Shown one piece after another: positions 1 to 64,000 of a stretch of DNA of 64,000 nucleotides (positions within the stretch are counted from its first letter, which is position 1; each line of letters begins with the position of its first letter). This DNA is from an uncultured Thermodesulfobacteriota bacterium (GTDB lineage: Bacteria; Desulfobacterota; Desulfomonilia; UBA1062), in NCBI GenBank assembly GCA_942491525.1, contig CALOBW010000030.1, positions 291,029 to 355,028 on the forward strand. Direction: 5' to 3'. The position numbers were made by a program, and so were the translations under genes. The notes under the pieces were generated by a model. It was not told the origin of the DNA, made no database searches, and saw nothing but the letters and a program-made list of their open reading frames with translations.

Positions 1-1427
1 AGAAGGCCTTCGTCTCGGCCGTCCTGATCATCCTGACACTGATGATCGTCTCGGGCATCCTGACCCGCATGATCCCGTCCGGCGAGTATCAGCGCGTCGA
101 GATCGACGGCCGCCAGATTGTGGTGGCCGACTCATTCAGCTACATCGACAAGCCCGACTATCCCATCTGGCGCTGGTTCACCGCGCCCATCGAGGTGCTC
201 TGGGGCGACAATGCCGTGGGCCTGATCACGATTATTATCTTCCTGATCTTCGTGGGCGGCGCTTTTGCCATCCTGGATAAGGGCGGCATCCTCAAGTCGG
301 TGCTGGCGCTGGTGGTGAAACGCTTCCAGACGCGCAAATATCTGCTGATGGCCATCATTATCTTCATCTTCATGTTTGCGGCGGCCGTGCTGGGCATCTT
401 TGAAGCCATGGTGCCGCTGGTGATCTTCATCGTACCTTTAGCCCACTTCATGGGCTGGGACTCGCTGACCGGGCTGGGCATGAGCCTGCTGGCCGTGGCC
501 TTCGGCTTCTCAGCCGCCATCACCAACCCGTTCTCCATCGGCATCGCCCAGTCGATCGCCGAGCTGCCCATCTTTTCGGGCGCCTGGCTGCGCGTGATCT
601 TCTTCATCACCATCTACACGCTAACCTTCTGGTACGTGCGGCGCTACGCCAAGATGATCGAGGCCGACCCCACCAAATCGCTGGTCTACGAAGAGGACAA
701 GGCCATCAAGGCCCACTTCGCCCCCGAGCAGATCGAAAAGGATATCGAGCTGGCCAGGGAGCCCCGCATGCGCAACTCCATGATCTTCTTCTCCGTAATC
801 GTGGGCCTGGCGGTCGGCTTCATCATCGTGGCCTCCCAGGTGCCGAGCATCTCCATGCTGGCCTTCCCGGTCATGGGCCTGCTGCTCTTTACCGGCGGCA
901 TCGGCGCCGGCCTGATCTCGGGCATGGGCACATCCAACGTAGCCAAAAGTTTTGCGGGCGGCGCCCTGCAGATTCTGCCGGCGGTGCTGCTGGTCATGAT
1001 GGCCATGAGCGTCCAGCACATCATCGTGCAGGGCGGCGTCATGGACACCATCCTCTATCACGCCAGCGGTAAGATCGCCGAAACCTCCGCCTTCTCGGCC
1101 ATCTTCCTGGTCTACGCCCTGACCCTGGGCCTCAACTTCTTCATCGGCTCGGCCTCGGCCAAGGCCTTCCTGATGATGCCGATCCTGACCCCCCTGGCCG
1201 ACCTGGTGGGCATCACCCGCCAGACCGTGGTACTGGCCTTTGACTTCGGCGACGGCTTCTCTAACATGCTCTACCCCACCAACGCCCTGCTGCTGGTGGC
1301 CCTGGGCCTGACCGTGGTCAGCTACCCCAAATGGATCCGCTGGGTCATCCCGCTGCAGCTGATGGCCTTTGTGATCTCACTGGGCTTCCTGGCCTTTGCC
1401 ACCGCCATCAACTTCGGCCCCTTTTAA
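1..1427 (+). CDS. YfcC-family (DcuC-like) integral membrane transporter, 5'-truncated by the window edge
   Basis: The reading frame is open from nt 3, and the ATG at 42 is probably internal. The polytopic hydrophobic protein matches YfcC/C4-dicarboxylate anaerobic carrier-like proteins (for example DKPDYPIWRWFTAPIEVLWGDNAVGLI and GGAFAILDKGGILKS). Codon usage matches the high-GC host. Confidence 0.65.
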   Translation, partial: KAFVSAVLIILTLMIVSGILTRMIPSGEYQRVEIDGRQIVVADSFSYIDKPDYPIWRWFTAPIEVLWGDNAVGLITIIIFLIFVGGAFAILDKGGILKSVLALVVKRFQTRKYLLMAIIIFIFMFAAAVLGIFEAMVPLVIFIVPLAHFMGWDSLTGLGMSLLAVAFGFSAAITNPFSIGIAQSIAELPIFSGAWLRVIFFITIYTLTFWYVRRYAKMIEADPTKSLVYEEDKAIKAHFAPEQIEKDIELAREPRMRNSMIFFSVIVGLAVGFIIVASQVPSISMLAFPVMGLLLFTGGIGAGLISGMGTSNVAKSFAGGALQILPAVLLVMMAMSVQHIIVQGGVMDTILYHASGKIAETSAFSAIFLVYALTLGLNFFIGSASAKAFLMMPILTPLADLVGITRQTVVLAFDFGDGFSNMLYPTNALLLVALGLTVVSYPKWIRWVIPLQLMAFVISLGFLAFATAINFGPF

Positions 1428-1430
1428 AAA

Positions 1431-1462
1431 CAGGGAGCCCCTTTTTAGGGGTTCCCCACTTT
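1431..1462 (+). terminator. Stem-loop GGGAGCCCC-TTTTTA-GGGGTTCCC followed by a T-rich tract
   Basis: A 9-bp stem with one G.U pair sits immediately 3' of the transporter stop, followed by cacTTTTaacaaTTT. Confidence 0.5.
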
Positions 1463-1511
1463 TAACAATTTCATTATCATTAGATAATTGATGTTAATTT
1501 AAGGAGGTTCT

Positions 1512-1919
1512 ATGCGTTTAAGATCTTTACCGGTTCTGGTGCTTCTGCCCTTTCTCCTGATGGCCTGCGGCAAGTACAACGATGCCATCGAGGTCAACAC
1601 CAAGTTTGTCAACGCCATGGAGAGCTATGCCCAGGGGCTGGATGGGGCTAAATCGGCCGATGATGTGGCCCAGTGCATCAACAAGTTTGCCGACGAGATG
1701 GAGAAGCTGGGCCCCAAGATCAAGGCCGTCAATGAGAAGTACCCCGAGCTGCAGAGCCAGGAGATGCCTGAAGAGCTCAAGGAGCTGGAGCAGCGCACCA
1801 TGGCCCTGCAGATGCAGATCAGCGGCGCCATGATGAAGTCGATGCGCTACATCATGGACAGCGACGTGCAGGCCGCCCAGCTCAGATTGCAGAGCGTCAT
1901 GATGCAGATCAACGGCTAG
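1512..1919 (+). CDS. Small lipoprotein of unknown function
   Basis: An AAGGAGG RBS lies 5 nt upstream. The signal peptide MRLRSLPVLVLLPFLLMACG carries a lipobox (LMAC). The mature part is helical, with Q/E/M-rich charged repeats. Confidence 0.6.
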   Translation: MRLRSLPVLVLLPFLLMACGKYNDAIEVNTKFVNAMESYAQGLDGAKSADDVAQCINKFADEMEKLGPKIKAVNEKYPELQSQEMPEELKELEQRTMALQMQISGAMMKSMRYIMDSDVQAAQLRLQSVMMQING

Positions 1920-3115
1920 CGGGGTTTCTTCTCCACAAAGGTGGAGGCCAGGCCGCCGGTCGCGGTCTCGCGGTAGAGGCTCGGCAGATCGTGACCGGTC
2001 TCCTTCATGGTGCGCACCACCTGATCAAAGGAGATCATGTGCTCGCCATCTGAAAGCAGGGCATACTCGGCACAGTTCAGGGCCCGGGTGGCGGCCATGG
2101 CGTTGCGCTCGATGCAGGGGATCTGCACCAGCCCCTTGACCGGATCGCAGGTCAGCCCGAGGTGGTGTTCAAGCCCCATCTCGGCAGCATACTCGATCTG
2201 GCGCGGACTGCCCCCCAGCAGCTGGGCCGCCGCTGCCGCGGCCATGGCGCAGGCCGTACCGATCTCGCCCTGACAGCCGACTTCGGCGCCCGAGATTGAG
2301 GCGTTCTTCTTGACCAGATTGCCCACCAGGCCGGCCGTGGCCAGGGCCCGCACGATCTGCTGCTCCTTATGCTTGTTCTTCTCATTCAGATAGCGCAGGA
2401 CCGCCGGCAGCACACCGCAGGAGCCGCAGGTGGGCGCAGTCACCACAATGCCGCCGCCGGCATTCTCCTCGGCCGTGGCCAGGGCGTAGGCCGCGATGAT
2501 GCCGGTGCGACGACTGATGTTGTTGAGCTGACGCGACTGGTTATAGACCTGGGATGATTTGCGCTGCAGCTTCAGACCGCCGGGCAGAACACCCTCGGCG
2601 TCCAGACCGTTTTTCAAGGTCTGCTGCATCTGCAGCCAGACCTGACGCAGGAAATCCCAGATCTCCGGCCCTTCACACTCCTCCACATACTTCCAGAGCG
2701 GGTTGCCGCTATCCAGGGCCCAGGCGATGATGCGCTCCATGCTGTGCAGCGCGTAGACCGGCGACGGATCCGGCTCGCCTTCGGTCTTGAGCGCGCCGCC
2801 GCCGATGCTGAAGACCTGCCAACTGCTCAGGACCGCGCCGCCCGCATCAAGGGCCTCAAAGAGCATGCCGTTAGGATGAAAGGGCAGAACAACCTCTGGT
2901 TTTTCGACTATTTCAACATTTTGCAGGGGCTGGCGGATGGCCTGCAGGGTCATGTGCCCCTCGCCGGTGGCCCCCAGAGATCCGTAGAGCTCGACCCGGA
3001 AAGATTCAGCGCCCGGGTTGCGCTGCGCAAAGATCTCGGCTGCCCGCCCGGGTCCCATGGTATGGCTGCTGGATGGCCCCATACCGATCCTGAAGAGTTC
3101 GCGTAGAGATTCCAT
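1916..3115 (-). CDS. sdaA: L-serine dehydratase (L-serine ammonia-lyase), iron-sulfur-dependent, single-chain form
   Basis: The N-terminus MESLRELFRIGMGPSSSHTMGP matches the SdaA signature (E. coli [22 protein letters not shown]). The Cys-containing segment TAPTCGSCGVLPAVL matches the SdaA [4Fe-4S] ligand region. Its stop overlaps the stop of the convergent lipoprotein gene. Confidence 0.8.
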   Translation of the reverse strand: MESLRELFRIGMGPSSSHTMGPGRAAEIFAQRNPGAESFRVELYGSLGATGEGHMTLQAIRQPLQNVEIVEKPEVVLPFHPNGMLFEALDAGGAVLSSWQVFSIGGGALKTEGEPDPSPVYALHSMERIIAWALDSGNPLWKYVEECEGPEIWDFLRQVWLQMQQTLKNGLDAEGVLPGGLKLQRKSSQVYNQSRQLNNISRRTGIIAAYALATAEENAGGGIVVTAPTCGSCGVLPAVLRYLNEKNKHKEQQIVRALATAGLVGNLVKKNASISGAEVGCQGEIGTACAMAAAAAAQLLGGSPRQIEYAAEMGLEHHLGLTCDPVKGLVQIPCIERNAMAATRALNCAEYALLSDGEHMISFDQVVRTMKETGHDLPSLYRETATGGLASTFVEKKPR

Positions 3116-3153
3116 ACTGCTATTATAACTTCAAGAAAGGGGCAGACAAACCC

Positions 3154-3519
3154 TTAGTGATGAGAACAGTCGTGGTGGTCGCAGCCGCCGCCCTGATCAG
3201 TCAGTGAACCGTCGAGCCAGCTCTGGGCGACCTCGCGGGCGATACCCTGACAACCGCGCACAACCTGGATGCCGTTGTTCAGCAGCATGTTGGCTGCGCC
3301 CTGGCCCATGTTGCCGCCCAGCAGGACGCTCACGCCCATCTGGGAGAGGGTCGGAATGATGTTGGACTTGCAGCCGCAGCCCGGCGGCGGGGTCAGCTGT
3401 TCCTCGGCGATAATTGTACCATCCTCAACGGTAACGGTATAGATGGTGAAGGCTTCACAGTGACCAAAGTGGGAATCAACGGCTCCGTCGCGGGAGGGAA
3501 TGGCAATTTTCATGATCAA
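3154..3519 (-). CDS. NifX/NifB-like dinitrogenase FeMo-cofactor-family (DUF-type) small protein
   Basis: This 121-aa protein has MKIAIPSRDG...VDSHFGHCEAFTIYTV and GGNMGQGAANML motifs typical of the NifB/NifX/NafY-like fold common in anaerobes. Confidence 0.65.
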   Translation of the reverse strand: MIMKIAIPSRDGAVDSHFGHCEAFTIYTVTVEDGTIIAEEQLTPPPGCGCKSNIIPTLSQMGVSVLLGGNMGQGAANMLLNNGIQVVRGCQGIAREVAQSWLDGSLTDQGGGCDHHDCSHH

Positions 3520-3579
3520 CTCCTTATTAGTTAGTGAAGACTATCTACACCTGCCAGGAGCGGAATTCAATGCATATAA

Positions 3580-3680
3580 CTATGGGGCCGACTCGCCATT
3601 ACCAGCCGACCCCGATGAAGGCCCCGTCTTGCGTCTTTCGCAATCACGCGGGCCGCGTCAACCAGCTGGTGCGGCCCGTC
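3580..3680 (-). ncRNA. Conserved structured 3'-UTR element, copy 1, downstream of lipoprotein gene 3690..5126
   Basis: On the minus-sense transcript this gives hairpin GGGCCGC-accagcugguugac-GCGGCCC (plus-strand 3650-3677) and hairpin UUGCG-aaaga-CGCAA (3629-3643). The conserved block GACGCAAGACGGGGCC and a distal GGGGCC...GGCCCC pairing (3584-3589 / 3620-3625) follow. All of this recurs with compensatory changes downstream of the paralog (5440..5535). Confidence 0.5.
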
Positions 3681-3689
3681 AGCAGTAGA

Positions 3690-5126
3690 TTAGAATGGGC
3701 CACCCACATGCCACAGGAGCAGACAGGTGGTCATGGGGATGCCGGCAACAAAGTAGTCATAACCGGTATCCAGGGCCATCAGGATATCGATGCCATCCAG
3801 CACTTCAGCAACTTCAGCAGGCATCTCAACCTCTATCCAGCCCAGCTCGGCAAAACCGAGAGCCAGCATCTCAATAATCTCAAAGGTCTCTTCATCATAC
3901 TCTTCAACATTATTGAAATCGATCTTGATCAGCTTGCCGCTCAGCTCACTGTAGGTGAAGGTCAGGGCATGAATCGGAATCCAGACGATCTCGGGCTCAT
4001 AGATCAGAGTTTCAACTTCAGGACGGATCAGCATGGCATCTTCCATAATGGTCATAACACGCACACCATCTTCAAAGACGTTGGTTGTCCGTGCCACCGG
4101 CATGGCGTCATCCAGACAGGGGCTACCACAAGGGCTAAAATGCCCGCCACCCATCAGCAGCGACATGGTCCTGGTCAGCAGACGGCCAGCCTCATCGCGA
4201 ACATATTCATAGATAGTTTTGGGTATCCAGAGAACCGGCGCATCCGGTCCATCGAGCGGGGGATGCGGAATGTGGAATATGGTGCGGGTCTTCTCCTCAC
4301 AGTACTCAGTCTCTGCGCGGTAGACCGGGAATCTGGGCCAGAGTGAACGGTTGAGCGAGGTTTCCTGCACAACCAAACGACCCTTGTCATCATACTCATT
4401 GATCAGAATGTAGTAACCGATCTCAGCCCAGTGGGAAATTGCGGGGTCGAAATTCTCAAAGATGATACCGTCAATATCACCGGCATCATTATACGAGAAG
4501 ACCAGACGGAAAAGCATGCTGTGCAGATTGTGAGGATGGGGTCCCCAATATCCCTCAGCATCAAAGGCCATCTCCTCCTGGCCGCTTTCAACAAAGAGCG
4601 GGGTCAGATCAAAGGTGTATGAGATGAGCCGACCATCATAGCCCATCAATACCTCTCCGGCGGGAACAGGCTCGTCAAAAACCGTCTCAGCAATCGTATG
4701 ATGGATAATGTGCATCAGTATTTCACGAATGCACTCCTGATCATTAAGAACTTCGATAGATCCGACTGTCAGAATTCCCTCTGTCTCGAGAGTTGTCTCC
4801 ATCGTCAAGGTTGCATAGAGCGTTGAACCCAGGAGAACCTCTTCTGGCTCGATTACCTCCAGAACTTCAACTTCAGGATCTACAGGCGCTGGTCCATAGT
4901 CATACCGGCCGATTGAGACGGTCTCTAGAACCATGACACTCTCTAAAACTTCTTCGGGAATAACAGGCTCCTCAGGTTGAGGGCACTCAGGACAAACATC
5001 TTCACCGGCACCTTGACTTTGAGCTGCTAAAGCAAAAGGAATGTAATTATCTTCTTCTTTAGCGCAACCAGATAGCGCTAAGGCTGTGAGGAAGATATAT
5101 AGCAAGGCTGTTGTAAATCGTTTCAT
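3690..5126 (-). CDS. Lipoprotein, paralog A of a tandem pair (unknown function)
   Basis: An AAGGAGG RBS precedes MKRFTTALLYIFLTALALSGC (lipobox LSGC). An acidic low-complexity linker (EED..GAGEDV..PEEPVIPEEV) is followed by a globular region sharing blocks with paralog B (EVLMGYDGRLISYTFDL, ARTTNVFEDGVR, IKIDFNNVEEYDE). Confidence 0.7.
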   Translation of the reverse strand: MKRFTTALLYIFLTALALSGCAKEEDNYIPFALAAQSQGAGEDVCPECPQPEEPVIPEEVLESVMVLETVSIGRYDYGPAPVDPEVEVLEVIEPEEVLLGSTLYATLTMETTLETEGILTVGSIEVLNDQECIREILMHIIHHTIAETVFDEPVPAGEVLMGYDGRLISYTFDLTPLFVESGQEEMAFDAEGYWGPHPHNLHSMLFRLVFSYNDAGDIDGIIFENFDPAISHWAEIGYYILINEYDDKGRLVVQETSLNRSLWPRFPVYRAETEYCEEKTRTIFHIPHPPLDGPDAPVLWIPKTIYEYVRDEAGRLLTRTMSLLMGGGHFSPCGSPCLDDAMPVARTTNVFEDGVRVMTIMEDAMLIRPEVETLIYEPEIVWIPIHALTFTYSELSGKLIKIDFNNVEEYDEETFEIIEMLALGFAELGWIEVEMPAEVAEVLDGIDILMALDTGYDYFVAGIPMTTCLLLWHVGGPF

Positions 5127-5439
5127 GGCGTACCTCCTTGGTGCTACTTATCCTCTTTTCTTGCTTGCGGGGCCTCCTTTAACCGGAGAAAGTTAAGCCT
5201 GACCCGGCAGATGGCAAGGCCAGGAATGCTCTTTTCTGACATTATTCAAAACTACTTTTCAAGGGCGTGAAAAACCGAGTTATTTAAGACAAACTTTTTT
5301 AAGTTTTGGTCTAAAAATGTCCCTTATGATGAAACCCAAAACATAATTAAATCACAACACCCCTGACCCCATTTTTCACATCCCGAGACGGAAAGAAAAA
5401 CTTTGCCATTGGGAAGTCATTTGGGAATAGCTAGATATA

Positions 5440-5535
5440 ACTTGGGGCCAGCAGTTTGAATAGCTGACCCCGTCATATGGCCCCGTCTTGCGTCCTACGC
5501 AACGGACAGAGGCAACCAGCTGTCTCTGCCCCTCA
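5440..5535 (-). ncRNA. Conserved structured 3'-UTR element, copy 2, downstream of lipoprotein gene 5544..6899
   Basis: The architecture matches copy 1: hairpin GGCAGAG-acagcugguugc-CUCUGUC (plus-strand 5505-5530, with a G.U wobble only in the minus sense), hairpin UUGCG-uagga-CGCAA (5488-5502), and the conserved GACGCAAGACGGGGCC plus distal GGGGCC/GGCCCC (5444-5449 / 5479-5484). Confidence 0.5.
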
Positions 5536-5543
5536 TCATCAGA

Positions 5544-6899
5544 TCATAGTCCGATATGACCCAGCAGCCATGAATTAACAACGGGCTGGCTGGCTGCAAA
5601 GTAGTCAAAGGCACCATCGAGCGCCACCAGGATATCAACGTTCTCAATGAAATCGAGCGCATCAACAGGAACTTCCATCTCAACCCAGATCAACTCGGCA
5701 AAACCAAGTGGCAAAAGTTCGGTGGGCTCGAGGGTCATCTCGTCAAATGCAGTCACATTGTTGAAGTCGATCCTGATCAGTTTAGCGGTGATTTCATCAT
5801 AGCTGTAAGTCAGAACATGGAACGGTATCCAAAGGATCTCAATTTCCATTACCTCTTCTACCATAACCTCATGCTCAACTGCCTTGCTCATAATGGTCGA
5901 AATGCGTACACCATCTTCAAACGTATTGGTGGTACGCGCAACCGGGCTGAGCATGCTCAGCTCACAAACCATAGGCTCTTCACCCACCGGACCGGACAGT
6001 AGCGACATGGTCCTGGTCAGCAGACGGCCGGAAACATCGTGAGTATAGTCATAGACAACCTTCCTAGGTCCAGGACCGCCGGCACGCACATAGACCACGC
6101 GCGACTTATCTTCACAGTAGCCGAAGTGAGCTGTATAGACATCCAGGGTCTCGATCTTGATCAGATTAACCTCAACAGCATTGACCTTGACAGTTTTGGA
6201 CATGATCAAAGCCTGCTGCATCAAGATACGGCCCTCGCCTTCTTCCTCATAGGTGTTGATCAACATGTAGGTGAGCAGCTCCGACCAGTTGGATGTCCGC
6301 GGTACAAAGTGGTCAACGATTACGGAGTTGATATGACCCATGGCGTCATAGGTGAAGCGTAGCCGGAAAATGGCACTGAAGAGATCTTCATCTTCTTCAG
6401 CCACATTCAAAGGCCCATTCCAGAAGGCGGTAAGGTCAACGGTATATGAAATCAGGCGACCATCATAGCCCATATGAACTTCACCGGCGGGGATGGGACC
6501 TTCAAGCTCGGTCTCTTCCGGAAGCATGAGACCCAGCAGGCTTAGAACGATTTCATCGGCCAACTCACTGATCTCCAACATGCCAATTGTGCGGATAACA
6601 CCGGCACCAAAGGTGGTTTCAAGTCCGAGAGTCGCAATAATTGTCTCGAGAGGATCCTCACCATAGATGCCAAAATTGATGGCATCCAACACCAAAGCCG
6701 GCTCGGTCACCTCTTCATCGTCACCATCACCATTGTCACCTCCGCCATTCAGATCATCGCCGCCGACATCTTCACCGCCGGCACCTAAGCCCGATAGGGC
6801 AATAGCGTATGGGATATAGTTATCTTCTTCTCTGGTACAACCCGATAGAGCCAGGCTTACTAGGAAGAGTACCACCAAGATTGTTGTAAATCTTTTCAT
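5544..6899 (-). CDS. Lipoprotein, paralog B of the tandem pair (unknown function)
   Basis: An AAGGAGG RBS precedes MKRFTTILVVLFLVSLALSGC, followed by a Gly/Asp-rich acidic linker (GGEDVGGDDLNGGGDNGDGDDEE). Conserved blocks are shared with paralog A (EVHMGYDGRLISYTVDL, ARTTNTFEDGVR, IRIDFNNVTAFDE). Confidence 0.7.
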   Translation of the reverse strand: MKRFTTILVVLFLVSLALSGCTREEDNYIPYAIALSGLGAGGEDVGGDDLNGGGDNGDGDDEEVTEPALVLDAINFGIYGEDPLETIIATLGLETTFGAGVIRTIGMLEISELADEIVLSLLGLMLPEETELEGPIPAGEVHMGYDGRLISYTVDLTAFWNGPLNVAEEDEDLFSAIFRLRFTYDAMGHINSVIVDHFVPRTSNWSELLTYMLINTYEEEGEGRILMQQALIMSKTVKVNAVEVNLIKIETLDVYTAHFGYCEDKSRVVYVRAGGPGPRKVVYDYTHDVSGRLLTRTMSLLSGPVGEEPMVCELSMLSPVARTTNTFEDGVRISTIMSKAVEHEVMVEEVMEIEILWIPFHVLTYSYDEITAKLIRIDFNNVTAFDEMTLEPTELLPLGFAELIWVEMEVPVDALDFIENVDILVALDGAFDYFAASQPVVNSWLLGHIGL

Positions 6900-7183
6900 G
6901 TCGTACCTCCTTGCTGCTAGTTGTAACTCACATCTTGTTCACGGGGCCTCCTTTGAACGGTTTATTGTAAGGACGTAAAGCCTGATAACAAGGGCTTTGC
7001 CGGCATTTTTCCAGAATCGAAACCGATGCAATGCAAGGGTTCAATAACAAGAGTTATTCAAGGCAAACTTTTAATATGTTTTTTCAACAAAAATCATTAA
7101 TGTCGCAAACCAGAGCATAATAAATCAATTTCTTGCCGCCCACGACTCAAAACAAGGGCAGACCAACCTGCAAAGAGAGAAAA

Positions 7184-8314
7184 CTATTTCATACCGAAAA
7201 GCGGCTGCAGCCAGGTAATCCGGCGCACAAAAAACTCAAAGATCAGCATGATCAAAACAAATGCCACGACCGCCAGCAGGATGAATTTAAACCCGGGATC
7301 CAGCGGCCAGCTGCGCATCACAAACCCCAGACCGACAATCACGGTCTGATGCAGAATATAAAACGGCAGCACGGCCCGCGAGGCATACTCCAGCACCCCA
7401 TTACGACCCTTCAGGTAGCGGCTGCCATAGCCCAAAATCGCCACCAGCCAGCACCAGGAATTAAAAGGCAGCAGGCTGCCCCAGAAGAGATAACTGATTC
7501 CGGCGCCCAACTGGCGGTATATACCACTCAAATAGAGCGCCAGAGCCAGACAGGTTATCAGCAGAGCCAGCCCGGCGGCCAGCCGGCGTTCCGACTCCAT
7601 GGCCAGCCTGAAGCGCATATCCAGCCCGACAACGTAGCCGTTGATAAAAAAACCCAGATAGACCGGCAGGGCCCAGCCGCCGAAATCCCTGATCCCCACG
7701 CCCCCCGGCTGCAGGTCAACCAGCAGCTGCACCGCGATCAGAGGCAGCGCCATGATCAAAACCCCGCCGCGGTAGCCGCTGAAATCTGCCAGCGCATCAA
7801 TCCGATAGGTGCGCTGCTGCAGACTCAAAAAGAACGGCAACAGCAGAAGGCTGAATATAAACAGAACCTCCAGATACCAGAGGTGCAGCCCCATCCAGGC
7901 AAAATTGCCGCCAAAAGCGTAAAACCCTTGAAAGTAGTGCGGATAGAATGACCAGAATGAACCGCTGAACTCTCCGCCAACCACCCGCTCGATCCAGACC
8001 TGCAGCGGCGCAATCACCACCAGTGAGCCGAACACAAGCGGCACCAGCAGCCGGCGGCTGCGTTCGATGATAAACCCGCGCAGGCTGCGTTTCTGAAGCG
8101 AAGCGGAGATGCTGATGGCCGAGAGCACAAAAAAGAGCGGCATAATCCACTGGGCCAGCACCATCACCATGATTGTTGCCCAGCCAGTCAGCTGATCATT
8201 CTTGACGTGCCAACCCTCATGGTTGAAAAATCGGGCACAGTGGAAAACAAAGATTACAAGCATGGCCATGACCCTCAGCCAGTCAACATCGTTACGTCTC
8301 GATAAATCTTGCAT
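7184..8314 (-). CDS. Acyltransferase family 3 (OafA/YrhL-like) membrane O-acyltransferase
   Basis: This 376-aa polytopic protein starts DVDWLRVMAMLVIFVFHCARFF, the acyltransferase_3 signature, and has about 10 predicted TM helices. Confidence 0.75.
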   Translation of the reverse strand: MQDLSRRNDVDWLRVMAMLVIFVFHCARFFNHEGWHVKNDQLTGWATIMVMVLAQWIMPLFFVLSAISISASLQKRSLRGFIIERSRRLLVPLVFGSLVVIAPLQVWIERVVGGEFSGSFWSFYPHYFQGFYAFGGNFAWMGLHLWYLEVLFIFSLLLLPFFLSLQQRTYRIDALADFSGYRGGVLIMALPLIAVQLLVDLQPGGVGIRDFGGWALPVYLGFFINGYVVGLDMRFRLAMESERRLAAGLALLITCLALALYLSGIYRQLGAGISYLFWGSLLPFNSWCWLVAILGYGSRYLKGRNGVLEYASRAVLPFYILHQTVIVGLGFVMRSWPLDPGFKFILLAVVAFVLIMLIFEFFVRRITWLQPLFGMK

Positions 8315-8611
8315 AATCCTAATAATAAATTCTGCCCTGCCGATGAACAGGTCAGCCGGCGCGCAACATCTCTCCGCCCTTTAAACATACGACTCTTCCA
8401 TAAACCGAAGCGCTTATTATTATAAGCTCATGAACAGACTGCATATTTCTCGTCCACCGGATAATACTGCTCACAATTCAGAGCCTATATTCATCTGTAA
8501 TCAAGACTTATTCCAAATACAATTCACAATGAGTGAAAAACCAAGGCGCCATCTGAATAAAGAAAACGCGCCCCTCCAAGATTATAAAGATCTGACTACA
8601 AGGAGATAGCG

Positions 8612-10552
8612 ATGACACTGCGTAAAAAATTCTTAATCCCTTCAATCATTCTGGTAACCCTGGCCATGCTGATCTCGGCCCTGATTTCATACAACAGCGC
8701 CAAAAGCGCCCTGACCCACGCGGTCGAGGACTCGGTCAGCCAGATCGCCAGATCAACCGCCGACAATCTGGGCTCCTGGATCTCCCAAAACCGTATCGCA
8801 GTTGAGACCTGGGCCCAAAGCGGCATCGTCACTCAAATCCATACCGGCTCCACACCAATCAATGAGGCCAACCAGGAGTTGCTCCGACTGCGCCAGAACT
8901 ACAGCACCTATGAACTGATCGCGGTAACCGATGCCGCAGGTAATCTGATTGCCTCATCCGATCCAGCCACAGTCGGCAAAATCACTATTGCCGACCGTCC
9001 CTATTTCAAGGAGGCCATGCAGGGACAGACTGCTATCTCAGACGCCATCCTGAGCAAGAGCAGCGGCAACCAGATATATGTCATCGCCGCGCCTATCAAA
9101 CTGCAAGGAAAAATCAACGGCATCCTGCTTGCCACCATTAACCTCAAATCATTCAGCAAGGAGTACATCGATCCGATCAAAATTGGCGAGACCGGCTACG
9201 CCTACCTGATCAGCCGCGACGGCCTTATGCTTGCCCACCCGGATCAGGACACCATCATGAAATTGAACCTGACCGACTTCGACTTCGGCCACCAGATCAT
9301 ACAGCAGAAGAACGGCACCCTGAGATACACCTACAAGGGCGACGACAAGCTGGCCGGCTTCGCCACGGTCAAACAGACCGGCTGGATCGCAGTGGCCGGC
9401 GGCGAAATCAAAGATGTCCTCTCGGCCGTACGCCCCATGGCCACCCTCAACCTGATCAATGCCGTGGTGGTGGCCGTCATCCTCGGCCTGATCCTCTCCT
9501 TCATGACCGGCAGATTCATCCTCAAACCCCTGGCCGGCGTCACCTTCGGTCTGCGTGACGCCGCCGAGGGCGAAGGCGACCTGACCAAACGCATCAAGCA
9601 GGACACCAAGGATGAACTGGCCGAGCTGGCCAACTGGTTCAACGTCTTTATGGAACGGCTGGAACCGATCATCGGCCGCGTGCGCAATGCCGCCAACAGC
9701 GTTGAGAACTCCACCGCCGAGGTGCACAGCGGCACCCAGGGACTCTCATCCGCCACCCAGGAGCAGGCCGCGGCCGTTGAAGAGGTGGCCGCAACCATAG
9801 AGGAGATGACCTCATCCATCAAAACCAACGCCAGCAATGCCGACGAAGGCAGCAATATGACCACCCGAATGGTCGAGCAGGCCGACCGCAGCCGCCGTTC
9901 ATCCGCCGAACTGGTCCAGGCCATGAACGGGATCAGCGAAGCCGCCCGCAAGATCGGTGACATAACGGTCACGGTCAACGACGTGGCCTTCCAGACCAAC
10001 CTGCTGGCGCTGAATGCCGCCGTGGAAGCGGCCCGCGCCGGCGAGCACGGTAAAGGCTTTGCCGTTGTGGCTGAAGAGGTGCGCGCCCTGGCCCAGCGTT
10101 CGGGTGAGGCCTCGCACGAGATCCGCAGCCTGATCGAAGATGCGGTCAGCCGCATCAGTACCGGTGACGCCATGGTTAAACAGGCTGAAAAGGATCAGGA
10201 GGAGATCATCTCCCAGATCGAGGGCCTGGCCCAGACAATGCAGGAGATCTCGGCCGCCAGCAACGAACAGGCCAGCGGCGTCGACGAGGTCAACCGCGCC
10301 ATCGCCCAGATCGACACCTCCACCCAGCAGAACGCCTCCACCGTTGAAGAGCTCTCAGCCACCGCCGAATCCCTGAAACTGGAAGCTGTCGCCCTCTCGA
10401 GCGACGTGGCCCACTTCAAAGTCAGCGATTCGCAACACAGCAAAGTTGCCGAAACCGCTAGCCGCAGGGCCCAGCCGAAACCGGCGGCGCCCCCCAAGAG
10501 CAGCCCTAAAAACATAGATCACGGCGACATGGACGATTTTGAAGAGTTCTAA
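8612..10552 (+). CDS. Methyl-accepting chemotaxis protein with a periplasmic dCache_1-type sensor
   Basis: An N-terminal TM helix is followed by a Cache-like region (about residues 40-280), a second TM helix, HAMP, and the MCP signalling domain ([38 protein letters not shown]). The C-terminus has an acidic tail ending DFEEF. An AAGGAG RBS is upstream. Confidence 0.85.
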
Positions 10553-11190
10553 AGTTCAGCCGCAAGGATCGTATCGATCATCTTGAGGAACTCGCTGAAG
10601 AGAGCCTCATAGCTCATACCGTAGACATCCTCAAAGTGCCGGCGGCGCATCAAAATGATCTGCAGCACGCCGGAAAACTGGCCCCAGATGATCAGCATCA
10701 GCTGCCTGGGCTCCAGGCTCGACCTGATGGAGCCATTCTTCTGCCCCTGCTCCAGGGCCCGGGTGATGATGACGGCCATCTCGTCACTGACCTTCTGACA
10801 GGCCTCCCTGAAGTAGCCTTCCGCCCGCGGTTCGCCATAGTAGATGCAGTCCTTGGACTCATAGCGCATGATCAGGTCGAAATAGGCCGGATAGCTGATA
10901 AAGAAGTTAAAGTAGGCGTGCGCCAGCTTGTGCACCGGATCACTGCTCAGGGCCGCCTCACGCAGCATCTCGGTCAGAATTTTGAGGCCCCGCTCGACAA
11001 TCGCCAGGAAGATCTCCTCCTTGTCGGCGAAGTAGTGATAGATGGTGCGCTTGGTGTAACCGGCGGCCGCGGCAATCTCATCGATGGTGGCGTCATCATA
11101 GCCCTTCTCAAAAATCACGGCTTCGGCCTTCTCGATGATGCGCTGCTGGCGCTGCCGGCGCTCCCACTCTTTACGATCAATCTCCTGCAT
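10549..11190 (-). CDS. TetR/AcrR-family transcriptional regulator
   Basis: The N-terminal HTH is [26 protein letters not shown]. It is divergent from the membrane-protein gene at 11286, and the intergenic region carries TTGACA..TATAGT-like promoter elements. Confidence 0.8.
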
Positions 11191-11285
11191 TCAAACCTCC
11201 AGCTTGACAGCCATGCTCAGCGTATAGTATTTCACCATAGTGTAATGCCGTTCAATATTATGTGTATTTTAACAGGAGGAGTGAA

Positions 11286-12437
11286 ATGATTCCAGCCTTG
11301 ATTGCATTTTATGTCTTATTCCCGGTCCTTGTGATCTGGCTCTGCTACCGTTTTGAATTCTTCAACAAGCTCGGGGCCGTAATTATCTGCTATATCGTGG
11401 GCATCACCCTGGGCAACATCGGCATCCTGCCCGAGGGTGTGGCCGGTCTGCAGGACACCCTGAGCAGCGCGGCCGTTGCCGTTGCCCTGCCCCTGTTGCT
11501 CTTCTCCATGGACGTCAGGGCCTGGCTCAAGCTGGCCGGCAAGGCCATTATCTCCATGCTGGGCGCCACCGTGGTAATCGTGGCCGTGGCCTCCCTGGCC
11601 GTGATTATGATCAACGGCCAGGTGGAGGAAGCCTGGAAGCTCGGCGGCATGGCCATCGGCGTCTATACCGGCGGCACCCCCAACCTGGCCGCCATCAAGG
11701 CCGCCCTCAATGTTGACCCGACAACCTTCATCATCATCCACACCTACGACACCCTCTTGAGCCTGATCTACATCATTCTGGCCATGAGCGTGGCCCAAAA
11801 GTTCTTCAACCGCTTCCTGCCCAAATTCCAGTTTGCCGATGCCGAGCAGGAGGCCGACGACCTGGAGGCTGAGGACATCCACTCCTACGCCGGCATCTTC
11901 AAACGTGATACGGTGCTCAGACTGCTGGGTGCAACCCTGCTGTCCGGCCTGATCCTGGCCAGCGCCCTGGGCATCGCCAGCCTCTTTCCGCAGTCATACA
12001 CAACCTCCATCACCATCCTGATGATCACATCGCTGGGCATCGCGGCCTCCTTCGTGCCCCAGGTGCGCGCAATCGATAAAACTTTCCAGCTCGGCATGTA
12101 CATCATCCTGGTCTTCTGCCTGGTGGTGGGATCAATGGCCAACCTCAAGGATCTGATCAACATCAACTGGCACCTGATGTTCTTCGTGACCTTCTGCATC
12201 TTCGGCTCGCTCATGCTGCACGCCCTCTTCTGCAAAATATTCGGCATCGACACCGACACCTTCATCATCACCTCGGTCTCGGCCATCTGCTCGCCGCCCT
12301 TTGTGCCGGTGGTGGCCAGCGCGCTTAAGAACAAGGAGATCATCCTCTCGGGTCTGACCACCGGCATCATCGGCTACGCCATCGGCAACTACCTGGGCAT
12401 CAGCTGCGCCTACATACTCAAGGCCCTGCTGGGCTAA
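11286..12437 (+). CDS. Polytopic membrane protein (possible DUF819-like transporter), probably controlled by the divergent TetR
   Basis: An AGGAGG RBS lies 6 nt upstream of the ATG at 11286; the 11262 start given in the ORF track is less likely. There are about 10-12 TM helices and no signature I can name confidently. Confidence 0.45.
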   Translation: MIPALIAFYVLFPVLVIWLCYRFEFFNKLGAVIICYIVGITLGNIGILPEGVAGLQDTLSSAAVAVALPLLLFSMDVRAWLKLAGKAIISMLGATVVIVAVASLAVIMINGQVEEAWKLGGMAIGVYTGGTPNLAAIKAALNVDPTTFIIIHTYDTLLSLIYIILAMSVAQKFFNRFLPKFQFADAEQEADDLEAEDIHSYAGIFKRDTVLRLLGATLLSGLILASALGIASLFPQSYTTSITILMITSLGIAASFVPQVRAIDKTFQLGMYIILVFCLVVGSMANLKDLININWHLMFFVTFCIFGSLMLHALFCKIFGIDTDTFIITSVSAICSPPFVPVVASALKNKEIILSGLTTGIIGYAIGNYLGISCAYILKALLG

Positions 12438-12448
12438 CTGGAGGAAAT

Positions 12449-13960
12449 ATGCAAATACCTGAACACGGCAGAGATTATAATAAAGTACTGGAAGAGATGC
12501 AGGCATTCCGCGGCGAGGACGCCAACTACCTGGACGCGCGCGTCTGGTCGCTGGTCTACCATCTCAACCATGAGCACACCGACTTCCTGAAGCAGGCCCA
12601 CGGGCTCTACTTCTCGGAGAATGCATTAAACCCCATGGCCTTCAAGAGCCTCAAGCGCTTCGAGCATGAGGTGGTGCGCATGGCCGCCAGCCTGCTGCAC
12701 GGCGACGATAAGGTGGTCGGCACCATGACCTCGGGCGGCACCGAAAGCTGCCTGCTGCCGGTCCTGACCTACCGCGAATATGCCAAGTCAAAACGCAAAC
12801 TGCCCTTCAAACCCGAGATGATCGCGCCCGAGAGCATTCATGTGGCCTGGGAGAAGGCCGCCAAATATTTCGGCGTCAAGATGGTGCATGTGCCCCTCAA
12901 GGATGACTGCCGCATGGACCTGGAGGCGGTGCGCAAGAAGATCAACCGCAACACCATCCTCATAATCGGCTCGGCGCCCTCCTATCCGCATGGGGTAATC
13001 GACCCCATCGCCGAGCTGGGCCGGCTGGCCCAGAGCAAGAACATTCCCCTGCACGTGGACTCCTGCCTGGGCGGCTTCCTGCTGCCCTTTGTGGAGCAGA
13101 TCGGCTATAAAATTCCGCCCTTTGACTTCCGTGTGCCCGGCGTGACATCCATATCCGCTGACGTGCACAAGTACGGCTTCGCGGCCAAGGGCGCCTCAAC
13201 CATCCTCTACCGCAGCATGGACTACATGCAGCACCAGTTCTTCATCCACGAGGACTGGCCCGGCGGCGTCTTCGCCTCCCCGGCCCTGCTCGGCACCCGC
13301 CCCGGCGGAGCAATCGCCGCGGCCTGGGCCGCGCTGAACGCCATCGGCCAGGAGGGCTACCGCAAAATTGCCACCGAAATCATGGGGATCACCAACCAGC
13401 TCAAAGAGGGCATCAACGCCATCGAGGGGCTGGAGATCATGAGCAACCCCGAGATGAGCGTCTTCGCCTACCGATCGACCGACCCCGAGATCAACATCTT
13501 TGCCGTCGGCGACATCATGGAGGAACGCGGCTGGCACATCGACCGGCTGCAGCGCCCCGAGGGCCTGCACGCCATGGTCACCCCGGCCCACGCCAAGGTC
13601 GTCCCGACCTACCTGAGCGACCTCAGGCAGGCCGTGGCAGAGGTCAAGGCCAACCCTGGCCTGGCGGCCAAGGGCAACGCCGCCATGTACGGCATGATCG
13701 CCAACGTGCCCTTCAGGGGCATGATCAAGAAGGAGGTCAGCAAGATGATGCAGGATATGTACGGACCCGCAGGCCAGATTACCAACAATATTGATGGACT
13801 GAAGTTCACTATGACTAAAGGGTGTCAACCTAAACTCTTTACCGAAGTGGTAAAAAAATTAGAAAAGGATAAAAAGATAGAAAGAACTGGTGAACTCAAA
13901 TATAGTTCGACGAATATTCATAAAGCGCCAAAATATAATATCAAGGTAATCACACAATGA
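12449..13960 (+). CDS. PLP-dependent sphingosine-1-phosphate-lyase-like / group II decarboxylase-family enzyme; the last ~58 codons are encoded by low-GC foreign DNA
   Basis: The PLP-lysine block SADVHKYGFAAKGAS matches the S1P lyase block ISCDTHKYGFAPKGSS. HVDSCLGGFLLPF and GGTESCLL are typical of the fold-type I decarboxylase family. GC content drops sharply at about 13778, yet the frame stays open to 13960. Confidence 0.7.
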   Translation: MQIPEHGRDYNKVLEEMQAFRGEDANYLDARVWSLVYHLNHEHTDFLKQAHGLYFSENALNPMAFKSLKRFEHEVVRMAASLLHGDDKVVGTMTSGGTESCLLPVLTYREYAKSKRKLPFKPEMIAPESIHVAWEKAAKYFGVKMVHVPLKDDCRMDLEAVRKKINRNTILIIGSAPSYPHGVIDPIAELGRLAQSKNIPLHVDSCLGGFLLPFVEQIGYKIPPFDFRVPGVTSISADVHKYGFAAKGASTILYRSMDYMQHQFFIHEDWPGGVFASPALLGTRPGGAIAAAWAALNAIGQEGYRKIATEIMGITNQLKEGINAIEGLEIMSNPEMSVFAYRSTDPEINIFAVGDIMEERGWHIDRLQRPEGLHAMVTPAHAKVVPTYLSDLRQAVAEVKANPGLAAKGNAAMYGMIANVPFRGMIKKEVSKMMQDMYGPAGQITNNIDGLKFTMTKGCQPKLFTEVVKKLEKDKKIERTGELKYSSTNIHKAPKYNIKVITQ

Positions 13961-14694
13961 GCACAAGCAAAATCGAATGGACCGAAAGCACCTGGAACCC
14001 TACATCCGGATGCACAAAAATATCTACTGGCTGCAAAAATTGTTATGCCGAACGTATGGCCAAACGACTACAAGCAATGGGGATATCCAAATACAAGGAT
14101 GGATTCCAATTGGCTATACACCCAGAGGTACTCAACGAACCATTCTCATGGAAAAATCCCAAATTTGTCTTCGTCAATTCGATGAGTGATCTATTCCATG
14201 AAGATATGCCTTTAGAATATATCAAAAAAGTTTTTACAGTAATAAATGAAAACCCTAAGCATACATTCCAAGTCTTAACAAAGCGTGCTGAGATTTTAGA
14301 AGAATATTCACCTCATCTTAATTGGACAAAAAATATATGGATGGGGGTAACAGTTGAGGATCAGACCTGCGTATCACGCATAGATAACTTGAGAAAAACT
14401 TCCGCCACTGTAAAATTTCTATCAATGGAGCCACTACTAAGCAATATATCTGATATTAACCTAACAGATATCGATTGGGTTATAGTTGGAGGAGAATCTG
14501 GTCCTGGAGCCAGACCCATGAATGAAAGTTGGGTGCTAAACATCAAAAACCAATGCTCAGATTACAACGTACCATTCTTTTTTAAGCAGTGGGGTGGTGT
14601 TAACAAAAAAAAGGCAGGGCGACTACTATTGGGAAAAACTTGGGATCAAATGCCTATAACTCATCCCATAATGCAAAAAGAGGTACATTTTTAA
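13957..14694 (+). CDS. Phage Gp37/Gp68-family protein (DUF5131)
   Basis: The N-terminus MSTSKIEWTESTWNPTSGCTKISTGCKNCYAE matches the IEWT..TWNP..GC...GC..CYA consensus of PF07505 and gives a CX6CX2C cysteine triad. The gene sits in a ~0.95-kb AT-rich patch with host-atypical codon usage. Its start codon overlaps the upstream stop (ATGA). Confidence 0.7.
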   Translation: MSTSKIEWTESTWNPTSGCTKISTGCKNCYAERMAKRLQAMGISKYKDGFQLAIHPEVLNEPFSWKNPKFVFVNSMSDLFHEDMPLEYIKKVFTVINENPKHTFQVLTKRAEILEEYSPHLNWTKNIWMGVTVEDQTCVSRIDNLRKTSATVKFLSMEPLLSNISDINLTDIDWVIVGGESGPGARPMNESWVLNIKNQCSDYNVPFFFKQWGGVNKKKAGRLLLGKTWDQMPITHPIMQKEVHF

Positions 14695-14738
14695 ACATTC
14701 CTTTCAACCTCACTACCAATCTCAGAATATATCCGAGC

Positions 14739-15239
14739 TCACCCCTGCCTCTCCCTAACCTCAGCAATCACCTCAGCCCCAACCACATCCATCTTCTCAA
14801 AGGCATCAGCATCAAAGAGGGCAAACTCGCCTTGAGCCGTAGCGCAAATGTTGCCCTCACTGTCCTCAATCTGAGCAGCCATGATGGCGCGGCGCTCGTC
14901 GAGATGTTCGTGCACCCAGCCGCTCACGCTCAGCTCGCTCTCGATCAGGATGGGTTTCCTGAACCTGACATTGATCTCCTTGGTCAGGATGAAGCGCTTG
15001 AGCAGATGGATGGCGCTCCAGGCCATGGCCTCATCCAGCAGGGCCGAGATGATGCCGCCGTGCACCAGGTTGTGCCAGCCGCGCATGTATGCCGGCACGG
15101 TCACGGTCGAGTAGAGTTTCTGACCGTCGGTGGCAAAGCGCATCTTGAGACCGTAGGGGTTCTCAGAACCGCAGCAAAAGCAGACCGTGTCGATGCCCTC
15201 CAGCTCAACTAACTCTCCATTTTCCATAGGACTATCCAT
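14739..15239 (-). CDS. PaaI/4HBT-family hotdog-fold thioesterase
   Basis: The C-x2-C N-terminal segment and the HGG motif region (NLVHGGIISALLDEAMAWSA) match PaaI-type thioesterases. The likely start is MDSPMENGEL. The 5' extension in the ORF track reaches into the divergent promoter region. Confidence 0.7.
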   Translation of the reverse strand: MDSPMENGELVELEGIDTVCFCCGSENPYGLKMRFATDGQKLYSTVTVPAYMRGWHNLVHGGIISALLDEAMAWSAIHLLKRFILTKEINVRFRKPILIESELSVSGWVHEHLDERRAIMAAQIEDSEGNICATAQGEFALFDADAFEKMDVVGAEVIAEVRERQG

Positions 15240-15350
15240 CACGCCTCCAGCACCACTTAGCCTAGCATGTGCGACCGACCAGATCAATCTTGCGAACTCT
15301 AAACACATCATCTAAAGATAGTGTATTGAACAGACAGCAACGAGGGCTAT

Positions 15351-18260
15351 TTGAAGCAACAGATCATCAGACACGAGGCGCTGGCCCACTGCCAGCTGCT
15401 CTTTCAGGACGACTTCAACCTACTGGTCATCGAGGGCCAGGCCGGCCAGGGCAAGACCACCCTGGCCCAGCAGCTCAGAGAGTGCGCGCCCATCAGGACC
15501 ATCTGGCACAGCTGCCAACCGGCCGAGGCCGACCCCCTGAGCTTCTGCCAGAACCTGGCCGTCAGCCTCAAGCTGCCGCCGCTCACACCGATGATGACCG
15601 ACTACCTGCAGCTGCAAATCTGCCGGGCGCCCCTGGATGACTGCCTGCTGTTGCTGGACGACTACCATCTGATCATGGAGCAGCCCCGCAACCTTGAGCT
15701 GCTGGAAAGTATGCTGCTCAAGAGCGGTCTCAAACTGGGACTGATCACCCGCCATTACCGCGAAAAAATCGGCCAGGAGCGCCAGACCATCTTCATCGAC
15801 AACGAACTGCTGGCCATGAACCTGGATGAGACCGCCAGCCTGCTCACGGCCCAGACCCCCCTGGCCGCGGCCAAGGTGCGTCAGATCCACGCGCTGACCG
15901 AGGGCTGGGCCAGCGGCATCTGCCTGATCCGGGAGCGTTTGCGCCACGGCAACCATGAGCTGCCGGCCGGCAACATCCTGCAGGCCATGGATCTGATCAG
16001 CGAGACCCAGAGTCCCGAGCTGATCATGCTGGCCAATTTGGAACGCATTCCGGCCGGCCTGCCGCAGGACAGAGCACTTCTGGACGATCTGGCCGCCCGG
16101 GCCTGCTTTGTGCGCCGGGACGAAACCCACTACACCCTGCACCAGCTGCTGAGGGAGGCCCTCAGCAGGCGCCAGGCCTCCCTGAGTGCCGCCTTCAGGC
16201 ATCAATGGGCCCAGCGCGCCGGCCAGTGGTGCCTGGATAACGGCCTGATTGAGGAGGGCCTGACCATCCTGGCCATGGGCAACTGTTTCGACCAGCTCAG
16301 GGAGGGCATCAGGGAGCACGGCATGGGTTTGCTGGCCCTGGGGCGTTTCAGCCTGGTCGACGCACTGCTGGACAACCTTTCAGACCGGCTTGAGGACCCC
16401 TGGCTGCAACTGATGCGCGGCACGATCCTGCTGGCCCTCAAGCCCGAGGAGACCAGGCCGTGGCTGGTCAGGAGCCTCAAGGGCATGCAGGCCGCCGGCG
16501 ATCACGAGGGCGAACTGCACGCCACGGCGCGCCTGATCGAGTATGAGGCCCTGATGGGCGGCAGCTTCGGCCAGATCGACATGAGCCGGGCCGTCAGCCT
16601 GCTGGGCAACCATCCGCTCAACCTGCTGGCGGCCATCGCGCTGGGCTCCTGCTACGCCCGCAACGGCGATGACGCCGCCGAACTGGTCAGGCGGCTGCAG
16701 AACAAGCTGGCCCAGTCCAGCTGCAGCCAGCTCGATCTCTTCAGCTCACTGGTGCCCTGCGTCCACCAGATCCTGCGCACCGACGTCAACAGGGCCCTGC
16801 TAATCCTGGACCGCTACGTCTCGACCGATTCGGCCCTCAGCCCGGCCGGTCTCTTCGCCATCCACTTCGCCCTGCTCAACATCCTCAGGATCAGGGGCCG
16901 CGATTTTAAGCTGACCAACGACTACATCCAGAGCCGCTTCCACCATCTGCTCTCACGCTCCCACCTGGGCGGCCTGCAGAGCCTCTGGCTATCGGGACGG
17001 CACCTGAGCGAGGACAACGCCCAGCTGGCGCTTGAGACGCTGATGGCCGCCGACACCCGCGACTGCCGCAATCTGCAGGCCATCGCAAGCTCCTGGCAGG
17101 TCCTCTACCTGGCCCAGCTGGGCCGCCACCAGGAGGCCGCCCGGGTTGCCGCCGAAGCCTGGGAACTGCGCCAGCAGGAGGGCGGCTACTACTATACGCG
17201 CCAGTGCCGCATCATCCTGGCCTGCGCCCGCAGCCTCGACCCCGAGGACAGCGCGGCGGCCGCTGAGCTCAGCCAACTCATAGGTGAGCACTCCGACCAT
17301 CAGGACGCCTCGATCCAGGCCATGGCCCAGGGCTACCTGGCCAGGTGCCAGCTGCAGCGCGGCCAGCAGGCCCAGGCCCTGCGCTACACCGAGGCGATGC
17401 TGATCACCCTCGGCGGCATCGACTGCTGCAACTTCATGGGCTTTGCACCCCGCACCTTTGAGCCCCTGCTGGTGCTGGCCGTCAAGCATACGCGACAGAC
17501 CGCCCGGGCCAGGATGATCGCCAACCAGCGGCTCGGCCTTGACATTCTGGACGACGGCAGCCTGGTGCCGCGGATCAAGGTTGAAGCCCTGGAAGGCGGC
17601 AAACTTGAACTGAGCCACGCCGGGCGCCGGCTGAAACTGCACTCCGCCCAGCAGGTGGAGCTGCTGAGCGCCATCATCAGGTCCGGCGGCGGGCAGCTGA
17701 GCGCCCACCGGCTGCATGACGTTCTCTGGCCGGGCCAGGAGTACAACCGCGCCCGCCTGGCCAACCTCATGAAGCGGCTGCGCAGCCAGATTGAGACGCT
17801 CAGCGGCCAGAAACAGCACTATCTGACCATCCGCGGCGGCTGCGTCATCCTGCAGCACCTCTGCTGGGACGACACGAACGCCGGCCTGCTGGAGGGCATC
17901 GACCTGCTGACCGAGCAACGCCCCTGGAGCGCCGCCGTGCCGCTGCTGCGCGCCTTTGACCAGCTGCGCCGGCCCACGGTTCTGCCGGCCGACCCGGACC
18001 TGGTGCGCCGGGCGGCCCTGCTCTGGTGCCCGCAGCTCAAGCAGACCCACGATCCGGAGCTGGCCATCAAGATCGCCGAGCAGGCCCGCAGGCATACGCC
18101 CCGCGATGCGCGCCTCAGCCGCCTGACCTACGACCTGCTGATGGAGAACAACCAGAAGGCCCAGGCCCTCAATCTGGTGGATGAACTGCGCTGCAACCTC
18201 AGAGACTACCCGCCCGAGGGCCGCGAAACAGTCATGGACAGTTTCTGGAATGGCTCGTGA
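15351..18260 (+). CDS. Large STAND-type (MalT/AfsR-like) ATP-dependent transcriptional regulator with an internal OmpR-like winged-helix
   Basis: Walker A is GQAGQGKTTLAQ at residues ~30-41, and Walker B is hhhhDDYH (LLLLDDYHL). Long Leu/Ala-rich helical (TPR-like) repeats follow. A trans_reg_C-like segment is present near residues 760-820 (HRLHDVLWPGQEYNRARLANLMKRLRSQIE). GC is about 70%. Many antisense ORFs here are artefacts. Confidence 0.55.
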   Translation: MKQQIIRHEALAHCQLLFQDDFNLLVIEGQAGQGKTTLAQQLRECAPIRTIWHSCQPAEADPLSFCQNLAVSLKLPPLTPMMTDYLQLQICRAPLDDCLLLLDDYHLIMEQPRNLELLESMLLKSGLKLGLITRHYREKIGQERQTIFIDNELLAMNLDETASLLTAQTPLAAAKVRQIHALTEGWASGICLIRERLRHGNHELPAGNILQAMDLISETQSPELIMLANLERIPAGLPQDRALLDDLAARACFVRRDETHYTLHQLLREALSRRQASLSAAFRHQWAQRAGQWCLDNGLIEEGLTILAMGNCFDQLREGIREHGMGLLALGRFSLVDALLDNLSDRLEDPWLQLMRGTILLALKPEETRPWLVRSLKGMQAAGDHEGELHATARLIEYEALMGGSFGQIDMSRAVSLLGNHPLNLLAAIALGSCYARNGDDAAELVRRLQNKLAQSSCSQLDLFSSLVPCVHQILRTDVNRALLILDRYVSTDSALSPAGLFAIHFALLNILRIRGRDFKLTNDYIQSRFHHLLSRSHLGGLQSLWLSGRHLSEDNAQLALETLMAADTRDCRNLQAIASSWQVLYLAQLGRHQEAARVAAEAWELRQQEGGYYYTRQCRIILACARSLDPEDSAAAAELSQLIGEHSDHQDASIQAMAQGYLARCQLQRGQQAQALRYTEAMLITLGGIDCCNFMGFAPRTFEPLLVLAVKHTRQTARARMIANQRLGLDILDDGSLVPRIKVEALEGGKLELSHAGRRLKLHSAQQVELLSAIIRSGGGQLSAHRLHDVLWPGQEYNRARLANLMKRLRSQIETLSGQKQHYLTIRGGCVILQHLCWDDTNAGLLEGIDLLTEQRPWSAAVPLLRAFDQLRRPTVLPADPDLVRRAALLWCPQLKQTHDPELAIKIAEQARRHTPRDARLSRLTYDLLMENNQKAQALNLVDELRCNLRDYPPEGRETVMDSFWNGS

Positions 18261-18366
18261 TACCTCTTTGTTACCCCCGCATAAAATGACCATTGGCCAC
18301 CACCGACCTCCCGCGTTTTAAATTGGCTTAGCTGCAAGGCAGCCAATAAACATCGAGGAGAGCAGA

Positions 18367-19443
18367 ATGAAGAGATGGCTAATAGTTTTAGGTTTGCTGC
18401 TGCTGTGCGGCTGCATCGAGGATAATGCTAATTTCAGTGATGAGGAGCTACTGGCCGTCTTCAGCCAGCTGGGTAGCGGCTCCGGCGGCGTCTATGTCGG
18501 CGGCGGCTATGCCGTATTCGAGGACAAGCAGCTCGGGCCGGAGGGTGGTCCTTCCACAAAACCATGCTACTGGATTGATGGCGTGCTGCATGAACTGCCC
18601 ATGCCTGACGGCTACACGGAGGGCTATCTCATCAGCCTGGCCAGAGAATCCGGCCACACCTATGCAATCGGCGTCCTTTACGGCACAACCAGTGGCAAGC
18701 CCGCCCTCTGGATTGACGATATCCTGCAACCTGGCATGTTGGCTGAATTTGAAAGAGTATACCAGCTGCCGATAACCGTCAAAAACGGAACCGTGCATGC
18801 AATCGTAAGATCCTTTGCCGGCGAGTGGTACTGGAACAGTAACGGAGTCAACCAGAAACTGACCGAACACTGGGCCAGCGCAGCAACGCTGCTGCAAAAG
18901 GGCGAGAAACTCCTCTGGGCCGGCATGAAAGACTCTAAAGCCTATCTCTTTGAACTACCCATGGGCGGCGGCACCGAAAACATGACCGAACTGCCCGCAC
19001 CGACCGCTAACTCCAGGGCCTACCACGTCTTTATCGACGGTAGCGACATCTATGCCAGCGGCTACTATCGCAACGCATCCAATCAGGATATTCCGGGCTA
19101 CTGGAAGAATGGTGGAGCGTTCACTCCCGCCTACGGCGAATCATTCAGCTGTGACAATATTAACTCCATATACAGCGGCATGATCAATGGAGAGCTGGTT
19201 TCAGTAACATCCCTGGCTAAAGATGGCAGCTCATCAGTTTTCGCCGGCACCAGCAGCGCCTCACAAAAGGTGGGGGTACATGACGGCTACGATATCCCCT
19301 GCAGTTTCAAAAACAACAACCTGATAATCGCCGGCCTGTACGATGCAACCGGCACATACTACCTGCAGGGCGGCGAGAAGTATGACCTGCAACTGCCGGC
19401 CACCCCGGGCTATGCCGTGGCTGCAACAGTCTGGGTGGATTAA
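18367..19443 (+). CDS. Lipoprotein (family 2, intact paralog), unknown function
   Basis: A GAGGAG RBS precedes MKRWLIVLGLLLLCGC (lipobox LCGC). Blocks are shared with the next gene (GHTYAIGVLYG, WIDDIL, NGTVHAIVRSF). Confidence 0.6.
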   Translation: MKRWLIVLGLLLLCGCIEDNANFSDEELLAVFSQLGSGSGGVYVGGGYAVFEDKQLGPEGGPSTKPCYWIDGVLHELPMPDGYTEGYLISLARESGHTYAIGVLYGTTSGKPALWIDDILQPGMLAEFERVYQLPITVKNGTVHAIVRSFAGEWYWNSNGVNQKLTEHWASAATLLQKGEKLLWAGMKDSKAYLFELPMGGGTENMTELPAPTANSRAYHVFIDGSDIYASGYYRNASNQDIPGYWKNGGAFTPAYGESFSCDNINSIYSGMINGELVSVTSLAKDGSSSVFAGTSSASQKVGVHDGYDIPCSFKNNNLIIAGLYDATGTYYLQGGEKYDLQLPATPGYAVAATVWVD

Positions 19444-19460
19444 CCACAAACTTTGATATT

Positions 19461-19483
19461 GGGCCGGGTCACATGCCCGGCCC
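19461..19483 (+). terminator. GC hairpin GGGCCGGG-tcacatg-CCCGGCCC after the lipoprotein gene, with no T-tract
   Basis: A perfect 8-bp stem lies 18 nt after the stop. The lack of a U-run makes intrinsic termination uncertain. Confidence 0.35.
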
Positions 19484-19611
19484 AAAGCTGACAACTTTTC
19501 AGACAATTACCTTAAATCGTTACTCTTTTGTTACTCCACCCCAGAATCTCCCTTGGTTAAACCAGGCAGACGCGCAATCATGCGGCCGGCACTAAGCCCG
19601 CAATCTGAGAC

Positions 19612-20272
19612 TTGGGAGAGATGATGAAAAGATTAACCTTAGCTTTAACAGTGCTGCTCCTGCTGAGCGGCTGCGGCGACAACGACGATATCGATCTGGC
19701 CCTGCTGGCCCTCATGAGCCAGGATATGGGTCCCAGCCTGCATGCGGCCGGCGTGGCCGCAACAGCCGACAAGCTTATCGCCTGCCACTGGACTGACGGA
19801 CGCCTGACCGAACTCGAACACCCCGCCAACTTGAGTGCAGATAGTATCTACACCGCGCTGCAGGAGGATGGCCACACCTACATCGTGGGCGTACTCAAGG
19901 ATAACGCCGCCGGTAGGGATTATATTGCAATCTGGATCGACGGCGTGCTGGATGCCGACAATATTCATGATGTCATTAACATTGAGACCAGACATTCATT
20001 CACTCTCCAGAACGGCACTGTCCACGGCATCCTAGAGCGATATTTTGACGGTGGCGGCAGCGACTATCTCCAGTACTGGCAGTGGAACAGCCAAGACGGT
20101 TTTGTGCAAGAGATCGCAAATGCCAACCTGGACGCGGACAATGACCATGAATATAAAATGGCCTACCACTCGCTCTCCATCCAGGGCGACCAGCTGGTCT
20201 GGTGCGGCTACAACCAGGAGACAAACAAGGCCCCGGCCATCTTCAAGCTCTCACTGACCGACGGCACCCGAC
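19612..20272 (+). pseudogene. Lipoprotein family 2 paralog, 3'-truncated at a deletion junction
   Basis: MKRLTLALTVLLLLSGC (lipobox) is followed by homology to 18367..19443 up to ..KLSLTDGTRQ (paralog-1 residue ~190 of 358). The frame then reads through unrelated sequence to 20388. Confidence 0.5.
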
Positions 20273-21259
20273 AACCTCTACTCCGAAGTCCAGCGCGACC
20301 TGCTGCTGCCGATCCACATCTCGGCCATGATGGCCAACGACACCTTCCTGCGCGACTGGATCATCGACGGCGAACAGGACATCGATAAAATCAGCCGTTA
20401 CCTGAACGAGATCAAAAAGAACTTCAACACCCACACCAGTTTCTTTGTCTCGGATAAAAGCCTCAACTACCATGATGAAAACGGTCTGATCAAAAAAGTA
20501 TCTGCCACCGACCAGGATGACCAGTGGTACTTCAGGGTCCGCGATATGGAGCAGGACTATGAGATCAACATTGATGCCGACTGGAACAACCGGGATGTGC
20601 TGATTATTTTCATCAACTATCGGATTTATGATTTTACCGGCCACTACATCGGCGTAGCCGGCGTCGGACTGCGGCTGCAGGACCTCAAATCACGCCTTGA
20701 CTTCTACCAGCACAAATATCAGCGCAGCATCTATTTCATCGACCAGGGCGGCCAGATAAAACTGTCCGGTGATCAACATAACGGCATCCGGAACATTGCC
20801 GAGGTTGACGGCTATCAGACCATCCTGGATCAGCTCATGGCCAAGCCCCAGAGCTCTTCAAGATTCAAGCGCGGGCGGGAAACCATCCACACCAATACCC
20901 GCTACATCCCCGAGTTCGGCTGGTATATGATCGTCGAGCAGGCCGAGGGCCAGACTACCCGGCCAATCATCAACTCCCTCATAATCAATCTGGCCATCTG
21001 CGGCCTGGTGACGGCCCTGGTCCTGAGTCTGGTGACGATTGTCATCAGAAGCTACCAGAAACACCTGCACACCCTGCAGGGCATCGTACCGATCTGCTCA
21101 TTCTGCAAACAGATCCGCGACGACCAGGGCTACTGGAACCAGGTCGAAGCCTACATCGCCGAGCACACCGATGCCGAGTTCAGCCACGGCATCTGCCCGG
21201 AGTGCCAGAAGAAACACTATGCCAAAGAACTCGACCAGGATTTATCAGACGACAGTTGA
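20273..21259 (+). pseudogene. 5'-truncated Cache-domain sensor with one TM helix and a C-terminal 4-Cys zinc-ribbon-like tail; fused out of frame to the lipoprotein fragment
   Basis: In-frame sequence begins NLYSEVQRDLLLPIHISAMMANDTFLRDW, which is the start of a periplasmic Cache fold. The preceding TM helix and start codon are missing. A TM helix follows (IINSLIINLAICGLVTALVLSLVTIVI), and the tail is ICSFCKQIRDDQGYWNQVEAYIAEHTDAEFSHGICPEC. The frame is offset +1 relative to the 19612 ORF. Confidence 0.5.
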
Positions 21260-21292
21260 CAACTGTCAGACGAAGTGCGCAATAGTGCAGCC

Positions 21293-22183
21293 ATGGCTGA
21301 CAATAAACTCAAAGGCATCATCTTGCGCATCGTCTCGGCGCTGGCCTTCGCCATCATGGCGGCGGCGGTCAAGGCCTGCGGCGAGCTGCCGGTCTACGAG
21401 AAGGTCTTTGCGCGCAACTTTGTCAGCCTGCTGATCGCCTTCATCGCCATCATGCGCCTGCCCAAGCGGCCGCCGCTCTTTGGCAGACTCAAAAATCAGC
21501 CCCTGCTGCTATCGCGCTCCCTGCTGGGACTGAGCGGGGTGGCGCTCTACTTCTTTGCCATCGACCGCATGCTGCTGACCGACGCCACCATCCTGAGCAT
21601 GCTCAATCCGGCCTTCATCGCCATCTTCGCCTCCCTCTTCCTGCACGAGAAGCTCTCCAGGCTGCATCTGCCGGCGCTGGCAATTATCTTCGGCTGCGCC
21701 ATCCTGGTGATCAAACCGAGCTTCGACCTGCGGGTTGTACCGGCCCTGGCGGCCACGGGCACGGCGGCCTGCGCCGGCGGCGCCTACACCATCCTGCGGG
21801 CCCTCAAGGGACGCGAAGAGCCGGCCACGGTCGTCTTCTACTTCTCGTTTGTCTCCTGCATCGTGATGCTGCTGCCCATGTTCATGCACTTCAAGCTGCC
21901 CAGCCCGATCCAGCTCTTCTGGCTGCTGATCGTGGGGCTCGGGGCGGCCGCCGGGCAGTTCTGCCTGACCTACGCCCACCATTATGCCAAGGCCTCCGAG
22001 GTCAGCATCTACAGCTATGCCACCGTCGTCTTCACCCTGATGCTGGACATCCTCGTCTGGCAGACCCTGCCGGACCGGCTCTCAATCATCGGCGGCAGCG
22101 GCATCATCCTGACCGCAATTTTGCTCTACCGCTTTGAGCGTGAGCTCAGTATCCAGACGGCCGAGCAGCGGCTAACGCAGTGA
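21293..22183 (+). CDS. DMT-superfamily (EamA/RhaT-like) transporter
   Basis: There are ten predicted TM helices in two EamA-like halves. The start is probably MADNKLKG; GTG at 21275 is possible. Confidence 0.7.
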   Translation: MADNKLKGIILRIVSALAFAIMAAAVKACGELPVYEKVFARNFVSLLIAFIAIMRLPKRPPLFGRLKNQPLLLSRSLLGLSGVALYFFAIDRMLLTDATILSMLNPAFIAIFASLFLHEKLSRLHLPALAIIFGCAILVIKPSFDLRVVPALAATGTAACAGGAYTILRALKGREEPATVVFYFSFVSCIVMLLPMFMHFKLPSPIQLFWLLIVGLGAAAGQFCLTYAHHYAKASEVSIYSYATVVFTLMLDILVWQTLPDRLSIIGGSGIILTAILLYRFERELSIQTAEQRLTQ

Positions 22184-23809
22184 GGAGATGAAGCAGCCGC
22201 TGTCGCTCTCCGGAGGCAGCATCGGCAGCGGCTGGCTGACCGGCAGAGCCTTGGGCACAGCCACCGCAAAGGCGTCGTGCAGGGTAACCTCAACATCTTC
22301 AGCCGGGCCGCTCCCGCTGAGGCTGTAGAGCAGCTTGTTGCCGGCCAGGGTGGGCCAGAACTCGTGGAATCCATCTCCATCAACCCTGAAGAAACGAGCG
22401 TCAACCGGCAGCTCTTCGGGCAGGGTCAGGCTGAGCTGAATTGTCGCCCCGCTAACGACATTTTCCACATCAAACTCCAGCATGCCGTAGGGGAAGCTGA
22501 CATAGTCGGGCCTGTTCGGAAGGTTGTCGTAATATTCATCAACCGGATAGGCGGCAACGTTCCTGAGGCGCACCTCCGGGTTGGCGCTGACATCGACGGT
22601 TAAACGGCCGTTATGCTCGGGGGCGACGACGCTGGCAACCGCCGGGCTGGCCGGATCGACATCTTCATTGTCCGGGGCGCCGTCACGGTCGCTATCGTCA
22701 GACTTGATGTCATCATCCATGACAAAGGCCCTGACATCATCCGGCTTCATGCCGGAGTAATCAGAATATGCATCCATCATCGTGGTCAAGATAATCTCAA
22801 CATTGCGGTCGCCCCACGGAATATCATCATCCGACCCCTTGACCGTTATATAGTGGGGCTCATCCCAGTTCTCTGCGGTAACAACAACCTTATCCGGCAT
22901 AACCGTTGCTGCAGACCCATCACGGCTATAAACGAAGAAATACATCTCATGCAGCGGCTGGGTCATGAATTCAACCTTGATTCTGGCGCTGCCGTCTTCA
23001 GACAGCTCGATATGACGAGGAGAAACCTTAATGCCGGCACTGTCATTATCGAGGATATCCAGGCGGATATCGCCGGGGCGGCGGCCGGCGTAGCCGGAGG
23101 CCTCGCTGGAGGTGTTGTTGAAGTTTACGAAAAAATCGCGGCGGCTTTCAGCCTTGCTGTCGTCAATGGCCGATACTCTGACAACCTGATCATAGTTCCA
23201 GTTGTCAGGGGTGAAGGTCAGGAGGGCCGGCGAAATCGCAACTTCCTCAGAGAGGGTGCTGCCGACTTCGAGGGTCACATCTTCAGCGGGCTGGTTGGCC
23301 AGGCGCACGGTGAAAGAGACGTCGTCACCATCTTCGCTGATGAACTCGGCCGACGGCTCTCCGACAAAGATGTGGGGATAATCCCGATTAACAATAGTGA
23401 TTACCCTGGTCATTTCAGCCAGATCAAGATAGGCGGGATCCATGGTTTCATCCCGATTGACCCTGATCCTGACATCTACATCCTGATCGCCGTCAACCAC
23501 CAGATCACTGATACCGGTAAAGATTGCATTCTGGGAGACGTTCCAGTTTGAAGGCGTGAAAGTGATGCTCTCCTGATACATCACAAGCTCACTGGAGTCT
23601 GCGCTGATGAAATCCAGCACCACCCGACCGGACGGCTTGCTTTTGAGCTGCACGGCCAGGCAGCCGGCACTGCCCTCGTAGGTCCGCTGGTATTCATTTC
23701 TGACCTCAACCCCGACAGTTTCGTCAGCTTGCAGTGGCGCGGCCGAGATAACTAAGAGGGCCAATAAAAATTGAACAGTTTTACCCAATATGCTGAAAAT
23801 ATTCTTCAT
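22172..23809 (-). CDS. Secreted beta-sandwich repeat protein with an Asp-rich calcium-binding segment
   Basis: A signal peptide (MKNIFSILGKTVQFLLALLVISAAPLQA) is followed by three ~100-aa repeats carrying (I/L)TFTPxNWNxxQ..V (ITFTPSNWNVSQ, LTFTPDNWNYDQ, VVVTAENWDEPH). These are followed by DDDIKSDDSDRDGAPDNEDVD and a C-terminal beta-rich domain. Confidence 0.55.
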   Translation of the reverse strand: MKNIFSILGKTVQFLLALLVISAAPLQADETVGVEVRNEYQRTYEGSAGCLAVQLKSKPSGRVVLDFISADSSELVMYQESITFTPSNWNVSQNAIFTGISDLVVDGDQDVDVRIRVNRDETMDPAYLDLAEMTRVITIVNRDYPHIFVGEPSAEFISEDGDDVSFTVRLANQPAEDVTLEVGSTLSEEVAISPALLTFTPDNWNYDQVVRVSAIDDSKAESRRDFFVNFNNTSSEASGYAGRRPGDIRLDILDNDSAGIKVSPRHIELSEDGSARIKVEFMTQPLHEMYFFVYSRDGSAATVMPDKVVVTAENWDEPHYITVKGSDDDIPWGDRNVEIILTTMMDAYSDYSGMKPDDVRAFVMDDDIKSDDSDRDGAPDNEDVDPASPAVASVVAPEHNGRLTVDVSANPEVRLRNVAAYPVDEYYDNLPNRPDYVSFPYGMLEFDVENVVSGATIQLSLTLPEELPVDARFFRVDGDGFHEFWPTLAGNKLLYSLSGSGPAEDVEVTLHDAFAVAVPKALPVSQPLPMLPPESDSGCFISSLR

Positions 23810-23973
23810 GATGCAAACTCCTGCTGATGATCTTGTTATAGATGCTATAAATTACAGCACACCATACACCCGAACAGTCGTTCGGTCAAGTTTCATCAGC
23901 TAACCGCATATCCATTCATTTCAGCTAATTGACTTAGCCCTCACCCGACTTATTCTTGCTTCATGGAGGAACG

Positions 23974-25200
23974 ATGAAGCGGTTAATCATCCTGATCCTG
24001 CTGCTGCCTCTCAACGCCCAGGCGTTGGGACTTGACGACTATATCGAGCTCGGGCTGCGCGAAAACCCCGGTCTGCTGGCGGCCAGCAGCCAGTGGCAGG
24101 CCAGCCGGGAGGCGGCCCGGACCGCCGGGTTGCCGCCCGACCCGCAGATCGCCTACACCCACTTCATCGAAGAGGTCGAGACCCGCGTCGGGCCCCAGGA
24201 GTACAAGCTCGGCCTGCGCCAGCCGCTGCCCTGGGCCGGCCGCCTGCTCAAGCAGAGAGATATCGCCCAAGGCCGCGCCCGCCAGGCCGAGTTGAACTAC
24301 GAGCTGGCCGCCGCGCAGCTGATCCTGCAGCTCAGCCAGCTCTACTACGCGCTCTACCTGAGCGCCTATGAGATCGACAATCTCAGCCAGCAGCTGCAGC
24401 TGCTCGAGCAGAGCCTCAAGGTCAGCGAGAAACGCTACGCCGCGGCCAGCGCCGGCCATGCCGAGCTGCTGGAGCTGCGCATGCAGCAGGCCCGCCTCGC
24501 TGAGCGCCGACTTAAGCTCGGCGACCTGCTCGCCAGCCAGCAGGCCCTCTTCAACAGTCTGCTCAACCGGGCGCCCCAGCTGGAGATCGATCTGCCGCAC
24601 AGCCTGCCCGCACCCTCCGAGCTGCCGCCGACAGCCCTGCTGCTGCAACTCAGGGACAACCCCCAGCTCAGCCTGAGCCGCAACGCCAGCAGCATTGCCA
24701 GGGAGCAGGAGCGTTTAAGCCGCCTCAACCGGGTGCCCGATTTCACCCTGGGAGTCGAATATATCGAGACCGGCGCGGCGCTCAACCCCACCACCAAAGA
24801 CAGCGGCAAGGACCCGCTGATGGCCAGCATCGCCGTCAATCTGCCGCTCTGGGGCAGCCAGGCCGAAAGAGCGCAGAGCCAGGCCAGCCATCAGGCCAGC
24901 CTGGCGCAGAGCCTGACTCTTATGCGCCAGCTGGAGGCCCGGGTGCTGACCGCCGTCAACAGCTACCGCGAAGCCCGGCGCCGCTTCAGCCTCTACGACG
25001 GCGAACTGCTCCCGCTGGCCGACCAGCTCTACCAGGTGCGGCTGAAAGATTTTGAGAGCGCCCGCAGCTCCTACGCCGCGGTGCTCAAGGCCCGCCAGCA
25101 GCTGCTGGAGCTGCAGTTTATGCGTGAAACCGCCCTGACAGATTGCGCCAAGCTCAGGGCCGAACTGGCCTTCCTGGCCCCGGAGGAGAAAAATGACTAG
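23974..25200 (+). CDS. Outer-membrane efflux protein (TolC-like OMF) of a heavy-metal RND system
   Basis: A signal peptide (MKRLIILILLLPLNAQA) is followed by two OEP-type repeats rich in Q/L/A coiled coils. The gene sits directly upstream of, and overlaps, the MFP gene. Confidence 0.8.
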   Translation: MKRLIILILLLPLNAQALGLDDYIELGLRENPGLLAASSQWQASREAARTAGLPPDPQIAYTHFIEEVETRVGPQEYKLGLRQPLPWAGRLLKQRDIAQGRARQAELNYELAAAQLILQLSQLYYALYLSAYEIDNLSQQLQLLEQSLKVSEKRYAAASAGHAELLELRMQQARLAERRLKLGDLLASQQALFNSLLNRAPQLEIDLPHSLPAPSELPPTALLLQLRDNPQLSLSRNASSIAREQERLSRLNRVPDFTLGVEYIETGAALNPTTKDSGKDPLMASIAVNLPLWGSQAERAQSQASHQASLAQSLTLMRQLEARVLTAVNSYREARRRFSLYDGELLPLADQLYQVRLKDFESARSSYAAVLKARQQLLELQFMRETALTDCAKLRAELAFLAPEEKND

Positions 25201-26941
25201 ACTCAGACAGATCCTGATCGCAGGCAGCCTGCTGCTGGCGGGCTTCATGGCAGGCCAGGGCCTAAACTCCATGCAGGAGCTGCATGAACATGACGCCACC
25301 CTGGTCACCATGGAGGACGGCCAGCAGATCTGGACCTGCTCCATGCACCCCCAGGTCAGGATGGACCAGCCCGGCGACTGCCCCATCTGCGGCATGGAGC
25401 TGATCCCCCTCAAGGATGACGACACCCAGCAGCTCGGCGAACGTCAGCTCAAACTGAGCCCGGCCGCGGCCAAGCTGGCCGAAATTCAGGTCAGTGCAGT
25501 CGGGCCGCCCGCGGCCGAAGCGCTGATCCGGCTGGCCGGCACGGTCGAGTTCGATGAGACGCGCCTGGCCCAGATTGCCGCACGCATGCCCGGCAGGCTC
25601 GAGAAACTCTATGTGGATTTCACCGGCGCCACGGTCCAGGCCGGCGACAAGCTGGTTGAAATCTACAGCCCGGAACTCTTCAGCGCCCAGCAGGAGCTGC
25701 TGGAGTCGGCCGACAACCCGGCCCTGCGTCGGGCCGCGCGCGAGAAGCTCAGGCTCTGGGGCCTGAGCGATGAGCAGATCCAGAGAATCATCAAGCACGG
25801 CCGGCCCAGCGACACCCTTGAGATCAACTCCCCGATCAGCGGCGTCGTGATCAAAAAGCAGGCCCACGAGGGCATGTATCTCAAGACCGGCGACACCATC
25901 TACACCATCGCCGACCTCCAGCACCTCTGGGTCATGCTGGACGCCTATGAGAGCGACCTGCCTTGGCTTAAGAGGGGCCAGTTCGTCAACTTTGCCACCA
26001 CGGCCGGCTACAGCCTGCAGGGCCAGGTGGTCTTCATCGATCCGGTGCTCGACCCGCGCACCCAGACCACCAAGGTGCGCGTTGAGATCGACAACGCCGC
26101 CGGCCTGATCAAACCGGGCATGCTGGTGCAGGCCAGCATCAGAGGCGAGCTGCAGCATGATCTGGCCGGCATGAGCGCCATCCCGGCCAGCGCGCCCCTG
26201 ATCACGGGCAAGCGCGCCGTGGTCTACGTCAAGCAGGGCGACATCTACAGCGGCCGCGAGATCGAACTGGGCCCGCGCGCCGGCGACCACTACATCGTGC
26301 ATGCCGGGCTTGAAGCGGGCGAACTGGTGGTGACCAACGGCAACTTCAAGATCGACAGCGCCCTGCAGATCGCGGGCCAGCCCAGCATGATGAGCCCGCA
26401 GGGCGGCCTGCCCCAGAGCGGTCATCAAAACCACGGAGCCGCCGTGGCCGCCACCCTGGACCACGAATCCCAGCAGCAGACCGCCACGATACCGGCTGAG
26501 TTCAAGCTCCAGCTCGGCAGCGTCGCCGCAACAGCCGCCGAACTGGCCGCGGCCCTGGCCAAGGATGACTTCAAACTTGCCGCGGCCAGCCTGCCGGCCC
26601 TGGAGTCCGGTCTCAATAAAATTGACATGGCTCTGCTGCCCCACGAACCCCACCTGGCCTGGATGAAAGACCTTGCCAAACTTAACAGCGCCCTGGAGCA
26701 GATGAAGGGCGCAACCGACATCAAGGAGCTGCGCAGCGCCTTCGGCCACTTCAACGCGGCGCTGCTCAGCTCCATCAAACAGTTCGGCATCCAGAGCGAG
26801 ACCCGCCTCTACCGCCTGCACTGCCCCATGAGCATGGACGGCAAGGGCGGCGACTGGCTCCAAACCGGCCAGCAGGTCAACAACCCCTACTACGGCGCAG
26901 CCATGCTCAGATGCGGCGAGGTCAAGGAAGAGATCAAATAG
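25193..26941 (+). CDS. RND efflux periplasmic adaptor (CusB/CzcB-like MFP) with an N-terminal heavy-metal-binding domain and a C-terminal extension
   Basis: The HMBD motif is CSMHPQVRMDQPGDCPICGMEL. It also has biotinyl/lipoyl-like and beta-barrel MFP core blocks (DKLVEIYSPE; GQVVFIDPVLDPRTQT) and a ~170-aa C-terminal domain containing HCPM and RCGE. Confidence 0.8.
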   Translation: MTRLRQILIAGSLLLAGFMAGQGLNSMQELHEHDATLVTMEDGQQIWTCSMHPQVRMDQPGDCPICGMELIPLKDDDTQQLGERQLKLSPAAAKLAEIQVSAVGPPAAEALIRLAGTVEFDETRLAQIAARMPGRLEKLYVDFTGATVQAGDKLVEIYSPELFSAQQELLESADNPALRRAAREKLRLWGLSDEQIQRIIKHGRPSDTLEINSPISGVVIKKQAHEGMYLKTGDTIYTIADLQHLWVMLDAYESDLPWLKRGQFVNFATTAGYSLQGQVVFIDPVLDPRTQTTKVRVEIDNAAGLIKPGMLVQASIRGELQHDLAGMSAIPASAPLITGKRAVVYVKQGDIYSGREIELGPRAGDHYIVHAGLEAGELVVTNGNFKIDSALQIAGQPSMMSPQGGLPQSGHQNHGAAVAATLDHESQQQTATIPAEFKLQLGSVAATAAELAAALAKDDFKLAAASLPALESGLNKIDMALLPHEPHLAWMKDLAKLNSALEQMKGATDIKELRSAFGHFNAALLSSIKQFGIQSETRLYRLHCPMSMDGKGGDWLQTGQQVNNPYYGAAMLRCGEVKEEIK

Positions 26942-29900
26942 GTGAAACATCAACCCGACAGCCTGGGCACCAGATGGACCGACCGTCTGATCTGGGCCTG
27001 CCTCAACAACCGTCTGATCGTGACCCTGACGGTGCTGGTGGTCATCGTCGGCGGCATTGCGGTGGCCCCCTTTGACTGGCAGATCGAGAGCCTGCCCCGG
27101 CGCCCGGTGCCGGTGGACGCGATTCCCGACATCGGCGAAAACCAGCAGATCGTCTTCACCGAATGGATGGGCCGCTCGCCCCAGGATGTGGAGGACCAGA
27201 TCAGCTATCCGCTGACCGCGGCCCTGCTGGGGGTGGCCGGCGTCAGGTCGGTGCGCAGCTACTCCATGTTCGGCTTCTCGACCATCTACGTCATCTTTGA
27301 GGAGCATATCGACTTCTACTGGTCGCGTTCCCGGCTGCTGGAGAAACTGAGCAGCCTGCCCCAGGGCACCCTGCCGCCGGAGGTCAACCCGGCCCTGGGC
27401 CCGGACGCCACAGCCCTGGGCCAGGTCTTCTGGTACACCCTCGAGGGCCGCGACGCTCATGGCCGACCGACGGGCGGCTGGGACCTGCACGAGCTGCGCA
27501 CCATCCAGGACTACTATGTGCGCTACGCCCTGATGGGCGCCGAGGGCATCAGCGAGGTGGCCTCGGTGGGCGGCTTTATCAAGGAGTATCAGATCGACGT
27601 CGACCCGCTGGCCATGCGCCATTTCGGCGTGACCCTGCCCGAGGTGGCGGCCGCGGTCAGGCGCTCCAACCAGGATGTGGGCGCGCGCACCATCGAGATC
27701 AACCGGGTCGAATATGTGATCCGCGGCATCGGTTTCCTGGAGAGCCTGGAGGATCTCGAAAACACCCTGATCAAGGTGCGCGGCAACACGCCCATCTATC
27801 TCAAGAACATTGCCCATATCGCCCTGGGTCCGGCCCTGAGGCGCGGCGCCCTGGACAGGGCCGGCGCCGAGGCCGTGGGCGGCGTGGCGGTTGTGCGCCA
27901 CGGTGAAAACCCCCTCAGCGCCATCAAGGCGCTCAAGGCCAAGATTGCCGAAATCTCACCGGGCCTGCCGGCAAAAGAGCTTCCCGACGGCAGCTCAAGT
28001 CAGGTCGAAATCGTGCCCTTCTACGACCGCACCGGCCTGATCTACGAGACCCTAGCAACCCTCAACAGCGCCCTGAGCGAGGAGATCCTGGTGACCATCA
28101 TCGTGATCGTGCTGCTGGTGATGCACCTGCGCAGCTCGCTGCTGATCGCGGGTCTGCTGCCGCTGGCAGTGCTGCTCTGCTTCATAGCCATGAAGCTCTG
28201 CGGCGTGGATGCCAACATCGTGGCTCTCTCGGGCATCGCCATCGCCATCGGCACCATGGTCGACATGGGCATTGTGATCTGCGAGAACATCCTCAAAAAG
28301 ATCGAGCAGAGCAACCTGGAGGACAACCGGCTGCATCTGATCTTCCAGGCCACCCAGGAGGTGGCCTCGGCGGTCATGACCGCCATCCTGACCACCGTGG
28401 TCAGCTTCCTGCCGGTCTTCACCATGATCGGGGCCGAAGGGCGCCTCTTCAAGCCGCTGGCCTTCACCAAGACCTTCGCCCTGCTGGCCTCGGTTACCGT
28501 GGCCCTGATGGTGATCCCGCCCTTTGCCTACCTGCTCTTTTCGCGGCGTTTCGACAGGGCGCGCTCACAGAAGACCAACACGGTAGGCGCCGCCCTGATC
28601 GTGCTGCTGGCCGGCACAATCCTGACCAGCCACTGGCTGCCGCTGGGGCCCGAGCGCGGTAGTTTGCGCAACCTGATCTTCGTCTTTGCAATCCTGCTGG
28701 GCACCATCGGGCTGATCACCATCTTCCAGAAGTATTACCGCAATATGCTGAGCTGGTGCCTGGAGCACCGCAAGACCACCCTGACCCTTCCCTGTCTGCT
28801 GATCGGGCTGGGGCTGGTTATCTGGCAGGACCTGGGCAAGGAGTTCATGCCGCCGCTCAACGAGGGCTCGTTCCTGCTGATGCCCACCACCATGCCCCAC
28901 GCCTCCATCGGCGAGGTGCTGGACGTGCTGCGCAAGCAGGATATCCAGATCGACCAGATCCCGGAGGTCAGCGAGGTGGTCGGCAAACTGGGCCGGGCCG
29001 AGACCGCCCTGGACCCGGCGCCCATCTCCATGATCGAAAGCGTCATCAACTATCAGCCGGAATACCTGCGCAGTGAGCGCGGCCAGCTGCTGACCTTCAA
29101 GTTCGACCACAAAGAGCGCGATCTGTTCCGCGACCGCGAGGGCCGCGCTGTACCGGCCGCCGACGGCCAGCCCTATGTGGTGCCGGGAAAATTTGAACGC
29201 GATGACAAGGGTGCTCTGATCCCCGACCGGCGCGGCATGCCCTTCAGGCTCTGGCGGCCGGCGCTGGATGTCGATCTCAATCCGGGCCGCAGCGCCTGGT
29301 CTGGCATCCGGACCCCCGACGACATCTGGCGGGAGATCGTCAATGCGGCGCGCATCCCGGGCACCACTTCGGCGCCCCGGCTGCAGCCCATCGAGACTCG
29401 AATCGTCATGCTGCAGAGCGGCATGCGCGCCCCCATGGGCATCAAGGTCAAGGGCCCCGACCTTGAAACCATTGAGCAGGTCGGACTGAGGATGGAACAG
29501 CTGCTCAAGGAGGTGCCCGGGGTCAACCCGGCGGCGGTGCTGGCCGACCGCATCGTGGGCAAGCCCTACCTGGAGATCAAGATCAGACGCGCGGCGGCCG
29601 CGCGCTACGGCATCGACGTCGCCGGTTTGCAGCAGATCATCGAGACCGGTTTCGGGGGCAAACGCATCACCACCACGGTGGAGGGGCGTGAGCGCTACCC
29701 GGTGCGGGTGCGCTATCTGCGCGAACTGCGCGACACGATCGAGGATATCGAACGCATCCTGGTTCCCGGCGCCGGCGGCAGCCAGATCCCGCTCAGCCAG
29801 CTGGCCGAGATCGAATACCGGCGCGGCCCCCAGGTGATCAAGAGCGAGGACACCTTCCTGGTGGGCTATGTGCTCTTTGACAAGCTGCCGGGCTTCGCCG

Positions 29901-30610
29901 AGATCGATGTGGTCGAGAACGCCCGCGACCACCTGACGCAGGCCGCCGCAGAGGGCCGGCTTGAGATTCCGGCCGGGGTCAGCTACAGCTTTGCCGGCAA
30001 CTATGAGAACCAGCTGCGGGCCAACCGCACCCTGCGGATCGTGCTGCCCCTGGCCCTGCTGATTATCTTCATCATCCTCTACCTGCAGTTCCGCTCCACG
30101 GCCGTGACCATGATGGTCTTTACGGGCATCGTGATCGCCTGGGCCGGCGGCTTCATCCTGCTCTGGTGCTATGGCCAGCCCTGGTTCATGAACTTCAGCG
30201 TCTTTAGCGTCTCCATGCGCGAACTCTTCCAGGTGCATCCCGTAAACCTGAGCGTGGCGGTCTGGGTGGGCTTCCTGGCCCTCTTCGGCATCGCCTCGGA
30301 CAACGGCGTGATCATGGCCACCTACCTTGACCAGACCTTTGAAAAGCTGCAGCCCCAGAACCGCCATGAGATCTTCATGGCCACCCTGCAGGCAGCCGAG
30401 CGCCGGGTGCGCCCCTGTCTGATGACCTCCGCCACCACCATCCTGGCATTGATTCCGGTGCTGACCTCGACGGGCAAGGGCTCGGACATCATGGTGCCCA
30501 TGGCCATCCCCTCCTTCGGCGGCATGCTGCTGGTGGTGCTCTCGATCTTCATTATTCCGGTACTCTATGCCTTGCGCCAGGAATGGCTGTTAAAAAAATC
30601 ACAGTCATGA
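26942..30610 (+). CDS. Heavy-metal-efflux RND permease (CusA/CzcA family)
   Basis: It starts with GTG immediately after the MFP stop. It is 1222 aa, with 12 TM helices in two RND halves and large periplasmic loops; a ~150-aa insertion in the second loop makes it longer than E. coli CusA. Confidence 0.9.
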   Translation: MKHQPDSLGTRWTDRLIWACLNNRLIVTLTVLVVIVGGIAVAPFDWQIESLPRRPVPVDAIPDIGENQQIVFTEWMGRSPQDVEDQISYPLTAALLGVAGVRSVRSYSMFGFSTIYVIFEEHIDFYWSRSRLLEKLSSLPQGTLPPEVNPALGPDATALGQVFWYTLEGRDAHGRPTGGWDLHELRTIQDYYVRYALMGAEGISEVASVGGFIKEYQIDVDPLAMRHFGVTLPEVAAAVRRSNQDVGARTIEINRVEYVIRGIGFLESLEDLENTLIKVRGNTPIYLKNIAHIALGPALRRGALDRAGAEAVGGVAVVRHGENPLSAIKALKAKIAEISPGLPAKELPDGSSSQVEIVPFYDRTGLIYETLATLNSALSEEILVTIIVIVLLVMHLRSSLLIAGLLPLAVLLCFIAMKLCGVDANIVALSGIAIAIGTMVDMGIVICENILKKIEQSNLEDNRLHLIFQATQEVASAVMTAILTTVVSFLPVFTMIGAEGRLFKPLAFTKTFALLASVTVALMVIPPFAYLLFSRRFDRARSQKTNTVGAALIVLLAGTILTSHWLPLGPERGSLRNLIFVFAILLGTIGLITIFQKYYRNMLSWCLEHRKTTLTLPCLLIGLGLVIWQDLGKEFMPPLNEGSFLLMPTTMPHASIGEVLDVLRKQDIQIDQIPEVSEVVGKLGRAETALDPAPISMIESVINYQPEYLRSERGQLLTFKFDHKERDLFRDREGRAVPAADGQPYVVPGKFERDDKGALIPDRRGMPFRLWRPALDVDLNPGRSAWSGIRTPDDIWREIVNAARIPGTTSAPRLQPIETRIVMLQSGMRAPMGIKVKGPDLETIEQVGLRMEQLLKEVPGVNPAAVLADRIVGKPYLEIKIRRAAAARYGIDVAGLQQIIETGFGGKRITTTVEGRERYPVRVRYLRELRDTIEDIERILVPGAGGSQIPLSQLAEIEYRRGPQVIKSEDTFLVGYVLFDKLPGFAEIDVVENARDHLTQAAAEGRLEIPAGVSYSFAGNYENQLRANRTLRIVLPLALLIIFIILYLQFRSTAVTMMVFTGIVIAWAGGFILLWCYGQPWFMNFSVFSVSMRELFQVHPVNLSVAVWVGFLALFGIASDNGVIMATYLDQTFEKLQPQNRHEIFMATLQAAERRVRPCLMTSATTILALIPVLTSTGKGSDIMVPMAIPSFGGMLLVVLSIFIIPVLYALRQEWLLKKSQS

Positions 30611-30757
30611 AATTTCTTTTCGCAGCAAAACCGGACATTTATATTCCAAACCTGATAAATATATCAATTTATATAAAAAAATCGGTTGCTTAGATTTAAG
30701 TGACGGCATATTTCTTCGATAAGAAAAGATAATACATATCATTAGGCAGAGGGAGTT

Positions 30758-31375
30758 ATGGCAAAGGTAATCAAGGAACCCAAGCAGAAGCGTTCAATCG
30801 CCAAACGCCGCATGATTATGGACACGGCGCGCAGGGTTTTCAGTGAACTGGGTTTTGATGCCATGAACTCCAATCAGCTGGCCAAGGCGGCTGGAGTTTC
30901 AACCGGAACCTTCTACTGCTACTTTGAGAATAAGGAAGACCTGCTCTATGCCATCATCCGGGATCATCTGGACTTCCTCTTCGAGGGCCACTTCTCAAAA
31001 GTGCCGGAAAAGAAAAGCGTTGATTTTTATGCCGCCACCCGCTCCTATGTTGCGGCGGTCTTTGAAGCTTTCAGCAAAGACCCGGCACTATTCCGCTTCG
31101 TCATCTCCAGGCGATTCACCGACCCCAAGATCTGCAGCATCTTCACCGAAGTCAGTACCCGCGAGGCAGAGAACGCGGCCAAGATGCTCAAGCTCTACGA
31201 TGATGATAAGAACATCAACGACTACAACCTGGCCGGGCAGATCGTCATCGGCCTGGTCAACTCCAGCGCCCGGGCCCTCTATGTTGACCTGACCATCAAC
31301 CGCGATCCGGATGATTTCATTGACGAGGTCACCCGCACGATCCTGGGCATGCTCAAGACCCCCAAACCGGACTAA
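30758..31375 (+). CDS. TetR-family transcriptional regulator
   Basis: The HTH is KRSIAKRRMIMDTARRVFSELGFDAMNSNQLAKAAGVSTGTFYCYFENKEDL. GC is lower than in the flanks. It is followed 32 nt downstream by a membrane-protein gene with an AGGAG RBS. Confidence 0.75.
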   Translation: MAKVIKEPKQKRSIAKRRMIMDTARRVFSELGFDAMNSNQLAKAAGVSTGTFYCYFENKEDLLYAIIRDHLDFLFEGHFSKVPEKKSVDFYAATRSYVAAVFEAFSKDPALFRFVISRRFTDPKICSIFTEVSTREAENAAKMLKLYDDDKNINDYNLAGQIVIGLVNSSARALYVDLTINRDPDDFIDEVTRTILGMLKTPKPD

Positions 31376-31407
31376 AAACACAGGTCTTAGACCTGAAGGA
31401 GATTAAA

Positions 31408-32247
31408 ATGGAACCAACCAACACTACCCTGATTATCGGCATTATCGTCTACACCTTTTTCACCCTCGGTCTGACGGAACTGTTCAGACGCAAACCCAAG
31501 CTGGGCGCCATCGTCTTCATCCTGGCACCGCTGACCTTCCCGCTCTGGGCTGAAAACCGTGACAGCTGGTTCGAGTGGGCCAAGATCCTGAGCGTGCTGC
31601 TGCCCACCGCCGTGCTGGGTTTCAACCGCTGGGCCAACTACTACAAGCCCGAGGGCAAGATCTGGGATATCCTGCGCAGCAAGGGCTTCCTCTGGTTCTT
31701 CTTCGGCATCCTGGCCCTCAACATCACCGAAGCCAGTTTGCGTGACTGGGAGCTGGGCAACTACCTGAACGCCCTGACCGGCTTCATCCTGGTGCTGACC
31801 ATCCCGTTTGCCGACAAGTTCTGGCGCTTCGACAAGGTCAACTTCGGCGAGCTGATCGTCGACTTCGGCAAGGGCTGGTGTCTGCTCTACACCACCTGGA
31901 ACGCCGCCTTCATCTACGGCGCCATTCCCGACGAGTTCGCCCTGGGCTTCGCCATCCTGATCGCCGCCGAAGTCTACTCCTTCGCCGGCCGCCCCGACCT
32001 CTACATCATGGCCCGAGTCTACACTCTAGCCATCTTCGTCCTGCACCTGGGCTGCTTCGACATCCCGGCCATCATGGACTCCTCGGCCTGGTACAACGCC
32101 GACGTTGTCCACTACTGGGGCGTCATCAACATCATCTTCGCCGTCGGCTATGTAATCTGGTACAACTGGCAGATGCACAGCGGCAAGGCTGAGAAATCTT
32201 TCCGCCACCCCAAGAGCTCTCCCGAAGCTCAGCTAGCGGCCGAATAA
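31408..32247 (+). CDS. Integral membrane protein of unknown function (~8 TM helices), probable TetR target
   Basis: The protein is hydrophobic and aromatic/Trp-rich, with no recognisable catalytic motif. It is co-oriented and almost contiguous with the TetR gene. Confidence 0.5.
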   Translation: MEPTNTTLIIGIIVYTFFTLGLTELFRRKPKLGAIVFILAPLTFPLWAENRDSWFEWAKILSVLLPTAVLGFNRWANYYKPEGKIWDILRSKGFLWFFFGILALNITEASLRDWELGNYLNALTGFILVLTIPFADKFWRFDKVNFGELIVDFGKGWCLLYTTWNAAFIYGAIPDEFALGFAILIAAEVYSFAGRPDLYIMARVYTLAIFVLHLGCFDIPAIMDSSAWYNADVVHYWGVINIIFAVGYVIWYNWQMHSGKAEKSFRHPKSSPEAQLAAE

Positions 32248-32256
32248 CCAAATCAA

Positions 32257-32284
32257 GGGGAACCAGACGGTTCCCCTTTTTTCT
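32257..32284 (+). terminator. Rho-independent terminator GGGGAACC-agac-GGTTCCCC-TTTTTTTCT
   Basis: A perfect 8-bp stem and a 7-U run lie 9 nt after the stop at 32247. Confidence 0.7.
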
Positions 32285-32333
32285 GCCCTTACGTTCCGCC
32301 GCACTCGCATTATCTTAGATGGCAGGAGGGGAG

Positions 32334-33461
32334 ATGCGAATAACACTGTCCGAACGTGGCCGCTACCTGCTGGTCATGACCGCCACCATCCTGCCGATCG
32401 CATCGCTGATGCTGATCGTCTTCTTCAGCTACTACCAGCCGGTCTCCAACAGCATGCAGCGCATCCTGCACGAATCAATCAACGGCATGCAGCCGATAAA
32501 TGAGTTACAGATCGCCATGCTCAAAGCGGCCATGCCGCCCAACGACTATCTGATCCACGGCGACCAGAGCGAAGCGCGACACTGGCAGCAAGCCATCCTT
32601 GAAACCGATCAGGCCTTTGAGCTGGCCATCAGGGGCGTCCACATTCAATCAGAGACCCTGCTGAACGCCCAAACGGAGTGGCGGCAGGCCTGCGCCATCG
32701 GCGACCACATCTTCAACCACCCCATCGAGAGTACGGTCCGGCCCGATCTCAGCCAGGCCATGGAAGAGTTTGACGCTCAGATCTATCAGATCACCAGCAG
32801 CCTCGGCCAGATCACAGGCGAGATGGACCAGCACATTACCCGCGAATATGAAATGATCAACCGCCTCAAGCGCCGCAGCGTCACAGCCACCGCAGTGGGC
32901 ATCCTGCTGGGGCTGATCATGGGCATCAGCGGCAGCATCTGGCTCTCGCGCGACCACACCCGCATCATCCGCCAGAACCGCCTCGATCCCCTGACCAGTG
33001 CCCTCAACCGGCGCGCCCTAGAGGATGCCCTGCAGCAGATGCAGCACAGCCATGAGGGCAGCGTCACCAGCTGCTTCGCCCTGGCCATGCTTGATATCGA
33101 CCACTTCAAAGAGATCAACGACACCCACGGCCACGATGCGGGGGATCAGGTTCTCAAGTGCCTGGTCACCAGAATCAACTCTTTGATTCGCGCCACCGAC
33201 ATCCTGGGCCGCTACGGCGGTGAAGAGTTCCTGATCCTGCTGCCGACCACCAGCCGCAGTGACGCAGTCAGACTGGCCGAGCGCATCCGAACAGCCATCG
33301 AGGAGCAGCCGCTCAGCTCAAAGGCCATCACCATAACAGTCAGCATCGGCCTGGCCTGCTTCCCCAACGATGCCCCAACAGCATTGGAGGCGGTCAAGCT
33401 GGCCGACAGGGCCCTCTACCGCGCCAAGCGCGAAGGACGCAACCGGGTCATCGGAATATAA
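32334..33461 (+). CDS. Diguanylate cyclase (GGDEF) with a double-TM periplasmic helical sensor
   Basis: The protein has TM1, a ~150-aa periplasmic helical domain, TM2, and a GGDEF domain with active site RYGGEEF and a conserved RxxD I-site region (NRRALED). The start is likely MRITLSE at 32334. Confidence 0.8.
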   Translation: MRITLSERGRYLLVMTATILPIASLMLIVFFSYYQPVSNSMQRILHESINGMQPINELQIAMLKAAMPPNDYLIHGDQSEARHWQQAILETDQAFELAIRGVHIQSETLLNAQTEWRQACAIGDHIFNHPIESTVRPDLSQAMEEFDAQIYQITSSLGQITGEMDQHITREYEMINRLKRRSVTATAVGILLGLIMGISGSIWLSRDHTRIIRQNRLDPLTSALNRRALEDALQQMQHSHEGSVTSCFALAMLDIDHFKEINDTHGHDAGDQVLKCLVTRINSLIRATDILGRYGGEEFLILLPTTSRSDAVRLAERIRTAIEEQPLSSKAITITVSIGLACFPNDAPTALEAVKLADRALYRAKREGRNRVIGI

Positions 33462-33484
33462 AAAAAGGCACCCTTTGCGGGTGC
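33458..33484 (-). terminator. Terminator between convergent genes: GGCACCC-tttgc-GGGTGCC flanked by A8 on the plus strand (U-run for minus-strand msrAB)
   Basis: A perfect 7-bp stem is present. In the minus sense a U7 run follows the hairpin, and the plus-sense tail is weaker. Confidence 0.6.
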
Positions 33485-33529
33485 CATAAAGAGGAGTAAT
33501 GCTTAACTGTACCTATTCAGTCGCCGGTG

Positions 33530-34543
33530 CTACTCAAAAAGTTTCAAATATTCCGCATAGCCCTCTTTTTTCAGCTCATCCTTGGGTATGAAGCGCAAAG
33601 AGGCCGAATTGATACAGTAGCGTTTACCGGTCGGTGCCGGCCCGTCATCGAATACGTGGCCGAGATGGGAATCCGCATTAAGACTGCGCACCTCGGTCCG
33701 GGTCATAAAGAAGGAGGTGTCTTTATGCTCGACAATGTTGCCGGCTTCCAGAGGACGGGTGAAGCTGGGCCAGCCCGTGCCGGATTTATACTTGTCGGTC
33801 GAACTGAAAAGGGGCTCGCCCGAGACGATATCAACGTAGATGCCTGGTGCCTTATTGTCCCAGTAGGCATTGTCAAAGGGCGGTTCGGTGCCGTCTTTCT
33901 GGGTCACCTTGTACTGCAGCGGAGTCAGCTTCTGCTCCAGATCGCTCTTGGAGATTGCGCCTTCCCAGGCCTTCTTCAAGAATTTGTCACGTCCCGAACC
34001 GGAACGGTAGTACTTGTAGCGCAGCGGATTCTTCTTGTAGTAGTCCTGATGATAATCCTCGGCCGCATAAAAGTCCGTCACCGGTCTGATGGGGGTCACA
34101 ATCGGCTTATCAAAGCGCCCCGACACGGCCAGCCGCTCTTTCGATGCCTGCGCCAATCTACGCTGCTCCTCATTGTGATAGAAGATCGCGGTCGTATACT
34201 GGAAGCCGCGGTCCACAAACTGGCCGCCCTCATCGGTGGGGTCGATCTGGCGCCAGAAGATATCCAGCAGCTCACTGTAGCTGATCAGCGCCGGATCATA
34301 GACAATCTGGATTGACTCAACATGGCCGGTGGTGCCGCCGGAGACCTCGGCATAAGTTGGATTCTTGACCTGCCCGCCGGTATAGCCTGAAATCACTTCC
34401 ACGACGCCCTCGGCCTTCTCGAAGGGCCCCTCCATGCACCAGAAACACCCGCCGGCAAATGTTGCTTTTTCCTGTGCCATTATATCACCTCCAACTGCGA
34501 TCATAATCGCTGTAACTATCAGTATTAGCTTATAATTAATCAT
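33530..34543 (-). CDS. msrAB: Bifunctional peptide-methionine sulfoxide reductase MsrA/MsrB with an N-terminal membrane/signal anchor
   Basis: The MsrA motif GGCFWC and the MsrB Zn/Cys motifs are present ([11 protein letters not shown]). A GGAGGG RBS precedes [10 protein letters not shown]. The longer start in the ORF track runs through the promoter. Confidence 0.85.
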
Positions 34544-34667
34544 AATAAGCCCTCCATAGGATATTATAGACGATATCCTTAGCAGGAACGATTCCCAGAA
34601 ATATCCCCAAGCGTTAATGGCCAAGCATTGACGACCAGAAGCCGGATTGTTATGTTCACTGCATTCA

Positions 34668-35813
34668 ATGCAATGGAGGCTCCGCTTGAAAAAACTTATC
34701 CTGCTGCTCTGCCTGCTGACAGGCTGCGCCCACCTGCCGCAAGACACCCCGGACAACAGCCTGCTGCTGCACAATCTGGGGCTGGACTTTTACGCCGACC
34801 AACTCAGGCCGGCCGATTTCATGCCGCAACCGATTCCTGAGCCGCAGCCGGACAGCCCCAGCGCACAAAACGCATTGGGCTATCGCTATCTGACCGGCCA
34901 GAGTGTCGGCCGCAACTACACCTCCGCCGCCCAGCTCTTCTGGCAGGCATCCCAAAGCGGCTATGCCCCGGCCCAGAACAACCTGGCCGTGATGCACATT
35001 CTAGGACTCGGAGTTACCCAGAATACCCTCACGGCCATCAGCCTGCTGGAGCAGGCCGCGCCCCACGAAGCGGCAGCCATGGACAATCTGGCGAACCTCT
35101 ACATCAGCGGCTACGGCGTCAATGCTGACCGCCGACTGGCCCACCAGTGGTACAACCGCGCAGCCCTGGCCGGCTACGCTCCGTCCCAATACAGACTTGG
35201 CATCATCAACCTGACCGGCGACAATCAGGACTATATCCAGGCGGCCGAATTCTTCAGGCTGGCCGCCGCACAAGACTATCCACCGGCCCAGTTCCAGCTG
35301 GGGCATCTCTACCTCGCCGGCCTAGGCCTGGCCAAAGACCGGGACCGCGCCCTCAAACTCTTTGAGCAGGCAGCCAAGGGCGGCAACCAGCTGGCCCAGT
35401 ATCAGCTGGGCATGCTGCTGGCCGCGTCACAGAACTACAGCCAGGCTGAGAAGTGGCTGCAGGCGGCCGCTGATCAGGGGCAGCGCAACGCCCAGATCAA
35501 GCTGGGCATGCTCTACCTGGATGGTCATGCCGGCCGGATCAACAAAAACTGGTACATCAAAGCCGCCGGCGCAGGCCACCAGCCCGCACAGCTGATACTT
35601 GGCACCCTCTATATGCGCGGAATTGAGGTGGAACAGAACCTTGAGCTGGCCGAAAGCTGGCTCAAGAAACCGGCTAAACGCGGCAATATCCGGGCCCAAT
35701 ATCAACTTGGACTGCTCTATGAAGAGCGTGGAAAGAGACGCAAGGCCATGAAGTGGTTCCGCTCGGCCGCGGAACAGGGATATCTGCCGGCTAAGCAGAA
35801 AATGCTATCTTAA
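34668..35813 (+). CDS. Sel1-repeat (TPR-like) lipoprotein
   Basis: [20 protein letters not shown] (lipobox) is followed by at least eight Sel1-type repeats, each ending with a motif such as AQYQLGxLY or GxGVxxD. Confidence 0.75.
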
Positions 35814-36126
35814 GGCGTTGAGACAGTCGAGCGCCTCGGGATCGCCGGCCAGGATACCCTCCAACCGGCCACAGGGATACTCGTCACACTCGGCGCAACT
35901 CTTAATGCCCAGCTGAACGGCGCAACGCCGGACCTTGCATTCAGCCCCCGGCAAACAGCCGTCTGAGAGACAGCCCTCACAGCGCACACTCTCCAGCCGC
36001 CGGTCGAAATGTTCAAGATAGACTGAAGAGATCCAGCTGCGCAGGGCCTCACTGCCCTCCATGGTGGCCTGATGAACAGGACAAGCCAGACAATCCTTGC
36101 CGCAGTAAGCAGTCATGCGATCTTCC
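35805..36126 (-). CDS. DUF3795-like cysteine-rich small protein
   Basis: It has an N-terminal MTAYCGKDCLACPV, more than 14 Cys residues, and CAECDEYPCG. The start is probably MEDRMTAY or MTAYCG, and the upstream extension in the ORF track is unlikely. It overlaps the Sel1 gene's 3' end in the convergent orientation. Confidence 0.5.
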
Positions 36127-36178
36127 ATAATCACCTCGACCCAAGCGCTATCGGGCAGGCATACATCCAGGCAATTCA

Positions 36179-36790
36179 TCAGTCTCCACGCATCTGGCGG
36201 ATAATATCTTCCGGCGTGGCCTCCCTCTCCAGCTGTTCCCGCGGCACCAGCTCTGCCAGCTCCACCTTTTCCAGGCAGCACTCCAGATAGAATGGACTGT
36301 GGCTCTCGGTCTCGAAAGATGCCTTGCGGTACTGGGGCCGGTCAATCTGGGCATTAATCGAGATCAGCAGCGCCTGATTGATCACAATCATCTTGGGCTG
36401 ATTCTGACGCACCGAAATCTGCAGAATATGCTTAAGGTCACGGCCGAAGTTTCCCATGGACTGATTCATCAGTTCTCCGAGCGTGTCGCTGACCTCATCC
36501 GAGGTGTGCCAGGCGGCCAGCTCATCTTCAGGCATGCCCATGCTGAGCATATATTTACGATAGATCTCAATGGCCGCATTGGCCGAGAAGTTCATCACCA
36601 CTAGCCCGGAGAAGCCACCGTCAAACATCACAAAACAGCCGATATCTGGCTGCAGACAGGTTTTATTGCCGCGCAGCACCATGGGTGAGTAGCGGATATC
36701 TGACTGGGTGGCTGTCCTGAGTACATGTTGAACCGAGTCACACAGAATCTTCAAAACATCATCGGTATTCTTGATCTTTGCCTGGGCCAT
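36179..36790 (-). CDS. CheX/CheC-like (chemotaxis phosphatase-fold) protein
   Basis: The blocks GCFVMFDGGFSGLVVMNFSANAAIEIYRKYM and TLGELMNQSMGNFG align with the CheX G.GF.GD..G.v.LSF....A..I...ML / ALGEF.NMI.G pattern. Confidence 0.55.
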   Translation of the reverse strand: MAQAKIKNTDDVLKILCDSVQHVLRTATQSDIRYSPMVLRGNKTCLQPDIGCFVMFDGGFSGLVVMNFSANAAIEIYRKYMLSMGMPEDELAAWHTSDEVSDTLGELMNQSMGNFGRDLKHILQISVRQNQPKMIVINQALLISINAQIDRPQYRKASFETESHSPFYLECCLEKVELAELVPREQLEREATPEDIIRQMRGD

Positions 36791-36895
36791 GCGACCTCCT
36801 TATCTGCGCTTGAGCTGCTCTAAAAATTAAGCCCCGAGAGGCGCTTTGCAAGCGCACAAATGGACTTCCGGAGAAGCGAGTGATATAGACGAGTT

Positions 36896-37501
36896 ATGAA
36901 ATATACAATCTACTTTGCCGGCGCCCTCTTCTCGCACAAGGAGCTGGTCGGCAACCATCTGCTGGCCCGGGCCATTGAAAATGAATCATGATATCGCTGC
37001 ATCCTGCCCCAGAACCTGGAGCAGCTCTCAGAGCGCAGCGTCGACATCCGCAACACCGACCTCAAGGCGGTCATGGAGTGCGACCTCTGTATCTTCAACT
37101 TTGACGGCACAGAGCTCGACTCAGGCACGGTGGTGGAGTTCATGTTCGCCAAGCTGCTCGACATCCCGGCCGTGCTGCTGCGGACCGACTTCAGAGCCGG
37201 CGGCGACCAGGAGCATGACCAGTGGAACCTGATGTGCTCGGGCTACCCCAGATCGGAGAGCCTGATTATCAACGCCATGCAGGCCTACCACATCGATTTT
37301 ACCACCAAAGGAATAGAAGCCTATTATCAGAATCTGGCCGGGCCAGTTATAGAGGCCCTCGACAAGGTAAGATCATTGCCACCGGTACTCAAAGAGAACA
37401 TTGACGAGATCTACAACTGGGCCGTAAAGTTCCCGGGCAGCGGCCTGCAGGCCGACATTCCAGCCATTATTAAGCGCAAAAAATCTCAGGGGCTCCTATA
37501 G
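36896..37501 (+). pseudogene. Nucleoside 2-deoxyribosyltransferase-like gene interrupted by an in-frame TGA (codon 32)
   Basis: The ATG at 36896 gives MKYTIYFAGALFSHKELVGNHLLARAIENES, then TGA (36989-36991), then the same frame continues YRCILPQNLEQLSERSVDIRNTDLKAVMECDLCIFNFDGTELDSGTVVEFMFAKLLDIPAVLL.. to 37501. Both halves match the Nuc_deoxyrib_tr family (N-terminal MKxYFAGPxFS; DxxTxxExGxA core). Confidence 0.55.
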
Positions 37502-37849
37502 GGAGTTCAGAATCAGCTCATCCAGGCCCGGAATAGCTCCCAGATGCTCGGCCAGTCTGATTTTGACCTGCGGATAGACCGTCTCAGCGCCCCTGACCAG
37601 TTCAGGGATGTCGCGGCTGACATGGGTTCCCGGGGCCAGAAAGAATGGAAAAATGGTGATCGTATCTGCGCCGGCCTCAACCATGTGCTCGATCTGATCC
37701 GGCAGGCTCGGCCCGGCCAACTCAAGAAATGCAGCCGACACCAGGTCAAACTTTGAATTTTTAAGCAGGCGCACAGCCAGAGCCTCAACCTCCTGGTTGG
37801 ACTCCAGCCGCCGGCTGCCATGGGCCATAATGATCAGCGCCTGCATCAC
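37496..37849 (-). CDS. cbiX: Small sirohydrochlorin chelatase CbiX (CbiX-S)
   Basis: The start ALIIMAHGSRRLESNQEVEALA and the FPFFLAPGTHV block are diagnostic of CbiX. Its start overlaps the stop of the upstream gene by 4 nt. Confidence 0.8.
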   Translation of the reverse strand: MMQALIIMAHGSRRLESNQEVEALAVRLLKNSKFDLVSAAFLELAGPSLPDQIEHMVEAGADTITIFPFFLAPGTHVSRDIPELVRGAETVYPQVKIRLAEHLGAIPGLDELILNSL

Positions 37850-39486
37850 TTCTGCTCGGCGATGATCTCGGCAATCGCCTTATGGGTTTCAAGGTTATAG
37901 TTGGGATTGATCTTCTTGAGCTTGCCGCAGAATGCGCCCTCGGTGCAGTAGCCCAGGTTGCACTTGGGCTCGATCAGGAAGCTCAAGTGTGGCAGCTGCT
38001 CTTTCATCAGACAAGCCTTCTTCTCGGAGGAGGCCATGCGCTCGGGCTCGCACTCGGTGCAGAGGCGCAGGGGCATCTCCAGGCTGAGGGCGTTGATCAG
38101 GTCATAGCTCTCGAGGGTGCGCATGCGGATGTTGCGCGGCACGATGTAGAGGGCGTCGCGGGCATCAATGCCCTTGTCGACCAGCTTACCGTAGAAGCGG
38201 ATCTGACGGGCGGTGTGGTAGATATAGGCCTTGAGCATTTCGGGCTCGGCCTTGATCTTATTTTCGATGATGAAGGCCTCTTCAGCCTTAGCCAGAATTT
38301 TTTCGACATTCTCAATGTCGTCCCAGATCTCATTCACAATGCCCACGGCACGCGCGGCAGCGCTGTAGATGGACTCCACATGCTGCTTGAGGGTGGCGTG
38401 GCGTTTCTGCTCACTCCAGACGCGCCAGGAGATGGTGCTGGTGGTCTGGATATTGAGGGCCTCATTGTAGCGGCGGCAGAAGCTGGAGAGCAGGGCCCGG
38501 TTCTGCTGGGTGATGGCGTAGAGGTCGCGGCTGTCCTTATAATCCAAGGCCTTCCTGAAAGCCTGCTGCAGGCTGACCAACTCGTTTCTGGCGCTGTCGG
38601 GCAGGTCATCGATGATGCGCACGATGGCCGGATCGATAGGGTTGCCCAGTTTGTCATGCATGGATGAGGCGTAGTCGGCCTCGGGGGCGCGGAAGATGTT
38701 GTAGTGCAGATAGGTCTCACGCGGCACGGCCCGTCGCATGCGGTAGATCTGGCCCATGCCGACCTCCTCGACCAGATCGCTGATCTGGTCGGCAAAGAGG
38801 GCGAACTCCTCGGGCAGATAGGCTGTGCCGGCGCGCCGCTCGTCATCCACAGCCACGGCCAGGTTGACCAGCGAACCCAGCGGCACCAGATAGAAGAGGT
38901 CTGCCGGATCATTATAGGGTTTGAGCTTGTTGAAGGCCTGGATGGCGTCCACCCGGCGGCCGAAGCGCTCCTTGATGTCGCCGAAAAGCGTAAAGAGATC
39001 ATCGCTGATCTCGAGATATTCCTGGAACAGCTGAGAGTTGGAGCTGATGGAGCGCGGCACAACCAGCTCGGATGAGGTGGTGGCGCGACGGCGGCCGCTG
39101 GTGACCAGCGAACGCGAGAAGGCCACGCCGGTAAAGGCCGAGTCGATCATCTTGGTGCCGTTCATGCCCAGAGCCACCATGGCCAGGCCCTCCATGGAGT
39201 GGCCGCGGCCGATGCCGGTCATATTTTTACGGAAGACAGCGTCTTTGATATCCTTGCCGGACTCGCGAATCTTGACCAGCTCCTCGCTCAGCGAGGTCTG
39301 GTAATCAACCGAGCGGGCCACCGCCACCTGGATCAAGGCGACGATCTCGTCCGGACCTAAGAAGTCACGGCCCAGCGCCTCCCGGACACCGGCATCGCTG
39401 GCCGGCACCTGGGGCAGAAAACCCATTGTTTTTACTTTAAGATCCTGCGGCTCAATAAACGAACGTCCCTGATGCTCAAAAGACAT
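37846..39486 (-). CDS. Conserved hypothetical protein (546 aa) with a C-terminal Cys cluster, translationally coupled to cbiX
   Basis: A GGGGAG RBS is present. The protein has two loosely similar alpha/beta halves with weak, degenerate ThyX-like patches (QKRHATLKQHVESIY). The C-terminal cysteines are LRLCTECE...KACL...PKCNLGYCTEGAFCG. I cannot assign a family from sequence alone. Confidence 0.4.
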   Translation of the reverse strand: MSFEHQGRSFIEPQDLKVKTMGFLPQVPASDAGVREALGRDFLGPDEIVALIQVAVARSVDYQTSLSEELVKIRESGKDIKDAVFRKNMTGIGRGHSMEGLAMVALGMNGTKMIDSAFTGVAFSRSLVTSGRRRATTSSELVVPRSISSNSQLFQEYLEISDDLFTLFGDIKERFGRRVDAIQAFNKLKPYNDPADLFYLVPLGSLVNLAVAVDDERRAGTAYLPEEFALFADQISDLVEEVGMGQIYRMRRAVPRETYLHYNIFRAPEADYASSMHDKLGNPIDPAIVRIIDDLPDSARNELVSLQQAFRKALDYKDSRDLYAITQQNRALLSSFCRRYNEALNIQTTSTISWRVWSEQKRHATLKQHVESIYSAAARAVGIVNEIWDDIENVEKILAKAEEAFIIENKIKAEPEMLKAYIYHTARQIRFYGKLVDKGIDARDALYIVPRNIRMRTLESYDLINALSLEMPLRLCTECEPERMASSEKKACLMKEQLPHLSFLIEPKCNLGYCTEGAFCGKLKKINPNYNLETHKAIAEIIAEQK

Positions 39487-39559
39487 AAAATCTCCCCCGA
39501 AATGTTATTGGGGGAGATAATCACACTTTAGACGCCCGCTGTCAAAAAGTTCTTGCAGA

Positions 39560-40153
39560 TCAGTTGGCGAAAGCCTCCTGCAGATGCAGAATTTCAGCCA
39601 GCTCGAGCTGCGCCTTCTCGCGCGCCTCATAGGCCATGATGAAGGAGCCCTTGCTGGAATCCTCCTGGAAATTCATGAAGGCCCTGAACCACCACTGCTC
39701 GCGCCGGGCCTCATCATTGGTCCAGTTCTCATACTCGATCCGATAGAGGGCCACAAAAACACCGGTGCGGCCGATGCCGTGACGGCAGTGAATCAGCACC
39801 GGGTAGGACTCGGGACGATCCATGACATCCAGAAACTTCTCAACCCAGTGCATGTCGGGCACCTGTTCAGTCGGCAGGTGCACATGGTTGACCCCCAGAC
39901 TCTCCAAGACCTCCTTCTCCGGCAACACATCTTCAATGGTATTGCGGAAATCGATCACGGTGCGGATGCCCCTCTTCTCAATAACATCGGGCAGAACTTC
40001 CGGTGGAATGGCGGCCGAACGATAGACCCGGCCGCTGTCGACGGTGTGGAACTTATAGGTTCCTAACCAGCTGATATATGAACCGGTCAGACAGATAAAA
40101 AAGATGCCGACAATAATTGATATACTACGGGATAACGAATGTTTTTTTTCCAT
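39560..40153 (-). CDS. Membrane-anchored dual-specificity/tyrosine protein phosphatase
   Basis: An N-terminal TM helix is followed by the CX5R P-loop HCRHGIGRTG. Confidence 0.7.
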   Translation of the reverse strand: MEKKHSLSRSISIIVGIFFICLTGSYISWLGTYKFHTVDSGRVYRSAAIPPEVLPDVIEKRGIRTVIDFRNTIEDVLPEKEVLESLGVNHVHLPTEQVPDMHWVEKFLDVMDRPESYPVLIHCRHGIGRTGVFVALYRIEYENWTNDEARREQWWFRAFMNFQEDSSKGSFIMAYEAREKAQLELAEILHLQEAFAN

Positions 40154-40393
40154 TTCTTACCTCGTGGTGACTTGCATACTGAGATGAGGGTTTGTTTTGA
40201 ATAAAGGCGGGATAAAATTAAGAACAAGAGCATGACAGAATCACAAAAACATCAACCCAACAACTTCTTATGCCACACTCCTTTTTTTAACCAAAATTTA
40301 AAATACCAAACAACGTTTAAAACAGATAACACATCCGGTCCGATAACACAAACAGACCTTTTACCAGCCGTTAATTGGTGCTATGGGCAGACT

Positions 40394-41338
40394 ATGCAGA
40401 ACAGAAAGATACGGGGCCGCTTCGCCCCCAGCCCTACCGGCTACATGCATCTGGGCAACGCCTTCGCGGCCCTGATGTGCTGGCTGGGCGCCCGCAGCGC
40501 TGGCGGCGAAGTTATCCTGCGCATTGAAGATATCGACCCCTCCCGGGCCCGCCCGGAGTTCTATCCGGCCATCCTGGACGATCTGAAGTGGCTGGGGCTG
40601 GACTGGGATGAGGGCCCCTACACCCAGGGCCAACGTCTCAAGCTATACAATCAGGCTCTCTCAGATCTGGAGCCTCACACCTACCCCTGCTACTGCAGCC
40701 GCAAAGATCTGCAGCAGGCAGCCCGGCGCAATGCCGGTTTCAGCTACCCCGGCCTTTGCCGCAATCTTACCGCCGAGGAACGCCGCCAGAAAGCCATATC
40801 CGGCCGCAAACCAGCCACCCGCCTGACACTCCCGGATCAGACGGTCAACTTCAGTGACCTGATCCTGGGAGAAGTACAGCTGGACACCAGAGAGCTGGGC
40901 GGAGATTTCACGGTGCGTCGCTCAGACAATATCTTCGCCTACCAGCTGGCCGTGGTGGTGGACGATATCGCCATGGGCATCAATCAGGTAGTGCGCGGCG
41001 CCGATATTCTGGAGTCCACGCCGCGGCAGCTCAGGCTCTACGAACTACTGGGTGAAGAACCGCCGACCTATGCCCATGTTCCGCTGCTGGTGGATGAAGA
41101 TGGCAAGAAACTTTCCAAGAGTCACCAATCACTGGAGCTGATGCGCCTGCGGGAGGCCGGCGTCCGGCCGCAAAAAATTGTGGGCTACCTGGCGTACAGA
41201 GCGGGGCTGATCGATCAGCTGCAACCAATCACCCCGGTCGCCCTGCTCAAAGATTTCAGTTTCAAGCGCCTGCATCAAAATGAGATCATGGTGGAAAACA
41301 ACATTGAGCAGTTACTGCTTAACCAGATCTCCAGCTGA
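40394..41338 (+). CDS. gluQ: tRNA glutamyl-Q(34) synthetase (GluQRS)
   Basis: It has the class-I aaRS HIGH motif (RFAPSPTGYMHLGN), the truncated GluRS catalytic domain and the zinc motif PCYCSRKD, and lacks an anticodon-binding domain. The start is MQNRKIRGRF; the longer one in the ORF track is unlikely. Confidence 0.8.
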   Translation: MQNRKIRGRFAPSPTGYMHLGNAFAALMCWLGARSAGGEVILRIEDIDPSRARPEFYPAILDDLKWLGLDWDEGPYTQGQRLKLYNQALSDLEPHTYPCYCSRKDLQQAARRNAGFSYPGLCRNLTAEERRQKAISGRKPATRLTLPDQTVNFSDLILGEVQLDTRELGGDFTVRRSDNIFAYQLAVVVDDIAMGINQVVRGADILESTPRQLRLYELLGEEPPTYAHVPLLVDEDGKKLSKSHQSLELMRLREAGVRPQKIVGYLAYRAGLIDQLQPITPVALLKDFSFKRLHQNEIMVENNIEQLLLNQISS

Positions 41339-42274
41339 CTGAGTGTTGCCACTCTTCAGAGAGTTAAGCTTTCTTTCGATATCATCCAGAACCAGCTGGG
41401 CCCCCCTGTCACTCAGATGTCCATCAGAATATGAACTCAAATCCTGAGTGATGTAGTAATACTCCGGCGTATTCATATCCCAAACAAGATCTTCCGCAGA
41501 GAAAAGTTTGTTAATCTCGCTCTGGTAATACTCCCAGGCACCGGTCGCCTGATACTCCTGCTGCCACTCATGATAAATCGGGTAGTAGTAGGCCAGAACC
41601 TGCACATCCCGCTTATGAGCCAGCTCCACAATGCGCTTCAGATCAGAAGAGGCGGTCTGATCCACTACGATTGTACTGTACGGTTTGGACTTATGGGTCT
41701 CAACGACTTCAGCAAAGACTACTCCGTGCTTCTCCATATTATCATCACTATATCCCCACTCGCTGGAGTGAAAGATATCTAAATAAGGTTTATCAATAGC
41801 CCGCTTCTTATATTTGTTAACATGCTGGTAAGGGAACATACTGAAAACACTCAACCAATACTCAACAGGCTTAATTTGAGACGTTTTGCAGCCACTGTCC
41901 CGGGTAGTCAGCGGATAGAGACATAAGATTAAATACTTCATATTGCCGCGATTAATCGCCTGTTCAACAGCATAGCGCAATTCAGTTGCATTGGCCCCGC
42001 GCATAGACAGATTATAAATCTTATATCCATCCAGAGCGCGAGTATCCATATTATCGGATACAGATGAACCAGCAACGATGCCTTCAAAATTATCAGGAAT
42101 ATATCTATACGCATGCAGATATTTAGTTGTCCGTTCAACCTGGGTACCCCAAATCCGGACATCATCACGCCCAAAGAGGCCGAACTCATCCACATAGACA
42201 TTGACACAGACCGTCACAACTACGATCAACAACATAAACAGGGCTGTACTAAAAACAAATCTTTTAGAAGTCAT
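41312..42274 (-). CDS. MBOAT-partner protein (DltD/AlgJ-like, membrane-anchored periplasmic)
   Basis: An N-terminal TM helix is followed by a ~290-aa domain. The gene is low-GC and overlaps the MBOAT gene by 11 nt, the usual arrangement for DltB-DltD-like pairs. Confidence 0.45.
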   Translation of the reverse strand: MTSKRFVFSTALFMLLIVVVTVCVNVYVDEFGLFGRDDVRIWGTQVERTTKYLHAYRYIPDNFEGIVAGSSVSDNMDTRALDGYKIYNLSMRGANATELRYAVEQAINRGNMKYLILCLYPLTTRDSGCKTSQIKPVEYWLSVFSMFPYQHVNKYKKRAIDKPYLDIFHSSEWGYSDDNMEKHGVVFAEVVETHKSKPYSTIVVDQTASSDLKRIVELAHKRDVQVLAYYYPIYHEWQQEYQATGAWEYYQSEINKLFSAEDLVWDMNTPEYYYITQDLSSYSDGHLSDRGAQLVLDDIERKLNSLKSGNTQSAGDLVKQ

Positions 42275-43832
42275 AATACAAGAACTCCGTCGTCTGCATG
42301 CTCAACATGAAATGCATGCTGAACCAGATCAGCAGGGCCAGGATTGAAGCGTTGAGATAACTGAACTTAAACCGCAGGCGGCTCTCCTTAGCCGGCACCA
42401 GATCCTTGCGGTCAAAACCAAGCGCCGGCTTAAAGTCACGCATGATTTCCTGGGTATTGGGCATATGCCAGGCGATAATCCAGAGAACGACAAAGAAGAG
42501 GACCACCCGGGTGCCCTTGAAATACTGAAGCTCGCCGGCCACAACCAGACCGGCCGCAGTTAACATTTCGCCCAAGCCGCCAAGACTGGCCAGGAAATCC
42601 GGCGTGAAAACCATCCCGTTCAGCCCCAGCATGGCCTGAACCATGACCAGAGCGCCATCCAGGCTCTCGGCCCTGAAGAAGACCCAGGCCAGCACCACCG
42701 CCATAAAGGTCAGCATGCGGGCCGCAAAACTGCTCTGCAGACTCAGGCCGACGGCCTCCTTAAAGGCTCGATAGCCGTGATTGATCACCAGATAGGTGCC
42801 GTGCAGAGCGCCCCAGATCACAAAGGTCCAGCCGGCGCCGTGCCAGAGACCGCCCAGCAGCATGGTAATCATCAGATTGACATACTTGCGCGGCTTGCCC
42901 TTGCGGTTGCCGCCCAGCGGAATGTAGAGATAGTCGCGCAGGAAGGTTGAGAGGGTGATGTGCCAGCGCTTCCAAAAATCGATGATGCTGGTGGCCTTGT
43001 AGGGCGAGTAGAAGTTCTGCGGCAGGGTTATGCCGAACATGCGGCCCAGGCCGATTGCCATATCCGAATAGCCCGAAAAATCAAAGTAGATCTGGAAGGT
43101 GTAGGCCAGAGCACCGCCCCAGGCCTCAATAAAGGTCAGGGTCTCGCCAAGCTCGGCCGCGGCAAAGGCCGGTTTGGCAAAATCAGCCACCCCGTCGGCA
43201 ATCCAGATCTTCTTGATCAGACCGATCAGGAAGATAACCGTGCCGATGGAGATGTTCTCATAGCTGAAGCGCCGCTTCTCGGCAAACTGAGGCAACATAT
43301 CCTTGTGGTGCACGATGGGGCCGGCCACCAACTGCGGGAAGAAAGTCACAAAGAGCGCATAGTGCAGGAAGTTGTACTCCTTGGTCTCGCCGCGATAGGT
43401 ATCAACCAGAAACGATATCTGCTGGAAGGTAAAGAACGAGATGGCCAGCGGCAGGATAATCTTCTCCAGGTTGTAGCTGCTGCCAAAGACCCAGTTGATG
43501 TTATCCACAAAGAAGTTGGCAAACTTATAATACCCCAGCAGGAAGAGGTTAAGCGTGATGCCGAAGGTAAGCAGACCTTTACGCACCGCCGGACGATCAT
43601 GAAGCTTAGCCGAACCGCCGTCATGAAGCAGGCGCCCAAGGCTGTAGTTGAAGATAACCGAACCGATAATCAGCCAGAGGTAGACCGGGTTCCACCAGCC
43701 GTAATAGACCAGCGAAGCGCCCACCAGCCAGAGGATGGCGCTCTTATGGAAACCGCGCCCACCGATCAGATAGTAGCCCAGCAGGGTAACCGGCAGAAAG
43801 ACCAGAATAAAAATAAAGGAATTAAAAAGCAT
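42264..43832 (-). CDS. MBOAT-family membrane O-acyltransferase (AlgI/DltB-like)
   Basis: The start MLFNSFIFILVFLPVTLLGYY, the conserved His region (WRRWHITL, with the catalytic H in LWHGAGW), and about 11 TM helices fit the family. GC is lower than in the flanks. Confidence 0.85.
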   Translation of the reverse strand: MLFNSFIFILVFLPVTLLGYYLIGGRGFHKSAILWLVGASLVYYGWWNPVYLWLIIGSVIFNYSLGRLLHDGGSAKLHDRPAVRKGLLTFGITLNLFLLGYYKFANFFVDNINWVFGSSYNLEKIILPLAISFFTFQQISFLVDTYRGETKEYNFLHYALFVTFFPQLVAGPIVHHKDMLPQFAEKRRFSYENISIGTVIFLIGLIKKIWIADGVADFAKPAFAAAELGETLTFIEAWGGALAYTFQIYFDFSGYSDMAIGLGRMFGITLPQNFYSPYKATSIIDFWKRWHITLSTFLRDYLYIPLGGNRKGKPRKYVNLMITMLLGGLWHGAGWTFVIWGALHGTYLVINHGYRAFKEAVGLSLQSSFAARMLTFMAVVLAWVFFRAESLDGALVMVQAMLGLNGMVFTPDFLASLGGLGEMLTAAGLVVAGELQYFKGTRVVLFFVVLWIIAWHMPNTQEIMRDFKPALGFDRKDLVPAKESRLRFKFSYLNASILALLIWFSMHFMLSMQTTEFLYYDF

Positions 43833-43833
43833 A

Positions 43834-44040
43834 TTACTGTTCGCTTATCTGACGGATCTCGTCGCGGTTGATGCTGCGCAGCTTGCCGTCCCCGTCCTTA
43901 AACTCATAGAACTCGGTGGTCTCATTGTAGCGGACCTCCTGGGCCTGGATAACGGTTCCATCCTTGAGCTCAATCAGCTGCAGTTTAGCTGCACAACCGG
44001 TCATTATCAGGATTGAGATAAATAGCAAAAACTTCTTCAT
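43834..44040 (-). CDS. YgdI/YgdR-family small lipoprotein (DUF903)
   Basis: MKKFLLFISILIMTGC (lipobox) is followed by ..LKDGTVIQAQE..YEFKDGDGKL.., the family pattern. A GGAG RBS is present. Its stop is 2 nt after the MBOAT start region. Confidence 0.6.
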   Translation of the reverse strand: MKKFLLFISILIMTGCAAKLQLIELKDGTVIQAQEVRYNETTEFYEFKDGDGKLRSINRDEIRQISEQ

Positions 44041-44186
44041 AACCATCTCCAATTAATCTGCGCCTCAAGCGTTAAGTGACGCAGTCCATGCCATAGCAAA
44101 ATATTCAGCGGAGATCTAACATAATCATCACTCAAACATACAAATTTTGCAGAGACTCAACCAAGCAGGCGTGCTAAATATCAGCT

Positions 44187-44780
44187 ATGCAGCACCTTAG
44201 CGCAATATTCCTGTTTGCCCTGAGCACCTCCATTACGCCGGGGCCCAACAACATCATGGTCATGACCTCCGGCCTCAACCACGGTCTGCGCAAGACCACG
44301 CCCCACTATCTGGGCATCTGTCTGGGTTTCCCGGCCATGGTGCTGGCCATCGGCCTCGGACTGGGCGCCATCTTCATGCAGCTGCCCATGCTGCATAAGA
44401 TCATCAAAATTGTCGGCATCGGCTACCTGCTCTACCTGGCCTGGCTGATCGCCAAGACCAAGCCCGAGCTGGCAGAAAGCGGCAAACCGCTGAGCTTCAT
44501 GCAGGCCGTGCTCTTCCAGTGGGTCAACCCCAAGGCCTGGATCATGGCCATGGGCGCGGTGGCCACCTACACCAGCCTGGACGGCAACATTCTAACTGAA
44601 GTCGCCATCATCACCGGCATCTATCTGCTGGTGCTCTTCCCGGCCGTCGGCAGCTGGTTCCTCTGCGGCTCGCGCCTGCAGCTGCTGATCAAGAGCCCGC
44701 GCCAGCAGCGAGCCTTCAACATCTGCATGGCCCTGCTGCTGGTAAGCTCGGTGCTGCCGATGCTCAGGAGCCAGTTTTAG
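44187..44780 (+). CDS. LysE/RhtB-family amino-acid exporter
   Basis: The signature TPGPNN and six TM helices fit the family. Confidence 0.8.
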   Translation: MQHLSAIFLFALSTSITPGPNNIMVMTSGLNHGLRKTTPHYLGICLGFPAMVLAIGLGLGAIFMQLPMLHKIIKIVGIGYLLYLAWLIAKTKPELAESGKPLSFMQAVLFQWVNPKAWIMAMGAVATYTSLDGNILTEVAIITGIYLLVLFPAVGSWFLCGSRLQLLIKSPRQQRAFNICMALLLVSSVLPMLRSQF

Positions 44781-46194
44781 GCAGACCCATGGCCCACTCG
44801 GCGACGGCCTGCGTGCTGACCCTGATGTTGCCCACCACGGCCGCGCCGCCCACACAGCCGCCTTCGCAGGCCATGACCTCCAGCAGGTTGCCGGGACACT
44901 TACCCCTGGCGTAGGCCTTCAAGATCTTCATCTTCTTGGAATCCAGGCCGTCCATCTGCACCGCATTGACGGTCGTCAGACTGGCCACGGCTGCGGCCAC
45001 CCCGCCGGCCACGGCAAAGCCGCGCGCCTCGGCTGATGGCAGAGTGGAGGGTATGAGCCCAGTGCAGGCCTCAACCTCGATGCCGGCAGCCACCAGCATG
45101 GCCCCCAGCTCCTCAAAGGTCAGCACATAACTAATTTCCGGATCAGCCATGCCCTCCTGGCGCTTAGCCACACAGGGCCCAATGAAGACCGTCACCGCAT
45201 CACTCTGTTCGGCTTTCACCAGAGACGCCGTATAGTGCATGGGGCTTGGCGTGGATGAAACGTAATCTTCAAGCTCGGGCAGATGCTTCCTGACCGCCTG
45301 CACATAGGCCGGGCAGCAGGAGGTGGTCAGAAAGGCCTGGCCCTCTGCCATCTTCTCGGCATGCTCGGCCGCCTCATGTTGGGCGGTCAAATCGGCGCCC
45401 AGAGCCACCTCAATCACCGATGAAAATCCCAGCTTAACAAGAGCCTCCATGATCTGCTCCAGTCTGCCCGGAAACTGACCGGCCACCGAGGGCGCCAGCA
45501 TGGCCACCACCGGTCTATCCTGCTGCATGCGCTCGAGCACATCGATCATCTGAGAGCGCTCCATAACCGCGCCGAAGGGGCAGTTGCGCATGCAGCGGCC
45601 GCAGCCGATACAGGCCTCGAAGTCGATCTCGGCCTTGCCGCCCGCATTCTTCTTGATGGCGTCCACCGGGCAGGCCTCCTCACAGGGCACCGGAATGTGG
45701 GTGATGACATGATAGGGACAGCTCTTGGCGCACTTGCCGCAGTTGCGGCACTTACCTGAGTCGATGTGGGAACGTCCATTGTCGAAGTGAATCGCGCCGA
45801 AGGGGCAGTTCTCCATGCAGGAGCGCGCCGTGCAGCCCTGGCAGGCCTCGGTCACCAGGTAGCGGCTGTCGACACAGCCCTTGCAGGCGATATCCAGCAC
45901 GGTCAGAATGTTGCCGCTCGGCTGCTTGCGTTCAAGGGCCGCCTCGGCATAGGTGCTGAGGGGCGTGAAGTCGTCGACCTCGTCCTCCACTGCGGCGCCC
46001 AGGCCGGCCATGCAGCGATAGCGCAGAACAGCGCGGTCCTTGTAGAGGCAGCAGCGGAAACTCTCGCCGTTCTTGGGGCGCATCTCATAGGGAATGCGCT
46101 CGACGCCTGCGACTAGATTGCCCTCCATGTGGGCGCGGGCCAGGCGGATCAGAACTTCACGGCGCAGACGGGTGGCATTGTTGTGGGTCTGCAT
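44764..46194 (-). CDS. [FeFe]-hydrogenase-like protein (H-cluster domain with two N-terminal 2x[4Fe-4S] ferredoxin modules)
   Basis: H-cluster motifs are present in variant form: L1 TSCCPAYV, L2 GPCVAKRQE, L3 EVMACEGGCVGG. Four CxxCxxCxxxCP motifs lie upstream. Confidence 0.75.
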   Translation of the reverse strand: MQTHNNATRLRREVLIRLARAHMEGNLVAGVERIPYEMRPKNGESFRCCLYKDRAVLRYRCMAGLGAAVEDEVDDFTPLSTYAEAALERKQPSGNILTVLDIACKGCVDSRYLVTEACQGCTARSCMENCPFGAIHFDNGRSHIDSGKCRNCGKCAKSCPYHVITHIPVPCEEACPVDAIKKNAGGKAEIDFEACIGCGRCMRNCPFGAVMERSQMIDVLERMQQDRPVVAMLAPSVAGQFPGRLEQIMEALVKLGFSSVIEVALGADLTAQHEAAEHAEKMAEGQAFLTTSCCPAYVQAVRKHLPELEDYVSSTPSPMHYTASLVKAEQSDAVTVFIGPCVAKRQEGMADPEISYVLTFEELGAMLVAAGIEVEACTGLIPSTLPSAEARGFAVAGGVAAAVASLTTVNAVQMDGLDSKKMKILKAYARGKCPGNLLEVMACEGGCVGGAAVVGNIRVSTQAVAEWAMGLPKTGS

Positions 46195-46196
46195 GG

Positions 46197-46451
46197 CTAC
46201 ACTTCCGCAATCTCTTCAATCCGCTTGATAACACTGGCCAGGGTAGCCCCGGAGAGCACCTCGCCGTTGATCTCCACAAAGGGGGCCTTGCCCAGGCCGC
46301 CGCCCTTGCAGAGATCCAGGCAGGTGCTGCCGCGCACATCGACAAGTGCGCGCAAAGCTGGTGACAGCTCTTCGGTCAAATTTTGAAGGTTGGAGGCGCC
46401 CATGACGTAGCAGGTTGTGCCCATACAGATTTTTACTTCAATTTTCTTCAT
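46197..46451 (-). CDS. Thioredoxin-like [2Fe-2S] ferredoxin (NuoE/HymA-like small protein)
   Basis: MKKIEVKICMGTTCYVMG...CLDLCKGG gives the four Cys in the Trx-like ferredoxin arrangement. Confidence 0.6.
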   Translation of the reverse strand: MKKIEVKICMGTTCYVMGASNLQNLTEELSPALRALVDVRGSTCLDLCKGGGLGKAPFVEINGEVLSGATLASVIKRIEEIAEV

Positions 46452-46460
46452 CGCTTACCC

Positions 46461-47630
46461 CTAGATATACTGAATAATTGTCTCTTTCAGGTAACGCTCT
46501 TCAAGCGTCGCCATGATGCGTTTGATGATGTTGCGCCTGATCTCCAGATCGAGCGGCAGATTGGGATCCTGATGGGCATCATTGATGCGCGTGCCCACCA
46601 GAAACTCGATATGGTCGCTGTCCAGCAGCAGATTGGCCAGCTTGCCGGCCGGATCATCCGGAATAGTCCCCTGCTCCAGATACTGGGCCATGCGCGTCAG
46701 CGTGAGGATGCCCTCGGTCACCAAATCGAGCCCCTCCATCTCGGAGAGCGGCGGCAGATCGCCGAAGCCGCTCAGCACGGTCTGCATGTCGCGGTTAAGC
46801 TCGCGGCCCACAATGTTGGCCGTGGTGCCGCCGCAGATCGCCTTGCGCCCTTCAAAGTGGTCCAGCTTGGTGGCAATCTCACGGTCGCGGCTCTGATCAT
46901 AGGGCGGACCCGAAAGCACCAAGGTGCGCCGAGGCTTCCTGAAGTAGAAGACCGCGCAGGTGATGTCATCCATGGCCCGGCACTGCGGCTCATGGCGCTC
47001 GGCCTCATCCACAATGGCCTGGGCCAGCTCGCGCCCCGAGATGTTGCTGTCCTTGGCCACCAGCTGCTCAACAAAGCTGGAGCAGCCCTCGACGCGCCAG
47101 CCCAACTTCCAGCGGTCGCTGCCCAGGCCGGCCTGGGAGACGCCGTCCGAAAAGACGATCAGGCGGTCCTCGGGCCGGGTGCAGATCTCGGAGACCTGCA
47201 GGGCGCGGTCCTTCCAGCGCGCCGTCATCATGGTGCGGCGGCTGATGTCCACGGCCTTACCGTCGCGGATCAGGATGTAGTTGGGGTTGCCCTGCTCCAC
47301 GATGCGGGTCTTGCCGTGGATGATGCAGTCCACGATCGTGAAGGTGGCATAGGATATCTTGCGCACCTGGCAGATGGGCAGCGAGTCCATGATGACCTCG
47401 CTGGCGCCCACAATGTTGCGGTTGGCCGCCGCAAACTTGAGCGCCATGGTGCCGGTCATGTTGGCCAGGATGTTGGCCTTGACCCCGCTGCCCAGACCGT
47501 CCGAAAGCACCGCGATGATGCGGTCCTCGGCCGGAATCTTGCGCGAGAAGAAGGCGTCGCCGCAGATGTTCTGGGAGTGCTTGTGACGCTGGGCGCAGTC
47601 AACCTCGACGAAGAGCGAACTGGTCAGCAT
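46461..47630 (-). CDS. PP2C-type (SpoIIE/RsbU-like) serine/threonine phosphatase
   Basis: The PPM metal-binding Asp blocks are present (CGDAFF; VLSDGLGSG; VFSDGV; DDITC). Its start overlaps the HydS stop by 1 nt. Confidence 0.75.
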   Translation of the reverse strand: MLTSSLFVEVDCAQRHKHSQNICGDAFFSRKIPAEDRIIAVLSDGLGSGVKANILANMTGTMALKFAAANRNIVGASEVIMDSLPICQVRKISYATFTIVDCIIHGKTRIVEQGNPNYILIRDGKAVDISRRTMMTARWKDRALQVSEICTRPEDRLIVFSDGVSQAGLGSDRWKLGWRVEGCSSFVEQLVAKDSNISGRELAQAIVDEAERHEPQCRAMDDITCAVFYFRKPRRTLVLSGPPYDQSRDREIATKLDHFEGRKAICGGTTANIVGRELNRDMQTVLSGFGDLPPLSEMEGLDLVTEGILTLTRMAQYLEQGTIPDDPAGKLANLLLDSDHIEFLVGTRINDAHQDPNLPLDLEIRRNIIKRIMATLEERYLKETIIQYI

Positions 47631-49324
47631 CAGTCATCCTCCGGCGTAAAGTCCTCCGGCCCGTAATCATGGGCGATGGAGCTTAAGAGGATTTCGGTAT
47701 CAGCCATGTGCTCGCCCAGGCGGCAGGCGATCTCCTGCACGGTGACCATATTTTTCTGAATCACCTGGGCGGCGCGCCGCGCGATCTGCTCGCGCTTCAT
47801 CTCGCTCTGGGTCACATCCTGCACGATCACGCCGATGGTCTGATGGTGCTCGATACTGAAGATGGTGACGTTGAGCAGGCGCTCATCCAGGGGCAGACGC
47901 TCGCGGCTGATGTCCAGGCCGGTGCGCACGGCCGCCTCCAGGATGTCCGGGAAGGGCAGGATCTTGGTCAGCACCGCGCCAGCCATGCCGGGCAGCACGT
48001 CAAAGGCCAGCTGCTCGCCGAACATCTCGGCAAAGGGTTTGTTGCACTCGATGACCCGCAAGTTCTTGTCGGCAATCACCACGCCGGACGGGATGCAGCG
48101 CAGCAAGGCATTGGCCTTTTTCTGGGCCTGATTGCGCATGTAGGAGACGCACATGGCCGGCTCGGCGTTGCCCAGCAGCAAGGCGCGCGCAAAGTGGCGG
48201 CAACTGTCGTAGCCGCAGCCGCCGCAGTTCATCTCATCATGGACACTCTCCTTACCGACCCGGCGCAGAGCCTCCTTGATTTCGCGCTCACTGATCTCAC
48301 GCGGCTCCTCCACCAGCAGGGGCAGCTCATCAACCAAAGAGATGGACGCTTTGGAAGACACCTGCTCGGGCCACTCGGTGCGCCGGCGCACCTCAAGAAT
48401 TGAACTGAAGGTGCTGCAGCTCATGGATGGACCCTGAACACAGCCGCCGCTGCAGGCCAGACACTCTATGAAAACAGGTACCTGAACATCGGCGGGGCTG
48501 AAATTCTTGAGCGCCTGCTCCATCTGGGGCAGACCCGAGACGCTCAGCAGTTCAACCCTCCGGTCGAGGCCGTGGGCCCGGATGGTCTCATTCATGCCGC
48601 CCTCGATCGGATAGATGGCGCCTTCACGGGCAGTCCTGGGATAGAAGCCCTTGCTGCCAATCAGGCCGGCCGGCTCAATTGAGCTCTCACGCCACCAGCG
48701 TTTGAGGTCATCAAAGGTCAGGGCCACATCGATCTCCTGACGTTCGGCTTCCAGCTTCTTGGCCACGCAGGGCCCGATGAAGACCACGCGCACGTCGGCC
48801 TCATGCTTGAGCAGGCGGGCATGGGCCAGCAGCGGCGAGGCCATGGGTGTGACACAGTCGGCCAGCTCCGGCAGGAAGCGGCCGATATAGGTCACGGCGG
48901 CCGGACAGGCGCTGGAGATCAGAACGCCGCGCTGCATTGTGTTAAGCGTTTCGGCCAGACTGGCGGAGACGGCTTCGGCGCCCAGGGCGGTCTCACTGAC
49001 CCGGGCAAACCCCAGGCTCTGCAGACCGGCCACCATCTGCTCGATGCTCAGTTCGGGCCAGGCGCTGACCCAGCTGGGGGCCAGAGAGACAACCACCGGA
49101 CGCGCCTCATCCAGCATGCGTTTGACGCGCTTGATGTCGTCGCGCACCTTCTTGGCCTTGGCCGGACAGACGCTGACGCAACTGCCGCAGGCCACACAGA
49201 GCTCGGGAATTACAGCGGCATGCCCGTCATGCACGCGGATGGCCTTGACCGGGCACTGACGCACGCACTTGTAACAGTCCTGGCACTCGGCTTCGGCGGT
49301 AAATACGGGATACTGAACATTCAT
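47630..49324 (-). CDS. Sensory [FeFe]-hydrogenase-like protein (HydS/HfsB-type) with a C-terminal 4-Cys cluster and PAS domain
   Basis: An N-terminal 2x[4Fe-4S] ferredoxin module is followed by the H-domain, with L1 altered to SSACP (the proton-relay Cys is replaced by Ala), L2 GPCVAKKLE and L3 ECLACSGGC. CGGCGYDSC and a PAS fold (GVVIADKNLRVIECNKPFAEMFG) follow. Confidence 0.75.
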   Translation of the reverse strand: MNVQYPVFTAEAECQDCYKCVRQCPVKAIRVHDGHAAVIPELCVACGSCVSVCPAKAKKVRDDIKRVKRMLDEARPVVVSLAPSWVSAWPELSIEQMVAGLQSLGFARVSETALGAEAVSASLAETLNTMQRGVLISSACPAAVTYIGRFLPELADCVTPMASPLLAHARLLKHEADVRVVFIGPCVAKKLEAERQEIDVALTFDDLKRWWRESSIEPAGLIGSKGFYPRTAREGAIYPIEGGMNETIRAHGLDRRVELLSVSGLPQMEQALKNFSPADVQVPVFIECLACSGGCVQGPSMSCSTFSSILEVRRRTEWPEQVSSKASISLVDELPLLVEEPREISEREIKEALRRVGKESVHDEMNCGGCGYDSCRHFARALLLGNAEPAMCVSYMRNQAQKKANALLRCIPSGVVIADKNLRVIECNKPFAEMFGEQLAFDVLPGMAGAVLTKILPFPDILEAAVRTGLDISRERLPLDERLLNVTIFSIEHHQTIGVIVQDVTQSEMKREQIARRAAQVIQKNMVTVQEIACRLGEHMADTEILLSSIAHDYGPEDFTPEDD

Positions 49325-49332
49325 ACTGACTC

Positions 49333-49557
49333 CTAATAACCGCTCAGCAGATCGATGAGGGTGCCCTCATCGATGCCGGAGAAAAGCTTGCCGTCGATGC
49401 GGATGTTGGGGCCGCTGCAGCACTCGCCTTCGCAGCGGCAGCCGCGCAGCTCGATCTCAAGCTGATGCGCCTGCTGATACTGCTCGATAACTTCCAGATT
49501 GCGCTGATTGCCGCGGGCAAAGCAGGAGCTGCCCATGCAGATGGAGATCTTCTTCAT
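49333..49557 (-). CDS. Thioredoxin-like [2Fe-2S] ferredoxin (HfsA-like)
   Basis: MKKISICMGSSCFARG...CRCEGECCSG fits the family. It is translationally coupled to rex (4-nt overlap). Confidence 0.6.
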   Translation of the reverse strand: MKKISICMGSSCFARGNQRNLEVIEQYQQAHQLEIELRGCRCEGECCSGPNIRIDGKLFSGIDEGTLIDLLSGY

Positions 49558-50204
49558 TTGCCGCGCTCCAGCTGATGCTTGATCTTGACCGAGAGTTCGG
49601 CCAGGCCCGAAGCCAGATCTTCGCGGCGCACGATCACCCCGCGGGGCACCTGCAGCTTGACCGGGGTAAAGTTCCAGATGCCCAGCACACCGTTGCCCAC
49701 CAGAGTGTCGCAGACATCCTGCGCCACGGGCGAGGGCACGGTCAGCACGGCCAGATGCACGTGCAGGCGTTCGGCCAGATTGGGCAGTTTAGTCAGGTCA
49801 AAAACCGGCACACCGTGCAGCTCGGATCCGATCAGGTCCGGGTTGGTGTCAAAGGCGGCCACAATTCTGAGGCCGAACTCGCGGAAACCGGCATAGCCCA
49901 GCAGAGCCTGCCCCAGATTGCCGGCGCCCACCAGAAAGGCATCCGTGAAGTTGTTCCAGCCCAGATAGTCTTCGATGGCGCTGATCAGGTCCTCGACCGC
50001 ATAACCGACCCCGGTCTTGCCCACGGCCTGCGTGATCTCCAGATCCTTCTTGACCACAATCTGCTGCAGCTCAAGTTCACGGGCCAGCCAGGAGGACGAG
50101 ACCACATCCTGACCCGAATCCTTCAACCCCTGCAGGGCCCTCAGATAGAGCGGCAGCCTTCTGATGGATGGCAGTTTGGCGACTTGACGTTCATAGTTTG
50201 ACAT
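49554..50204 (-). CDS. rex: Redox-sensing transcriptional repressor Rex
   Basis: The N-terminal wHTH (IRRLPLYLRAL) and the Rossmann motif GAGNLG are present. Confidence 0.8.
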   Translation of the reverse strand: MSNYERQVAKLPSIRRLPLYLRALQGLKDSGQDVVSSSWLARELELQQIVVKKDLEITQAVGKTGVGYAVEDLISAIEDYLGWNNFTDAFLVGAGNLGQALLGYAGFREFGLRIVAAFDTNPDLIGSELHGVPVFDLTKLPNLAERLHVHLAVLTVPSPVAQDVCDTLVGNGVLGIWNFTPVKLQVPRGVIVRREDLASGLAELSVKIKHQLERGK

Positions 50205-50338
50205 ATTTGCCCCCGATGTTAGATATGAAATTATCTATCCTCTATATTCATGTCGGAAGCAGGTCAAGAAGCTTTAGATATTTTTTTATCTATCACTAGC
50301 GGCTTGCGACCGGCCGCCAGGCGGTTATCATTTGTGCA

Positions 50339-51124
50339 ATGAAGATACACAGCCTACTTATCCTGATCCTGCTTGCCACCCCGGCCTTGGCGGCCCAGGA
50401 CGTGATCATCTATGCCGATGACGAATACGCGCCCTACTCCTACCGCGACGGCAAAGAGGGCGCCGGCATCTATGCTGAGATCATCACCCGCGCCACCAAC
50501 CGCATGGTGGACTACAACGTCACCATCATGCCCCTGCCCTGGAAACGCGGGCTGGCCCAACTGGAAACCGGCAAGGGCTTCGCAATCTTCCCCCCGTACA
50601 AACTGCCCAAGCTGAGGCCATATATGGATTACTCAGCGCCAATCCTGGAGGAGACGGTCGTGGTATTCATGCGCGATGAGATCCTGATCAAGAAGGAGCG
50701 CCAGGAGTGGCCCGATGACTTCCTGGGCCTGCGTGTGGGCCAGAACCTGGGATTCAGGCTGGGCGGAGAAAAATTCTGGCAGGCGGTTGAAAATGGCGAG
50801 ATCTTTCTGGAGGAGGCGCGCAGCACCCAGGTCAACCTGCTGAAGCTCGGTCTGGGCCGCATCGACTGCTACATCAACGACCGCACCGCCATCCTCATGG
50901 AGCTAAACCGCCTCAAGAAACGCGGTGACTACGACGAGGGCGGCACCCACGCCAAACTGGTCGAAGGCCCGGTGGTCAACTCGGAATGGGGCCACCTGGG
51001 CATCACCAACCGCGGCAACTTCCCCTACAAAAATGACTTCATCGAGCGGTTCAACGCCGAGATCAAGAAGATGCAGGACTCGGGCGAAATTCAAAAGATC
51101 ATCAACAGCTACATCGGCCAGTAA
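50339..51124 (+). CDS. Periplasmic solute-binding protein, family 3 (orphan; no cognate permease nearby)
   Basis: A signal peptide is followed by an SBP_bac_3-like fold. Confidence 0.65.
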   Translation: MKIHSLLILILLATPALAAQDVIIYADDEYAPYSYRDGKEGAGIYAEIITRATNRMVDYNVTIMPLPWKRGLAQLETGKGFAIFPPYKLPKLRPYMDYSAPILEETVVVFMRDEILIKKERQEWPDDFLGLRVGQNLGFRLGGEKFWQAVENGEIFLEEARSTQVNLLKLGLGRIDCYINDRTAILMELNRLKKRGDYDEGGTHAKLVEGPVVNSEWGHLGITNRGNFPYKNDFIERFNAEIKKMQDSGEIQKIINSYIGQ

Positions 51125-51188
51125 TCTCTATCCACCCGGGCCCGAACTCTGCTATAAAATCACCAGCAACCAAACCGAGGAGAACCCA

Positions 51189-52508
51189 ATGAAAAGATTT
51201 GTCACGAGCATTTTTATGATCTTCTGCCTAAGCAGCAGTCTCTACGCCTGGGACCTGCACACCCTGATCGCCTATCCGATCATCTCTTCCATGCCGCAGG
51301 TCGCTGAACTTGATGAAATCAAGGTCACCAGCTTCAAAGATTTTCTGCTGAGCGTCGAAGATCAGCTGCCCGAGGCTCTGGCCGAACAGGAGGAGTGGTC
51401 GCGGCAGAACCTGGATTTCTACGCCCCCCTGCCCGAGCATCTCAAGTTTGAGGCCACCGGCAACCCGAACGACATCACCAGACGCTTCCTGCAGGCCATC
51501 CGGGTCAACCCCAACATGCCGCTCAAACCCTACCTGCAGCTGCTGCCCGGCCAGCAGCCGGCGCGGGCTACACTCGACCCCAAAACTTTAAGCATCTTCA
51601 AGGATCTCTACTGGCTGGAGAATGTCACCTTTGTAGCCCTTAACGAGGGCGAGATGATCAGCCCGCTCTCAGTTGTCGTCAGCGCCAATGACGAGCCCGA
51701 CCTGGGGCTGGACATCGGCCTCTTCACCGACAGCGGCAGCGACTTCGGCCAGGGTTACGGCTTCGGCGTCCAGGCCTTCGGCAACCCCAATCTGGAATAC
51801 GGCAGCCAGGCGCCCTTCCACATGGGTTTCTACCATGAAGCCGCCATCATCTTTGCCGCCGCGCCCTTCCTCAAGGAGAGCTACCCCGAATACCGCATCC
51901 ACCAGTACAAAACTTTAGCCAAGCTGGCCTTTGAAAACGGCCAGGACTACTGGGGCTGGCGCTTCATGGGCTGGGGCCTGCACTACCTGGCCGACCTGAG
52001 CCAGCCCTACCACGCCGTGGCTCTGCCCGGGGTCAGCGGCAGCCGCATGATCTCGATCAACCTGCTGGACATGATGGGCGCCTCAAAACCGCTCAATAAC
52101 GCCGTACAGCTGGTCTCCAACCGCCACACCGTCATCGAGAAGTACGAGCGCGTCATTCTGGAGCAGGCCTACATGAGCGGCAATGATGATTTCAGCCAGT
52201 TTGAACTGCTCAGGCAGGAACGCGATCTTCCGCTCTACAGCGACGACATGCCGCGCGATGTGATCGCCAAGAACGCCAGCCAAAAGGCCCGCAAGCTCAA
52301 CCGCAGCATGAAGCGCAACATGCCCAAGGTGATGGTCTCGGACCCCTCAGTCGAGGTGACCGAACTGGATGAGCTGGAGCAGATCGTAGAGCTGGTCGCG
52401 GCCAAACGCGGCGCCAAAGCCTCCCAGGAGATGAACCAGATGCTGGGCGAACTGCTGGAGCCCTTTGCCGTCTGCGGCCGCAGCTACATTCTTGATATTA
52501 TCGAATAA
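51189..52508 (+). CDS. Secreted zinc-dependent phospholipase C / S1-P1 nuclease-superfamily protein
   Basis: A GAGGAG RBS is present. The signal peptide ends before W (AW-DLH), like the mature N-terminal Trp of Bacillus cereus PLC. HYLADLSQPYHAVA parallels the PLC zinc site HYLGDVNQPMHAAN. Confidence 0.55.
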   Translation: MKRFVTSIFMIFCLSSSLYAWDLHTLIAYPIISSMPQVAELDEIKVTSFKDFLLSVEDQLPEALAEQEEWSRQNLDFYAPLPEHLKFEATGNPNDITRRFLQAIRVNPNMPLKPYLQLLPGQQPARATLDPKTLSIFKDLYWLENVTFVALNEGEMISPLSVVVSANDEPDLGLDIGLFTDSGSDFGQGYGFGVQAFGNPNLEYGSQAPFHMGFYHEAAIIFAAAPFLKESYPEYRIHQYKTLAKLAFENGQDYWGWRFMGWGLHYLADLSQPYHAVALPGVSGSRMISINLLDMMGASKPLNNAVQLVSNRHTVIEKYERVILEQAYMSGNDDFSQFELLRQERDLPLYSDDMPRDVIAKNASQKARKLNRSMKRNMPKVMVSDPSVEVTELDELEQIVELVAAKRGAKASQEMNQMLGELLEPFAVCGRSYILDIIE

Positions 52509-53202
52509 CAGCATTTACGGGGGAGGTCTTTAAGCCTCCCCCCTGAAACTCCTGCTCCAGCGTGAGCACGGCGCTGACGATCTCATCATGCTTACCGGGC
52601 GGAACCACATCCGGGTAGAGTTCGCGCATGCAGTAGCGCACATCCTCGCAACAGCGCACCTTGTCCAGCCGCCGCCTGATGCCCAGAACACTGTACAGAT
52701 TCTGTCTGAAGGTTGTGAAATACCAGATGCTGACCACCAGGCTCAACAGCCCCATCTTCTCAATCATGAAGCGGTTGGCCTCCGTCTCATTGCCGTCAAG
52801 GTTGAGCGGATAGGTGAACTCCTGCTGCAGATGCCGATACTCATGCCAGAGGGCCGAATAGAGCAGGAACTCGGCCAGCTCGGGCCAGCGCTTATGGATC
52901 ACGTGCAGGTTGCGCACAAAACGGCTGGGAATGATCAGAATGCGGGTGGCCGGCTCATTGCCGTATTTGAGGAAGTACTTGACCCGCGTGCGGATATAGA
53001 TACCGACCTGGTCAGAGCGGATATACATGACCGACGGGAAGCCGTACTGCCGGGCGCAGCTCATAATCAGGTTCCGGAACTCACGGCGCGTCCGCGGCGG
53101 CGTGCCGTTGTGCGGAATCACCCTGGGGTCCAGAATCTCACCCCTGTATGTCAGCCAGTCGCTACTCATCATCCAGCGCTCCAGAATCATATAGTTCGTC
53201 AC
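52498..53202 (-). CDS. Hypothetical protein with an HExxH motif (possible small metallopeptidase)
   Basis: WHEYRH is the only recognisable feature. A ~37-nt piece of this gene (53044-53080) recurs at 57878-57913. Confidence 0.4.
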   Translation of the reverse strand: MTNYMILERWMMSSDWLTYRGEILDPRVIPHNGTPPRTRREFRNLIMSCARQYGFPSVMYIRSDQVGIYIRTRVKYFLKYGNEPATRILIIPSRFVRNLHVIHKRWPELAEFLLYSALWHEYRHLQQEFTYPLNLDGNETEANRFMIEKMGLLSLVVSIWYFTTFRQNLYSVLGIRRRLDKVRCCEDVRYCMRELYPDVVPPGKHDEIVSAVLTLEQEFQGGGLKTSPVNAVIR

Positions 53203-53303
53203 AAGCGGCTTTTTGACAAGGGCACCAGGCGATGATTCTGCTAATTGACCTTGATGACTAGCAATTTTTAACGGCCCGCTGGGGGTTCCGTCATAATCCG
53301 ATA

Positions 53304-53339
53304 CAAAAAAGCCCTGTTCAATCGCAGATTGAACAGGGC
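53304..53339 (-). terminator. Rho-independent terminator of the hypB-X-hypA operon
   Basis: An 11-bp perfect stem GCCCTGTTCAA/TTGAACAGGGC with a 7-nt loop is followed, in the minus sense, by U6GU. Confidence 0.7.
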
Positions 53340-53371
53340 TGGTAATTTTCTCTGCCGGCGGGGCAGCTAAC

Positions 53372-53734
53372 TCATTGTTGCCCGGACACTTTGTCGCCCA
53401 CCATGATCTGCTTGATCATGATATCCTTGCCATTGAGCGCTTCCAGCTGCGTATTAGAACAGGCCGGGCAGCTGAAATCGTTCTCATAGGCCCTGAACTC
53501 CTGATTGCAGGCCAGACAGCGCGCCATACCGGGAACGACCTCGATCTCCAACTCAGTATCCTGCATGAAGGTCTTGTGCACGGCGGCCGGATAGCAGGCC
53601 TCCAGATAGGAGGGCACCACGCCCGAAAGCTCGCCCACCTCGAGAACTATCTTTTCGACAGTCGCAAACTTTTCGACCTGCTTTATGCCTTCCACAGTCC
53701 GGATAATCATCTTCACGATGCCCGCCTCATGCAT
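53372..53734 (-). CDS. hypA: Hydrogenase nickel-insertion protein HypA
   Basis: The N-terminal MHE nickel site and the zinc CxxC...CxxC (CLACNQ...CPACS) are present. Confidence 0.85.
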   Translation of the reverse strand: MHEAGIVKMIIRTVEGIKQVEKFATVEKIVLEVGELSGVVPSYLEACYPAAVHKTFMQDTELEIEVVPGMARCLACNQEFRAYENDFSCPACSNTQLEALNGKDIMIKQIMVGDKVSGQQ

Positions 53735-53739
53735 AACGG

Positions 53740-56409
53740 TTACTGCTCACCCTTAAGCGCACGTTTAATTGTTCCGCCCGCCACCTTGACACTTCTGGTT
53801 ACAGCGTAGGGCGCCACCTTCAACGCGATCTTTTCAAAAGCAACGGCGTCATCATCAAACTTGCGGATCAACTTGACAGCCTCGAACTCACACTTGAGCA
53901 CGCACTGGCCGCAGCCGATGCACATATCCTGGTTAAGAGTAACAGCACCGCAGCCAAGGCAGCGCTCGGTCTCCTTCTTGAGCTGCTCCTCGGTAAAGGT
54001 CATGCGGGAATCTTTAAAGCTCTTAACCTGCTCTGAGCTGTGACCTGCACGCTGACGCCGCATGTTGTCGAAGCCCTCAATAACCACATTCTGCTTGTCA
54101 AAAGCCTTATAGTTACGGCGGTCGCGGCCCAGGGTCTGGCTCTGTCCGGGCCAGACCGCCCGATGGATGGAGATGGCCCCCTGCTTGCCGGCGGCAATGG
54201 CGTCGATGGCAAACTTCGGCCCGCTGAAAACGTCGCCGCCGGCAAAGATACCATCGGCGCCGGTGGCATAGGTGAAGCTGTCAGCCACCACCGTGCCGTT
54301 GCGGTTCAGGTCAACCGCCGTATCCTTGAGCATCTCGCCCCAGGCAATTGCCTGGCCGATGGAGACCAGCACGGCGTCAGCGTCGACAATCACGGTTTCA
54401 TCCTCATTGAAGCGGGGCGCAAACTGACCCTGATCATTGAATACCGCAACGCATCTCTTAAACTCGACACCCTTGACCTTGCCCTTTTCCAGGATGATGC
54501 GTTTGGGTCCCCAGCCGTTGTTGATCTCAATGCCTTCGGCGCATGCCTCCTCGATCTCTTCGGGCAGGGCCGGCATCTCATTGGCGCCTTCAAGGCAGTA
54601 CATGCCAACCGTCTCGGAACCGACGCGGACAGCCGTACGCGCCACATCGATGGCCACATTGCCGCCGCCGATCACCACAACCTTGCCCTTCAACTTGACC
54701 TCTTTGCCGAGGTTGACATCACGCAGGAAGCTGACGCCGGAGATGGCACCCTCCTCACCCTCAATGTTGAGTTTCCGGCCAGCCTGGGCGCCGATGGCAA
54801 GGTAGAAGGCCTCAAAACCATCCTTGCGCAGGGCTTCAATGGTCACATCCCTGCCGACTTCAACGCCGGTCCTGAACTCGACCCCCAGCACACGCAGGAT
54901 CTCGATCTCCGCCTTGACCACATCTTTTTCCAGCCTGAAGGATGGAATGCCGAGGGTCAGCATGCCGCCCAGCTGCTCCTCCTTCTCAAACACGGTTACC
55001 TGATAACCTTCGGCCGCCAGATAGTAGGCGCAGCTCAAGCCCGCCGGACCGCTGCCGACGACCGCGATTTTCTTGTCATATTGATTAAGCTTCTCGGGCA
55101 CGAAGCGGCACTCCTCGTTCAGCTCCATGTCGGCGATGAACTTTTTGATCTCATCGATCGCGATCGGGTCATCCAGATCACCGCGGGTGCAGACCGATTC
55201 ACAGGCGTGGGGACAGATGCGTCCGCAGACGGCCGGGAAGGGATTCTCTCGCTTGATCAGCTCCAGCGCCTCCATGTACCTGCCCTGGGAGGCAAACTTG
55301 ATATAGGCCTGAACGCCGATATTGGCCGGGCACTCGGCCTTGCAGGGCGCGGTTCCGCTCTCATGCACATCGCTGCGGTTTTCACGGTAGTCCATGTTCC
55401 AGTACTTCTCACCCCAGATACGGTCGCGGGGCGTCGGCGTGGGTTTGGTCTCGATGGGGGTCTTGGAGCAGAGTTTCTGCCCGAGCTTGAGCGCATTGGT
55501 GGGGCAGTACTCCACGCACAGGCCGCAGGCCGCACAGTTTTCGGTGACCAGTTCCGAGACAAAGTTGGAGCGGATCACATCCGGGGCATTCATCATGGCC
55601 GCCGTGCGGATCGAGAAGCAGGAGCAGGAGCAGCAGTTGCAGATGGCCGGAATCTCCTCATTGCCCCAGAGGTTGGGAGCCTCATGGACATAGCCCTTCT
55701 CCTCGCAGCGCCTGAAGATTTCAAGCGCCTCTTCGCGTGTGATCTCACGGCCCTTGCCGGTGTTGATGTTGTACTCGGCCGTCTCTCCCAGCGAGACGCA
55801 GACCTCATGCTCCAGATGGCCGCAGCCCTCGTCCATATGGCGGCGCGTGGCGCGGCACATACAGTTGCCCACGGCAAAACGGTCATACTTGTCCATCCAG
55901 TAGGAGATCTTCTCCCACTCCTTGACGCCTTCAACATCCTTGATGGCCTCTTCAGCCGGCAGCACCCGCACAAGGCCGGCGCCCTTGGTCAGCAGCGGGG
56001 CCAGCGGCGCGATGCGGATGCGGGTGTACTCCTCAAAGGCCCGGCCGATATCGGGATGCTTCTCAAAGAGCTCCGTGTTGGCCACCATCAGTTCCAGCAC
56101 CCCCGGGGCAAAGAGCTCGATCATGAAGGTCTCTCTGCCGTCCCGGTTGAAGACCTTGCAGACGCCCACATCGGCCAGCTGCAGCGCCAGCCGGTGCGCT
56201 TCATCAACGGGTTTGCCGCACTTGGCCGCGATCTCCTCGATGGTTTTGAACTTTCTCAACTCCATGCCGAGACCGACCTCGGCCATCTCATCGGTTACCA
56301 CGCAGGCCAGACCGTAATATTCCGGTGCGTTCTCATCGATCCTGTTGATCAGGGCCGCCGGCCCGCTGATCATCTTGGCCAACTCCACGATTTTCTTCCT
56401 TAATGCCAT
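53740..56409 (-). CDS. Large Fe-S flavoprotein: novel N-terminal Cys/His-rich domain plus a ferredoxin, fused to a GltD/NfnB-type FAD/NAD(P)H oxidoreductase with a C-terminal 2x[4Fe-4S] ferredoxin
   Basis: The GltD-like core has a CKAECPANIGVQ...AVCGRICPHACESVCTRG Fe-S pair and GXGXXG KKIAVVGSGPAGLSCAYYLAAEG..EKEEQLGG. The N-terminal ~330 aa carry CMCRATRRHMDEGCGHLEHEVC, ICNCCSCSCF and a CAACGLCVEYCP ferredoxin. The C-terminus has CLGCGAVT..CIGCGQCVLKCE. There is no HdrA-type CxGCRD...CSxVCC motif. It sits 6 nt upstream of hypA and 40 nt downstream of hypB. Confidence 0.65.
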   Translation of the reverse strand: MALRKKIVELAKMISGPAALINRIDENAPEYYGLACVVTDEMAEVGLGMELRKFKTIEEIAAKCGKPVDEAHRLALQLADVGVCKVFNRDGRETFMIELFAPGVLELMVANTELFEKHPDIGRAFEEYTRIRIAPLAPLLTKGAGLVRVLPAEEAIKDVEGVKEWEKISYWMDKYDRFAVGNCMCRATRRHMDEGCGHLEHEVCVSLGETAEYNINTGKGREITREEALEIFRRCEEKGYVHEAPNLWGNEEIPAICNCCSCSCFSIRTAAMMNAPDVIRSNFVSELVTENCAACGLCVEYCPTNALKLGQKLCSKTPIETKPTPTPRDRIWGEKYWNMDYRENRSDVHESGTAPCKAECPANIGVQAYIKFASQGRYMEALELIKRENPFPAVCGRICPHACESVCTRGDLDDPIAIDEIKKFIADMELNEECRFVPEKLNQYDKKIAVVGSGPAGLSCAYYLAAEGYQVTVFEKEEQLGGMLTLGIPSFRLEKDVVKAEIEILRVLGVEFRTGVEVGRDVTIEALRKDGFEAFYLAIGAQAGRKLNIEGEEGAISGVSFLRDVNLGKEVKLKGKVVVIGGGNVAIDVARTAVRVGSETVGMYCLEGANEMPALPEEIEEACAEGIEINNGWGPKRIILEKGKVKGVEFKRCVAVFNDQGQFAPRFNEDETVIVDADAVLVSIGQAIAWGEMLKDTAVDLNRNGTVVADSFTYATGADGIFAGGDVFSGPKFAIDAIAAGKQGAISIHRAVWPGQSQTLGRDRRNYKAFDKQNVVIEGFDNMRRQRAGHSSEQVKSFKDSRMTFTEEQLKKETERCLGCGAVTLNQDMCIGCGQCVLKCEFEAVKLIRKFDDDAVAFEKIALKVAPYAVTRSVKVAGGTIKRALKGEQ

Positions 56410-56448
56410 TGTTTCCTCCCTCGTATCTATGTTTAAATCAAATCCGTT

Positions 56449-57120
56449 TCAGTCATCTTTCCATGACTTCACTTCACTCTTCAGCCAGTCTGCCCATTCA
56501 TCGATGCCTTCGCCGGTACGGGCTGAGATTGGAATAATCTTAATCCTGGGATTCAGTTTGCCGGCCCGCTCCCTGACCGCGTTGAGATCAAAATCAAAAT
56601 GCGGCAGAACGTCTAGCTTGTTGATCAGCAGAACATCGCAGATCTGAAACATCAGGGGATATTTCAGCGGCTTGTCATCGCCCTCGGGTACCGACAGGAT
56701 CATCGCATTTTTGACAGATCCGGTATCAAACTCGGCCGGACAGACCAGATTGCCGACATTTTCCAGAACAACAAGATCCAGTTCATCGACACCCAGCCCG
56801 CCAAGTCCCTGACGGGTCATATCGGCATCCAGATGGCACATGCCGCCGGTGTGCAGCTGGATAACTTTGACGCCGGCATTGGAAATCGTGACCGCATCCA
56901 CGCTGGAATCGATATCCGCCTCCATTATTCCGATGCGAAGGTCATCCTTAAGCGAACTGATGGTCTGAACCAGGGTGGTGGTTTTACCGGCCCCGGGCGA
57001 ACTCATAAGATTTAGCAGGAACGTGCCCTTGCTCTTCAACTCTGCACGCAGGCGTTCCGCATCCTGATTATTATCCGCAAAAACACTCTGCTTAATGTCC
57101 AATACGCGAAAATCTTTCAT
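56449..57120 (-). CDS. hypB: Hydrogenase nickel-incorporation GTPase HypB (no His-rich N-terminus)
   Basis: The G1 motif SSPGAGKTT and the CH metal site (GGMCHLDA) are present, with homology to the HypB/UreG/CobW family. Confidence 0.85.
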   Translation of the reverse strand: MKDFRVLDIKQSVFADNNQDAERLRAELKSKGTFLLNLMSSPGAGKTTTLVQTISSLKDDLRIGIMEADIDSSVDAVTISNAGVKVIQLHTGGMCHLDADMTRQGLGGLGVDELDLVVLENVGNLVCPAEFDTGSVKNAMILSVPEGDDKPLKYPLMFQICDVLLINKLDVLPHFDFDLNAVRERAGKLNPRIKIIPISARTGEGIDEWADWLKSEVKSWKDD

Positions 57121-57131
57121 AGATCCCCTTA

Positions 57132-57701
57132 TTAATCCGACTGTTTTTTGAGTCGCTCTTGCAGGAGGGCAATGCTGTGGTCAGCCCACTCGATATACAT
57201 GTTGAAAATGCGAAAACCGAAATCCACGGTCAGCTCCCAGTAGAAGAAATCATTCGAGGGAACTTCATAAGCCGAGAGCATCCCATCAACATTCTGGTAG
57301 GATTGCTGCAGCCGCGCTCGCTTGATTTCCGCCAGCTCACGGAACCGTTTAATAGAGTGCAGAAGCTCCTCGTCCGGAATTTTTGCGGCAAAGAAGACCT
57401 TGGACAGATATGGCAGGCGCTGGGCGAAATGGGGTTCCTCGCCATAGTCGACGAGCCAGTTGAAGAGCGCCTCCTCGCCGGCCGGTGTGATCGAGAAGAG
57501 TTTCTTGGTCGGACGGGAGTCCTGTTCTTCGCGCCGTTGCGTAACATAGCCATCGACGAGCAGGGCATTCAGTTCCCGGTAGATCTGGCTTTGCTGGGCC
57601 GAGAAAAAAAACTTCAAACTGCCGTCAAACAGTTTGTAGATGTCATAGCCTGACATCTCCTTGTAACTGACCAATCCGAGTATGGACATTCTAAGCGACA
57701 T
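57132..57701 (-). CDS. PadR-family transcriptional regulator
   Basis: The N-terminal wHTH (ILGLVSYKEMSGYDIYKLF...SQIYRELNAL) fits PadR. Confidence 0.8.
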   Translation of the reverse strand: MSLRMSILGLVSYKEMSGYDIYKLFDGSLKFFFSAQQSQIYRELNALLVDGYVTQRREEQDSRPTKKLFSITPAGEEALFNWLVDYGEEPHFAQRLPYLSKVFFAAKIPDEELLHSIKRFRELAEIKRARLQQSYQNVDGMLSAYEVPSNDFFYWELTVDFGFRIFNMYIEWADHSIALLQERLKKQSD

Positions 57702-57877
57702 ATCTCACCCTTATTTACAGCAGAATACTCTACATGTGATATATATAACATGTATAAACAACGCAACCACTATTCCACCTCCGGATCACAGACAGAACAT
57801 CAAACCAGACTGACGGGCAGTTTTCGCCCAGGACACGCGGATCAGAACAACTTCAACTCAGGCGAATATCATCAGCA

Positions 57878-57913
57878 GGCGCAACTCATAATCAGGTTCC
57901 GAAACTCACGGGG
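57878..57913 (-). repeat. Fragment of a paralog of gene 52498..53202 (direct repeat of 53044..53080; 33/36 identity)
   Basis: The reverse complement encodes PREFRNLIMSC, matching RREFRNLIMSC of the HExxH protein. There is no surrounding ORF, and it sits at the left edge of an AT-rich islet. Confidence 0.5.
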
Positions 57914-58214
57914 CATTTATGACTGATGAATTTCTAATTTAAAAACTAGGCAATGGGTGCCACTGGCTAAGCGCAGCTTGCCAGTGTGGGAATCGCACGG
58001 GCAAGACGTCAAGTTAGATAAACGGGATGTTTGCCTTGGCCCGTGGCACACGGCGAAGGTAAACATTACTTTTGATAAGTGTGGATTTCTTGGAATGTGG
58101 GCAATGGCTAGTTATGTGCAGTCTCACAAAAAAAACAAAAAGCAAGACCCGCCCCCAATATACCCTGCTCGCTTTCAGGCTGGTACATAGTTTGGAGGAA
58201 GGTCACGACAAGAC

Positions 58215-58784
58215 TCATCCGATATAAACATAAAAGACATAAAACCACACCACAACCAGTGGAGAGATGATATATATAGCAATGAGCAATAAATCCTGGA
58301 TACTAACCTCCTGGTGACTCACAACCGTATTTGCATCTTCGTCCCAGTATGTCGTCTTCGTCTTTTGTAGATAAAAGAAAGATGACCCCTGTGCGATATA
58401 ATCGACAACTGGCAATCCAAGCCCTTGCCCATAAAACCAGAGAATAAACTTCCGTCTCAGGGCTTGAATGTAGGATAATTCACTGCCGTCTTTATTGGTA
58501 ACCCTGATGTTAAATAACGCCTTTCCAATTGTAGTACCAAATACAGCAAACATCGCAGCTTCCCAAAAATTATAAAAAAAGTGCAACGCAAGAATGAAGG
58601 TAAACTTAGAATGGTCCTGAACCGGATAATGTAATACCCAAGCACCTCCAAGCACAATCAAGAAAAAGAAATATATATCAGCCCCCCGGGCCATACATCT
58701 TATAAACGGTCTAATCTGTGGACCTGATGGAACATACTCTATATCTGAAGCTAACTTAGCTTGCGAACGTTTCTTGCTGCTCAT
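58215..58784 (-). CDS. RDD-family membrane protein
   Basis: GTTIGKALFNIRVTNKDGSELSYIQALRR matches the RDD signature, and TM helices are present. It lies in low-GC DNA. A GAGGG RBS precedes the start MSSKKRSQ. Confidence 0.55.
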   Translation of the reverse strand: MSSKKRSQAKLASDIEYVPSGPQIRPFIRCMARGADIYFFFLIVLGGAWVLHYPVQDHSKFTFILALHFFYNFWEAAMFAVFGTTIGKALFNIRVTNKDGSELSYIQALRRKFILWFYGQGLGLPVVDYIAQGSSFFYLQKTKTTYWDEDANTVVSHQEVSIQDLLLIAIYIISPLVVVWFYVFYVYIG

Positions 58785-58885
58785 TAAATAACAACCCTCC
58801 ATACTTCTTTTATTTACCGATTGTACATCAACGCCACACATGTACGCACTGGGTCAGGTCTTGCGTTTTGCCACTATTCTTCAAA

Positions 58886-58936
58886 ACTGCACATAACTGC
58901 TATTTATCATGTCGATCCAGGGACTGCAATTGACGC
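58886..58936. repeat. Imperfect ~50-nt direct repeat, copy 1
   Basis: ACTGCACATAACTGCTATTTATCATGTCGATCC..CAATTGACGC recurs at 59517-59568 with an 18-nt perfect core and ~75% identity overall. Confidence 0.5.
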
Positions 58937-59126
58937 TTTATTGGCTAGTTAGGTGGAATCGGGAGTTTCAATGTAGGTCGTGTTGAGCTTGCGAAACCCG
59001 ACAGCGGCCTTGGGGCAATTGTTGGTTTTCATTCTTCATGCCGACCTGCGAACTAAGTATCTATATATCAAGGGTCTGCCATTTAACAGCTGCCAAGCTA
59101 AGCTCTCAATATTACTCAAATATTTA

Positions 59127-59155
59127 TTGACATCCTCGCTTCCTGGCTATACTGT
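59127..59155 (+). promoter_or_regulatory. Near-consensus sigma-70 promoter TTGACA-N15-TATACT (or N17-TACTGT) driving small ORFs
   Basis: TTGACA is at 59127-59132 and TATACT at 59148-59153. AAGGAG at 59170 is followed by ATG 59182, which opens a 17-codon ORF, then the GTG-initiated 88-aa ORF. Confidence 0.5.
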
Positions 59156-59204
59156 AAATTTAAAACTTAAAGGAGACTACAATGTCGAATGACCAAAAAT
59201 TGAA

Positions 59205-59471
59205 GTGTTACAAAGAATACTTCTTAAGATCCTAAAGAATGGAAAAAGCATCAAAGAATTAAAATTGTTTACAGATATTATTAGCTCAACGAACTTACCT
59301 AAAGATCAAATCAGTGATGTAGTGAACGATGCGATTAAAATGAGTTTAATTGAATCTTCCATCGAAACGATTTCAATAAAAGGAGATAATGCCAGTCTAG
59401 TGCAATTGCCACAAGGAACCACTTATAAGATAACCCCTAAAGGTGAAGAATACGTAGAAGATATTAGATGA
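59205..59471 (+). CDS. Small hypothetical protein (88 aa, GTG start) in the AT-rich islet; possibly a frameshifted continuation of the 17-codon ORF at 59182
   Basis: The composition is low-GC and K/I/E-rich, with no motif I recognise. The supporting evidence is weak. Confidence 0.3.
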   Translation: MLQRILLKILKNGKSIKELKLFTDIISSTNLPKDQISDVVNDAIKMSLIESSIETISIKGDNASLVQLPQGTTYKITPKGEEYVEDIR

Positions 59472-59516
59472 ATTAGTCAATTTAACAAATCCAAATGTGA
59501 CACGTTAAAAGGTAAC

Positions 59517-59568
59517 AGACTGCACATAACTGCTATCTATCACGCCAATCCCCAAACCACAATTAACG
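59517..59568. repeat. Imperfect ~50-nt direct repeat, copy 2
   Basis: The sequence is described under copy 1 (58886..58936). This copy abuts the stop of gene 59574..59966. Confidence 0.5.
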
Positions 59569-59573
59569 CCCCA

Positions 59574-59966
59574 TCAACCATCTACATGCTTCGCATCTCT
59601 CCGATCAAGCAGCAGATACCAACCTCCGCAAACCGCGCCACCGCCGATCAGCATGCTCGACAGCCAGGAGTCAAACTCATACTGCGCATGGACCATGAAG
59701 AGCGCATGCAGGACGGCATGCAGCACCAGGAAGGCTGATACCCAGAATTTCGTACGATTGCGGGTGGCTGGATTTTCACTTGCGATCAACCCGAGCAAAA
59801 CTGCAAAGAGCGGAAGGTGGGCAATGATAAAAACGATCTGGCCAATATCTTCGGGCAGCCAGCTGGTTAACGGCAGAACGCGCCACTCATGATTCAGCAC
59901 CGCATCCAATTCATGCGTGAAGAGAAACCCTACCCCCCAATTGAACACTCGATCCTTCATGAGCAA
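59574..59966 (-). CDS. Small membrane protein of unknown function (4 TM helices)
   Basis: This 130-aa protein is hydrophobic and His-rich (HAVLHALFMVHAQYEF). Confidence 0.45.
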   Translation of the reverse strand: MLMKDRVFNWGVGFLFTHELDAVLNHEWRVLPLTSWLPEDIGQIVFIIAHLPLFAVLLGLIASENPATRNRTKFWVSAFLVLHAVLHALFMVHAQYEFDSWLSSMLIGGGAVCGGWYLLLDRRDAKHVDG

Positions 59967-60053
59967 GCCTCCATCAGATCATTAACCTACCACGGCTGCG
60001 CGGGAATGACAAAGAGAGAGCCCGGGGAAAAGAACTTCCCCGGGCGTAATTAA

Positions 60054-62126
60054 CTATTTCAAATTCCAGGCAGTATCAAAACCATCCTTGGTGGCATTGG
60101 CGATACGGCCGATCTGCTTGGCGTCACCGATGGCGTAGACGCGCTCAAACTTGCCTTTAAGCTCCTCGACCAGGGCGTTGTTGGATCTGACGCCCACAGC
60201 CAGCACAACCTGATCAGCCGGGCGCTCAATTGAAGAGCCGTCCTTGGTGCTCTCGAGGGTGATGTTATCAGGCCCGATGTTCATCAGCTTATGACCGGGG
60301 ATGAACTCGGGGGCGTACTGCTTGAGGCGCATCATGGCGTCATCAAAGTTCTGGTGATAGGCGCCGGGGCCAATCTCATCCATCATCTCGACGATTGTGA
60401 TCTGATTGCCGTCCTCGGCCAGCTTCTCGGCGGTCTCGAGGCCGGTCATGCCGGAGCCGATCACAGCCACCTTCTTGCCGCTAAGTTTGATGTCACCGTT
60501 CAGGATCTCGGTGATGGTGCAGACGTGAGCCTGGTCATGTCCGGGGATGGGCGGCTTGACGGCCGAGCCGCCGGTGGCCACGATGATGGCGTAGGGGTCA
60601 AGCTCCTCAATCATCTTGAGGTCGGCGTTCTGATCGAAACAGAACTGGGCGCCCTCACGCATGGCGGCGTTCTCCAGATCGTTGAAGCACCAGTTGATCT
60701 TCTCCTTCTTGGGCGGCTTGTTGGCCAGCTGCAGCTGTCCGCCGACTTCATGATGGCGCTCGAGGACCACGGTCTCGAAGCCGCGCTCGGCCAGCACTTC
60801 GGCGGCACTCAGGCCCGCCGGACCAGCACCGACCACGACCACCTTGCGGCCCTGGCCGTCCTTGGCCGGATGGGTTGTCTCGGCCTCGCGGCCCAGGCGC
60901 GGATTGACGGCGCACTCCATGGGCAGGCACTGACGGGCGTTGATGTTCATGGATTCGAAGCACCAGAGGCAGCAGATGCAGCGTTTGATCTCATCTTCAC
61001 GGCCCTGCTCGGCCTTGTTGGCCCAGTGCGGGTCACAGACCTGGGAGCGGCCCATGCAGACAAAGTCCTGCACGCCCTCCTTGAGCTGGTCCTCGGCCTG
61101 CTGGGGCGAGCGCACCAGGTTGGCGGCCAGGACCGGAATATTAACGGCCTCCTTGACGGACTGGGCCAGGTTCTTGCGCCAGCCCGGTTCAAACGAGGTG
61201 GGCTCGAGCCAGTAGTTCATGGTCTCATAGGTGGCGGATGTTACGTCGATGGCGTCCACGCCGGCCTGCTCAAGACGGCGGGCGATCTCGACGCCCTCTT
61301 CCAGCTCGATGCCGCAGTCGGTCTCGCCGAGGCAGCGGTAGTACTCGTCGACGGCCAGGCGCACCACGATGGGGTAGTCGGGGCCGCACTCGTTTCTAAC
61401 GCCCTCGATGATCTCGAGCAGAAAGCGCATGCGATTCTCAAGCGAGCCGCCGTACTCGTCGCTGCGCTTATTGGTGCGGGTGCTGAGGAACTGCTGAATC
61501 AGATAGCCGTGGGCGGCGTGAATCTCAACGCCGTCGGCACCGGCGGCCTTGGCGCGGCGGGCGCCCTGCACAAAGTCATTGACCAGCTTCTTGATCTCGC
61601 GCTGCTTGAGCGCGCGGGTCTTCTGCTTGAGGTGGCCGCAGGGCACGTCGGAAGCGGAGACAACTGAGGGAGCCCAGACCTTCTCATAGAACCACTCGGT
61701 GGCCGGCACCAGTTTGGGGAAGATCTTCCAGAAACCGGGCCAGACCTTGCCGACCCCCAGCATGACCGGCCAGAACATGACCATCAGCGAGAGGTTCTGG
61801 CGGCCAGGGTGGTGCAGCTGGATCATGATCTTGGCGCCGTGGCTGTGGATGCGGTCCACCATGACGCTGAGCGGTTTGATGTGGCTCTCCTTGCTGACCG
61901 AGAGCTGGCGCGGCGCGGTGGCGCCGTGGTAGTCATTGACGCGGGTGATGCCGGGCATGATCAGGCCGCAGCCGCCCTTGGCCCGCTCTTCATAGTAGTT
62001 CATGACCTGTTCGGACGGGGTGCCGTCAAAGTTGGCCATGCCGATCTCGAGCGGCGGCAGCACAACCCTGTTCTTCAAAACGAGTTTGCCGATCCGGCCC
62101 TCGGAAAATAGATTCTGATAACTCAT
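60054..62126 (-). CDS. Old-Yellow-Enzyme-family FMN oxidoreductase fused to an FAD/NAD(P)-binding domain (2,4-dienoyl-CoA reductase / enoate reductase-like)
   Basis: An AGGAGG RBS precedes MSYQNLFSEG. The OYE TIM barrel has HAAHGYL and a 4Fe-4S Cys cluster (CICCLWCFES...C). The C-terminal domain has Rossmann GAGPAGL and GSGMTGLE motifs. A ~60-aa hydrophobic insertion (LSLMVMFWPVMLGVGKVWPGFW) sits within the barrel. Confidence 0.8.
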   Translation of the reverse strand: MSYQNLFSEGRIGKLVLKNRVVLPPLEIGMANFDGTPSEQVMNYYEERAKGGCGLIMPGITRVNDYHGATAPRQLSVSKESHIKPLSVMVDRIHSHGAKIMIQLHHPGRQNLSLMVMFWPVMLGVGKVWPGFWKIFPKLVPATEWFYEKVWAPSVVSASDVPCGHLKQKTRALKQREIKKLVNDFVQGARRAKAAGADGVEIHAAHGYLIQQFLSTRTNKRSDEYGGSLENRMRFLLEIIEGVRNECGPDYPIVVRLAVDEYYRCLGETDCGIELEEGVEIARRLEQAGVDAIDVTSATYETMNYWLEPTSFEPGWRKNLAQSVKEAVNIPVLAANLVRSPQQAEDQLKEGVQDFVCMGRSQVCDPHWANKAEQGREDEIKRCICCLWCFESMNINARQCLPMECAVNPRLGREAETTHPAKDGQGRKVVVVGAGPAGLSAAEVLAERGFETVVLERHHEVGGQLQLANKPPKKEKINWCFNDLENAAMREGAQFCFDQNADLKMIEELDPYAIIVATGGSAVKPPIPGHDQAHVCTITEILNGDIKLSGKKVAVIGSGMTGLETAEKLAEDGNQITIVEMMDEIGPGAYHQNFDDAMMRLKQYAPEFIPGHKLMNIGPDNITLESTKDGSSIERPADQVVLAVGVRSNNALVEELKGKFERVYAIGDAKQIGRIANATKDGFDTAWNLK

Positions 62127-62271
62127 AGTTCCTCCTTTTATACATGGCGAGTAGCCACTCACCCTCATAGCCAAATTAGTTGCATCATGCAAGCAGATTC
62201 CAGACGCATCCCGGCAAACTTAACATCAAATAGTTAATTTAACAAACCAAGATGGGTCAAATTTTACATTA

Positions 62272-62302
62272 TCCAATAAAAGGGCCGCCAGAGAGGCGGC
62301 CC
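62272..62302 (-). terminator. Rho-independent terminator of the MCP gene
   Basis: GGGCCGCC-agaga-GGCGGCCC (plus-strand 62282-62302) is followed, in the minus sense, by UUUUAUU. Confidence 0.6.
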
Positions 62303-62309
62303 CTCAGAC

Positions 62310-64000
62310 TCAGAACTCTTCAAATCCGTCCGACTCGTCCAGGCCGGCCGCCTCAGCCTTGGCCGCAACTGCCGGCTGCCTGACCCGGGGCTCTTGCCGG
62401 CCGGACTGCTGCTGACGCTTGCCGGTCTGCGGCAGCTTAAACATCTCGACAATTGACGCCAGCTGCACGCTCTCGGCCTTCATGCTCTCGGCGGTGCTGG
62501 CCAGCTCCTCGACCACGCTGGCATTGGACTGGGCACTCGTGTCGATGGCCGAGACGGCGCGATTGATCTCATCCATGCTGGTGGCCTGCTCTGCCGAAGA
62601 GGCCGCAATCTCATCAATGGCCTGGGAGAGCACATCCACATGGGCGATGATCTCCTGCAGGGACTCGCCGACCTTGGTGACCATTCCGTCACCGACGGCG
62701 ATCTTGCCCACCGTATCCTCAATCAGGACCCGCACCTCATTGGCGGCATCGCTTGAGCGCTGGGCCAGGGATCTAACCTCTTCGGCTACCACGGCAAAGC
62801 CTTTGCCGTGCTCACCGGCCCTGGCCGCCTCCACGGCCGCATTCAGCGCCAGCAGATTGGTCTGGAAGGCCACCTCATTGACCGAGGTGATAATATCGCC
62901 GATCTTACGCGAGGCTTCCGAGATGGCGCCCATGGCCAGGGTCAGCTCCTGGCCGATCTCGGAGTTGTGCTGCAGGGCCACCTGAGTCTCGACCGCCTTG
63001 GAACGGCTGGCGTCGGCATTCTGGGCGTTCTGCTGAATGGAGGAGGTCAGCTGTTCAATGGTGGCGGCCATCTCTTCCACGGCCGAGGCCTGTTCCTGGG
63101 AGGAGTGGGAGAGCTGATCCGAAGAGGAGCTGACCTCCAGGCTGACGTTCTGCACATACTCGGTGGCGTTGCGGATATCGCCCATGATCCGGCGCAGATT
63201 GACTACCGTGCCCTTGATGGCCTTCATCAGCAGCCCGCTCTCATCACGGCTCTTGACCTCGATCTCGTCGCGCAGGTCGCCTTCGGCCAGGTGGTCGGCC
63301 ACCCCCACCGCCCGGACCAGCGGCCTGGTTATCATGCCGGAGATCAAAACCGCCAGCAGCCCGCCGGCTACCAGGGCAATCAGGCTCATCAGCAGAGCCA
63401 CCCGGCTGCGGGATTTGGCACTTGCGGCAGTCATCACCAGATCTGCAGCCGCCGCCTCTTCGCTCTGCGTCATAATTGTTTCAACTTCCGGTTCGATCTT
63501 ATGCACGGCGGCCCGCATGGCCGAGGTCAGCTCCGCTATCCGCCTGTCCTCGGCCACCAGCGCGTCAAAGGAGCGCCGGTAACTGCCGACCCCGGACTCT
63601 ATTCCGCTTATGCCCGACTGACGGGCAACCTGCAGCAGATTCTCCAAATTTTCATGGGTGCCGCCGACATACTTGTCTAAACCGCGCAGCAGGTAATCCT
63701 TCTCACTGCGGCGCACCTGCAGCAGGGCCACCATCACACCCGGAACCCGGTTCTGCTGCACAACCTCCTCCAGATCATGCACCACGTCCCTGAAAGCGCC
63801 CTGCAGACCCGACTCATGGTCCAGGCCGCGTTTCTGCCAGGCCGCCACCAGATCCTTGAAGGCCACCTCATAGGCTTGCGCATCGCGGATGATCTCCTTG
63901 GCCGCGGCTACATATTCAGCATGACGCGGTTCCTCTCCGGCATGTTCGGCAGCCATATCAACAATCGCCTGGGCCTCGTGCTTAAGCTGCGCAAGATTGC
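62310..64000 (-). CDS. Methyl-accepting chemotaxis protein, 5'-truncated by the window edge
   Basis: It carries HAMP plus the MCP signalling domain ([39 protein letters not shown]) and a C-terminal acidic tail ending GFEEF. The frame is open upstream of the ATG at 63956 to the window end. Confidence 0.8.

Follow-up and report, generated by a model that had tools for sequence, protein, structure and literature searches.

Two lipoprotein genes lie in tandem on the minus strand of the window, i.e. the whole stretch of 64,000 nucleotides (64 kb) that was analysed (Table 1). Their products are paralogues with 40% amino acid identity (E 8e-101), and in each the lipobox LSGC ends the signal peptide. 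Regarding the product of gene 1, neither Pfam nor NCBIfam gave a match; it bears YD/RHS-like beta repeats and belongs to an orphan family, and its AF2 model led to RHS-shell matches in Foldseek. Word-index protein searches returned only four family members, namely the two genes of this locus, P0003 and P0004, and a HMMER scan of 1.84 billion representatives yielded three more distant proteins; the family is nearly orphan. Just one further contig, from Logan, was recovered, and it matches the window at 100% identity. All genes from 8314 to 1916 are on one strand, and the two intergenic gaps behind the lipoprotein genes are occupied by the two copies of a conserved element. Copy 1 is followed by a NifX-like gene 71 nt away, with a serine dehydratase gene further downstream, and copy 2 by lipoprotein gene 1, about 317 nt away. 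Both ends of the lipoprotein units are conserved and the coding middle is highly divergent; the element would belong to a duplicated transcription unit that also comprises the coding sequence with its leader and promoter region.

Table 1. Features of the two lipoprotein units, in positions of the window
Feature	Position	Strand	Description
Lipoprotein gene 1	3690..5126	minus	478 aa, lipobox LSGC; stop TAA at 3690-3692 (ORF list)
Lipoprotein gene 2 (P0002)	5544..6899	minus	451 aa, lipobox LSGC; stop TGA at 5544-5546 (ORF list)
Element copy 1, whole conserved stretch	3574..3689	minus	starts right behind the stop codon, ends with the AGTTATAT tail
Element copy 2, whole conserved stretch	5435..5543	minus	from the base after the stop codon
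H1, copy 1	3650..3677	minus	stem GGGCCGC/GCGGCCC, 7 bp (8 with flanking C-G); 14-nt loop ACCAGCUGGUUGAC
H1, copy 2	5504..5531	minus	stem GGGCAGA(G)/(C)UCUGUCC; 12-nt loop ACAGCUGGUUGC
H1 loop 10-mer, both copies	3659-3668 and 5513-5522	minus	CAGCTGGTTG
H2, copy 1	3629..3643	minus	UUGCG-AAAGA-CGCAA
H2, copy 2	5488..5502	minus	UUGCG-UAGGA-CGCAA
Invariant 16-mer, copy 1	3620..3635	minus	GACGCAAGACGGGGCC
Invariant 16-mer, copy 2	5479..5494	minus	GACGCAAGACGGGGCC
H3, copy 1	3584..3613	minus	GGGGUCGGCU / AGUCGGCCCC, 10 bp including U.G and G.U; 10-nt loop; -21.3 kcal/mol
H3, copy 2	5444..5471	minus	GGGGUCAGC / GCUGGCCCC, 9 bp; 10-nt loop; -17.1 kcal/mol
Tail after H3, copy 1	3574..3583	minus	AUAGUUAUAU, conserved, not a U-tract; absent from the terminator-scan list
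Tail after H3, copy 2	5435..5443	minus	AAGUUAUAU, conserved; absent from the terminator-scan list
5'-leader block of gene 1	5168..5180	minus	AAAGGAGGCCCCG; GGCCCCG complementary to CGGGGCC of the 3' 16-mer
5'-leader block upstream of gene 2	6942..6954	minus	AAAGGAGGCCCCG; same as the gene 1 block

The element is about 110 nt long and begins at the first base past the stop codon in both paralogues (copy 1: nhmmer E 1.5e-35, 114 bits with the covariance model; copy 2: nhmmer E 2.1e-32, 103 bits). The two copies are identical in 81 of 112 aligned columns (72%), compared with 50% at the 4-fold degenerate sites of conserved codons in the same two genes (n=68; z about 4.7, normal approximation to the binomial) and 52% in the last 60 nt of the coding sequence. 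The element is therefore a conserved island above the level of synonymous sites and beyond chance, flanked on both sides by poorly conserved sequence. This bears out the architecture that the first-pass annotation had described as shared behind the paralogous lipoprotein genes; the strings quoted there were also recovered on the minus strand where it had placed them. Since the element starts directly after the stop codon in both units, and further copies are absent upstream of gene 2 and from the remainder of the 64 kb, it travels with the 3' end of the lipoprotein gene and not with the downstream gene, which differs between the two copies (NifX-like gene and lipoprotein gene 1, respectively).

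Within the element, invariant blocks and variable loops form a mosaic. The unpaired apical 10-mer of the first hairpin (H1) and a 9-nt linker are invariant, the loops of the second and third hairpins (H2 and H3) and the second linker are variable, and a 5-nt indel between H1 and H2 distinguishes the copies. This pattern of invariance fits sequence-specific recognition on top of structure.

Three local hairpins on the mRNA strand

The consensus fold of the two copies calculated by RNAalifold consists of three local hairpins, H1, H2 and H3, with a pair probability of about 1. H1 starts 12 nt past the stop codon, and its loop in copy 1 contains the invariant CAGCUGGUUG, within which a short helix, CA(G)/(U)UG, can arise at the apex. 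The H1 stems had been called completely different between the copies, which overstates the divergence; in register, 4 of 7 pairs are the same, and copy 2 differs from copy 1 by two C-G to A-U double changes and one G-C to G.U change. The H2 stem is identical in both copies and only its spacer varies, as noted before; TTGCG-N5-CGCAA was located at 3629-3643 and 5488-5502. The invariant 16-mer GACGCAAGACGGGGCC is made up of the last two bases of the H2 loop, the H2 3' strand and the invariant unpaired linker GACGGGGCC, and it has no third match in the 64 kb with up to 3 mismatches allowed. H3 has the consensus GGGGUC(G/A)GC ... GC(U/C)GGCCCC (9–10 bp), in which copy 2 shows one G-C to A-U double change and one G.U to G-C change relative to copy 1. 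The complementarity of the distal GGGGCC and GGCCCC, which had been proposed to close the whole element, is present, but it has to compete with H3, a better local hairpin and the one that RNAalifold prefers. On its 3' side H3 is adjoined by a conserved A(U)AGUUAUAU in place of a U-tract, the absence of which had been correctly pointed out.

Each of the 21 consensus pairs is intact in copy 1 as well as in copy 2, three of them being changed on both sides and two differing as G-C versus G.U. Accordingly, 42 of 42 pair cells are standard, in comparison to 32–50% after sliding of the partners, and none of the eight stem substitutions between the copies breaks a pair. When the structure was held fixed, eight random stem substitutions retained all pairs in 3.5e-5 of trials. 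On the other hand, when the structure was re-predicted by RNAalifold, three or more double-changed pairs were obtained in 22–37% of null alignments, and a shuffle control reached the observed compensatory pairs in 51 of 500 shuffles, so that the compensatory-pair count is not significant with two sequences and a post hoc structure. The consensus folding energy, again with the structure re-predicted each time, was equalled in 1.2% of nulls in which the variable positions were kept and the bases randomised. It is the consensus energy alone that stands out. The sign of selection on RNA structure that the first-pass annotation had read from the different stems comes from two sequences and is partly supported by these data.

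The strand is given by the same data. The consensus energy is -38.0 kcal/mol in the mRNA sense and -31.8 kcal/mol on the opposite strand, where H3 is lost from the consensus, and the wobbles in H1 and H3 (G.U/U.G), which become A.C on the other strand, are pairs in the mRNA sense only, in agreement with the earlier placement of the element on the lipoprotein messages. The single-sequence minimum free energy structure of either copy differs from the three-hairpin fold, with competing pairings via the GGGGCC run in both copies. The pair probability of H1 is about 0.5 per copy, since its 3' strand can pair with the GGGG run of the 16-mer too; no conserved alternative pairing in register was found in the alignment ensemble at p>0.05. 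The element is probably a structured RNA tail of both lipoprotein messages. Since only two copies were found, both in one genome, it is a modest and as yet unproven candidate for a new RNA motif.

Searches for relatives and comparison with known elements

Rfam 15 gave 0 matches at gathering thresholds over the whole window, and even at E<=10 the region 3300-7200 gave only 7 weak chance matches, none of them over 3574-3689 or 5435-5543. A known RNA family was rejected on this basis, in line with the first-pass annotation, which had recognised no known riboswitch, REP element or terminator and had proposed the Rfam scan as a check. Within the window, the dispersed repeat that it had raised as a refutation was rejected as well, as only two copies were detected in the 64-kb window by the 16-mer, by nhmmer with --max and by the covariance model with filters off; a 19-bit covariance match at 46743-46831 is a GC-rich coding stretch without any conserved block in common. 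Beyond the window, the pattern of H1 loop plus core had 4 matches in 185,579 GTDB representative genomes, a collection that does not include the window's own genome, and all were unrelated coding sequence. The 16-mer followed by GGGG gave 12 chance matches in JGI metagenomes, and the 16-mer itself 7 in viral contigs; none of the pattern matches from these three collections scored with the covariance model, and no meaningful match to the element came from BLAST searches of plasmid and phage sequences. Regarding the loci of distant homologues, that of P0006 gave no covariance-model score and that of P0005 has no element; the latter carries a plain hairpin terminator at the same place, which is consistent with a 3'-end-forming role of this position. 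In the literature, the core 12-mer or 14-mer appeared in no paper and the 10-mer only in primers and miR-133a contexts.

Stabiliser hairpins are known from the REP/BIME sequences behind E. coli malE and, between cistrons, from the Rhodobacter puf operon. The element resembles them in being GC-rich, located right behind the coding region between co-oriented genes and devoid of a U-tract, and by this likeness might be predicted to hinder 3'→5' exonucleases and to give neighbouring cistrons unequal levels. However, a genome carries REPs by the tens to hundreds, each of them a short single palindrome, whereas the element was seen twice in 64 kb, each time behind a paralogue and with chance matches only in the scanned collections. 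In build, too, it departs from REP/BIME, which are marked by one short imperfect palindrome, a conserved tetranucleotide as head and a RAYT transposase: it is a 110-nt composite of three different hairpins with invariant unpaired segments and no GTAG-type head, and no transposase was found among the 16 window proteins scanned.

As a stable GC-rich stem-loop at the gene end, H3 resembles an intrinsic terminator. It differs by its 10-nt loop, by a tail A(U)AGUUAUAU that is not a U-run and by the two conserved hairpins preceding it. An intrinsic terminator with a short loop and a U-run (at least 5 of 8 U) was rejected for H3 with its tails AUAGUUAUAU and AAGUUAUAU, and the element was absent from the terminator-like sites listed by the scan; canonical U-tract terminators elsewhere in the window lie at 32255-32278, 33467-33485 and 53310-53340. 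That H3 is non-canonical as an intrinsic terminator speaks against a 3'-end module, and so does H2, which at the DNA level is an exact palindrome around a variable spacer, a pattern that a dimeric DNA-binding protein would suit just as well.

Bacterial SECIS and iron-responsive elements are protein-docking hairpins in which the lower stem varies and the apical part is conserved. H1 is built alike, its lower stem covarying below an internal loop and its apex, CA(G)-CUGG-(U)UG, being invariant, and its 12-nt distance from the stop codon resembles that of SECIS. On the other hand, its loop matches neither, Rfam gave no match, the stop of gene 1 is UAA and the indel breaks the common frame. A coding, read-through or SECIS reading was rejected because of this UAA stop and the frame-breaking 5-nt indel; in addition, no conserved downstream peptide was found.

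Possible roles of the element

The reading that we prefer, at a probability of about 0.4, is that the element is a putative structured module which would act in cis within the 3'-UTR, serving to protect or process the 3' end and offering a docking loop. We infer both that the element acts as RNA and what its role may be. It would be a lineage-specific, cis-encoded module at the mRNA 3' end of a small orphan family of surface lipoproteins, its three local hairpins being able to form as the RNA is made. H3, aided by H1, would define and protect the 3' end of the message and hinder 3'→5' exonucleases, and together with the AU-rich tail might act as a weak or factor-assisted stop or as a processing point, while a trans-acting protein or RNA may recognise CAGCUGGUUG at the apex of H1 and the linker GACGGGGCC, which do not vary despite being unpaired. 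Few conserved 3'-UTR elements whose unpaired parts are sequence-specific are known so far from bacteria. If real, the element would add a new structured RNA motif of the 3'-UTR, from an anaerobic lineage that has been little sampled, and a module common to paralogous surface lipoproteins could show how such families are co-regulated; as a two-copy candidate from one genome, it leaves current views unchanged.

Small RNAs derived from 3'-UTRs and pairing between 3'- and 5'-UTRs are known from CpxQ and SroC in enterobacteria and from the icaR 3'-UTR and Shine-Dalgarno sequence in Staphylococcus aureus, respectively. The element is similar in having a conserved single-stranded stretch before the terminal hairpin and a complement, GGCCCCG, located by GGAGG in the leaders; it is dissimilar in that the complementarity is short (7–11 bp) and marginally significant and in that a U-tail is missing. 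The GGCCCCG of the leader is a possible partner of CGGGGCC in the 16-mer, although a weak lead. It is unlikely that the element is a riboregulator, either as a 3'-UTR-derived sRNA composed of H2, linker and H3 or by cis pairing with the 5' leader, in which pairing of CGGGGCC with GGCCCCG would exert family-wide feedback. In its favour, the linker GACGGGGCC is invariant though unpaired in the consensus, AAAGGAGGCCCCG is invariant in both leaders, a perfect complement of at least 7 nt between the conserved 5' and 3' blocks occurred in 3.3% of shuffles (p about 0.03), and in copy 1 the pairing can be extended by eye to 10–11 bp across GGAGG. However, this complementarity is marginal and post hoc, its RNAduplex energy being matched by 3–13% of shuffles; the pairing in copy 2 is just 7–8 bp, the match may be a by-product of GC-rich stems, given that the 3' strand of H3 likewise reads GGCCCC, and the U-tail usual for Hfq-type sRNAs is missing. 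Quite improbable, too, is a more elaborate version, namely a new riboregulatory module co-ordinating the RHS-like surface lipoproteins, in which the H1 loop would dock an RNA-binding protein and CGGGGCC would pair with the leader GGCCCCG, either in cis by joining the two ends of the message or in trans by way of a 3'-UTR-derived sRNA; if true, the message of each paralogue would sense the others. Pairing alternatives also underlie the idea of a conditional terminator or read-through switch, which we consider improbable. H3 would then act in a regulated way as the stop that separates gene 2, gene 1, the NifX-like gene and the serine dehydratase gene, controlled by pairings of the H1 3' strand or GGCCCC with GGGGCC of the 16-mer, or of the H1 loop with the H3 5' strand. 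The co-oriented genes with an element in both intergenic gaps and the competing GGGGCC pairings in the single-sequence folds of both copies agree with such a switch, but the alternative pairings are out of register between the copies and none appears in the ensemble at p>0.05, H3 lacks a U-tract, and a conserved region of its own, similar to the one before gene 2, lies upstream of gene 1, which suggests separate promoters.

The similarity of the copies might also be explained at the level of DNA, by a box of homology through which the variable lipoprotein paralogues would recombine or exchange cassettes, much as with the downstream homology sequences of Borrelia vsp/vlp genes, by sites for a DNA-binding protein (CAGCTG, TTGCG-N5-CGCAA) or by a low-copy mobile or REP-like repeat. 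We regard this as unlikely. The conserved ends and divergent coding middle of the units would suit it, as would the palindromic CAGCTG and the perfect palindrome of H2 with invariant arms and a variable spacer. However, it is the arms that change, with compensation, in H1 and H3, and the centre that is conserved in H1, the reverse of what an inverted repeat bound by a protein typically shows; the wobbles are specific to one strand, there is no third copy in the 64 kb and no true match in the 185,579 genomes, JGI metagenomes, viral contigs, plasmids or phages, and neither transposase nor integrase was found among the 16 window proteins scanned. Finally, it is improbable that the element has no function of its own and is a residue of the tandem duplication or a gene-conversion patch holding ancestral terminator-like hairpins. 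The whole unit is clearly a tandem duplicate and apparent compensatory pairs are frequent in two-sequence nulls, but against this stand the excess of identity in the element over 4-fold sites (72% against 50%), the island with poorly conserved flanks, whose invariant blocks and variable loops do not form a continuous conversion tract, and the absence of any pair-breaking change among the 8 stem substitutions.

Several further readings were tried and rejected. An integron attC site was rejected since the core sites are missing, the tail GTTATAT being unlike GTTRRRY and no RYYYAAC being found on the 5' side; in addition, each gene has its own conserved upstream region, and no integrase was found among the scanned neighbours. 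An antisense promoter starting from the conserved TATAAC on the plus strand has, by eye, no usable -35 or TGn in either copy, and a Chi-like reading of GCTGGTTG was discarded, as it occurs just 9 times. Near-matches to CAGCTGGTTG were enriched (30 versus 6 expected) because CAG/CTG-rich words are generally abundant in the genome.

Layout of the 3' element and its lipoprotein family

The same collinear set of blocks was found directly behind the stop codon of gene 1 (copy 1) and of gene 2 (copy 2), the two lipoprotein genes; the shared element described in the first-pass annotation is real and had been placed correctly on the sense strand. The region upstream of gene 2 lacks a copy, whereas gene 1 has one behind it although the gene that comes next is not a lipoprotein gene; the element is therefore part of the 3' end of its gene unit and not of the 5' region of whichever gene comes after. 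The 16-mer GACGCAAGACGGGGCC gave just 2 matches in the window with 3 mismatches allowed. Words within one mismatch of the 10-mer CAGCTGGTTG numbered 30 in the whole window, 24 of them on the minus strand, whereas dinucleotide shuffles predict about 6. This excess seems to reflect codon and word usage, since CAG/CTG-rich 8-mers abound in general, and agrees with a minus strand rich in G (plus-strand GC skew of -0.07); it does not resemble a specific signal. A Chi-like octamer reading was dropped because the excess comes from these abundant words, GCTGGTTG itself occurring only 9 times.

Positions of the two genes, their 3' elements and the shared upstream blocks in the window
Feature	Gene 1 / copy 1	Gene 2 / copy 2	Strand	Remark
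Lipoprotein gene	3690..5126	5544..6899	minus	478 aa and 451 aa (ORF list); gene 1 co-oriented with gene 2, after it
Element, full extent	3574-3689	5435-5543	minus	from alignment
Lead-in, 11 nt, TCTNNTGNTGA			minus	conserved; directly after stop codon
Hairpin H1, 10-mer CAGCTGGTTG in loop	3659-3668 (10-mer)	5513-5522 (10-mer)	minus	10-mer invariant
Hairpin H2, TTGCG-N5-CGCAA			minus	after H1 in both copies
16-mer GACGCAAGACGGGGCC	3620-3635	5479-5494	minus	invariant
Hairpin H3, GGGGTC(G/A)GC...GC(T/C)GGCCCC			minus	after 16-mer in both copies
Tail A(T)AGTTATAT			minus	conserved; after H3
Leader block AAAGGAGGCCCCG	5168-5180	6942-6954	minus	invariant
Upstream block AAAAGTTTG[T/C]CTT[A/G]AATAACTC	5277-5298	7051-7072	minus	about 150-170 nt before start codon

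Both proteins begin with MKRFTT...LALSGC, a signal peptide with a lipobox, and are 40% identical to each other (E = 8e-101); neither had a match in Pfam or NCBIfam. Their family is almost an orphan. Among 5.8 billion clusters it has four members, namely the two window proteins, P0004 on the same 512-kb contig outside the window and P0003 on a 28-kb contig, and only three distant proteins came to light when 1.84 billion representatives were scanned in full with HMMER. The one further record, a Logan contig, matches the window at 100% identity. The public protein of gene 1, P0001 (414 aa), begins at Met65 of the 478-aa ORF; since the conserved ribosome-binding site, signal peptide and lipobox common to all four members belong to the longer ORF, the deposited start is probably too far downstream. 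Degenerate YD/RHS-like repeats (e.g. YDGRLISYT, YDYTHDVSGRLLTRT) occur in both lipoproteins, and an AlphaFold model (pLDDT 62, pTM 0.67) consists nearly entirely of long beta hairpins, its top Foldseek matches being RHS-repeat shells with low TM scores.

Fold, strand and retained pairing

The structural alignment of the two copies was built by hand, and MAFFT gave the same alignment (A4) once the sequences were trimmed to the end of H3. In the minus sense, RNAalifold folded it into three local hairpins at -38.0 kcal/mol with pair probabilities of about 1 and, apart from small extensions, no conserved alternative pairing above 0.05 in the ensemble. H1 in register has 7 pairs (4 identical, 2 double-changed C-G to A-U, 1 G-C to G.U), so that the earlier description of its stems as completely different was overstated. 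The 5 pairs of H2 never vary, and it is therefore uninformative on covariation. Among the 9 pairs of H3, one is double-changed (G-C to A-U), one goes from G.U to G-C and a U.G is common to both copies; this local hairpin better explains the distal GGGGCC...GGCCCC closure proposed before, with which it is mutually exclusive. Standard pairs occupy 42 of 42 pair cells, and sliding the partners by 1-3 columns left only 32-50% paired. In a predicted fold, two pairs (C-G and A-U) may form a small invariant apical stem around GCUGGU within the conserved H1 loop; H1 would then consist of a lower stem that varies, an internal loop and an apex that is conserved.

Single-sequence folding gave minimum-energy structures that differ from the three hairpins. 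The 3' strand of H1 can pair instead with the GGGG run of the 16-mer, hence a probability of about 0.5 for H1 in each copy, compared with 0.64-0.97 for H2 and 0.61-1.0 for H3; the register of the alternative pairings differs between the copies. The argument that a wobble exists only in the minus-sense transcript was right and is strengthened by H3: the G.U in H1 of copy 2, the U.G in H3 of both copies and the G.U in H3 of copy 1 all become A.C mismatches in the plus sense, where H3 drops out of the consensus, leaving an energy of only -31.8 kcal/mol. Single-sequence z-scores fail to separate the strands (-2.4 in the minus sense versus -2.5 and -2.8 in the plus sense).

With the hairpins taken as given, although they were read from the same two sequences that test them, 8 stem substitutions placed at random kept all 21 pairs in 3.5e-5 of trials and produced at least 3 double changes in 5e-4. 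When the structure was re-predicted for each null by RNAalifold, 22-37% of null alignments reached at least 3 'compensatory' pairs, and in a column-shuffle control 51 of 500 shuffles reached the observed value. The consensus energy was reached by 0 of 600 nulls with random substitution placement or column shuffling, and by 1.2% of nulls in which the variable positions were kept and the bases randomised. Pairing is thus retained beyond chance expectation at about the 1% level, which for n = 2 is suggestive, not conclusive; of the proposed signs of selection on structure, it is the consensus energy that stands out, the compensatory pairs being common in nulls.

Conservation and searches for further copies

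The duplication took in not only the coding sequence but also the leader, the region upstream and the 3' element; blocks are shared upstream of the genes too. Despite this whole-unit duplication, the element is a conserved island: its copies are identical in 81 of 112 aligned columns (72%), whereas identity is 50% at the 4-fold degenerate sites (n = 68) of codons conserved between the two genes, where composition predicts 30%, indicating that the element evolves more slowly than synonymous sites (z about 4.7 above the 50% rate by our hand normal approximation to the binomial). The adjacent last 60 nt of coding sequence are 52% identical, and similarity ends past the tail. It combines invariant blocks with loops free to vary, a mosaic pattern, and is not a single uninterrupted conversion tract. 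The best-conserved coding DNA, 59 bp at 4155-4213 and 5997-6055 encoding GRLLTRTMSLL (85% identity), is as conserved as the element.

The element belongs to no described family. Rfam 15, a check suggested in the first-pass annotation, gave no match at gathering thresholds across the whole window and nothing overlapping either copy at E<=10. Both nhmmer at maximum sensitivity and R1, a covariance model of the element run with filters off, found only the two copies in 64 kb; the next-best match (46743-46831, 19 bits) was rejected as a GC-rich coding stretch with none of the conserved blocks. Exact-pattern scans yielded 4 chance hits, all in unrelated coding sequence, among 185,579 representative genomes (a set outside which the window's own genome falls); JGI metagenomes contributed 12 more chance hits and viral contigs 7, and no hit scored with R1. 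BLAST against plasmids and phages returned no meaningful match, and the core 12-mer and 14-mer did not occur in the literature searched. In the 3' flank of P0005, the nearest distant homologue, no trace of the element was found, including by R1; it carries a plain terminator-like hairpin, GGGGGAGG-GTTAAA-CCTCCCCC-TTTCAT. At that locus (L025 4594-4660) the hairpin comes after the stop codon and another predicted lipoprotein gene begins 70 nt downstream, a tandem arrangement here too, and a perfect sigma-54-type TGGCAC-N5-TTGCT lies about 50 nt upstream of the start codon (GCA_964456565.1, L025 2940-2955).

Possible roles of the element and the upstream blocks

The element is most simply explained as a cis-encoded, structured RNA module belonging to the lipoprotein mRNAs, a reading to which we give a probability of about 0.42. 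In it, the hairpins would set and shield the mRNA 3' end, while the H1 apex and the linker, both invariant and unpaired, would dock a protein or RNA. The analysis demonstrates the anatomy, strand, conservation and retained pairing of the element, whose RNA nature and function we infer, and we regard it as a candidate structured 3'-UTR or intergenic hairpin element; the earlier reading as an RNA element on these mRNAs is reasonable, and rests on two copies in one genome. The wobbles fix the strand and not the molecule, since single-stranded DNA would obey the same logic. A DNA-level role (homology box, protein-binding palindrome or low-copy repeat) is unlikely. Slightly ahead of it, if still doubtful, is a 3'-UTR-derived sRNA or 5'-3' pairing: GGCCCCG in the leader block is the exact complement of CGGGGCC in the unpaired linker within the 16-mer, a length reached between conserved 5' and 3' blocks in 3.3% of block shuffles (p about 0.03). 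This match is marginal and post hoc, and 3-13% of shuffles reach the whole-region leader/3' duplex energies, but the linker has no other candidate partner. An element without function is the least probable reading given its slower evolution than synonymous sites.

H3 folds at -17 to -21 kcal/mol where a terminator is expected. With a 10-nt loop followed by A(U)AGUUAUAU instead of a U-run, and absent from the consensus terminator scan of the window, it is not a canonical intrinsic terminator, though it could be a weak or factor-assisted one; a conditional read-through switch appears rather improbable. The same scan listed textbook terminators at 32255-32278, 33467-33485 and 53310-53340, from which the organism uses canonical terminators elsewhere; these carry U-runs, and 2 of 3 are bidirectional. 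Other candidates were dropped: stop-codon read-through or SECIS, as UAA is one of the stops and any common frame is lost through a 5-nt indel; attC, as core sites are absent; and an operator of the downstream gene, as this gene is not the same behind the two copies and lies 71 nt away in one case, about 317 nt in the other.

Upstream of the genes, AAAGGAGGCCCCG makes a second Shine-Dalgarno-like GGAGG about 45 nt before the real ribosome-binding site CAAGGAGGTACG. The shared upstream block may act as a promoter or regulator element in the lipoprotein family. Slightly downstream of it CCCTTG is common to both genes, and at the P0005 locus AAAAGTTTCC stands at a similar distance (L025, about 2823).

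Follow-up and report, generated by a model that had tools for sequence, protein, structure and literature searches.

Paralogous surface-lipoprotein families with conserved 5′ regions are known from Mycoplasma (vlp/vsa) and Borrelia (vsp), and Escherichia coli glgC is an example of a leader regulated by CsrA. The STAB-SD sequence of the cryIIIA leader reads GAAAGGAGG. According to a review, a strong Shine–Dalgarno (SD) sequence without an initiation codon in the 5′ leader can stabilize whole mRNAs, as in the STAB-SD of the cryIIIA leader of Bacillus thuringiensis (PMC3997798, citing Agaisse and Lereclus, 1996). In icaR of Staphylococcus aureus, the real SD is covered by a motif of the 3′ UTR, UCCCCUG (PMC3868564).

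Two lipoprotein paralogs, par1 and par2, were analyzed in a 64-kb window, i.e., the whole stretch of DNA that was studied. The locus resembled each of these systems in part. As in the vlp/vsa and vsp families, the lipoprotein paralogs were arranged in tandem, and the mature protein was much less conserved than the promoter, leader and signal-peptide parts; however, the conservation lay in blocks and was not uniform. A search for invertible elements, homopolymer tracts and recombination sites had a negative result, and an invertible promoter was rejected. As in CsrA-regulated leaders such as glgC, a pair of GGA motifs was located at bridging distance, with the SD containing one of the pair, but the upstream GGA had no conserved presenting hairpin and the motifs were full SD heptamers, not ANGGA loops. 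The likeness to STAB-SD consisted of a perfect SD-like sequence (AAAGGAGG) in the 5′ UTR, which had no conserved initiation codon and was positioned far upstream of the real ribosome-binding site (RBS), near the predicted 5′ end of the mRNA. Unlike the STAB-SD case, the 5′ end was predicted from sequence, the motif was fused to a conserved GGCCCCG that is missing in STAB-SD, and the host was Gram-negative-like, as indicated by the RND efflux genes and lipobox lipoproteins in the window. The locus shared with icaR a conserved, structured 3′ UTR with a short C/G-rich motif that is complementary to an SD-like region at the other end of the mRNA, in the 5′ UTR, whereas the complementarity involved the GGCCCCG beside the upstream pseudo-SD and lacked statistical support.

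Age of the Tandem Duplication

The par1 gene occupied positions 3690–5126 of the minus strand in the ORF listing (478 amino acids, lipobox LSGC), and par2 occupied positions 5544–6899 of the same strand (451 amino acids; database entry P0002). The start in the database version of par1 (P0001) was 64 residues too late, and the start codon of this paralog was corrected by the analysis. The two proteins were 40% identical by BLASTP and 47% identical in a MAFFT alignment, and these values replace the earlier estimate of approximately 45%. Third codon positions were 41% identical, 49 of the 97 four-fold sites in identical residues matched, and synonymous sites were near saturation. A very recent duplication, which the preliminary description had raised as a simple source of the upstream similarity, is ruled out because the synonymous sites are near saturation; the tandem duplication is old. 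In the first 30 codons, amino-acid identity was 73% and third-position identity was 60%. An exact identity of 29 nt inside the coding sequence (4159–4187) exceeded that in all 1000 synonymous-codon resamplings. Hence, micro gene conversion may occur between the copies and could inflate the identity of short non-coding blocks. If our reading is right, the ancient duplication wiped out neutral similarity, and every functional non-coding element of this otherwise uncharacterized family was thereby exposed.

Conserved Blocks Upstream of Both Paralogs

The same ordered blocks had been reported upstream of both paralogs, and they were present at those places in minus-strand sense. From 5′ to 3′, the order was a 22-nt box (block B), CCCTTG (block C), a small hairpin (hairpin D), CCG.T.AAAGGAGGCCCCG (block E) and the true SD block. 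Block B had the consensus AAAAGTTTG(T/C)CTT(A/G)AATAACTC, with 20 of 22 positions identical between the paralogs. It was AAAAGTTTGTCTTAAATAACTC in par1 (5277–5298, minus strand), approximately −95 to −115 from the predicted transcription start site (TSS), and AAAAGTTTGCCTTGAATAACTC in par2 (7051–7072, minus strand), where the right half and the following sequence formed the palindrome AATAAC-TCTT-GTTATT. Block B is a probable regulator-binding box. Block C was the same hexamer in par1 (5260–5265) and par2 (7034–7039), both on the minus strand, and was complementary to the CAAGG of the SD.

Block E was identical at 17 of 19 positions. The par1 copy, CCGGTTAAAGGAGGCCCCG (5168–5186, minus strand), contained a start-less SD-like motif at 5173–5180 followed by GGCCCCG, and the par2 copy was CCGTTCAAAGGAGGCCCCG (6942–6960, minus strand). 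The exact 13-mer of block E had just two occurrences in the window. The SD block AGCA.CAAGGAGGTACG (5128–5145 and 6901–6918; 16 of 18 positions identical) held the true SD, AAGGAGG, at 5133–5139 in par1, 6 nt before the ATG, and at 6906–6912 in par2, both on the minus strand. A distal block described earlier as TTG..ATTTAATTATG.T.TGG.TT (block A; ~5330–5352 and 7103–7126) was indeed shared, yet it was marginal when taken alone (z = 2.2). In par1, it was ATTTAATTATGTTTTGGGTTTCA (5330–5352, minus strand), at the distal limit of the duplicated unit, where conservation was weak, and its par2 counterpart was ATTTATTATGCTCTGGTTTGCGAC (7103–7126, minus strand).

The blocks were 89–91% identical, with exact runs of 9–13 nt, whereas the inter-block spacers were 38–40% identical; the overall non-coding identity of the upstream regions was 61% (135/223), compared with the 41% of third codon positions. 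The similarity of the leaders was evaluated via local-alignment scores against dinucleotide shuffles. The z value was 15.4 for the whole leaders, 11.2 when only the sequence upstream of the hairpin was compared, and 0.7 for the reverse-complement control. The proposed conservation far beyond the RBS was thus borne out. The conservation and covariation statistics rest on two sequences, par1 and par2, and therefore do not constitute a true phylogenetic test. Blocks B and E had no other occurrence in the 64-kb window, and two matches were obtained in 0 of 100 shuffles. A search of the window with an nhmmer profile built from the leaders gave no additional copy, and block B, as a DNA pattern, was absent from metagenome contigs. 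A Logan contig (L001) identical to the window exists and added no new sequence.

Predicted Promoters and 5′ UTR

A σ70-type promoter was predicted on the minus strand at 5190–5217 for par1 (TTGCCA at 5212–5217, a 16-nt spacer and TAACTT at 5190–5195; TSS ~5183) and at 6964–6991 for par2 (TTGTTA at 6986–6991, a 16-nt spacer and TACAAT at 6964–6969; TSS ~6957). Each candidate was the top site in its own leader under an E. coli-like scoring model, which may not fit this poorly sampled host lineage, with 9.7 bits for par1 (a score reached by 16% of shuffles) and 10.6 bits for par2 (12% of shuffles); neither score is significant by itself. The par2 candidate was also retrieved by a consensus scan. 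The two top −35/−10 pairs, scored independently, fell in the same alignment columns (204 and 226), 62–63 nt before the ATG. The seven key positions (TTG and A6 of the −35 element; T1, A2 and T6 of the −10 element) were identical in both copies, and the less critical hexamer positions, five in number, all differed. A promoter 62–63 nt before the ATG implies that the real 5′ UTR, counted from the predicted TSS, is probably ~57 nt long. Little structure was predicted in the proximal 60 nt, whose folding z values were +1.9 and +0.65 in the two leaders, and the first SD had a P(unpaired) of 0.69–0.76 in the short transcript. Upstream of the hairpin, the GC content dropped to 27–32%, forming an AT-rich trough.

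Other promoter types were considered and rejected. For σ54, the pattern GG-N10-GC (TGGCAC-N5-TTGC) was used; the best leader matches scored 0.73 with a wrong −12 element or wrong spacing, and a remote homologue in L002 scored 0.98. ECF, σ28, σ32 and Bacteroidetes-type promoters in blocks B and C were examined by eye, and none had a −10 element that was consistent between the copies.

Start-Less SD Motif

The two AAGGAGG motifs per leader noted previously were confirmed, and they were 40–41 nt apart. The upstream copies, at 5173–5179 and 6947–6953, were the heptamer that serves as the real SD in these and other genes of the window; complementarity to 16S rRNA was judged via this identity to the SDs of the window. 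No ATG, GTG or TTG was found 3–13 nt downstream of the par1 motif. The par2 motif was followed at +4 by a GTG that opened an ORF of only four codons and was not conserved. All other intergenic AAGGAGG motifs of the window belonged to a gene, and the predicted TSS lay ~3–8 nt upstream of these two copies. By analogy with cryIIIA, the start-less SD may serve as a STAB-SD-like stabilizer, as a standby site or as both. The sequence AAACCUCC is a designed altered form of this motif.

No conserved uORF was found in the leaders; the small ORFs differed in start codon and were without an SD. Leader substitutions counted by codon position on one alignment were 5/7/7, which showed no bias. Attenuation by a uORF or leader peptide was rejected given the lack of a shared start, an SD and a codon-position bias, and an antisense small ORF was rejected because its frames differed in the two copies.

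Hairpin D and Folding of the Leaders

On the minus strand, hairpin D was CCTGGC-CTTGCCATCT-GCCGGG in par1 (5203–5224), with a 6-bp stem and the predicted −35 element in its loop, and AAAGCC-CTTGTTATCA-GGCTTT in par2 (6977–6998). Four of its six pairs were compensatory between par1 and par2, the loop CUUGnnAUC was conserved, and one G.U pair in par1 favored minus-strand RNA. Equal covariation was reached in 0 of 2000 local column shuffles and in 3 of 300 any-range shuffles. Compensatory changes are typical of hairpins that are transcribed into RNA and would therefore put the TSS upstream of 5224 and 6998. The covariation is thus a sign that RNA-level constraint acts to some extent even on sequence preceding the predicted start. 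In an alternative alignment, TCAGGCTT was common to both copies at a 9-nt offset, and the pair-by-pair homology of hairpin D is thus weaker. The par2 hairpin had also been flagged as terminator-like on the plus strand. This reading was rejected because the U-tract was 5–7 nt from the stem, par1 had an A.C mismatch on the plus strand, and no plus-strand promoter or gene was present.

A conserved global fold was not seen, and covariation was confined to this one local helix. The 234-nt leaders were no more stable than their shuffles (z = +1.0 for both). A check against Rfam and riboswitch families, suggested in the preliminary description, gave no family match for either leader even at E ≤ 10, and no match to Rfam 15 reached the gathering score anywhere in the window; a lone Rfam sRNA match at 6961–7002 was at chance level (16.6 bits; gathering score 45). 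Masking of the true SD was no stronger with the native upstream sequence than with shuffled versions of it (fractions 0.71 and 0.81). The idea that the upstream CCUUG motifs act as an anti-SD and sequester the SD was rejected because SD accessibility was not below that of the shuffled-upstream controls. Of the proposed cis-regulatory leader RNA of at least 230 nt, the conservation part held, but the missing Rfam match and the folding z of +1.0 speak against a long structured RNA. Two functions had been suggested at that time, and for most of the 230–290 nt the evidence favors the extended operator/promoter over the cis-regulatory RNA.

Structured 3′ Elements

A structured element followed each paralog on the minus strand. 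The element after par1 (3561–3692) had three hairpins and the linker GACGGGGCC (folding z = −2.1), and that after par2 (5421–5546) was directly upstream of the par1 control region (folding z = −2.6). The mean column identity of the two elements was 77%, with compensatory pairs in the stems, and the linker was unpaired in the centroid fold of the par1 element. No further copy was found in the window. An attC site of an integron cassette, which is an imperfect palindrome that follows an ORF and is bordered by complementary R″ (RYYYAAC) and R′ (GTTRRRY) cores, was rejected: the 3′ elements ended in AGTTATAT, but this strand had no complementary ATATAAC close to the stop codon.

The suggested pairing of GGCCCC in the leader with GGGGCC in the 3′ element has a basis in sequence, since GGCCCCG and the 3′ linker were complementary over 10 bp with one G.U pair in par1 and over 8 bp in par2. 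Compared with shuffled leaders, the duplex energy (fraction 0.22 for L1–T1 and 0.047 for L2–T2) was nevertheless indistinguishable from chance in par1 and borderline in par2.

Discussion

Each paralog may possess its own old, selectively maintained expression module, with the supposed leader being mostly a DNA-level control region that is not transcribed; this is our preferred reading, held with slightly more doubt than belief. The expression module as such is real and fairly ordinary. In the proposed mechanism, an AT-rich promoter-upstream region would carry the strongly conserved 22-bp block B and the smaller boxes A and C, which are putative sites of a common transcription factor or UP-like elements. 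A σ70-type core promoter, TTGnnA-16-TAnnnT, would end 62–63 nt before the ATG. The purine-rich and essentially unstructured 5′ UTR of ~57 nt would start a few nucleotides before the perfect SD without a conserved start codon (AAAGGAGG, then GGCCCCG) and finish with the genuine SD, which is separated from the ATG by 6 nt. The start-less SD might retain a 30S subunit close to the 5′ end, which could stabilize the mRNA and/or provide a ribosome standby and in this way support high lipoprotein expression. A counterpoint to this model is that hairpin D, with its four compensatory pairs, encloses the predicted −35 element.

Hairpin D has a place in a different account, in which a long leader (~190–250 nt) from a promoter at distal block A acts as a cis-regulatory RNA; SD accessibility would be tuned by hairpin D and two CCUUG motifs, or the blocks would dock a trans-acting sRNA or protein. 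We regard this account as unlikely, although several observations point to it. The 4/6 compensatory pairs and the conserved loop are rare in column shuffles, the G.U pair of par1 favors minus-strand RNA, CCUUG, the complement of CAAGG in the SD, occurs twice in each leader, and the loop CUUG(C/U) can pair with a downstream (G/A)CAAG with one compensatory change. Moreover, block A contains weak conserved promoter candidates, GTGATT-18-CATCAT in par1 and TTGATT-18-GACATT in par2; however, their scores (4.3 and 7.4 bits) are far below those of the proximal candidates (9.7 and 10.6 bits). The whole leaders fold like shuffles, the native upstream sequence does not reduce SD accessibility, no Rfam family matches, the region has only 27–32% GC, and the offset alignment of TCAGGCTT undercuts the homology of hairpin D. 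A CsrA/RsmA-type repressor dimer that bridges the GGA motif in the SD and that 40–41 nt upstream is very unlikely. The two A(A)GGA motifs are conserved, one overlaps the SD, their spacing is within the range for dual-site CsrA binding, and the upstream motif of par2 is in the loop of a 5-bp hairpin; yet this GGA-presenting hairpin is not conserved in par1, and the AGGA match is not specific because every strong SD contains AGGA. No csrA gene is located within the 64-kb window, which says nothing on the rest of the genome.

The 3′ elements allow an icaR-like pairing, in which GGCCCCG near the first SD-like motif binds the single-stranded CGGGGCC linker of the same mRNA, or the par1 leader binds the par2 3′ element just upstream, and mRNA stability or processing is coupled to a decoy SD. 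Both motifs are invariant in the two copies, complementarity of 10 bp (par1) and 8 bp (par2) can be read from the sequence, the 3′ elements are real structured RNAs with compensatory stems, and pairing of a 3′ UTR with an SD has experimental precedent in icaR (PMC3868564). The idea is quite improbable all the same: the duplexes are not clearly better than those of shuffled leaders, a 7-mer match between ~70 and ~80 conserved nucleotides is estimated to arise by chance in about 1 of 4 cases, the GGCCCC arm of the 3′ element itself competes for the G-runs, and it is the upstream pseudo-SD that would be covered, whereas in icaR it is the real SD. A private RNA-level control circuit composed of the hairpin, the start-less SD with GGCCCCG and the three-hairpin 3′ element, with a decoy SD and 5′–3′ UTR pairing that possibly spans the par2–par1 junction, is improbable. 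If true, it would represent a new class of mRNA-embedded regulatory motif kept since the ancient duplication, hosted by a family of orphan YD-repeat-like lipoproteins of an uncultivated lineage. The blocks might also be functionless beyond the RBS, with their identity preserved by gene conversion in short tracts from one tandem copy to the other. The 29-nt coding identity indicates some homogenization or nucleotide-level constraint between the copies, but the blocks are short (runs of 9–13 nt), numerous, collinear and split by spacers of ~40% identity, and they coincide with the SD, the perfect pseudo-SD and the key promoter positions. Gene conversion also cannot yield compensatory stem changes, which are present in hairpin D and in the stems of the 3′ elements, and we consider this explanation hardly credible.

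If the expression-module reading is true, footprinting between paralogs reveals a regulator box, a core promoter, a 5′-proximal ribosome-binding stabilizer and a structured 3′ UTR. Stabilization of this kind is known mainly from Bacillus, and a STAB-SD-like element here would extend it to a poorly sampled lineage of Gram-negative type. In practical terms, the gain is modest: precise coordinates for mutagenesis and TSS mapping, and the corrected start codon of par1.

Protein Family and Neighboring Genes

Word-index protein searches gave only four proteins, with the other two family members, P0003 and P0004, at ~32% protein identity. When 1.84 billion representatives were searched exhaustively with an HMM, the remote matches P0005–P0007 were the only additions, and a protein profile run against genome, metagenome and viral contigs found no further family member. 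The AlphaFold model of the lipoprotein was moderate (pLDDT 62) and suggests Rhs/YD-like beta repeats; it says nothing on the leader. Usable synteny was not obtained from the neighboring serine dehydratase, whose best relative was 66% identical (Bacterium UASB14) and whose matches were spread across many phyla. The gene at 7184–8314 was assigned to Acyl_transf_3 (Pfam), and the canonical terminator hairpin of this upstream acyltransferase gene, located by a terminator scan at 7158–7171 of the minus strand, bounds the par2 control region.

Organization of the Lipoprotein Locus

Both lipoprotein paralogs were encoded on the minus strand, paralog 1 at 3690–5126 (478 aa) and paralog 2 at 5544–6899 (451 aa). 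The two proteins shared 40% identity (BLASTP) and a signal and lipobox of the form MKRFTT...LALSGC. They were flanked by an Acyl_transf_3 gene (7184–8314, minus strand) on one side and by a Nitro_FeMo-Co domain gene (3154–3519, minus strand) on the other, next to which was a serine dehydratase gene. A canonical terminator of the acyltransferase gene, a hairpin with a T-run (7158–7171, minus strand), restricted the control region of paralog 2 to approximately 6900–7157. The control region of paralog 1 lay within 5127–5543, the distal part of this interval being the 3′ element of paralog 2. The database protein of paralog 1 (P0001, 414 aa) begins at Met65, which leaves out 4935–5126 and thus the signal peptide and lipobox; the start at 5126 had a perfect SD ahead of it and was conserved in paralog 2, both of which support it.

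The lipoprotein family (3690–6899) is an orphan. Only four members were found among 5.8 billion proteins, an exhaustive HMM search gave only three remote matches, and nothing emerged when genome, metagenome and viral collections were scanned. No Pfam family was assigned to either paralog except a sub-threshold RHS_repeat match (E = 0.023). An AlphaFold model was all-beta (pLDDT 62), with Rhs/YD-repeat shells as the closest folds. These YD/RHS-repeat signals, to which an HMM match to a 2237-aa repeat protein can be added, were weak. The nearest relative of the neighbouring serine dehydratase was only 66% identical, indicating that the source lineage is poorly sampled.

Conservation of the Upstream Regions

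Alignment of the two upstream regions, read in the minus-strand sense, reproduced the ordered blocks of the preliminary description. Block B, AAAAGTTTGyCTTrAATAACTC (5277–5298 and 7051–7072), was identical at 20 of 22 positions, block E, CCG.T.AAAGGAGGCCCCG (5168–5186 and 6942–6960), at 17 of 19, and the SD block (5128–5145 and 6901–6918) at 16 of 18; CCCTTG was present in both leaders (5260–5265 and 7034–7039). The local-alignment score against dinucleotide shuffles gave z = 15.4 for the whole leader and z = 11.2 upstream of the hairpin described below, compared with z = 0.7 for the reverse-complement control. The leader similarity was thus far above chance, but the most distal block was marginal alone (z = 2.2). 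Blocks B and E and a 16-mer of the 3′ element each occurred exactly twice in the 64-kb window; two matches were reached in 0/100 shuffles for the blocks and in 1/100 for the 16-mer. Profile searches gave no third copy.

In paralog 2, block B ran on into a near-perfect palindrome, TTGAATAAC-TCTT-GTTATTGAA (7051–7090), of which only the left half was kept in paralog 1. An AAAC-N8-GTTT motif overlapped the left edge of block B in both copies.

A very recent duplication, the refuting scenario named in the preliminary description, was ruled out. Identity at third codon positions was 41%, and 49 of 97 four-fold sites in identical residues matched, so neutral sites are close to saturation; moreover, the inter-block spacers were 38–40% identical versus approximately 90% for the blocks. 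Within the coding sequences, a 29-nt exact identity (4159–4187, aligned with approximately 6001–6029; residues GRLLTRTMSL) was reached by 0/1000 synonymous-codon resamplings, which indicates that either micro gene conversion or a constraint at the nucleotide level operates to some extent between the copies. The stretch itself may have arisen by micro gene conversion or may carry an embedded signal in its nucleotide sequence, and identity by itself does not prove the function of a short block.

Predicted Promoters, Leader Hairpin and Extra SD Motifs

All −35/−10 combinations were scored independently in each leader. The best predicted promoters were TTGCCA-16-TAACTT for paralog 1 (5217–5190, minus strand) and TTGTTA-16-TACAAT for paralog 2 (6991–6964, minus strand), the latter also reported by a generic promoter scan. 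Both occupied identical alignment columns, 62–63 nt before the ATG, and the critical positions (TTG..A, TA...T) were common to the copies, while the five less critical ones all differed. Because the individual scores were unremarkable, being reached by 12–16% of shuffles, the promoter case rests on this positional coincidence and conservation pattern. No sigma54 promoter was present in the leaders, nor any sigma54-like site scoring at least 0.88 across 1–64000. GC content fell to 27–32% at 5230–5350 and 7030–7120 against surroundings of approximately 50%, a trough typical of promoter-upstream DNA. The predicted transcription start sites were approximately 5183 (paralog 1) and 6957 (paralog 2), and the 5′ UTR would then be approximately 57 nt, beginning 3–8 nt ahead of AAAGGAGG.

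Each leader also contained an extra AAGGAGG motif; these two were the only intergenic copies in the entire window not preceding a gene. That of paralog 1 had no start codon within 13 nt, and that of paralog 2 was followed by a GTG opening a 4-codon ORF. Strong SDs that lie in 5′ leaders but lack an initiation codon are known to stabilise mRNAs, STAB-SD and related leaders being examples (PMC3997798). The extra SD would most likely serve as a STAB-SD-like stabiliser or in ribosome standby.

A leader of at least 230 nt, acting as a cis-regulatory RNA or an extended operator/promoter, had been proposed. The chief support for a long-leader RNA was the single local hairpin found by RNAalifold and our own scan, CCTGGC-CTTGCCATCT-GCCGGG in paralog 1 (5224–5203, minus strand) and AAAGCC-CTTGTTATCA-GGCTTT in paralog 2 (6998–6977, minus strand), whose loop was the predicted −35. 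Four of the six stem pairs were changed on both sides between the copies. Equal covariation was reached by 0/2000 column shuffles for local hairpins and by 3/300 when helices of any range were allowed; the tool's own permutation test gave 34/500, near its two-sequence floor of approximately 6%. A G·U pair in paralog 1 favours minus-strand RNA. An alternative alignment, in which TCAGGCTT is shared at a 9-nt offset, weakened the pair-by-pair homology. The hairpin was terminator-like on the plus strand, but this reading was rejected because the T-run was displaced and nothing was transcribed towards it.

Other evidence, including the GC trough, argued against a long RNA. Rfam gave no match in the leaders even at E ≤ 10 and none at gathering score across the 64-kb window. 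The 234-nt stretches folded no better than shuffles (z = +1.0 in both copies), the proximal 60 nt had even less structure than shuffled sequence (z = +1.9 and +0.65), and small upstream ORFs were not conserved as coding sequences. The true SD was no less accessible with the full native upstream sequence than with a shuffled one (fractions 0.71 and 0.81), so an anti-SD role of the two conserved CCUUG motifs was not borne out in silico. The preliminary interpretation was thus partly supported. The conservation appears functional, but for most of it a regulator box, a core promoter and a short 5′ UTR bearing the extra SD are a more economical reading than a leader RNA of at least 230 nt. The element is a further example of already known kinds of regulatory sequence. 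The short 5′ UTR itself was given slightly less than an even chance, mainly because of the hairpin.

Structured 3′ Elements and the Remote Homologue

The 3′ elements after the stop codons (3561–3692 for paralog 1 and 5421–5546 for paralog 2, minus strand) were approximately 125–130 nt long with three hairpins each. They were more conserved than the 5′ regions (77% mean column identity), shared a loop CAGCUGGUUG, a linker GACGGGGCC and a tail AGUUAUAU, and showed compensatory changes in their stems; their folding was significant (z = −2.1 and −2.6). Neither contained a U-tract. As for the previously suggested pairing with the leader, the linker CGGGGCC was complementary to the leader GGCCCCG, the match extending over 10 bp for paralog 1 and 8 bp for paralog 2, but the duplex energies showed no clear advantage over those of shuffled leaders. 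Experimental precedent for 5′–3′ pairing is provided by icaR, where the real SD is masked (PMC3868564), whereas here the complementarity involves the leader GGCCCCG. The hairpin and the structured 3′ UTR, for which the economical reading does not account, preserve a low probability for a more novel interpretation at the RNA level.

The locus of the remote homologue P0005 (L002, MAG GCA_964456565.1; features at 3276–3291, 4946–4975 and 4999–5106) had a sigma54 promoter of textbook form, TGGCACacaagTTGCT, which lay 45 nt ahead of the ATG; the gene had only one SD, and its terminator was canonical. Another lipoprotein gene came next, and GATATAAC stood ahead of both. Hence, the architecture of the paralogs is specific to the close family.

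What the first reader, a model, noticed from the sequence alone, without database searches (positions are those of the whole stretch)
13778..14738. Low-GC insertion carrying a Gp37/Gp68 (DUF5131) gene, grafted in frame onto the 3' end of an S1P-lyase-like PLP enzyme
GC content collapses at about 13778, inside the decarboxylase ORF. The last ~58 codons (..NNIDGLKFTMTKGCQPKLFTEVVKKLEKDKKIERTGELKYSSTNIHKAPKYNIKVITQ) are encoded by AT-rich DNA yet stay in frame, and the Gp37/Gp68 start codon overlaps the stop (ATGA). A random AT-rich stretch would very rarely give a 60-codon open frame. The likeliest explanation is that the inserted fragment began inside a donor homolog's 3' end, replacing the native C-terminus by homologous or illegitimate recombination and bringing the Gp37/Gp68 gene with it. 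The Gp37/Gp68 protein has an N-terminal CX6CX2C triad (C19, C26, C29) that could ligate a metal or Fe-S centre. The family has no known function, and here it is translationally coupled to a sphingolipid-type PLP lyase.
Basis: partly seen in the sequence, partly recalled or inferred. Interest (0 to 1): 0.55.

Follow-up and report, generated by a model that had tools for sequence, protein, structure and literature searches.

The report
Deletion-truncated TcmP–DUF5131 cassette fused to lyase
The AT-rich stretch is the leftover of a horizontally acquired two-gene module (TcmP plus a radical-SAM-type DUF5131 protein); a 1.2-kb deletion removed most of the first gene and joined its last 62 codons in frame to the neighbouring PLP lyase, which is ordinary genome decay rather than a designed fusion.

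Summary
GC falls from 0.62 to 0.38 across 13770-14738, the lyase ORF runs on for 63 AT-rich codons, its stop overlaps the DUF5131 start (ATGA), and DUF5131 has an invariant CX6CX2C.

The tail is the C-terminus of TcmP, the usual partner of DUF5131. It hits PADLOC PDC-M30A positions 308-364 of 368 and is 52-63% identical to other TcmP C-termini.

Two independent metagenome contigs (L007, L008) carry this DUF5131 gene at 100% DNA identity behind an intact 373-aa tcmP. L007 also holds the native lyase 3' end, its stop and two hairpins. The window equals L007 minus 1223 bp, with the junction at 13769|13770. The deletion removed 33 native lyase codons and the stop, the intergenic region, and 310 complete tcmP codons plus the first base of codon 311. 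The frames happened to join, a 1-in-3 chance. The ATGA coupling was inherited from tcmP-DUF5131.

This is a truncated copy of a known, functionally untested module. Interest is low.

The parts
11286..12437 (+). DUF819 membrane protein gene, the conserved upstream partner of the lyase. It is host context and the probable source of transcription now reaching DUF5131.
   Evidence: Pfam PF05684, E = 4e-40. An AGGAGG site lies before the ATG at 11286. The DUF819-lyase order is kept in 12 relatives.
12449..13769 (+). Native part of the sphingosine-1-phosphate-lyase-like PLP enzyme: codons 1-440 plus the first base of codon 441.
   Evidence: PF00282, and PDB S1P lyases at E = 4e-115. It is 64-76% identical to homologues of 447-477 aa up to ...MYGP (A1). 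GC is 0.618.
13769..13770 (.). Deletion junction. Relative to the undeleted allele in L007, 1223 bp are missing here.
   Evidence: L007 1-29 equals window 13741-13769, and L007 1253-2269 equals window 13770-14786, both at 100%. The junction codon is g|ca, giving Ala in place of the lyase Glu and the TcmP Ser.
13770..13960 (+). 3' remnant of tcmP (TcmP residues 312-373 plus stop). It is now read as residues 442-503 of the lyase ORF.
   Evidence: PADLOC PDC-M30A profile positions 308-364/368, E = 5e-9. BLASTP to TcmP C-termini gives E = 2e-9 and 1e-5. 62/63 identical to P0241 (A5). GC is 0.337.
13957..14694 (+). Intact DUF5131 / 'phage Gp37/Gp68' gene. It is radical-SAM-superfamily type, with CX6CX2C at C19/C26/C29 and a GGES motif at 178-181.
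14695..14738 (.). Low-GC 3' non-coding end of the cassette, running up to the thioesterase stop codon.
   Evidence: GC profile and sequence. Identical in L007.
14739..15239 (-). Convergent 4HBT-type thioesterase gene, forming the host right flank.
   Evidence: PF03061. A GGAGG site lies before the ATG at 15239. GC is 0.567 over the full ORF 14739-15311.

Best explanation
An ancestor of this genome acquired a low-GC cassette of about 2.05 kb between the convergent lyase and thioesterase genes. The cassette comprised an upstream region, tcmP (373 aa; class I SAM-methyltransferase fold plus a C-terminal winged-helix-like domain) and, overlapping it by ATGA, a DUF5131 gene (radical SAM superfamily).

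In the genome sampled here, a later 1223-bp deletion removed four things: the last 33 lyase codons with the stop; the two hairpins after the lyase; the tcmP upstream region; and the first 310 complete codons of tcmP plus the first base of codon 311. The ends have no exact microhomology, only a patchy 7/11 match. They fell in the same codon phase, so the lyase ORF now reads through 62 tcmP codons to the tcmP stop.

Consequences (inferred). The lyase keeps its complete catalytic core but has a foreign 62-residue tail, part of a winged-helix domain lacking its first helix. The TcmP methyltransferase-like domain is gone, so the two-gene module (PADLOC candidate PDC-M30) is incomplete and probably inactive as a system. 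DUF5131 is intact. It has lost its own upstream region and is now most likely transcribed by read-through from the DUF819-lyase operon, and translated through the inherited ATGA overlap.
For: Shown:
1. The tail is the TcmP C-terminus: PADLOC PDC-M30A 308-364/368; BLASTP E = 2e-9; A5 alignment 62/63 to P0241 and 52-63% to others. P0241 is full-length TcmP (TIGR04474 123.9 bits against a cutoff of 53; PDC-M30A 1-363/368).
2. The undeleted allele exists. L007 and L008 come from two sequencing runs and hold tcmP plus DUF5131, with 1017 bp identical to window 13770-14786. L007 1-29 is identical to window 13741-13769, and L007 encodes the family-typical lyase C-terminus KMMQDMYGPECRMPMDSSGEEPLMIRVGARVLNRLQRLRKS*.
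3. The same right junction with the thioesterase occurs in both alleles.
4. All close DUF5131 homologues examined have a 371-384-aa TcmP upstream with a 4-bp overlap.
5. None of the 13 relatives' loci carrying a full-length lyase and downstream flank has the cassette within the available flank.
7. Hairpins after the lyase stop in L007 (-30.6 kcal/mol, z = -4.2) are absent from the window.
Against: - The fused allele is seen only in this one assembly. Exact-protein look-ups of the fusion and its neighbours found nothing else, so its frequency in the population is unknown.
- The source organism and an empty (cassette-free) site were not recovered, so the original insertion event and its mechanism are not reconstructed. 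The flanking repeat GAGCT(CA)CCCCTG is not significant: 16% of shuffles score as well.
- Expression, loss of system function and lyase activity are inferences.
- About half of phage-borne DUF5131 genes have no adjacent TcmP (42 of 80), so DUF5131 may not need TcmP.
Confidence: 0.85

Rival explanations
1. One reading: the inserted fragment started inside the 3' end of a donor lyase homologue, so the AT-rich tail is a foreign but homologous lyase C-terminus brought in together with DUF5131.
For: The tail is in frame and the junction lies near the end of the conserved lyase core.
Against: Thirteen lyase homologues share a C-terminal consensus unrelated to the tail (A1). PDB lyases align only to residue ~441. 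The tail matches the TcmP C-terminus end to end. The undeleted allele shows both the native lyase end and the full tcmP.
Confidence: 0.02
2. Assembly artefact: the real genome carries the intact cassette as in L007, and the 1223-bp gap was created by the assembler or by a chimeric read.
For: Two independent read sets give the intact form. The fused form is on record only in this assembly.
Against: The two breakpoints share no exact k-mer; there are 0 identical bases at the junction and only a 7/11 patchy match. A graph assembler therefore has no path between them unless reads contain the junction. The sequence on both sides is 100% identical to L007, and the join is co-linear and in the same orientation, as expected for a genuine deletion allele.
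Confidence: 0.1
3. Direct capture of a fragment: only the 3' 969 bp of a cassette was inserted here by illegitimate recombination, and L007 represents an independent full-length insertion at the same place.
For: No empty site is available to order the events.
Against: This needs two independent insertions with an identical right junction (window 14695-14786 equals L007 2178-2269) and 100% identical cassette DNA. A single deletion explains everything.
Confidence: 0.03
4. Selected neo-function: the fusion is adaptive. For example, the winged-helix remnant gives the lyase a new interaction, or DUF5131 has been recruited to act with the lyase operon.
For: DUF5131 is undamaged and is now in the lyase transcription unit with translational coupling. 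Solo DUF5131 genes are common in phage contigs.
Against: The 100% DNA identity to the intact allele means the deletion is very recent, with no time for selection to be visible. The retained tail lacks the first helix of its domain. No lyase relative shows any association with DUF5131. An in-frame join has a 1-in-3 chance.
Confidence: 0.04

Closest known systems
TcmP / 'phage Gp37/Gp68 family' (DUF5131, PF07505) gene pair: NCBIfam TIGR04474 'three-Cys-motif partner protein' with its three-Cys partner; PADLOC candidate system PDC-M30 (A+B)
   Same: The DUF5131 gene is a full-length, high-scoring member (PDC-M30B E = 1e-123; PF07505 339 bits). The 4-bp ATGA overlap with the upstream gene and the low-GC, accessory character are as in other cassettes. 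RefSeq plasmids annotate the same pair next to integrases and IS elements.
   Different: Only the last 62 codons of the A gene (TcmP) remain, and they are read as part of a lyase. The methyltransferase-like core that TIGR04474 models is absent. The pair's function has not been tested anywhere I could find; papers only list it.
Radical SAM superfamily, nearest solved fold spore photoproduct lyase (4fhc); also viperin, lipoyl synthase, NifB
   Different: The Cys spacing is CX6CX2C rather than the canonical CX3CX2C. There is no sequence-level hit to any solved structure. No cluster binding, SAM cleavage or substrate is known.
Sphingosine-1-phosphate lyase-type PLP enzymes (PF00282 fold; StSPL 3mad/5eud, human SGPL1 4q6r)
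   Same: The core (residues 3-441) aligns at E = 1e-112 to 4e-115 with the HK(Y)G PLP-lysine motif conserved. It has the conserved DUF819 upstream partner as in relatives.
   Different: The native ~33-residue basic C-terminal tail is replaced by 62 TcmP residues. Natural short homologues of 447 aa that end right after the core exist (P0203), so the core may tolerate this.
Gene fusions created by deletions in decaying defence or mobile islands (general phenomenon)
   Same: A deletion without microhomology between two co-oriented genes gives a chimeric ORF and orphans the downstream gene.
   Different: Nothing distinctive. Here both alleles happen to be on record, so the event can be reconstructed to the base.

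Membership tests
DUF5131 / phage Gp37/Gp68 (PF07505) | Full-length match to the Pfam model above the gathering score | tested here: met
   339.1 bits against a cutoff of 28.9; residues 4-233 on profile 2-243/243.
DUF5131 / phage Gp37/Gp68 (PF07505) | N-terminal three-Cys motif | tested here: met
   C19, C26 and C29 (CX6CX2C) are invariant in 49 aligned members (A2).
Radical SAM superfamily | Partial TIM-barrel radical SAM core fold | tested here: met
Radical SAM superfamily | Canonical CX3CX2C cluster motif | tested here: not met
   The spacing is CX6CX2C. Variant spacings are known in the superfamily (my own knowledge), so this does not exclude membership.
Radical SAM superfamily | Binds a [4Fe-4S] cluster and cleaves SAM reductively | not testable with these tools
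   Needs biochemistry.
TcmP (NCBIfam TIGR04474) | Match to the 263-position core model above cutoff | tested here: not met
   The window tail gives no NCBIfam hit, because the core is deleted. The undeleted allele P0241 scores 123.9 bits against a cutoff of 53 on residues 13-268.
TcmP (NCBIfam TIGR04474) | C-terminal region homologous to that of TcmP proteins, ending at the same stop | tested here: met
   PDC-M30A 308-364/368, E = 5e-9. A5 gives 62/63 to P0241 and 52-63% to nine others.
TcmP (NCBIfam TIGR04474) | Adjacent to a PF07505 gene | tested here: met
   ATGA overlap at 13957-13960. The same overlap is seen in L001-L005 and L007.
PADLOC candidate system PDC-M30 | Both components (A and B) present and complete | tested here: not met
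   B is complete (E = 1e-123). A is reduced to 57 of 368 profile positions. The system is therefore incomplete here.
PADLOC candidate system PDC-M30 | Demonstrated anti-phage activity | not testable with these tools
   It is only listed as a candidate. Papers found merely count it.
Sphingosine-1-phosphate lyase-like PLP enzymes | PLP-dependent decarboxylase-fold core with the conserved H-K PLP lysine | tested here: met
   PF00282 E = 1e-25. PDB S1P lyases E = 4e-115. H240 and K241 are invariant in A1.
Sphingosine-1-phosphate lyase-like PLP enzymes | Native C-terminal segment of the close subfamily (MPMD...basic helix) | tested here: not met
   It is replaced from residue 441 on (A1). It is present in the undeleted allele L007.
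Sphingosine-1-phosphate lyase-like PLP enzymes | Cleaves sphingoid base phosphates | not testable with these tools
   The substrate is unknown. NCBIfam gives only below-cutoff hits to MfnA and Gad models.

The most novel reading that the evidence does not exclude
The deletion allele is a natural experiment in which a radical-SAM-type DUF5131 enzyme has been separated from its TcmP partner and placed under a metabolic operon. If the allele is maintained and DUF5131 is active alone, as the many TcmP-less phage copies hint, it would show that DUF5131 is the autonomous effector of the pair and TcmP only a targeting or regulatory subunit.
Probability: 0.07. Interest if true: 0.4.

Novelty: new member of a known kind. 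Interest (0 to 1): 0.15.

Why it matters
The result matters mainly as a correction. What looked like a purposeful graft of an unknown-function gene onto a sphingolipid-type lyase is a recent deletion scar inside an acquired TcmP-DUF5131 cassette, so no functional link between DUF5131 and PLP lyases should be inferred.

The locus has minor value in two respects. Both alleles are on record, which gives a base-exact example of how a deletion without microhomology creates a chimeric ORF and orphans a gene. The work also gives structure-based annotations for a widespread, uncharacterised pair: TcmP has a class I methyltransferase fold plus a winged-helix tail, and DUF5131 has a radical SAM fold nearest to spore photoproduct lyase. 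The pair would be better studied in an intact copy.

Tried and rejected
- **Empty site or source genome.** A genome-contig scan with the lyase gave 70% as the best identity, with no source genome and no thioesterase synteny. Two JGI metagenome scans, for the right flank and for a cassette 27-mer, gave 0 hits. Exact-protein look-ups of the fusion, the thioesterase and DUF819, with two start choices each, found nothing on record. Cluster look-up gave no names or accessions.
- **Donor lineage.** blastn against phages and plasmids gave only partial hits of 66-74%, so no donor was identified.
- **Target-site duplication or terminal repeats of the cassette.** The imperfect direct repeat GAGCT(CA)CCCCTG at both borders is matched or beaten by 16% of shuffles. 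I rejected it as evidence.
- **Promoter and terminator scans.** Counts were within about one sd of the shuffle mean in L007. In the window the promoter-like count was above shuffles (7 against 2.7, sd 1.6), but five of the seven sites fall in the AT-rich insert. Neither scan is informative about function.
- **Relocation of the deleted segment.** I looked for the deleted 1223 bp elsewhere in the window; it is absent.
- **Insensitive first TcmP HMM.** My first local TcmP HMM, built from close relatives, found a partner in only 6-7 of 80 viral loci. An NCBIfam check showed it was insensitive. After broadening it, the count is 38 of 80. The earlier number should be disregarded.
- **Sequence searches of solved structures.** Neither DUF5131 nor TcmP gave any hit.
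Full report
**Observation**

The composition break is real. GC is 0.60-0.70 up to about 13750, 0.34-0.42 across 13800-14700, and above 0.54 again from about 14750. Measured on the features, the native lyase part (12449-13769) is 0.618, the segment 13770-14738 is 0.377, and the convergent thioesterase is 0.567.

A 503-aa PLP enzyme lies at 12449..13960. A 245-aa DUF5131 gene lies at 13957..14694, and its ATG overlaps the upstream stop (ATGA).

The tail frame is open for 63 codons, while the other two frames carry 8 and 7 stops. A random sequence of that composition would stay open over 62 codons with probability about 0.0065.

C19, C26 and C29 (CX6CX2C) are present and invariant in 49 family members (A2).

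**What the tail is**

Lyase homologues are 447-477 aa long. In a 14-sequence alignment, homology runs to ...KMMxxMYGP. The homologues then share a C-terminal segment (MPMD..G..P..VR..A..M.R....K) that bears no resemblance to the window's tail (A1). Solved sphingosine-1-phosphate lyases align only to residue 422-441.

The 60-aa tail instead hits the C-terminal end of PADLOC model PDC-M30A (profile 308-364 of 368, E = 5e-9). The downstream gene hits PDC-M30B at E = 1e-123. So the tail belongs to the partner gene of DUF5131.

In every context of the closest DUF5131 homologues (72-75% identity), the gene is preceded by a 371-384-aa gene that overlaps it by 4 bp (L001-L005). These upstream proteins are TcmP, the 'three-Cys-motif partner protein' (TIGR04474, 97-129 bits against a cutoff of 53). 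Their last ~57 residues align with the window's tail up to the stop codon (BLASTP E = 2e-9 and 1e-5).

**The undeleted allele**

The exact DUF5131 protein (P0001) is also encoded on two contigs assembled from other sequencing runs: L007 (ERR9669565, 2269 bp) and L008 (ERR9670067). On both it follows a tcmP gene, complete at 373 aa on L007 and cut by the contig end at 323 codons on L008.

L007 1253-2269 is 100% identical to window 13770-14786 (1017 bp, including 92 bp of right flank and the end of the thioesterase gene). L007 1-29 is 100% identical to window 13741-13769.

Between these two blocks, L007 carries the following:
- the native lyase end, ...KMMQDMYGPECRMPMDSSGEEPLMIRVGARVLNRLQRLRKS*, which fits the family consensus;
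- two strong hairpins (-30.6 kcal/mol, z = -4.2);
- an AT-rich upstream region;
- tcmP codons 1-310 and the first base of codon 311.

The window is therefore L007 minus positions 30-1252, a deletion of 1223 bp. The three sequences at the junction are:
- lyase: GGACCCG|AATGCCGG
- tcmP: TTTTAT|CAGGCCAG
- window: GGACCCG|CAGGCCAG

There is no exact microhomology, only a patchy 7/11 match after the breakpoint. The hybrid codon g|ca reads Ala, where the lyase had Glu and TcmP had Ser. This is the only difference between the 63-aa tail and P0241 residues 311-373 (A5).

The deletion length is 3n+2, which happens to bring the two originally offset frames into register. That outcome has a 1-in-3 chance and needs no special explanation.

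The reverse order of events is not credible. It would require an insertion that simultaneously recreates a family-typical lyase C-terminus and 310 in-frame TcmP codons.

**Is the junction an artefact?**

The fused form is on record only in this assembly, and the intact form appears in two read sets. This leaves some room for an assembly error.

However, the breakpoints share no k-mer, so a graph assembler could not join them without junction-containing reads. The join is also co-linear and flanked by perfect identity on both sides. I put the artefact at about 10%. Read mapping would settle it.

**The cassette is accessory, with no link to lyases**

A scan of species-representative genomes found 20 loci encoding lyase relatives. 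The 15 closest are 64-70% identical and come from Desulfobacula, Syntrophaceae, Desulfomonilia, Smithella and other MAGs. Twelve loci, including L006, keep the DUF819-lyase gene pair. None of the 13 loci that carry a full-length lyase with downstream flank has TcmP or DUF5131 in that flank.

Conversely, the neighbours of close cassettes are restriction- or defence-type genes: ResIII plus RE_endonuc in L004, GmrSD_N and DUF2971 in L005, DUF1016/YhcG in L001. On RefSeq plasmids the neighbours are integrases and IS elements.

I could not find a cassette-free site or the donor. An imperfect direct repeat at the cassette borders is not significant. How the cassette first arrived therefore remains open.

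**What the two proteins are**

Three further points agree with this:
- the invariant CX6CX2C and GGES motifs;
- a sub-threshold match to 'radical SAM mobile pair protein A';
- the listing of DUF5131 as a radical SAM subgroup on RadicalSAM.org (PMC9477430).

*TcmP.* P0241 scores 123.9 bits on TIGR04474 and matches PDC-M30A over its full length. Its model (pLDDT 82) has a class I SAM-methyltransferase fold over residues ~12-268, with a DFFAGSG motif. The structural matches are TYW4 (E = 3e-6), Trm1 and METTL16.

A poorly predicted linker follows, then a C-terminal helix-helix-helix-strand-strand unit (297-370) that weakly resembles winged-helix domains. The deletion breakpoint at residue 311 falls just after the first of those helices, so the lyase has inherited an incomplete domain.

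*Working idea for the intact pair.* The pair may be a SAM-dependent, nucleic-acid-directed modification or defence module. This is an inference from the folds and neighbourhoods only. I found no experimental paper: TcmP and PDC-M30 appear only in tables.

**Consequences for this locus (inferred)**

The lyase core, including the H240-K241 PLP motif, is intact. Natural 447-aa homologues that stop right after the core exist (P0203). Activity may therefore survive, with a 62-residue foreign appendage.

The lyase hairpins and the tcmP upstream region are gone. DUF5131 is thus probably expressed only by read-through from the DUF819-lyase unit, using the inherited ATGA coupling.

As a two-component system, the module is incomplete.

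Whether DUF5131 alone does anything is open. In 80 IMG/VR loci, 38 have an adjacent TcmP (upstream, downstream or convergent) and 42 have none within 3 kb. My first, narrower HMM badly undercounted the partners, as one search showed.

The 100% DNA identity between the two alleles over 1046 bp shows that the deletion is very recent.

**Verdict**

The feature is a truncated member of a known, annotated but functionally untested gene pair. Nothing here suggests new biology linking radical SAM DUF5131 proteins to sphingolipid-type lyases.

Noticed in passing
IMG/VR loci L031-L110 (DUF5131 at about 3001-3750 in each): Among 80 phage or prophage contigs with DUF5131, 38 have a TcmP directly adjacent, in three different arrangements: upstream on the same strand, downstream on the same strand, or downstream and convergent. 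The other 42 have none within 3 kb. The pairing is frequent but not obligatory, and gene order is not fixed.
   Followed up: partly
L007 132-200 (deleted from the window): Two strong hairpins lie directly after the native lyase stop: a 13-bp stem CUUCGAGGGGGAGC/GUUCCCCCUUGAG and an 8-bp stem AGGUAUCC/GGAUACUU. Together they give -30.6 kcal/mol with z = -4.2. The first is probably the lyase terminator. The second lies at the start of the low-GC DNA.
   Followed up: partly
L007 158-169 and window 14735-14747: An imperfect direct repeat, GAGCTCCCCTG / GAGCTCACCCCTG, sits exactly at the two GC-content borders of the cassette. The right copy overlaps the thioesterase stop. It is suggestive of a target duplication but is not significant against shuffles (16%).
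   Followed up: yes
L004 2958-6567; L005 1506-4563; L001 3406-4458: Close TcmP-DUF5131 cassettes sit beside restriction- or defence-type genes (ResIII plus RE_endonuc, GmrSD_N, DUF2971, DUF1016/YhcG). This is consistent with a defence-island habitat.
   Followed up: no
window 15351-18260 (+): A 969-aa ORF next to the thioesterase has an N-terminal AAA_22/NACHT-like P-loop, a weak TPR-like match (PF09976 TPR_21, E = 0.0013, below cutoff) in the middle and a weak Trans_reg_C-like match. It looks like a STAND-type regulator. GC is 0.64-0.73, the highest in this part of the window.
   Followed up: no
window 3690-5126 (-) and 5544-6899 (-): Two large ORFs (478 and 451 aa) in a lower-GC stretch (0.47-0.51) have no Pfam match at E <= 0.001.
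   Followed up: no
window 57000-60000: A second low-GC region (0.42-0.49) holds PadR-family regulator, RDD and DUF6713 genes on the minus strand. It may be another accessory segment.
   Followed up: no
L006 232-7191 and loci L009-L023: The DUF819 transporter-like gene followed by the S1P-lyase-like gene is a conserved pair across Desulfobacterota-type and other MAGs. In L006 the pair is preceded by TetR, a radical SAM gene and an E1/transketolase-like fusion, which hints at a conserved but uncharacterised catabolic operon.
   Followed up: no
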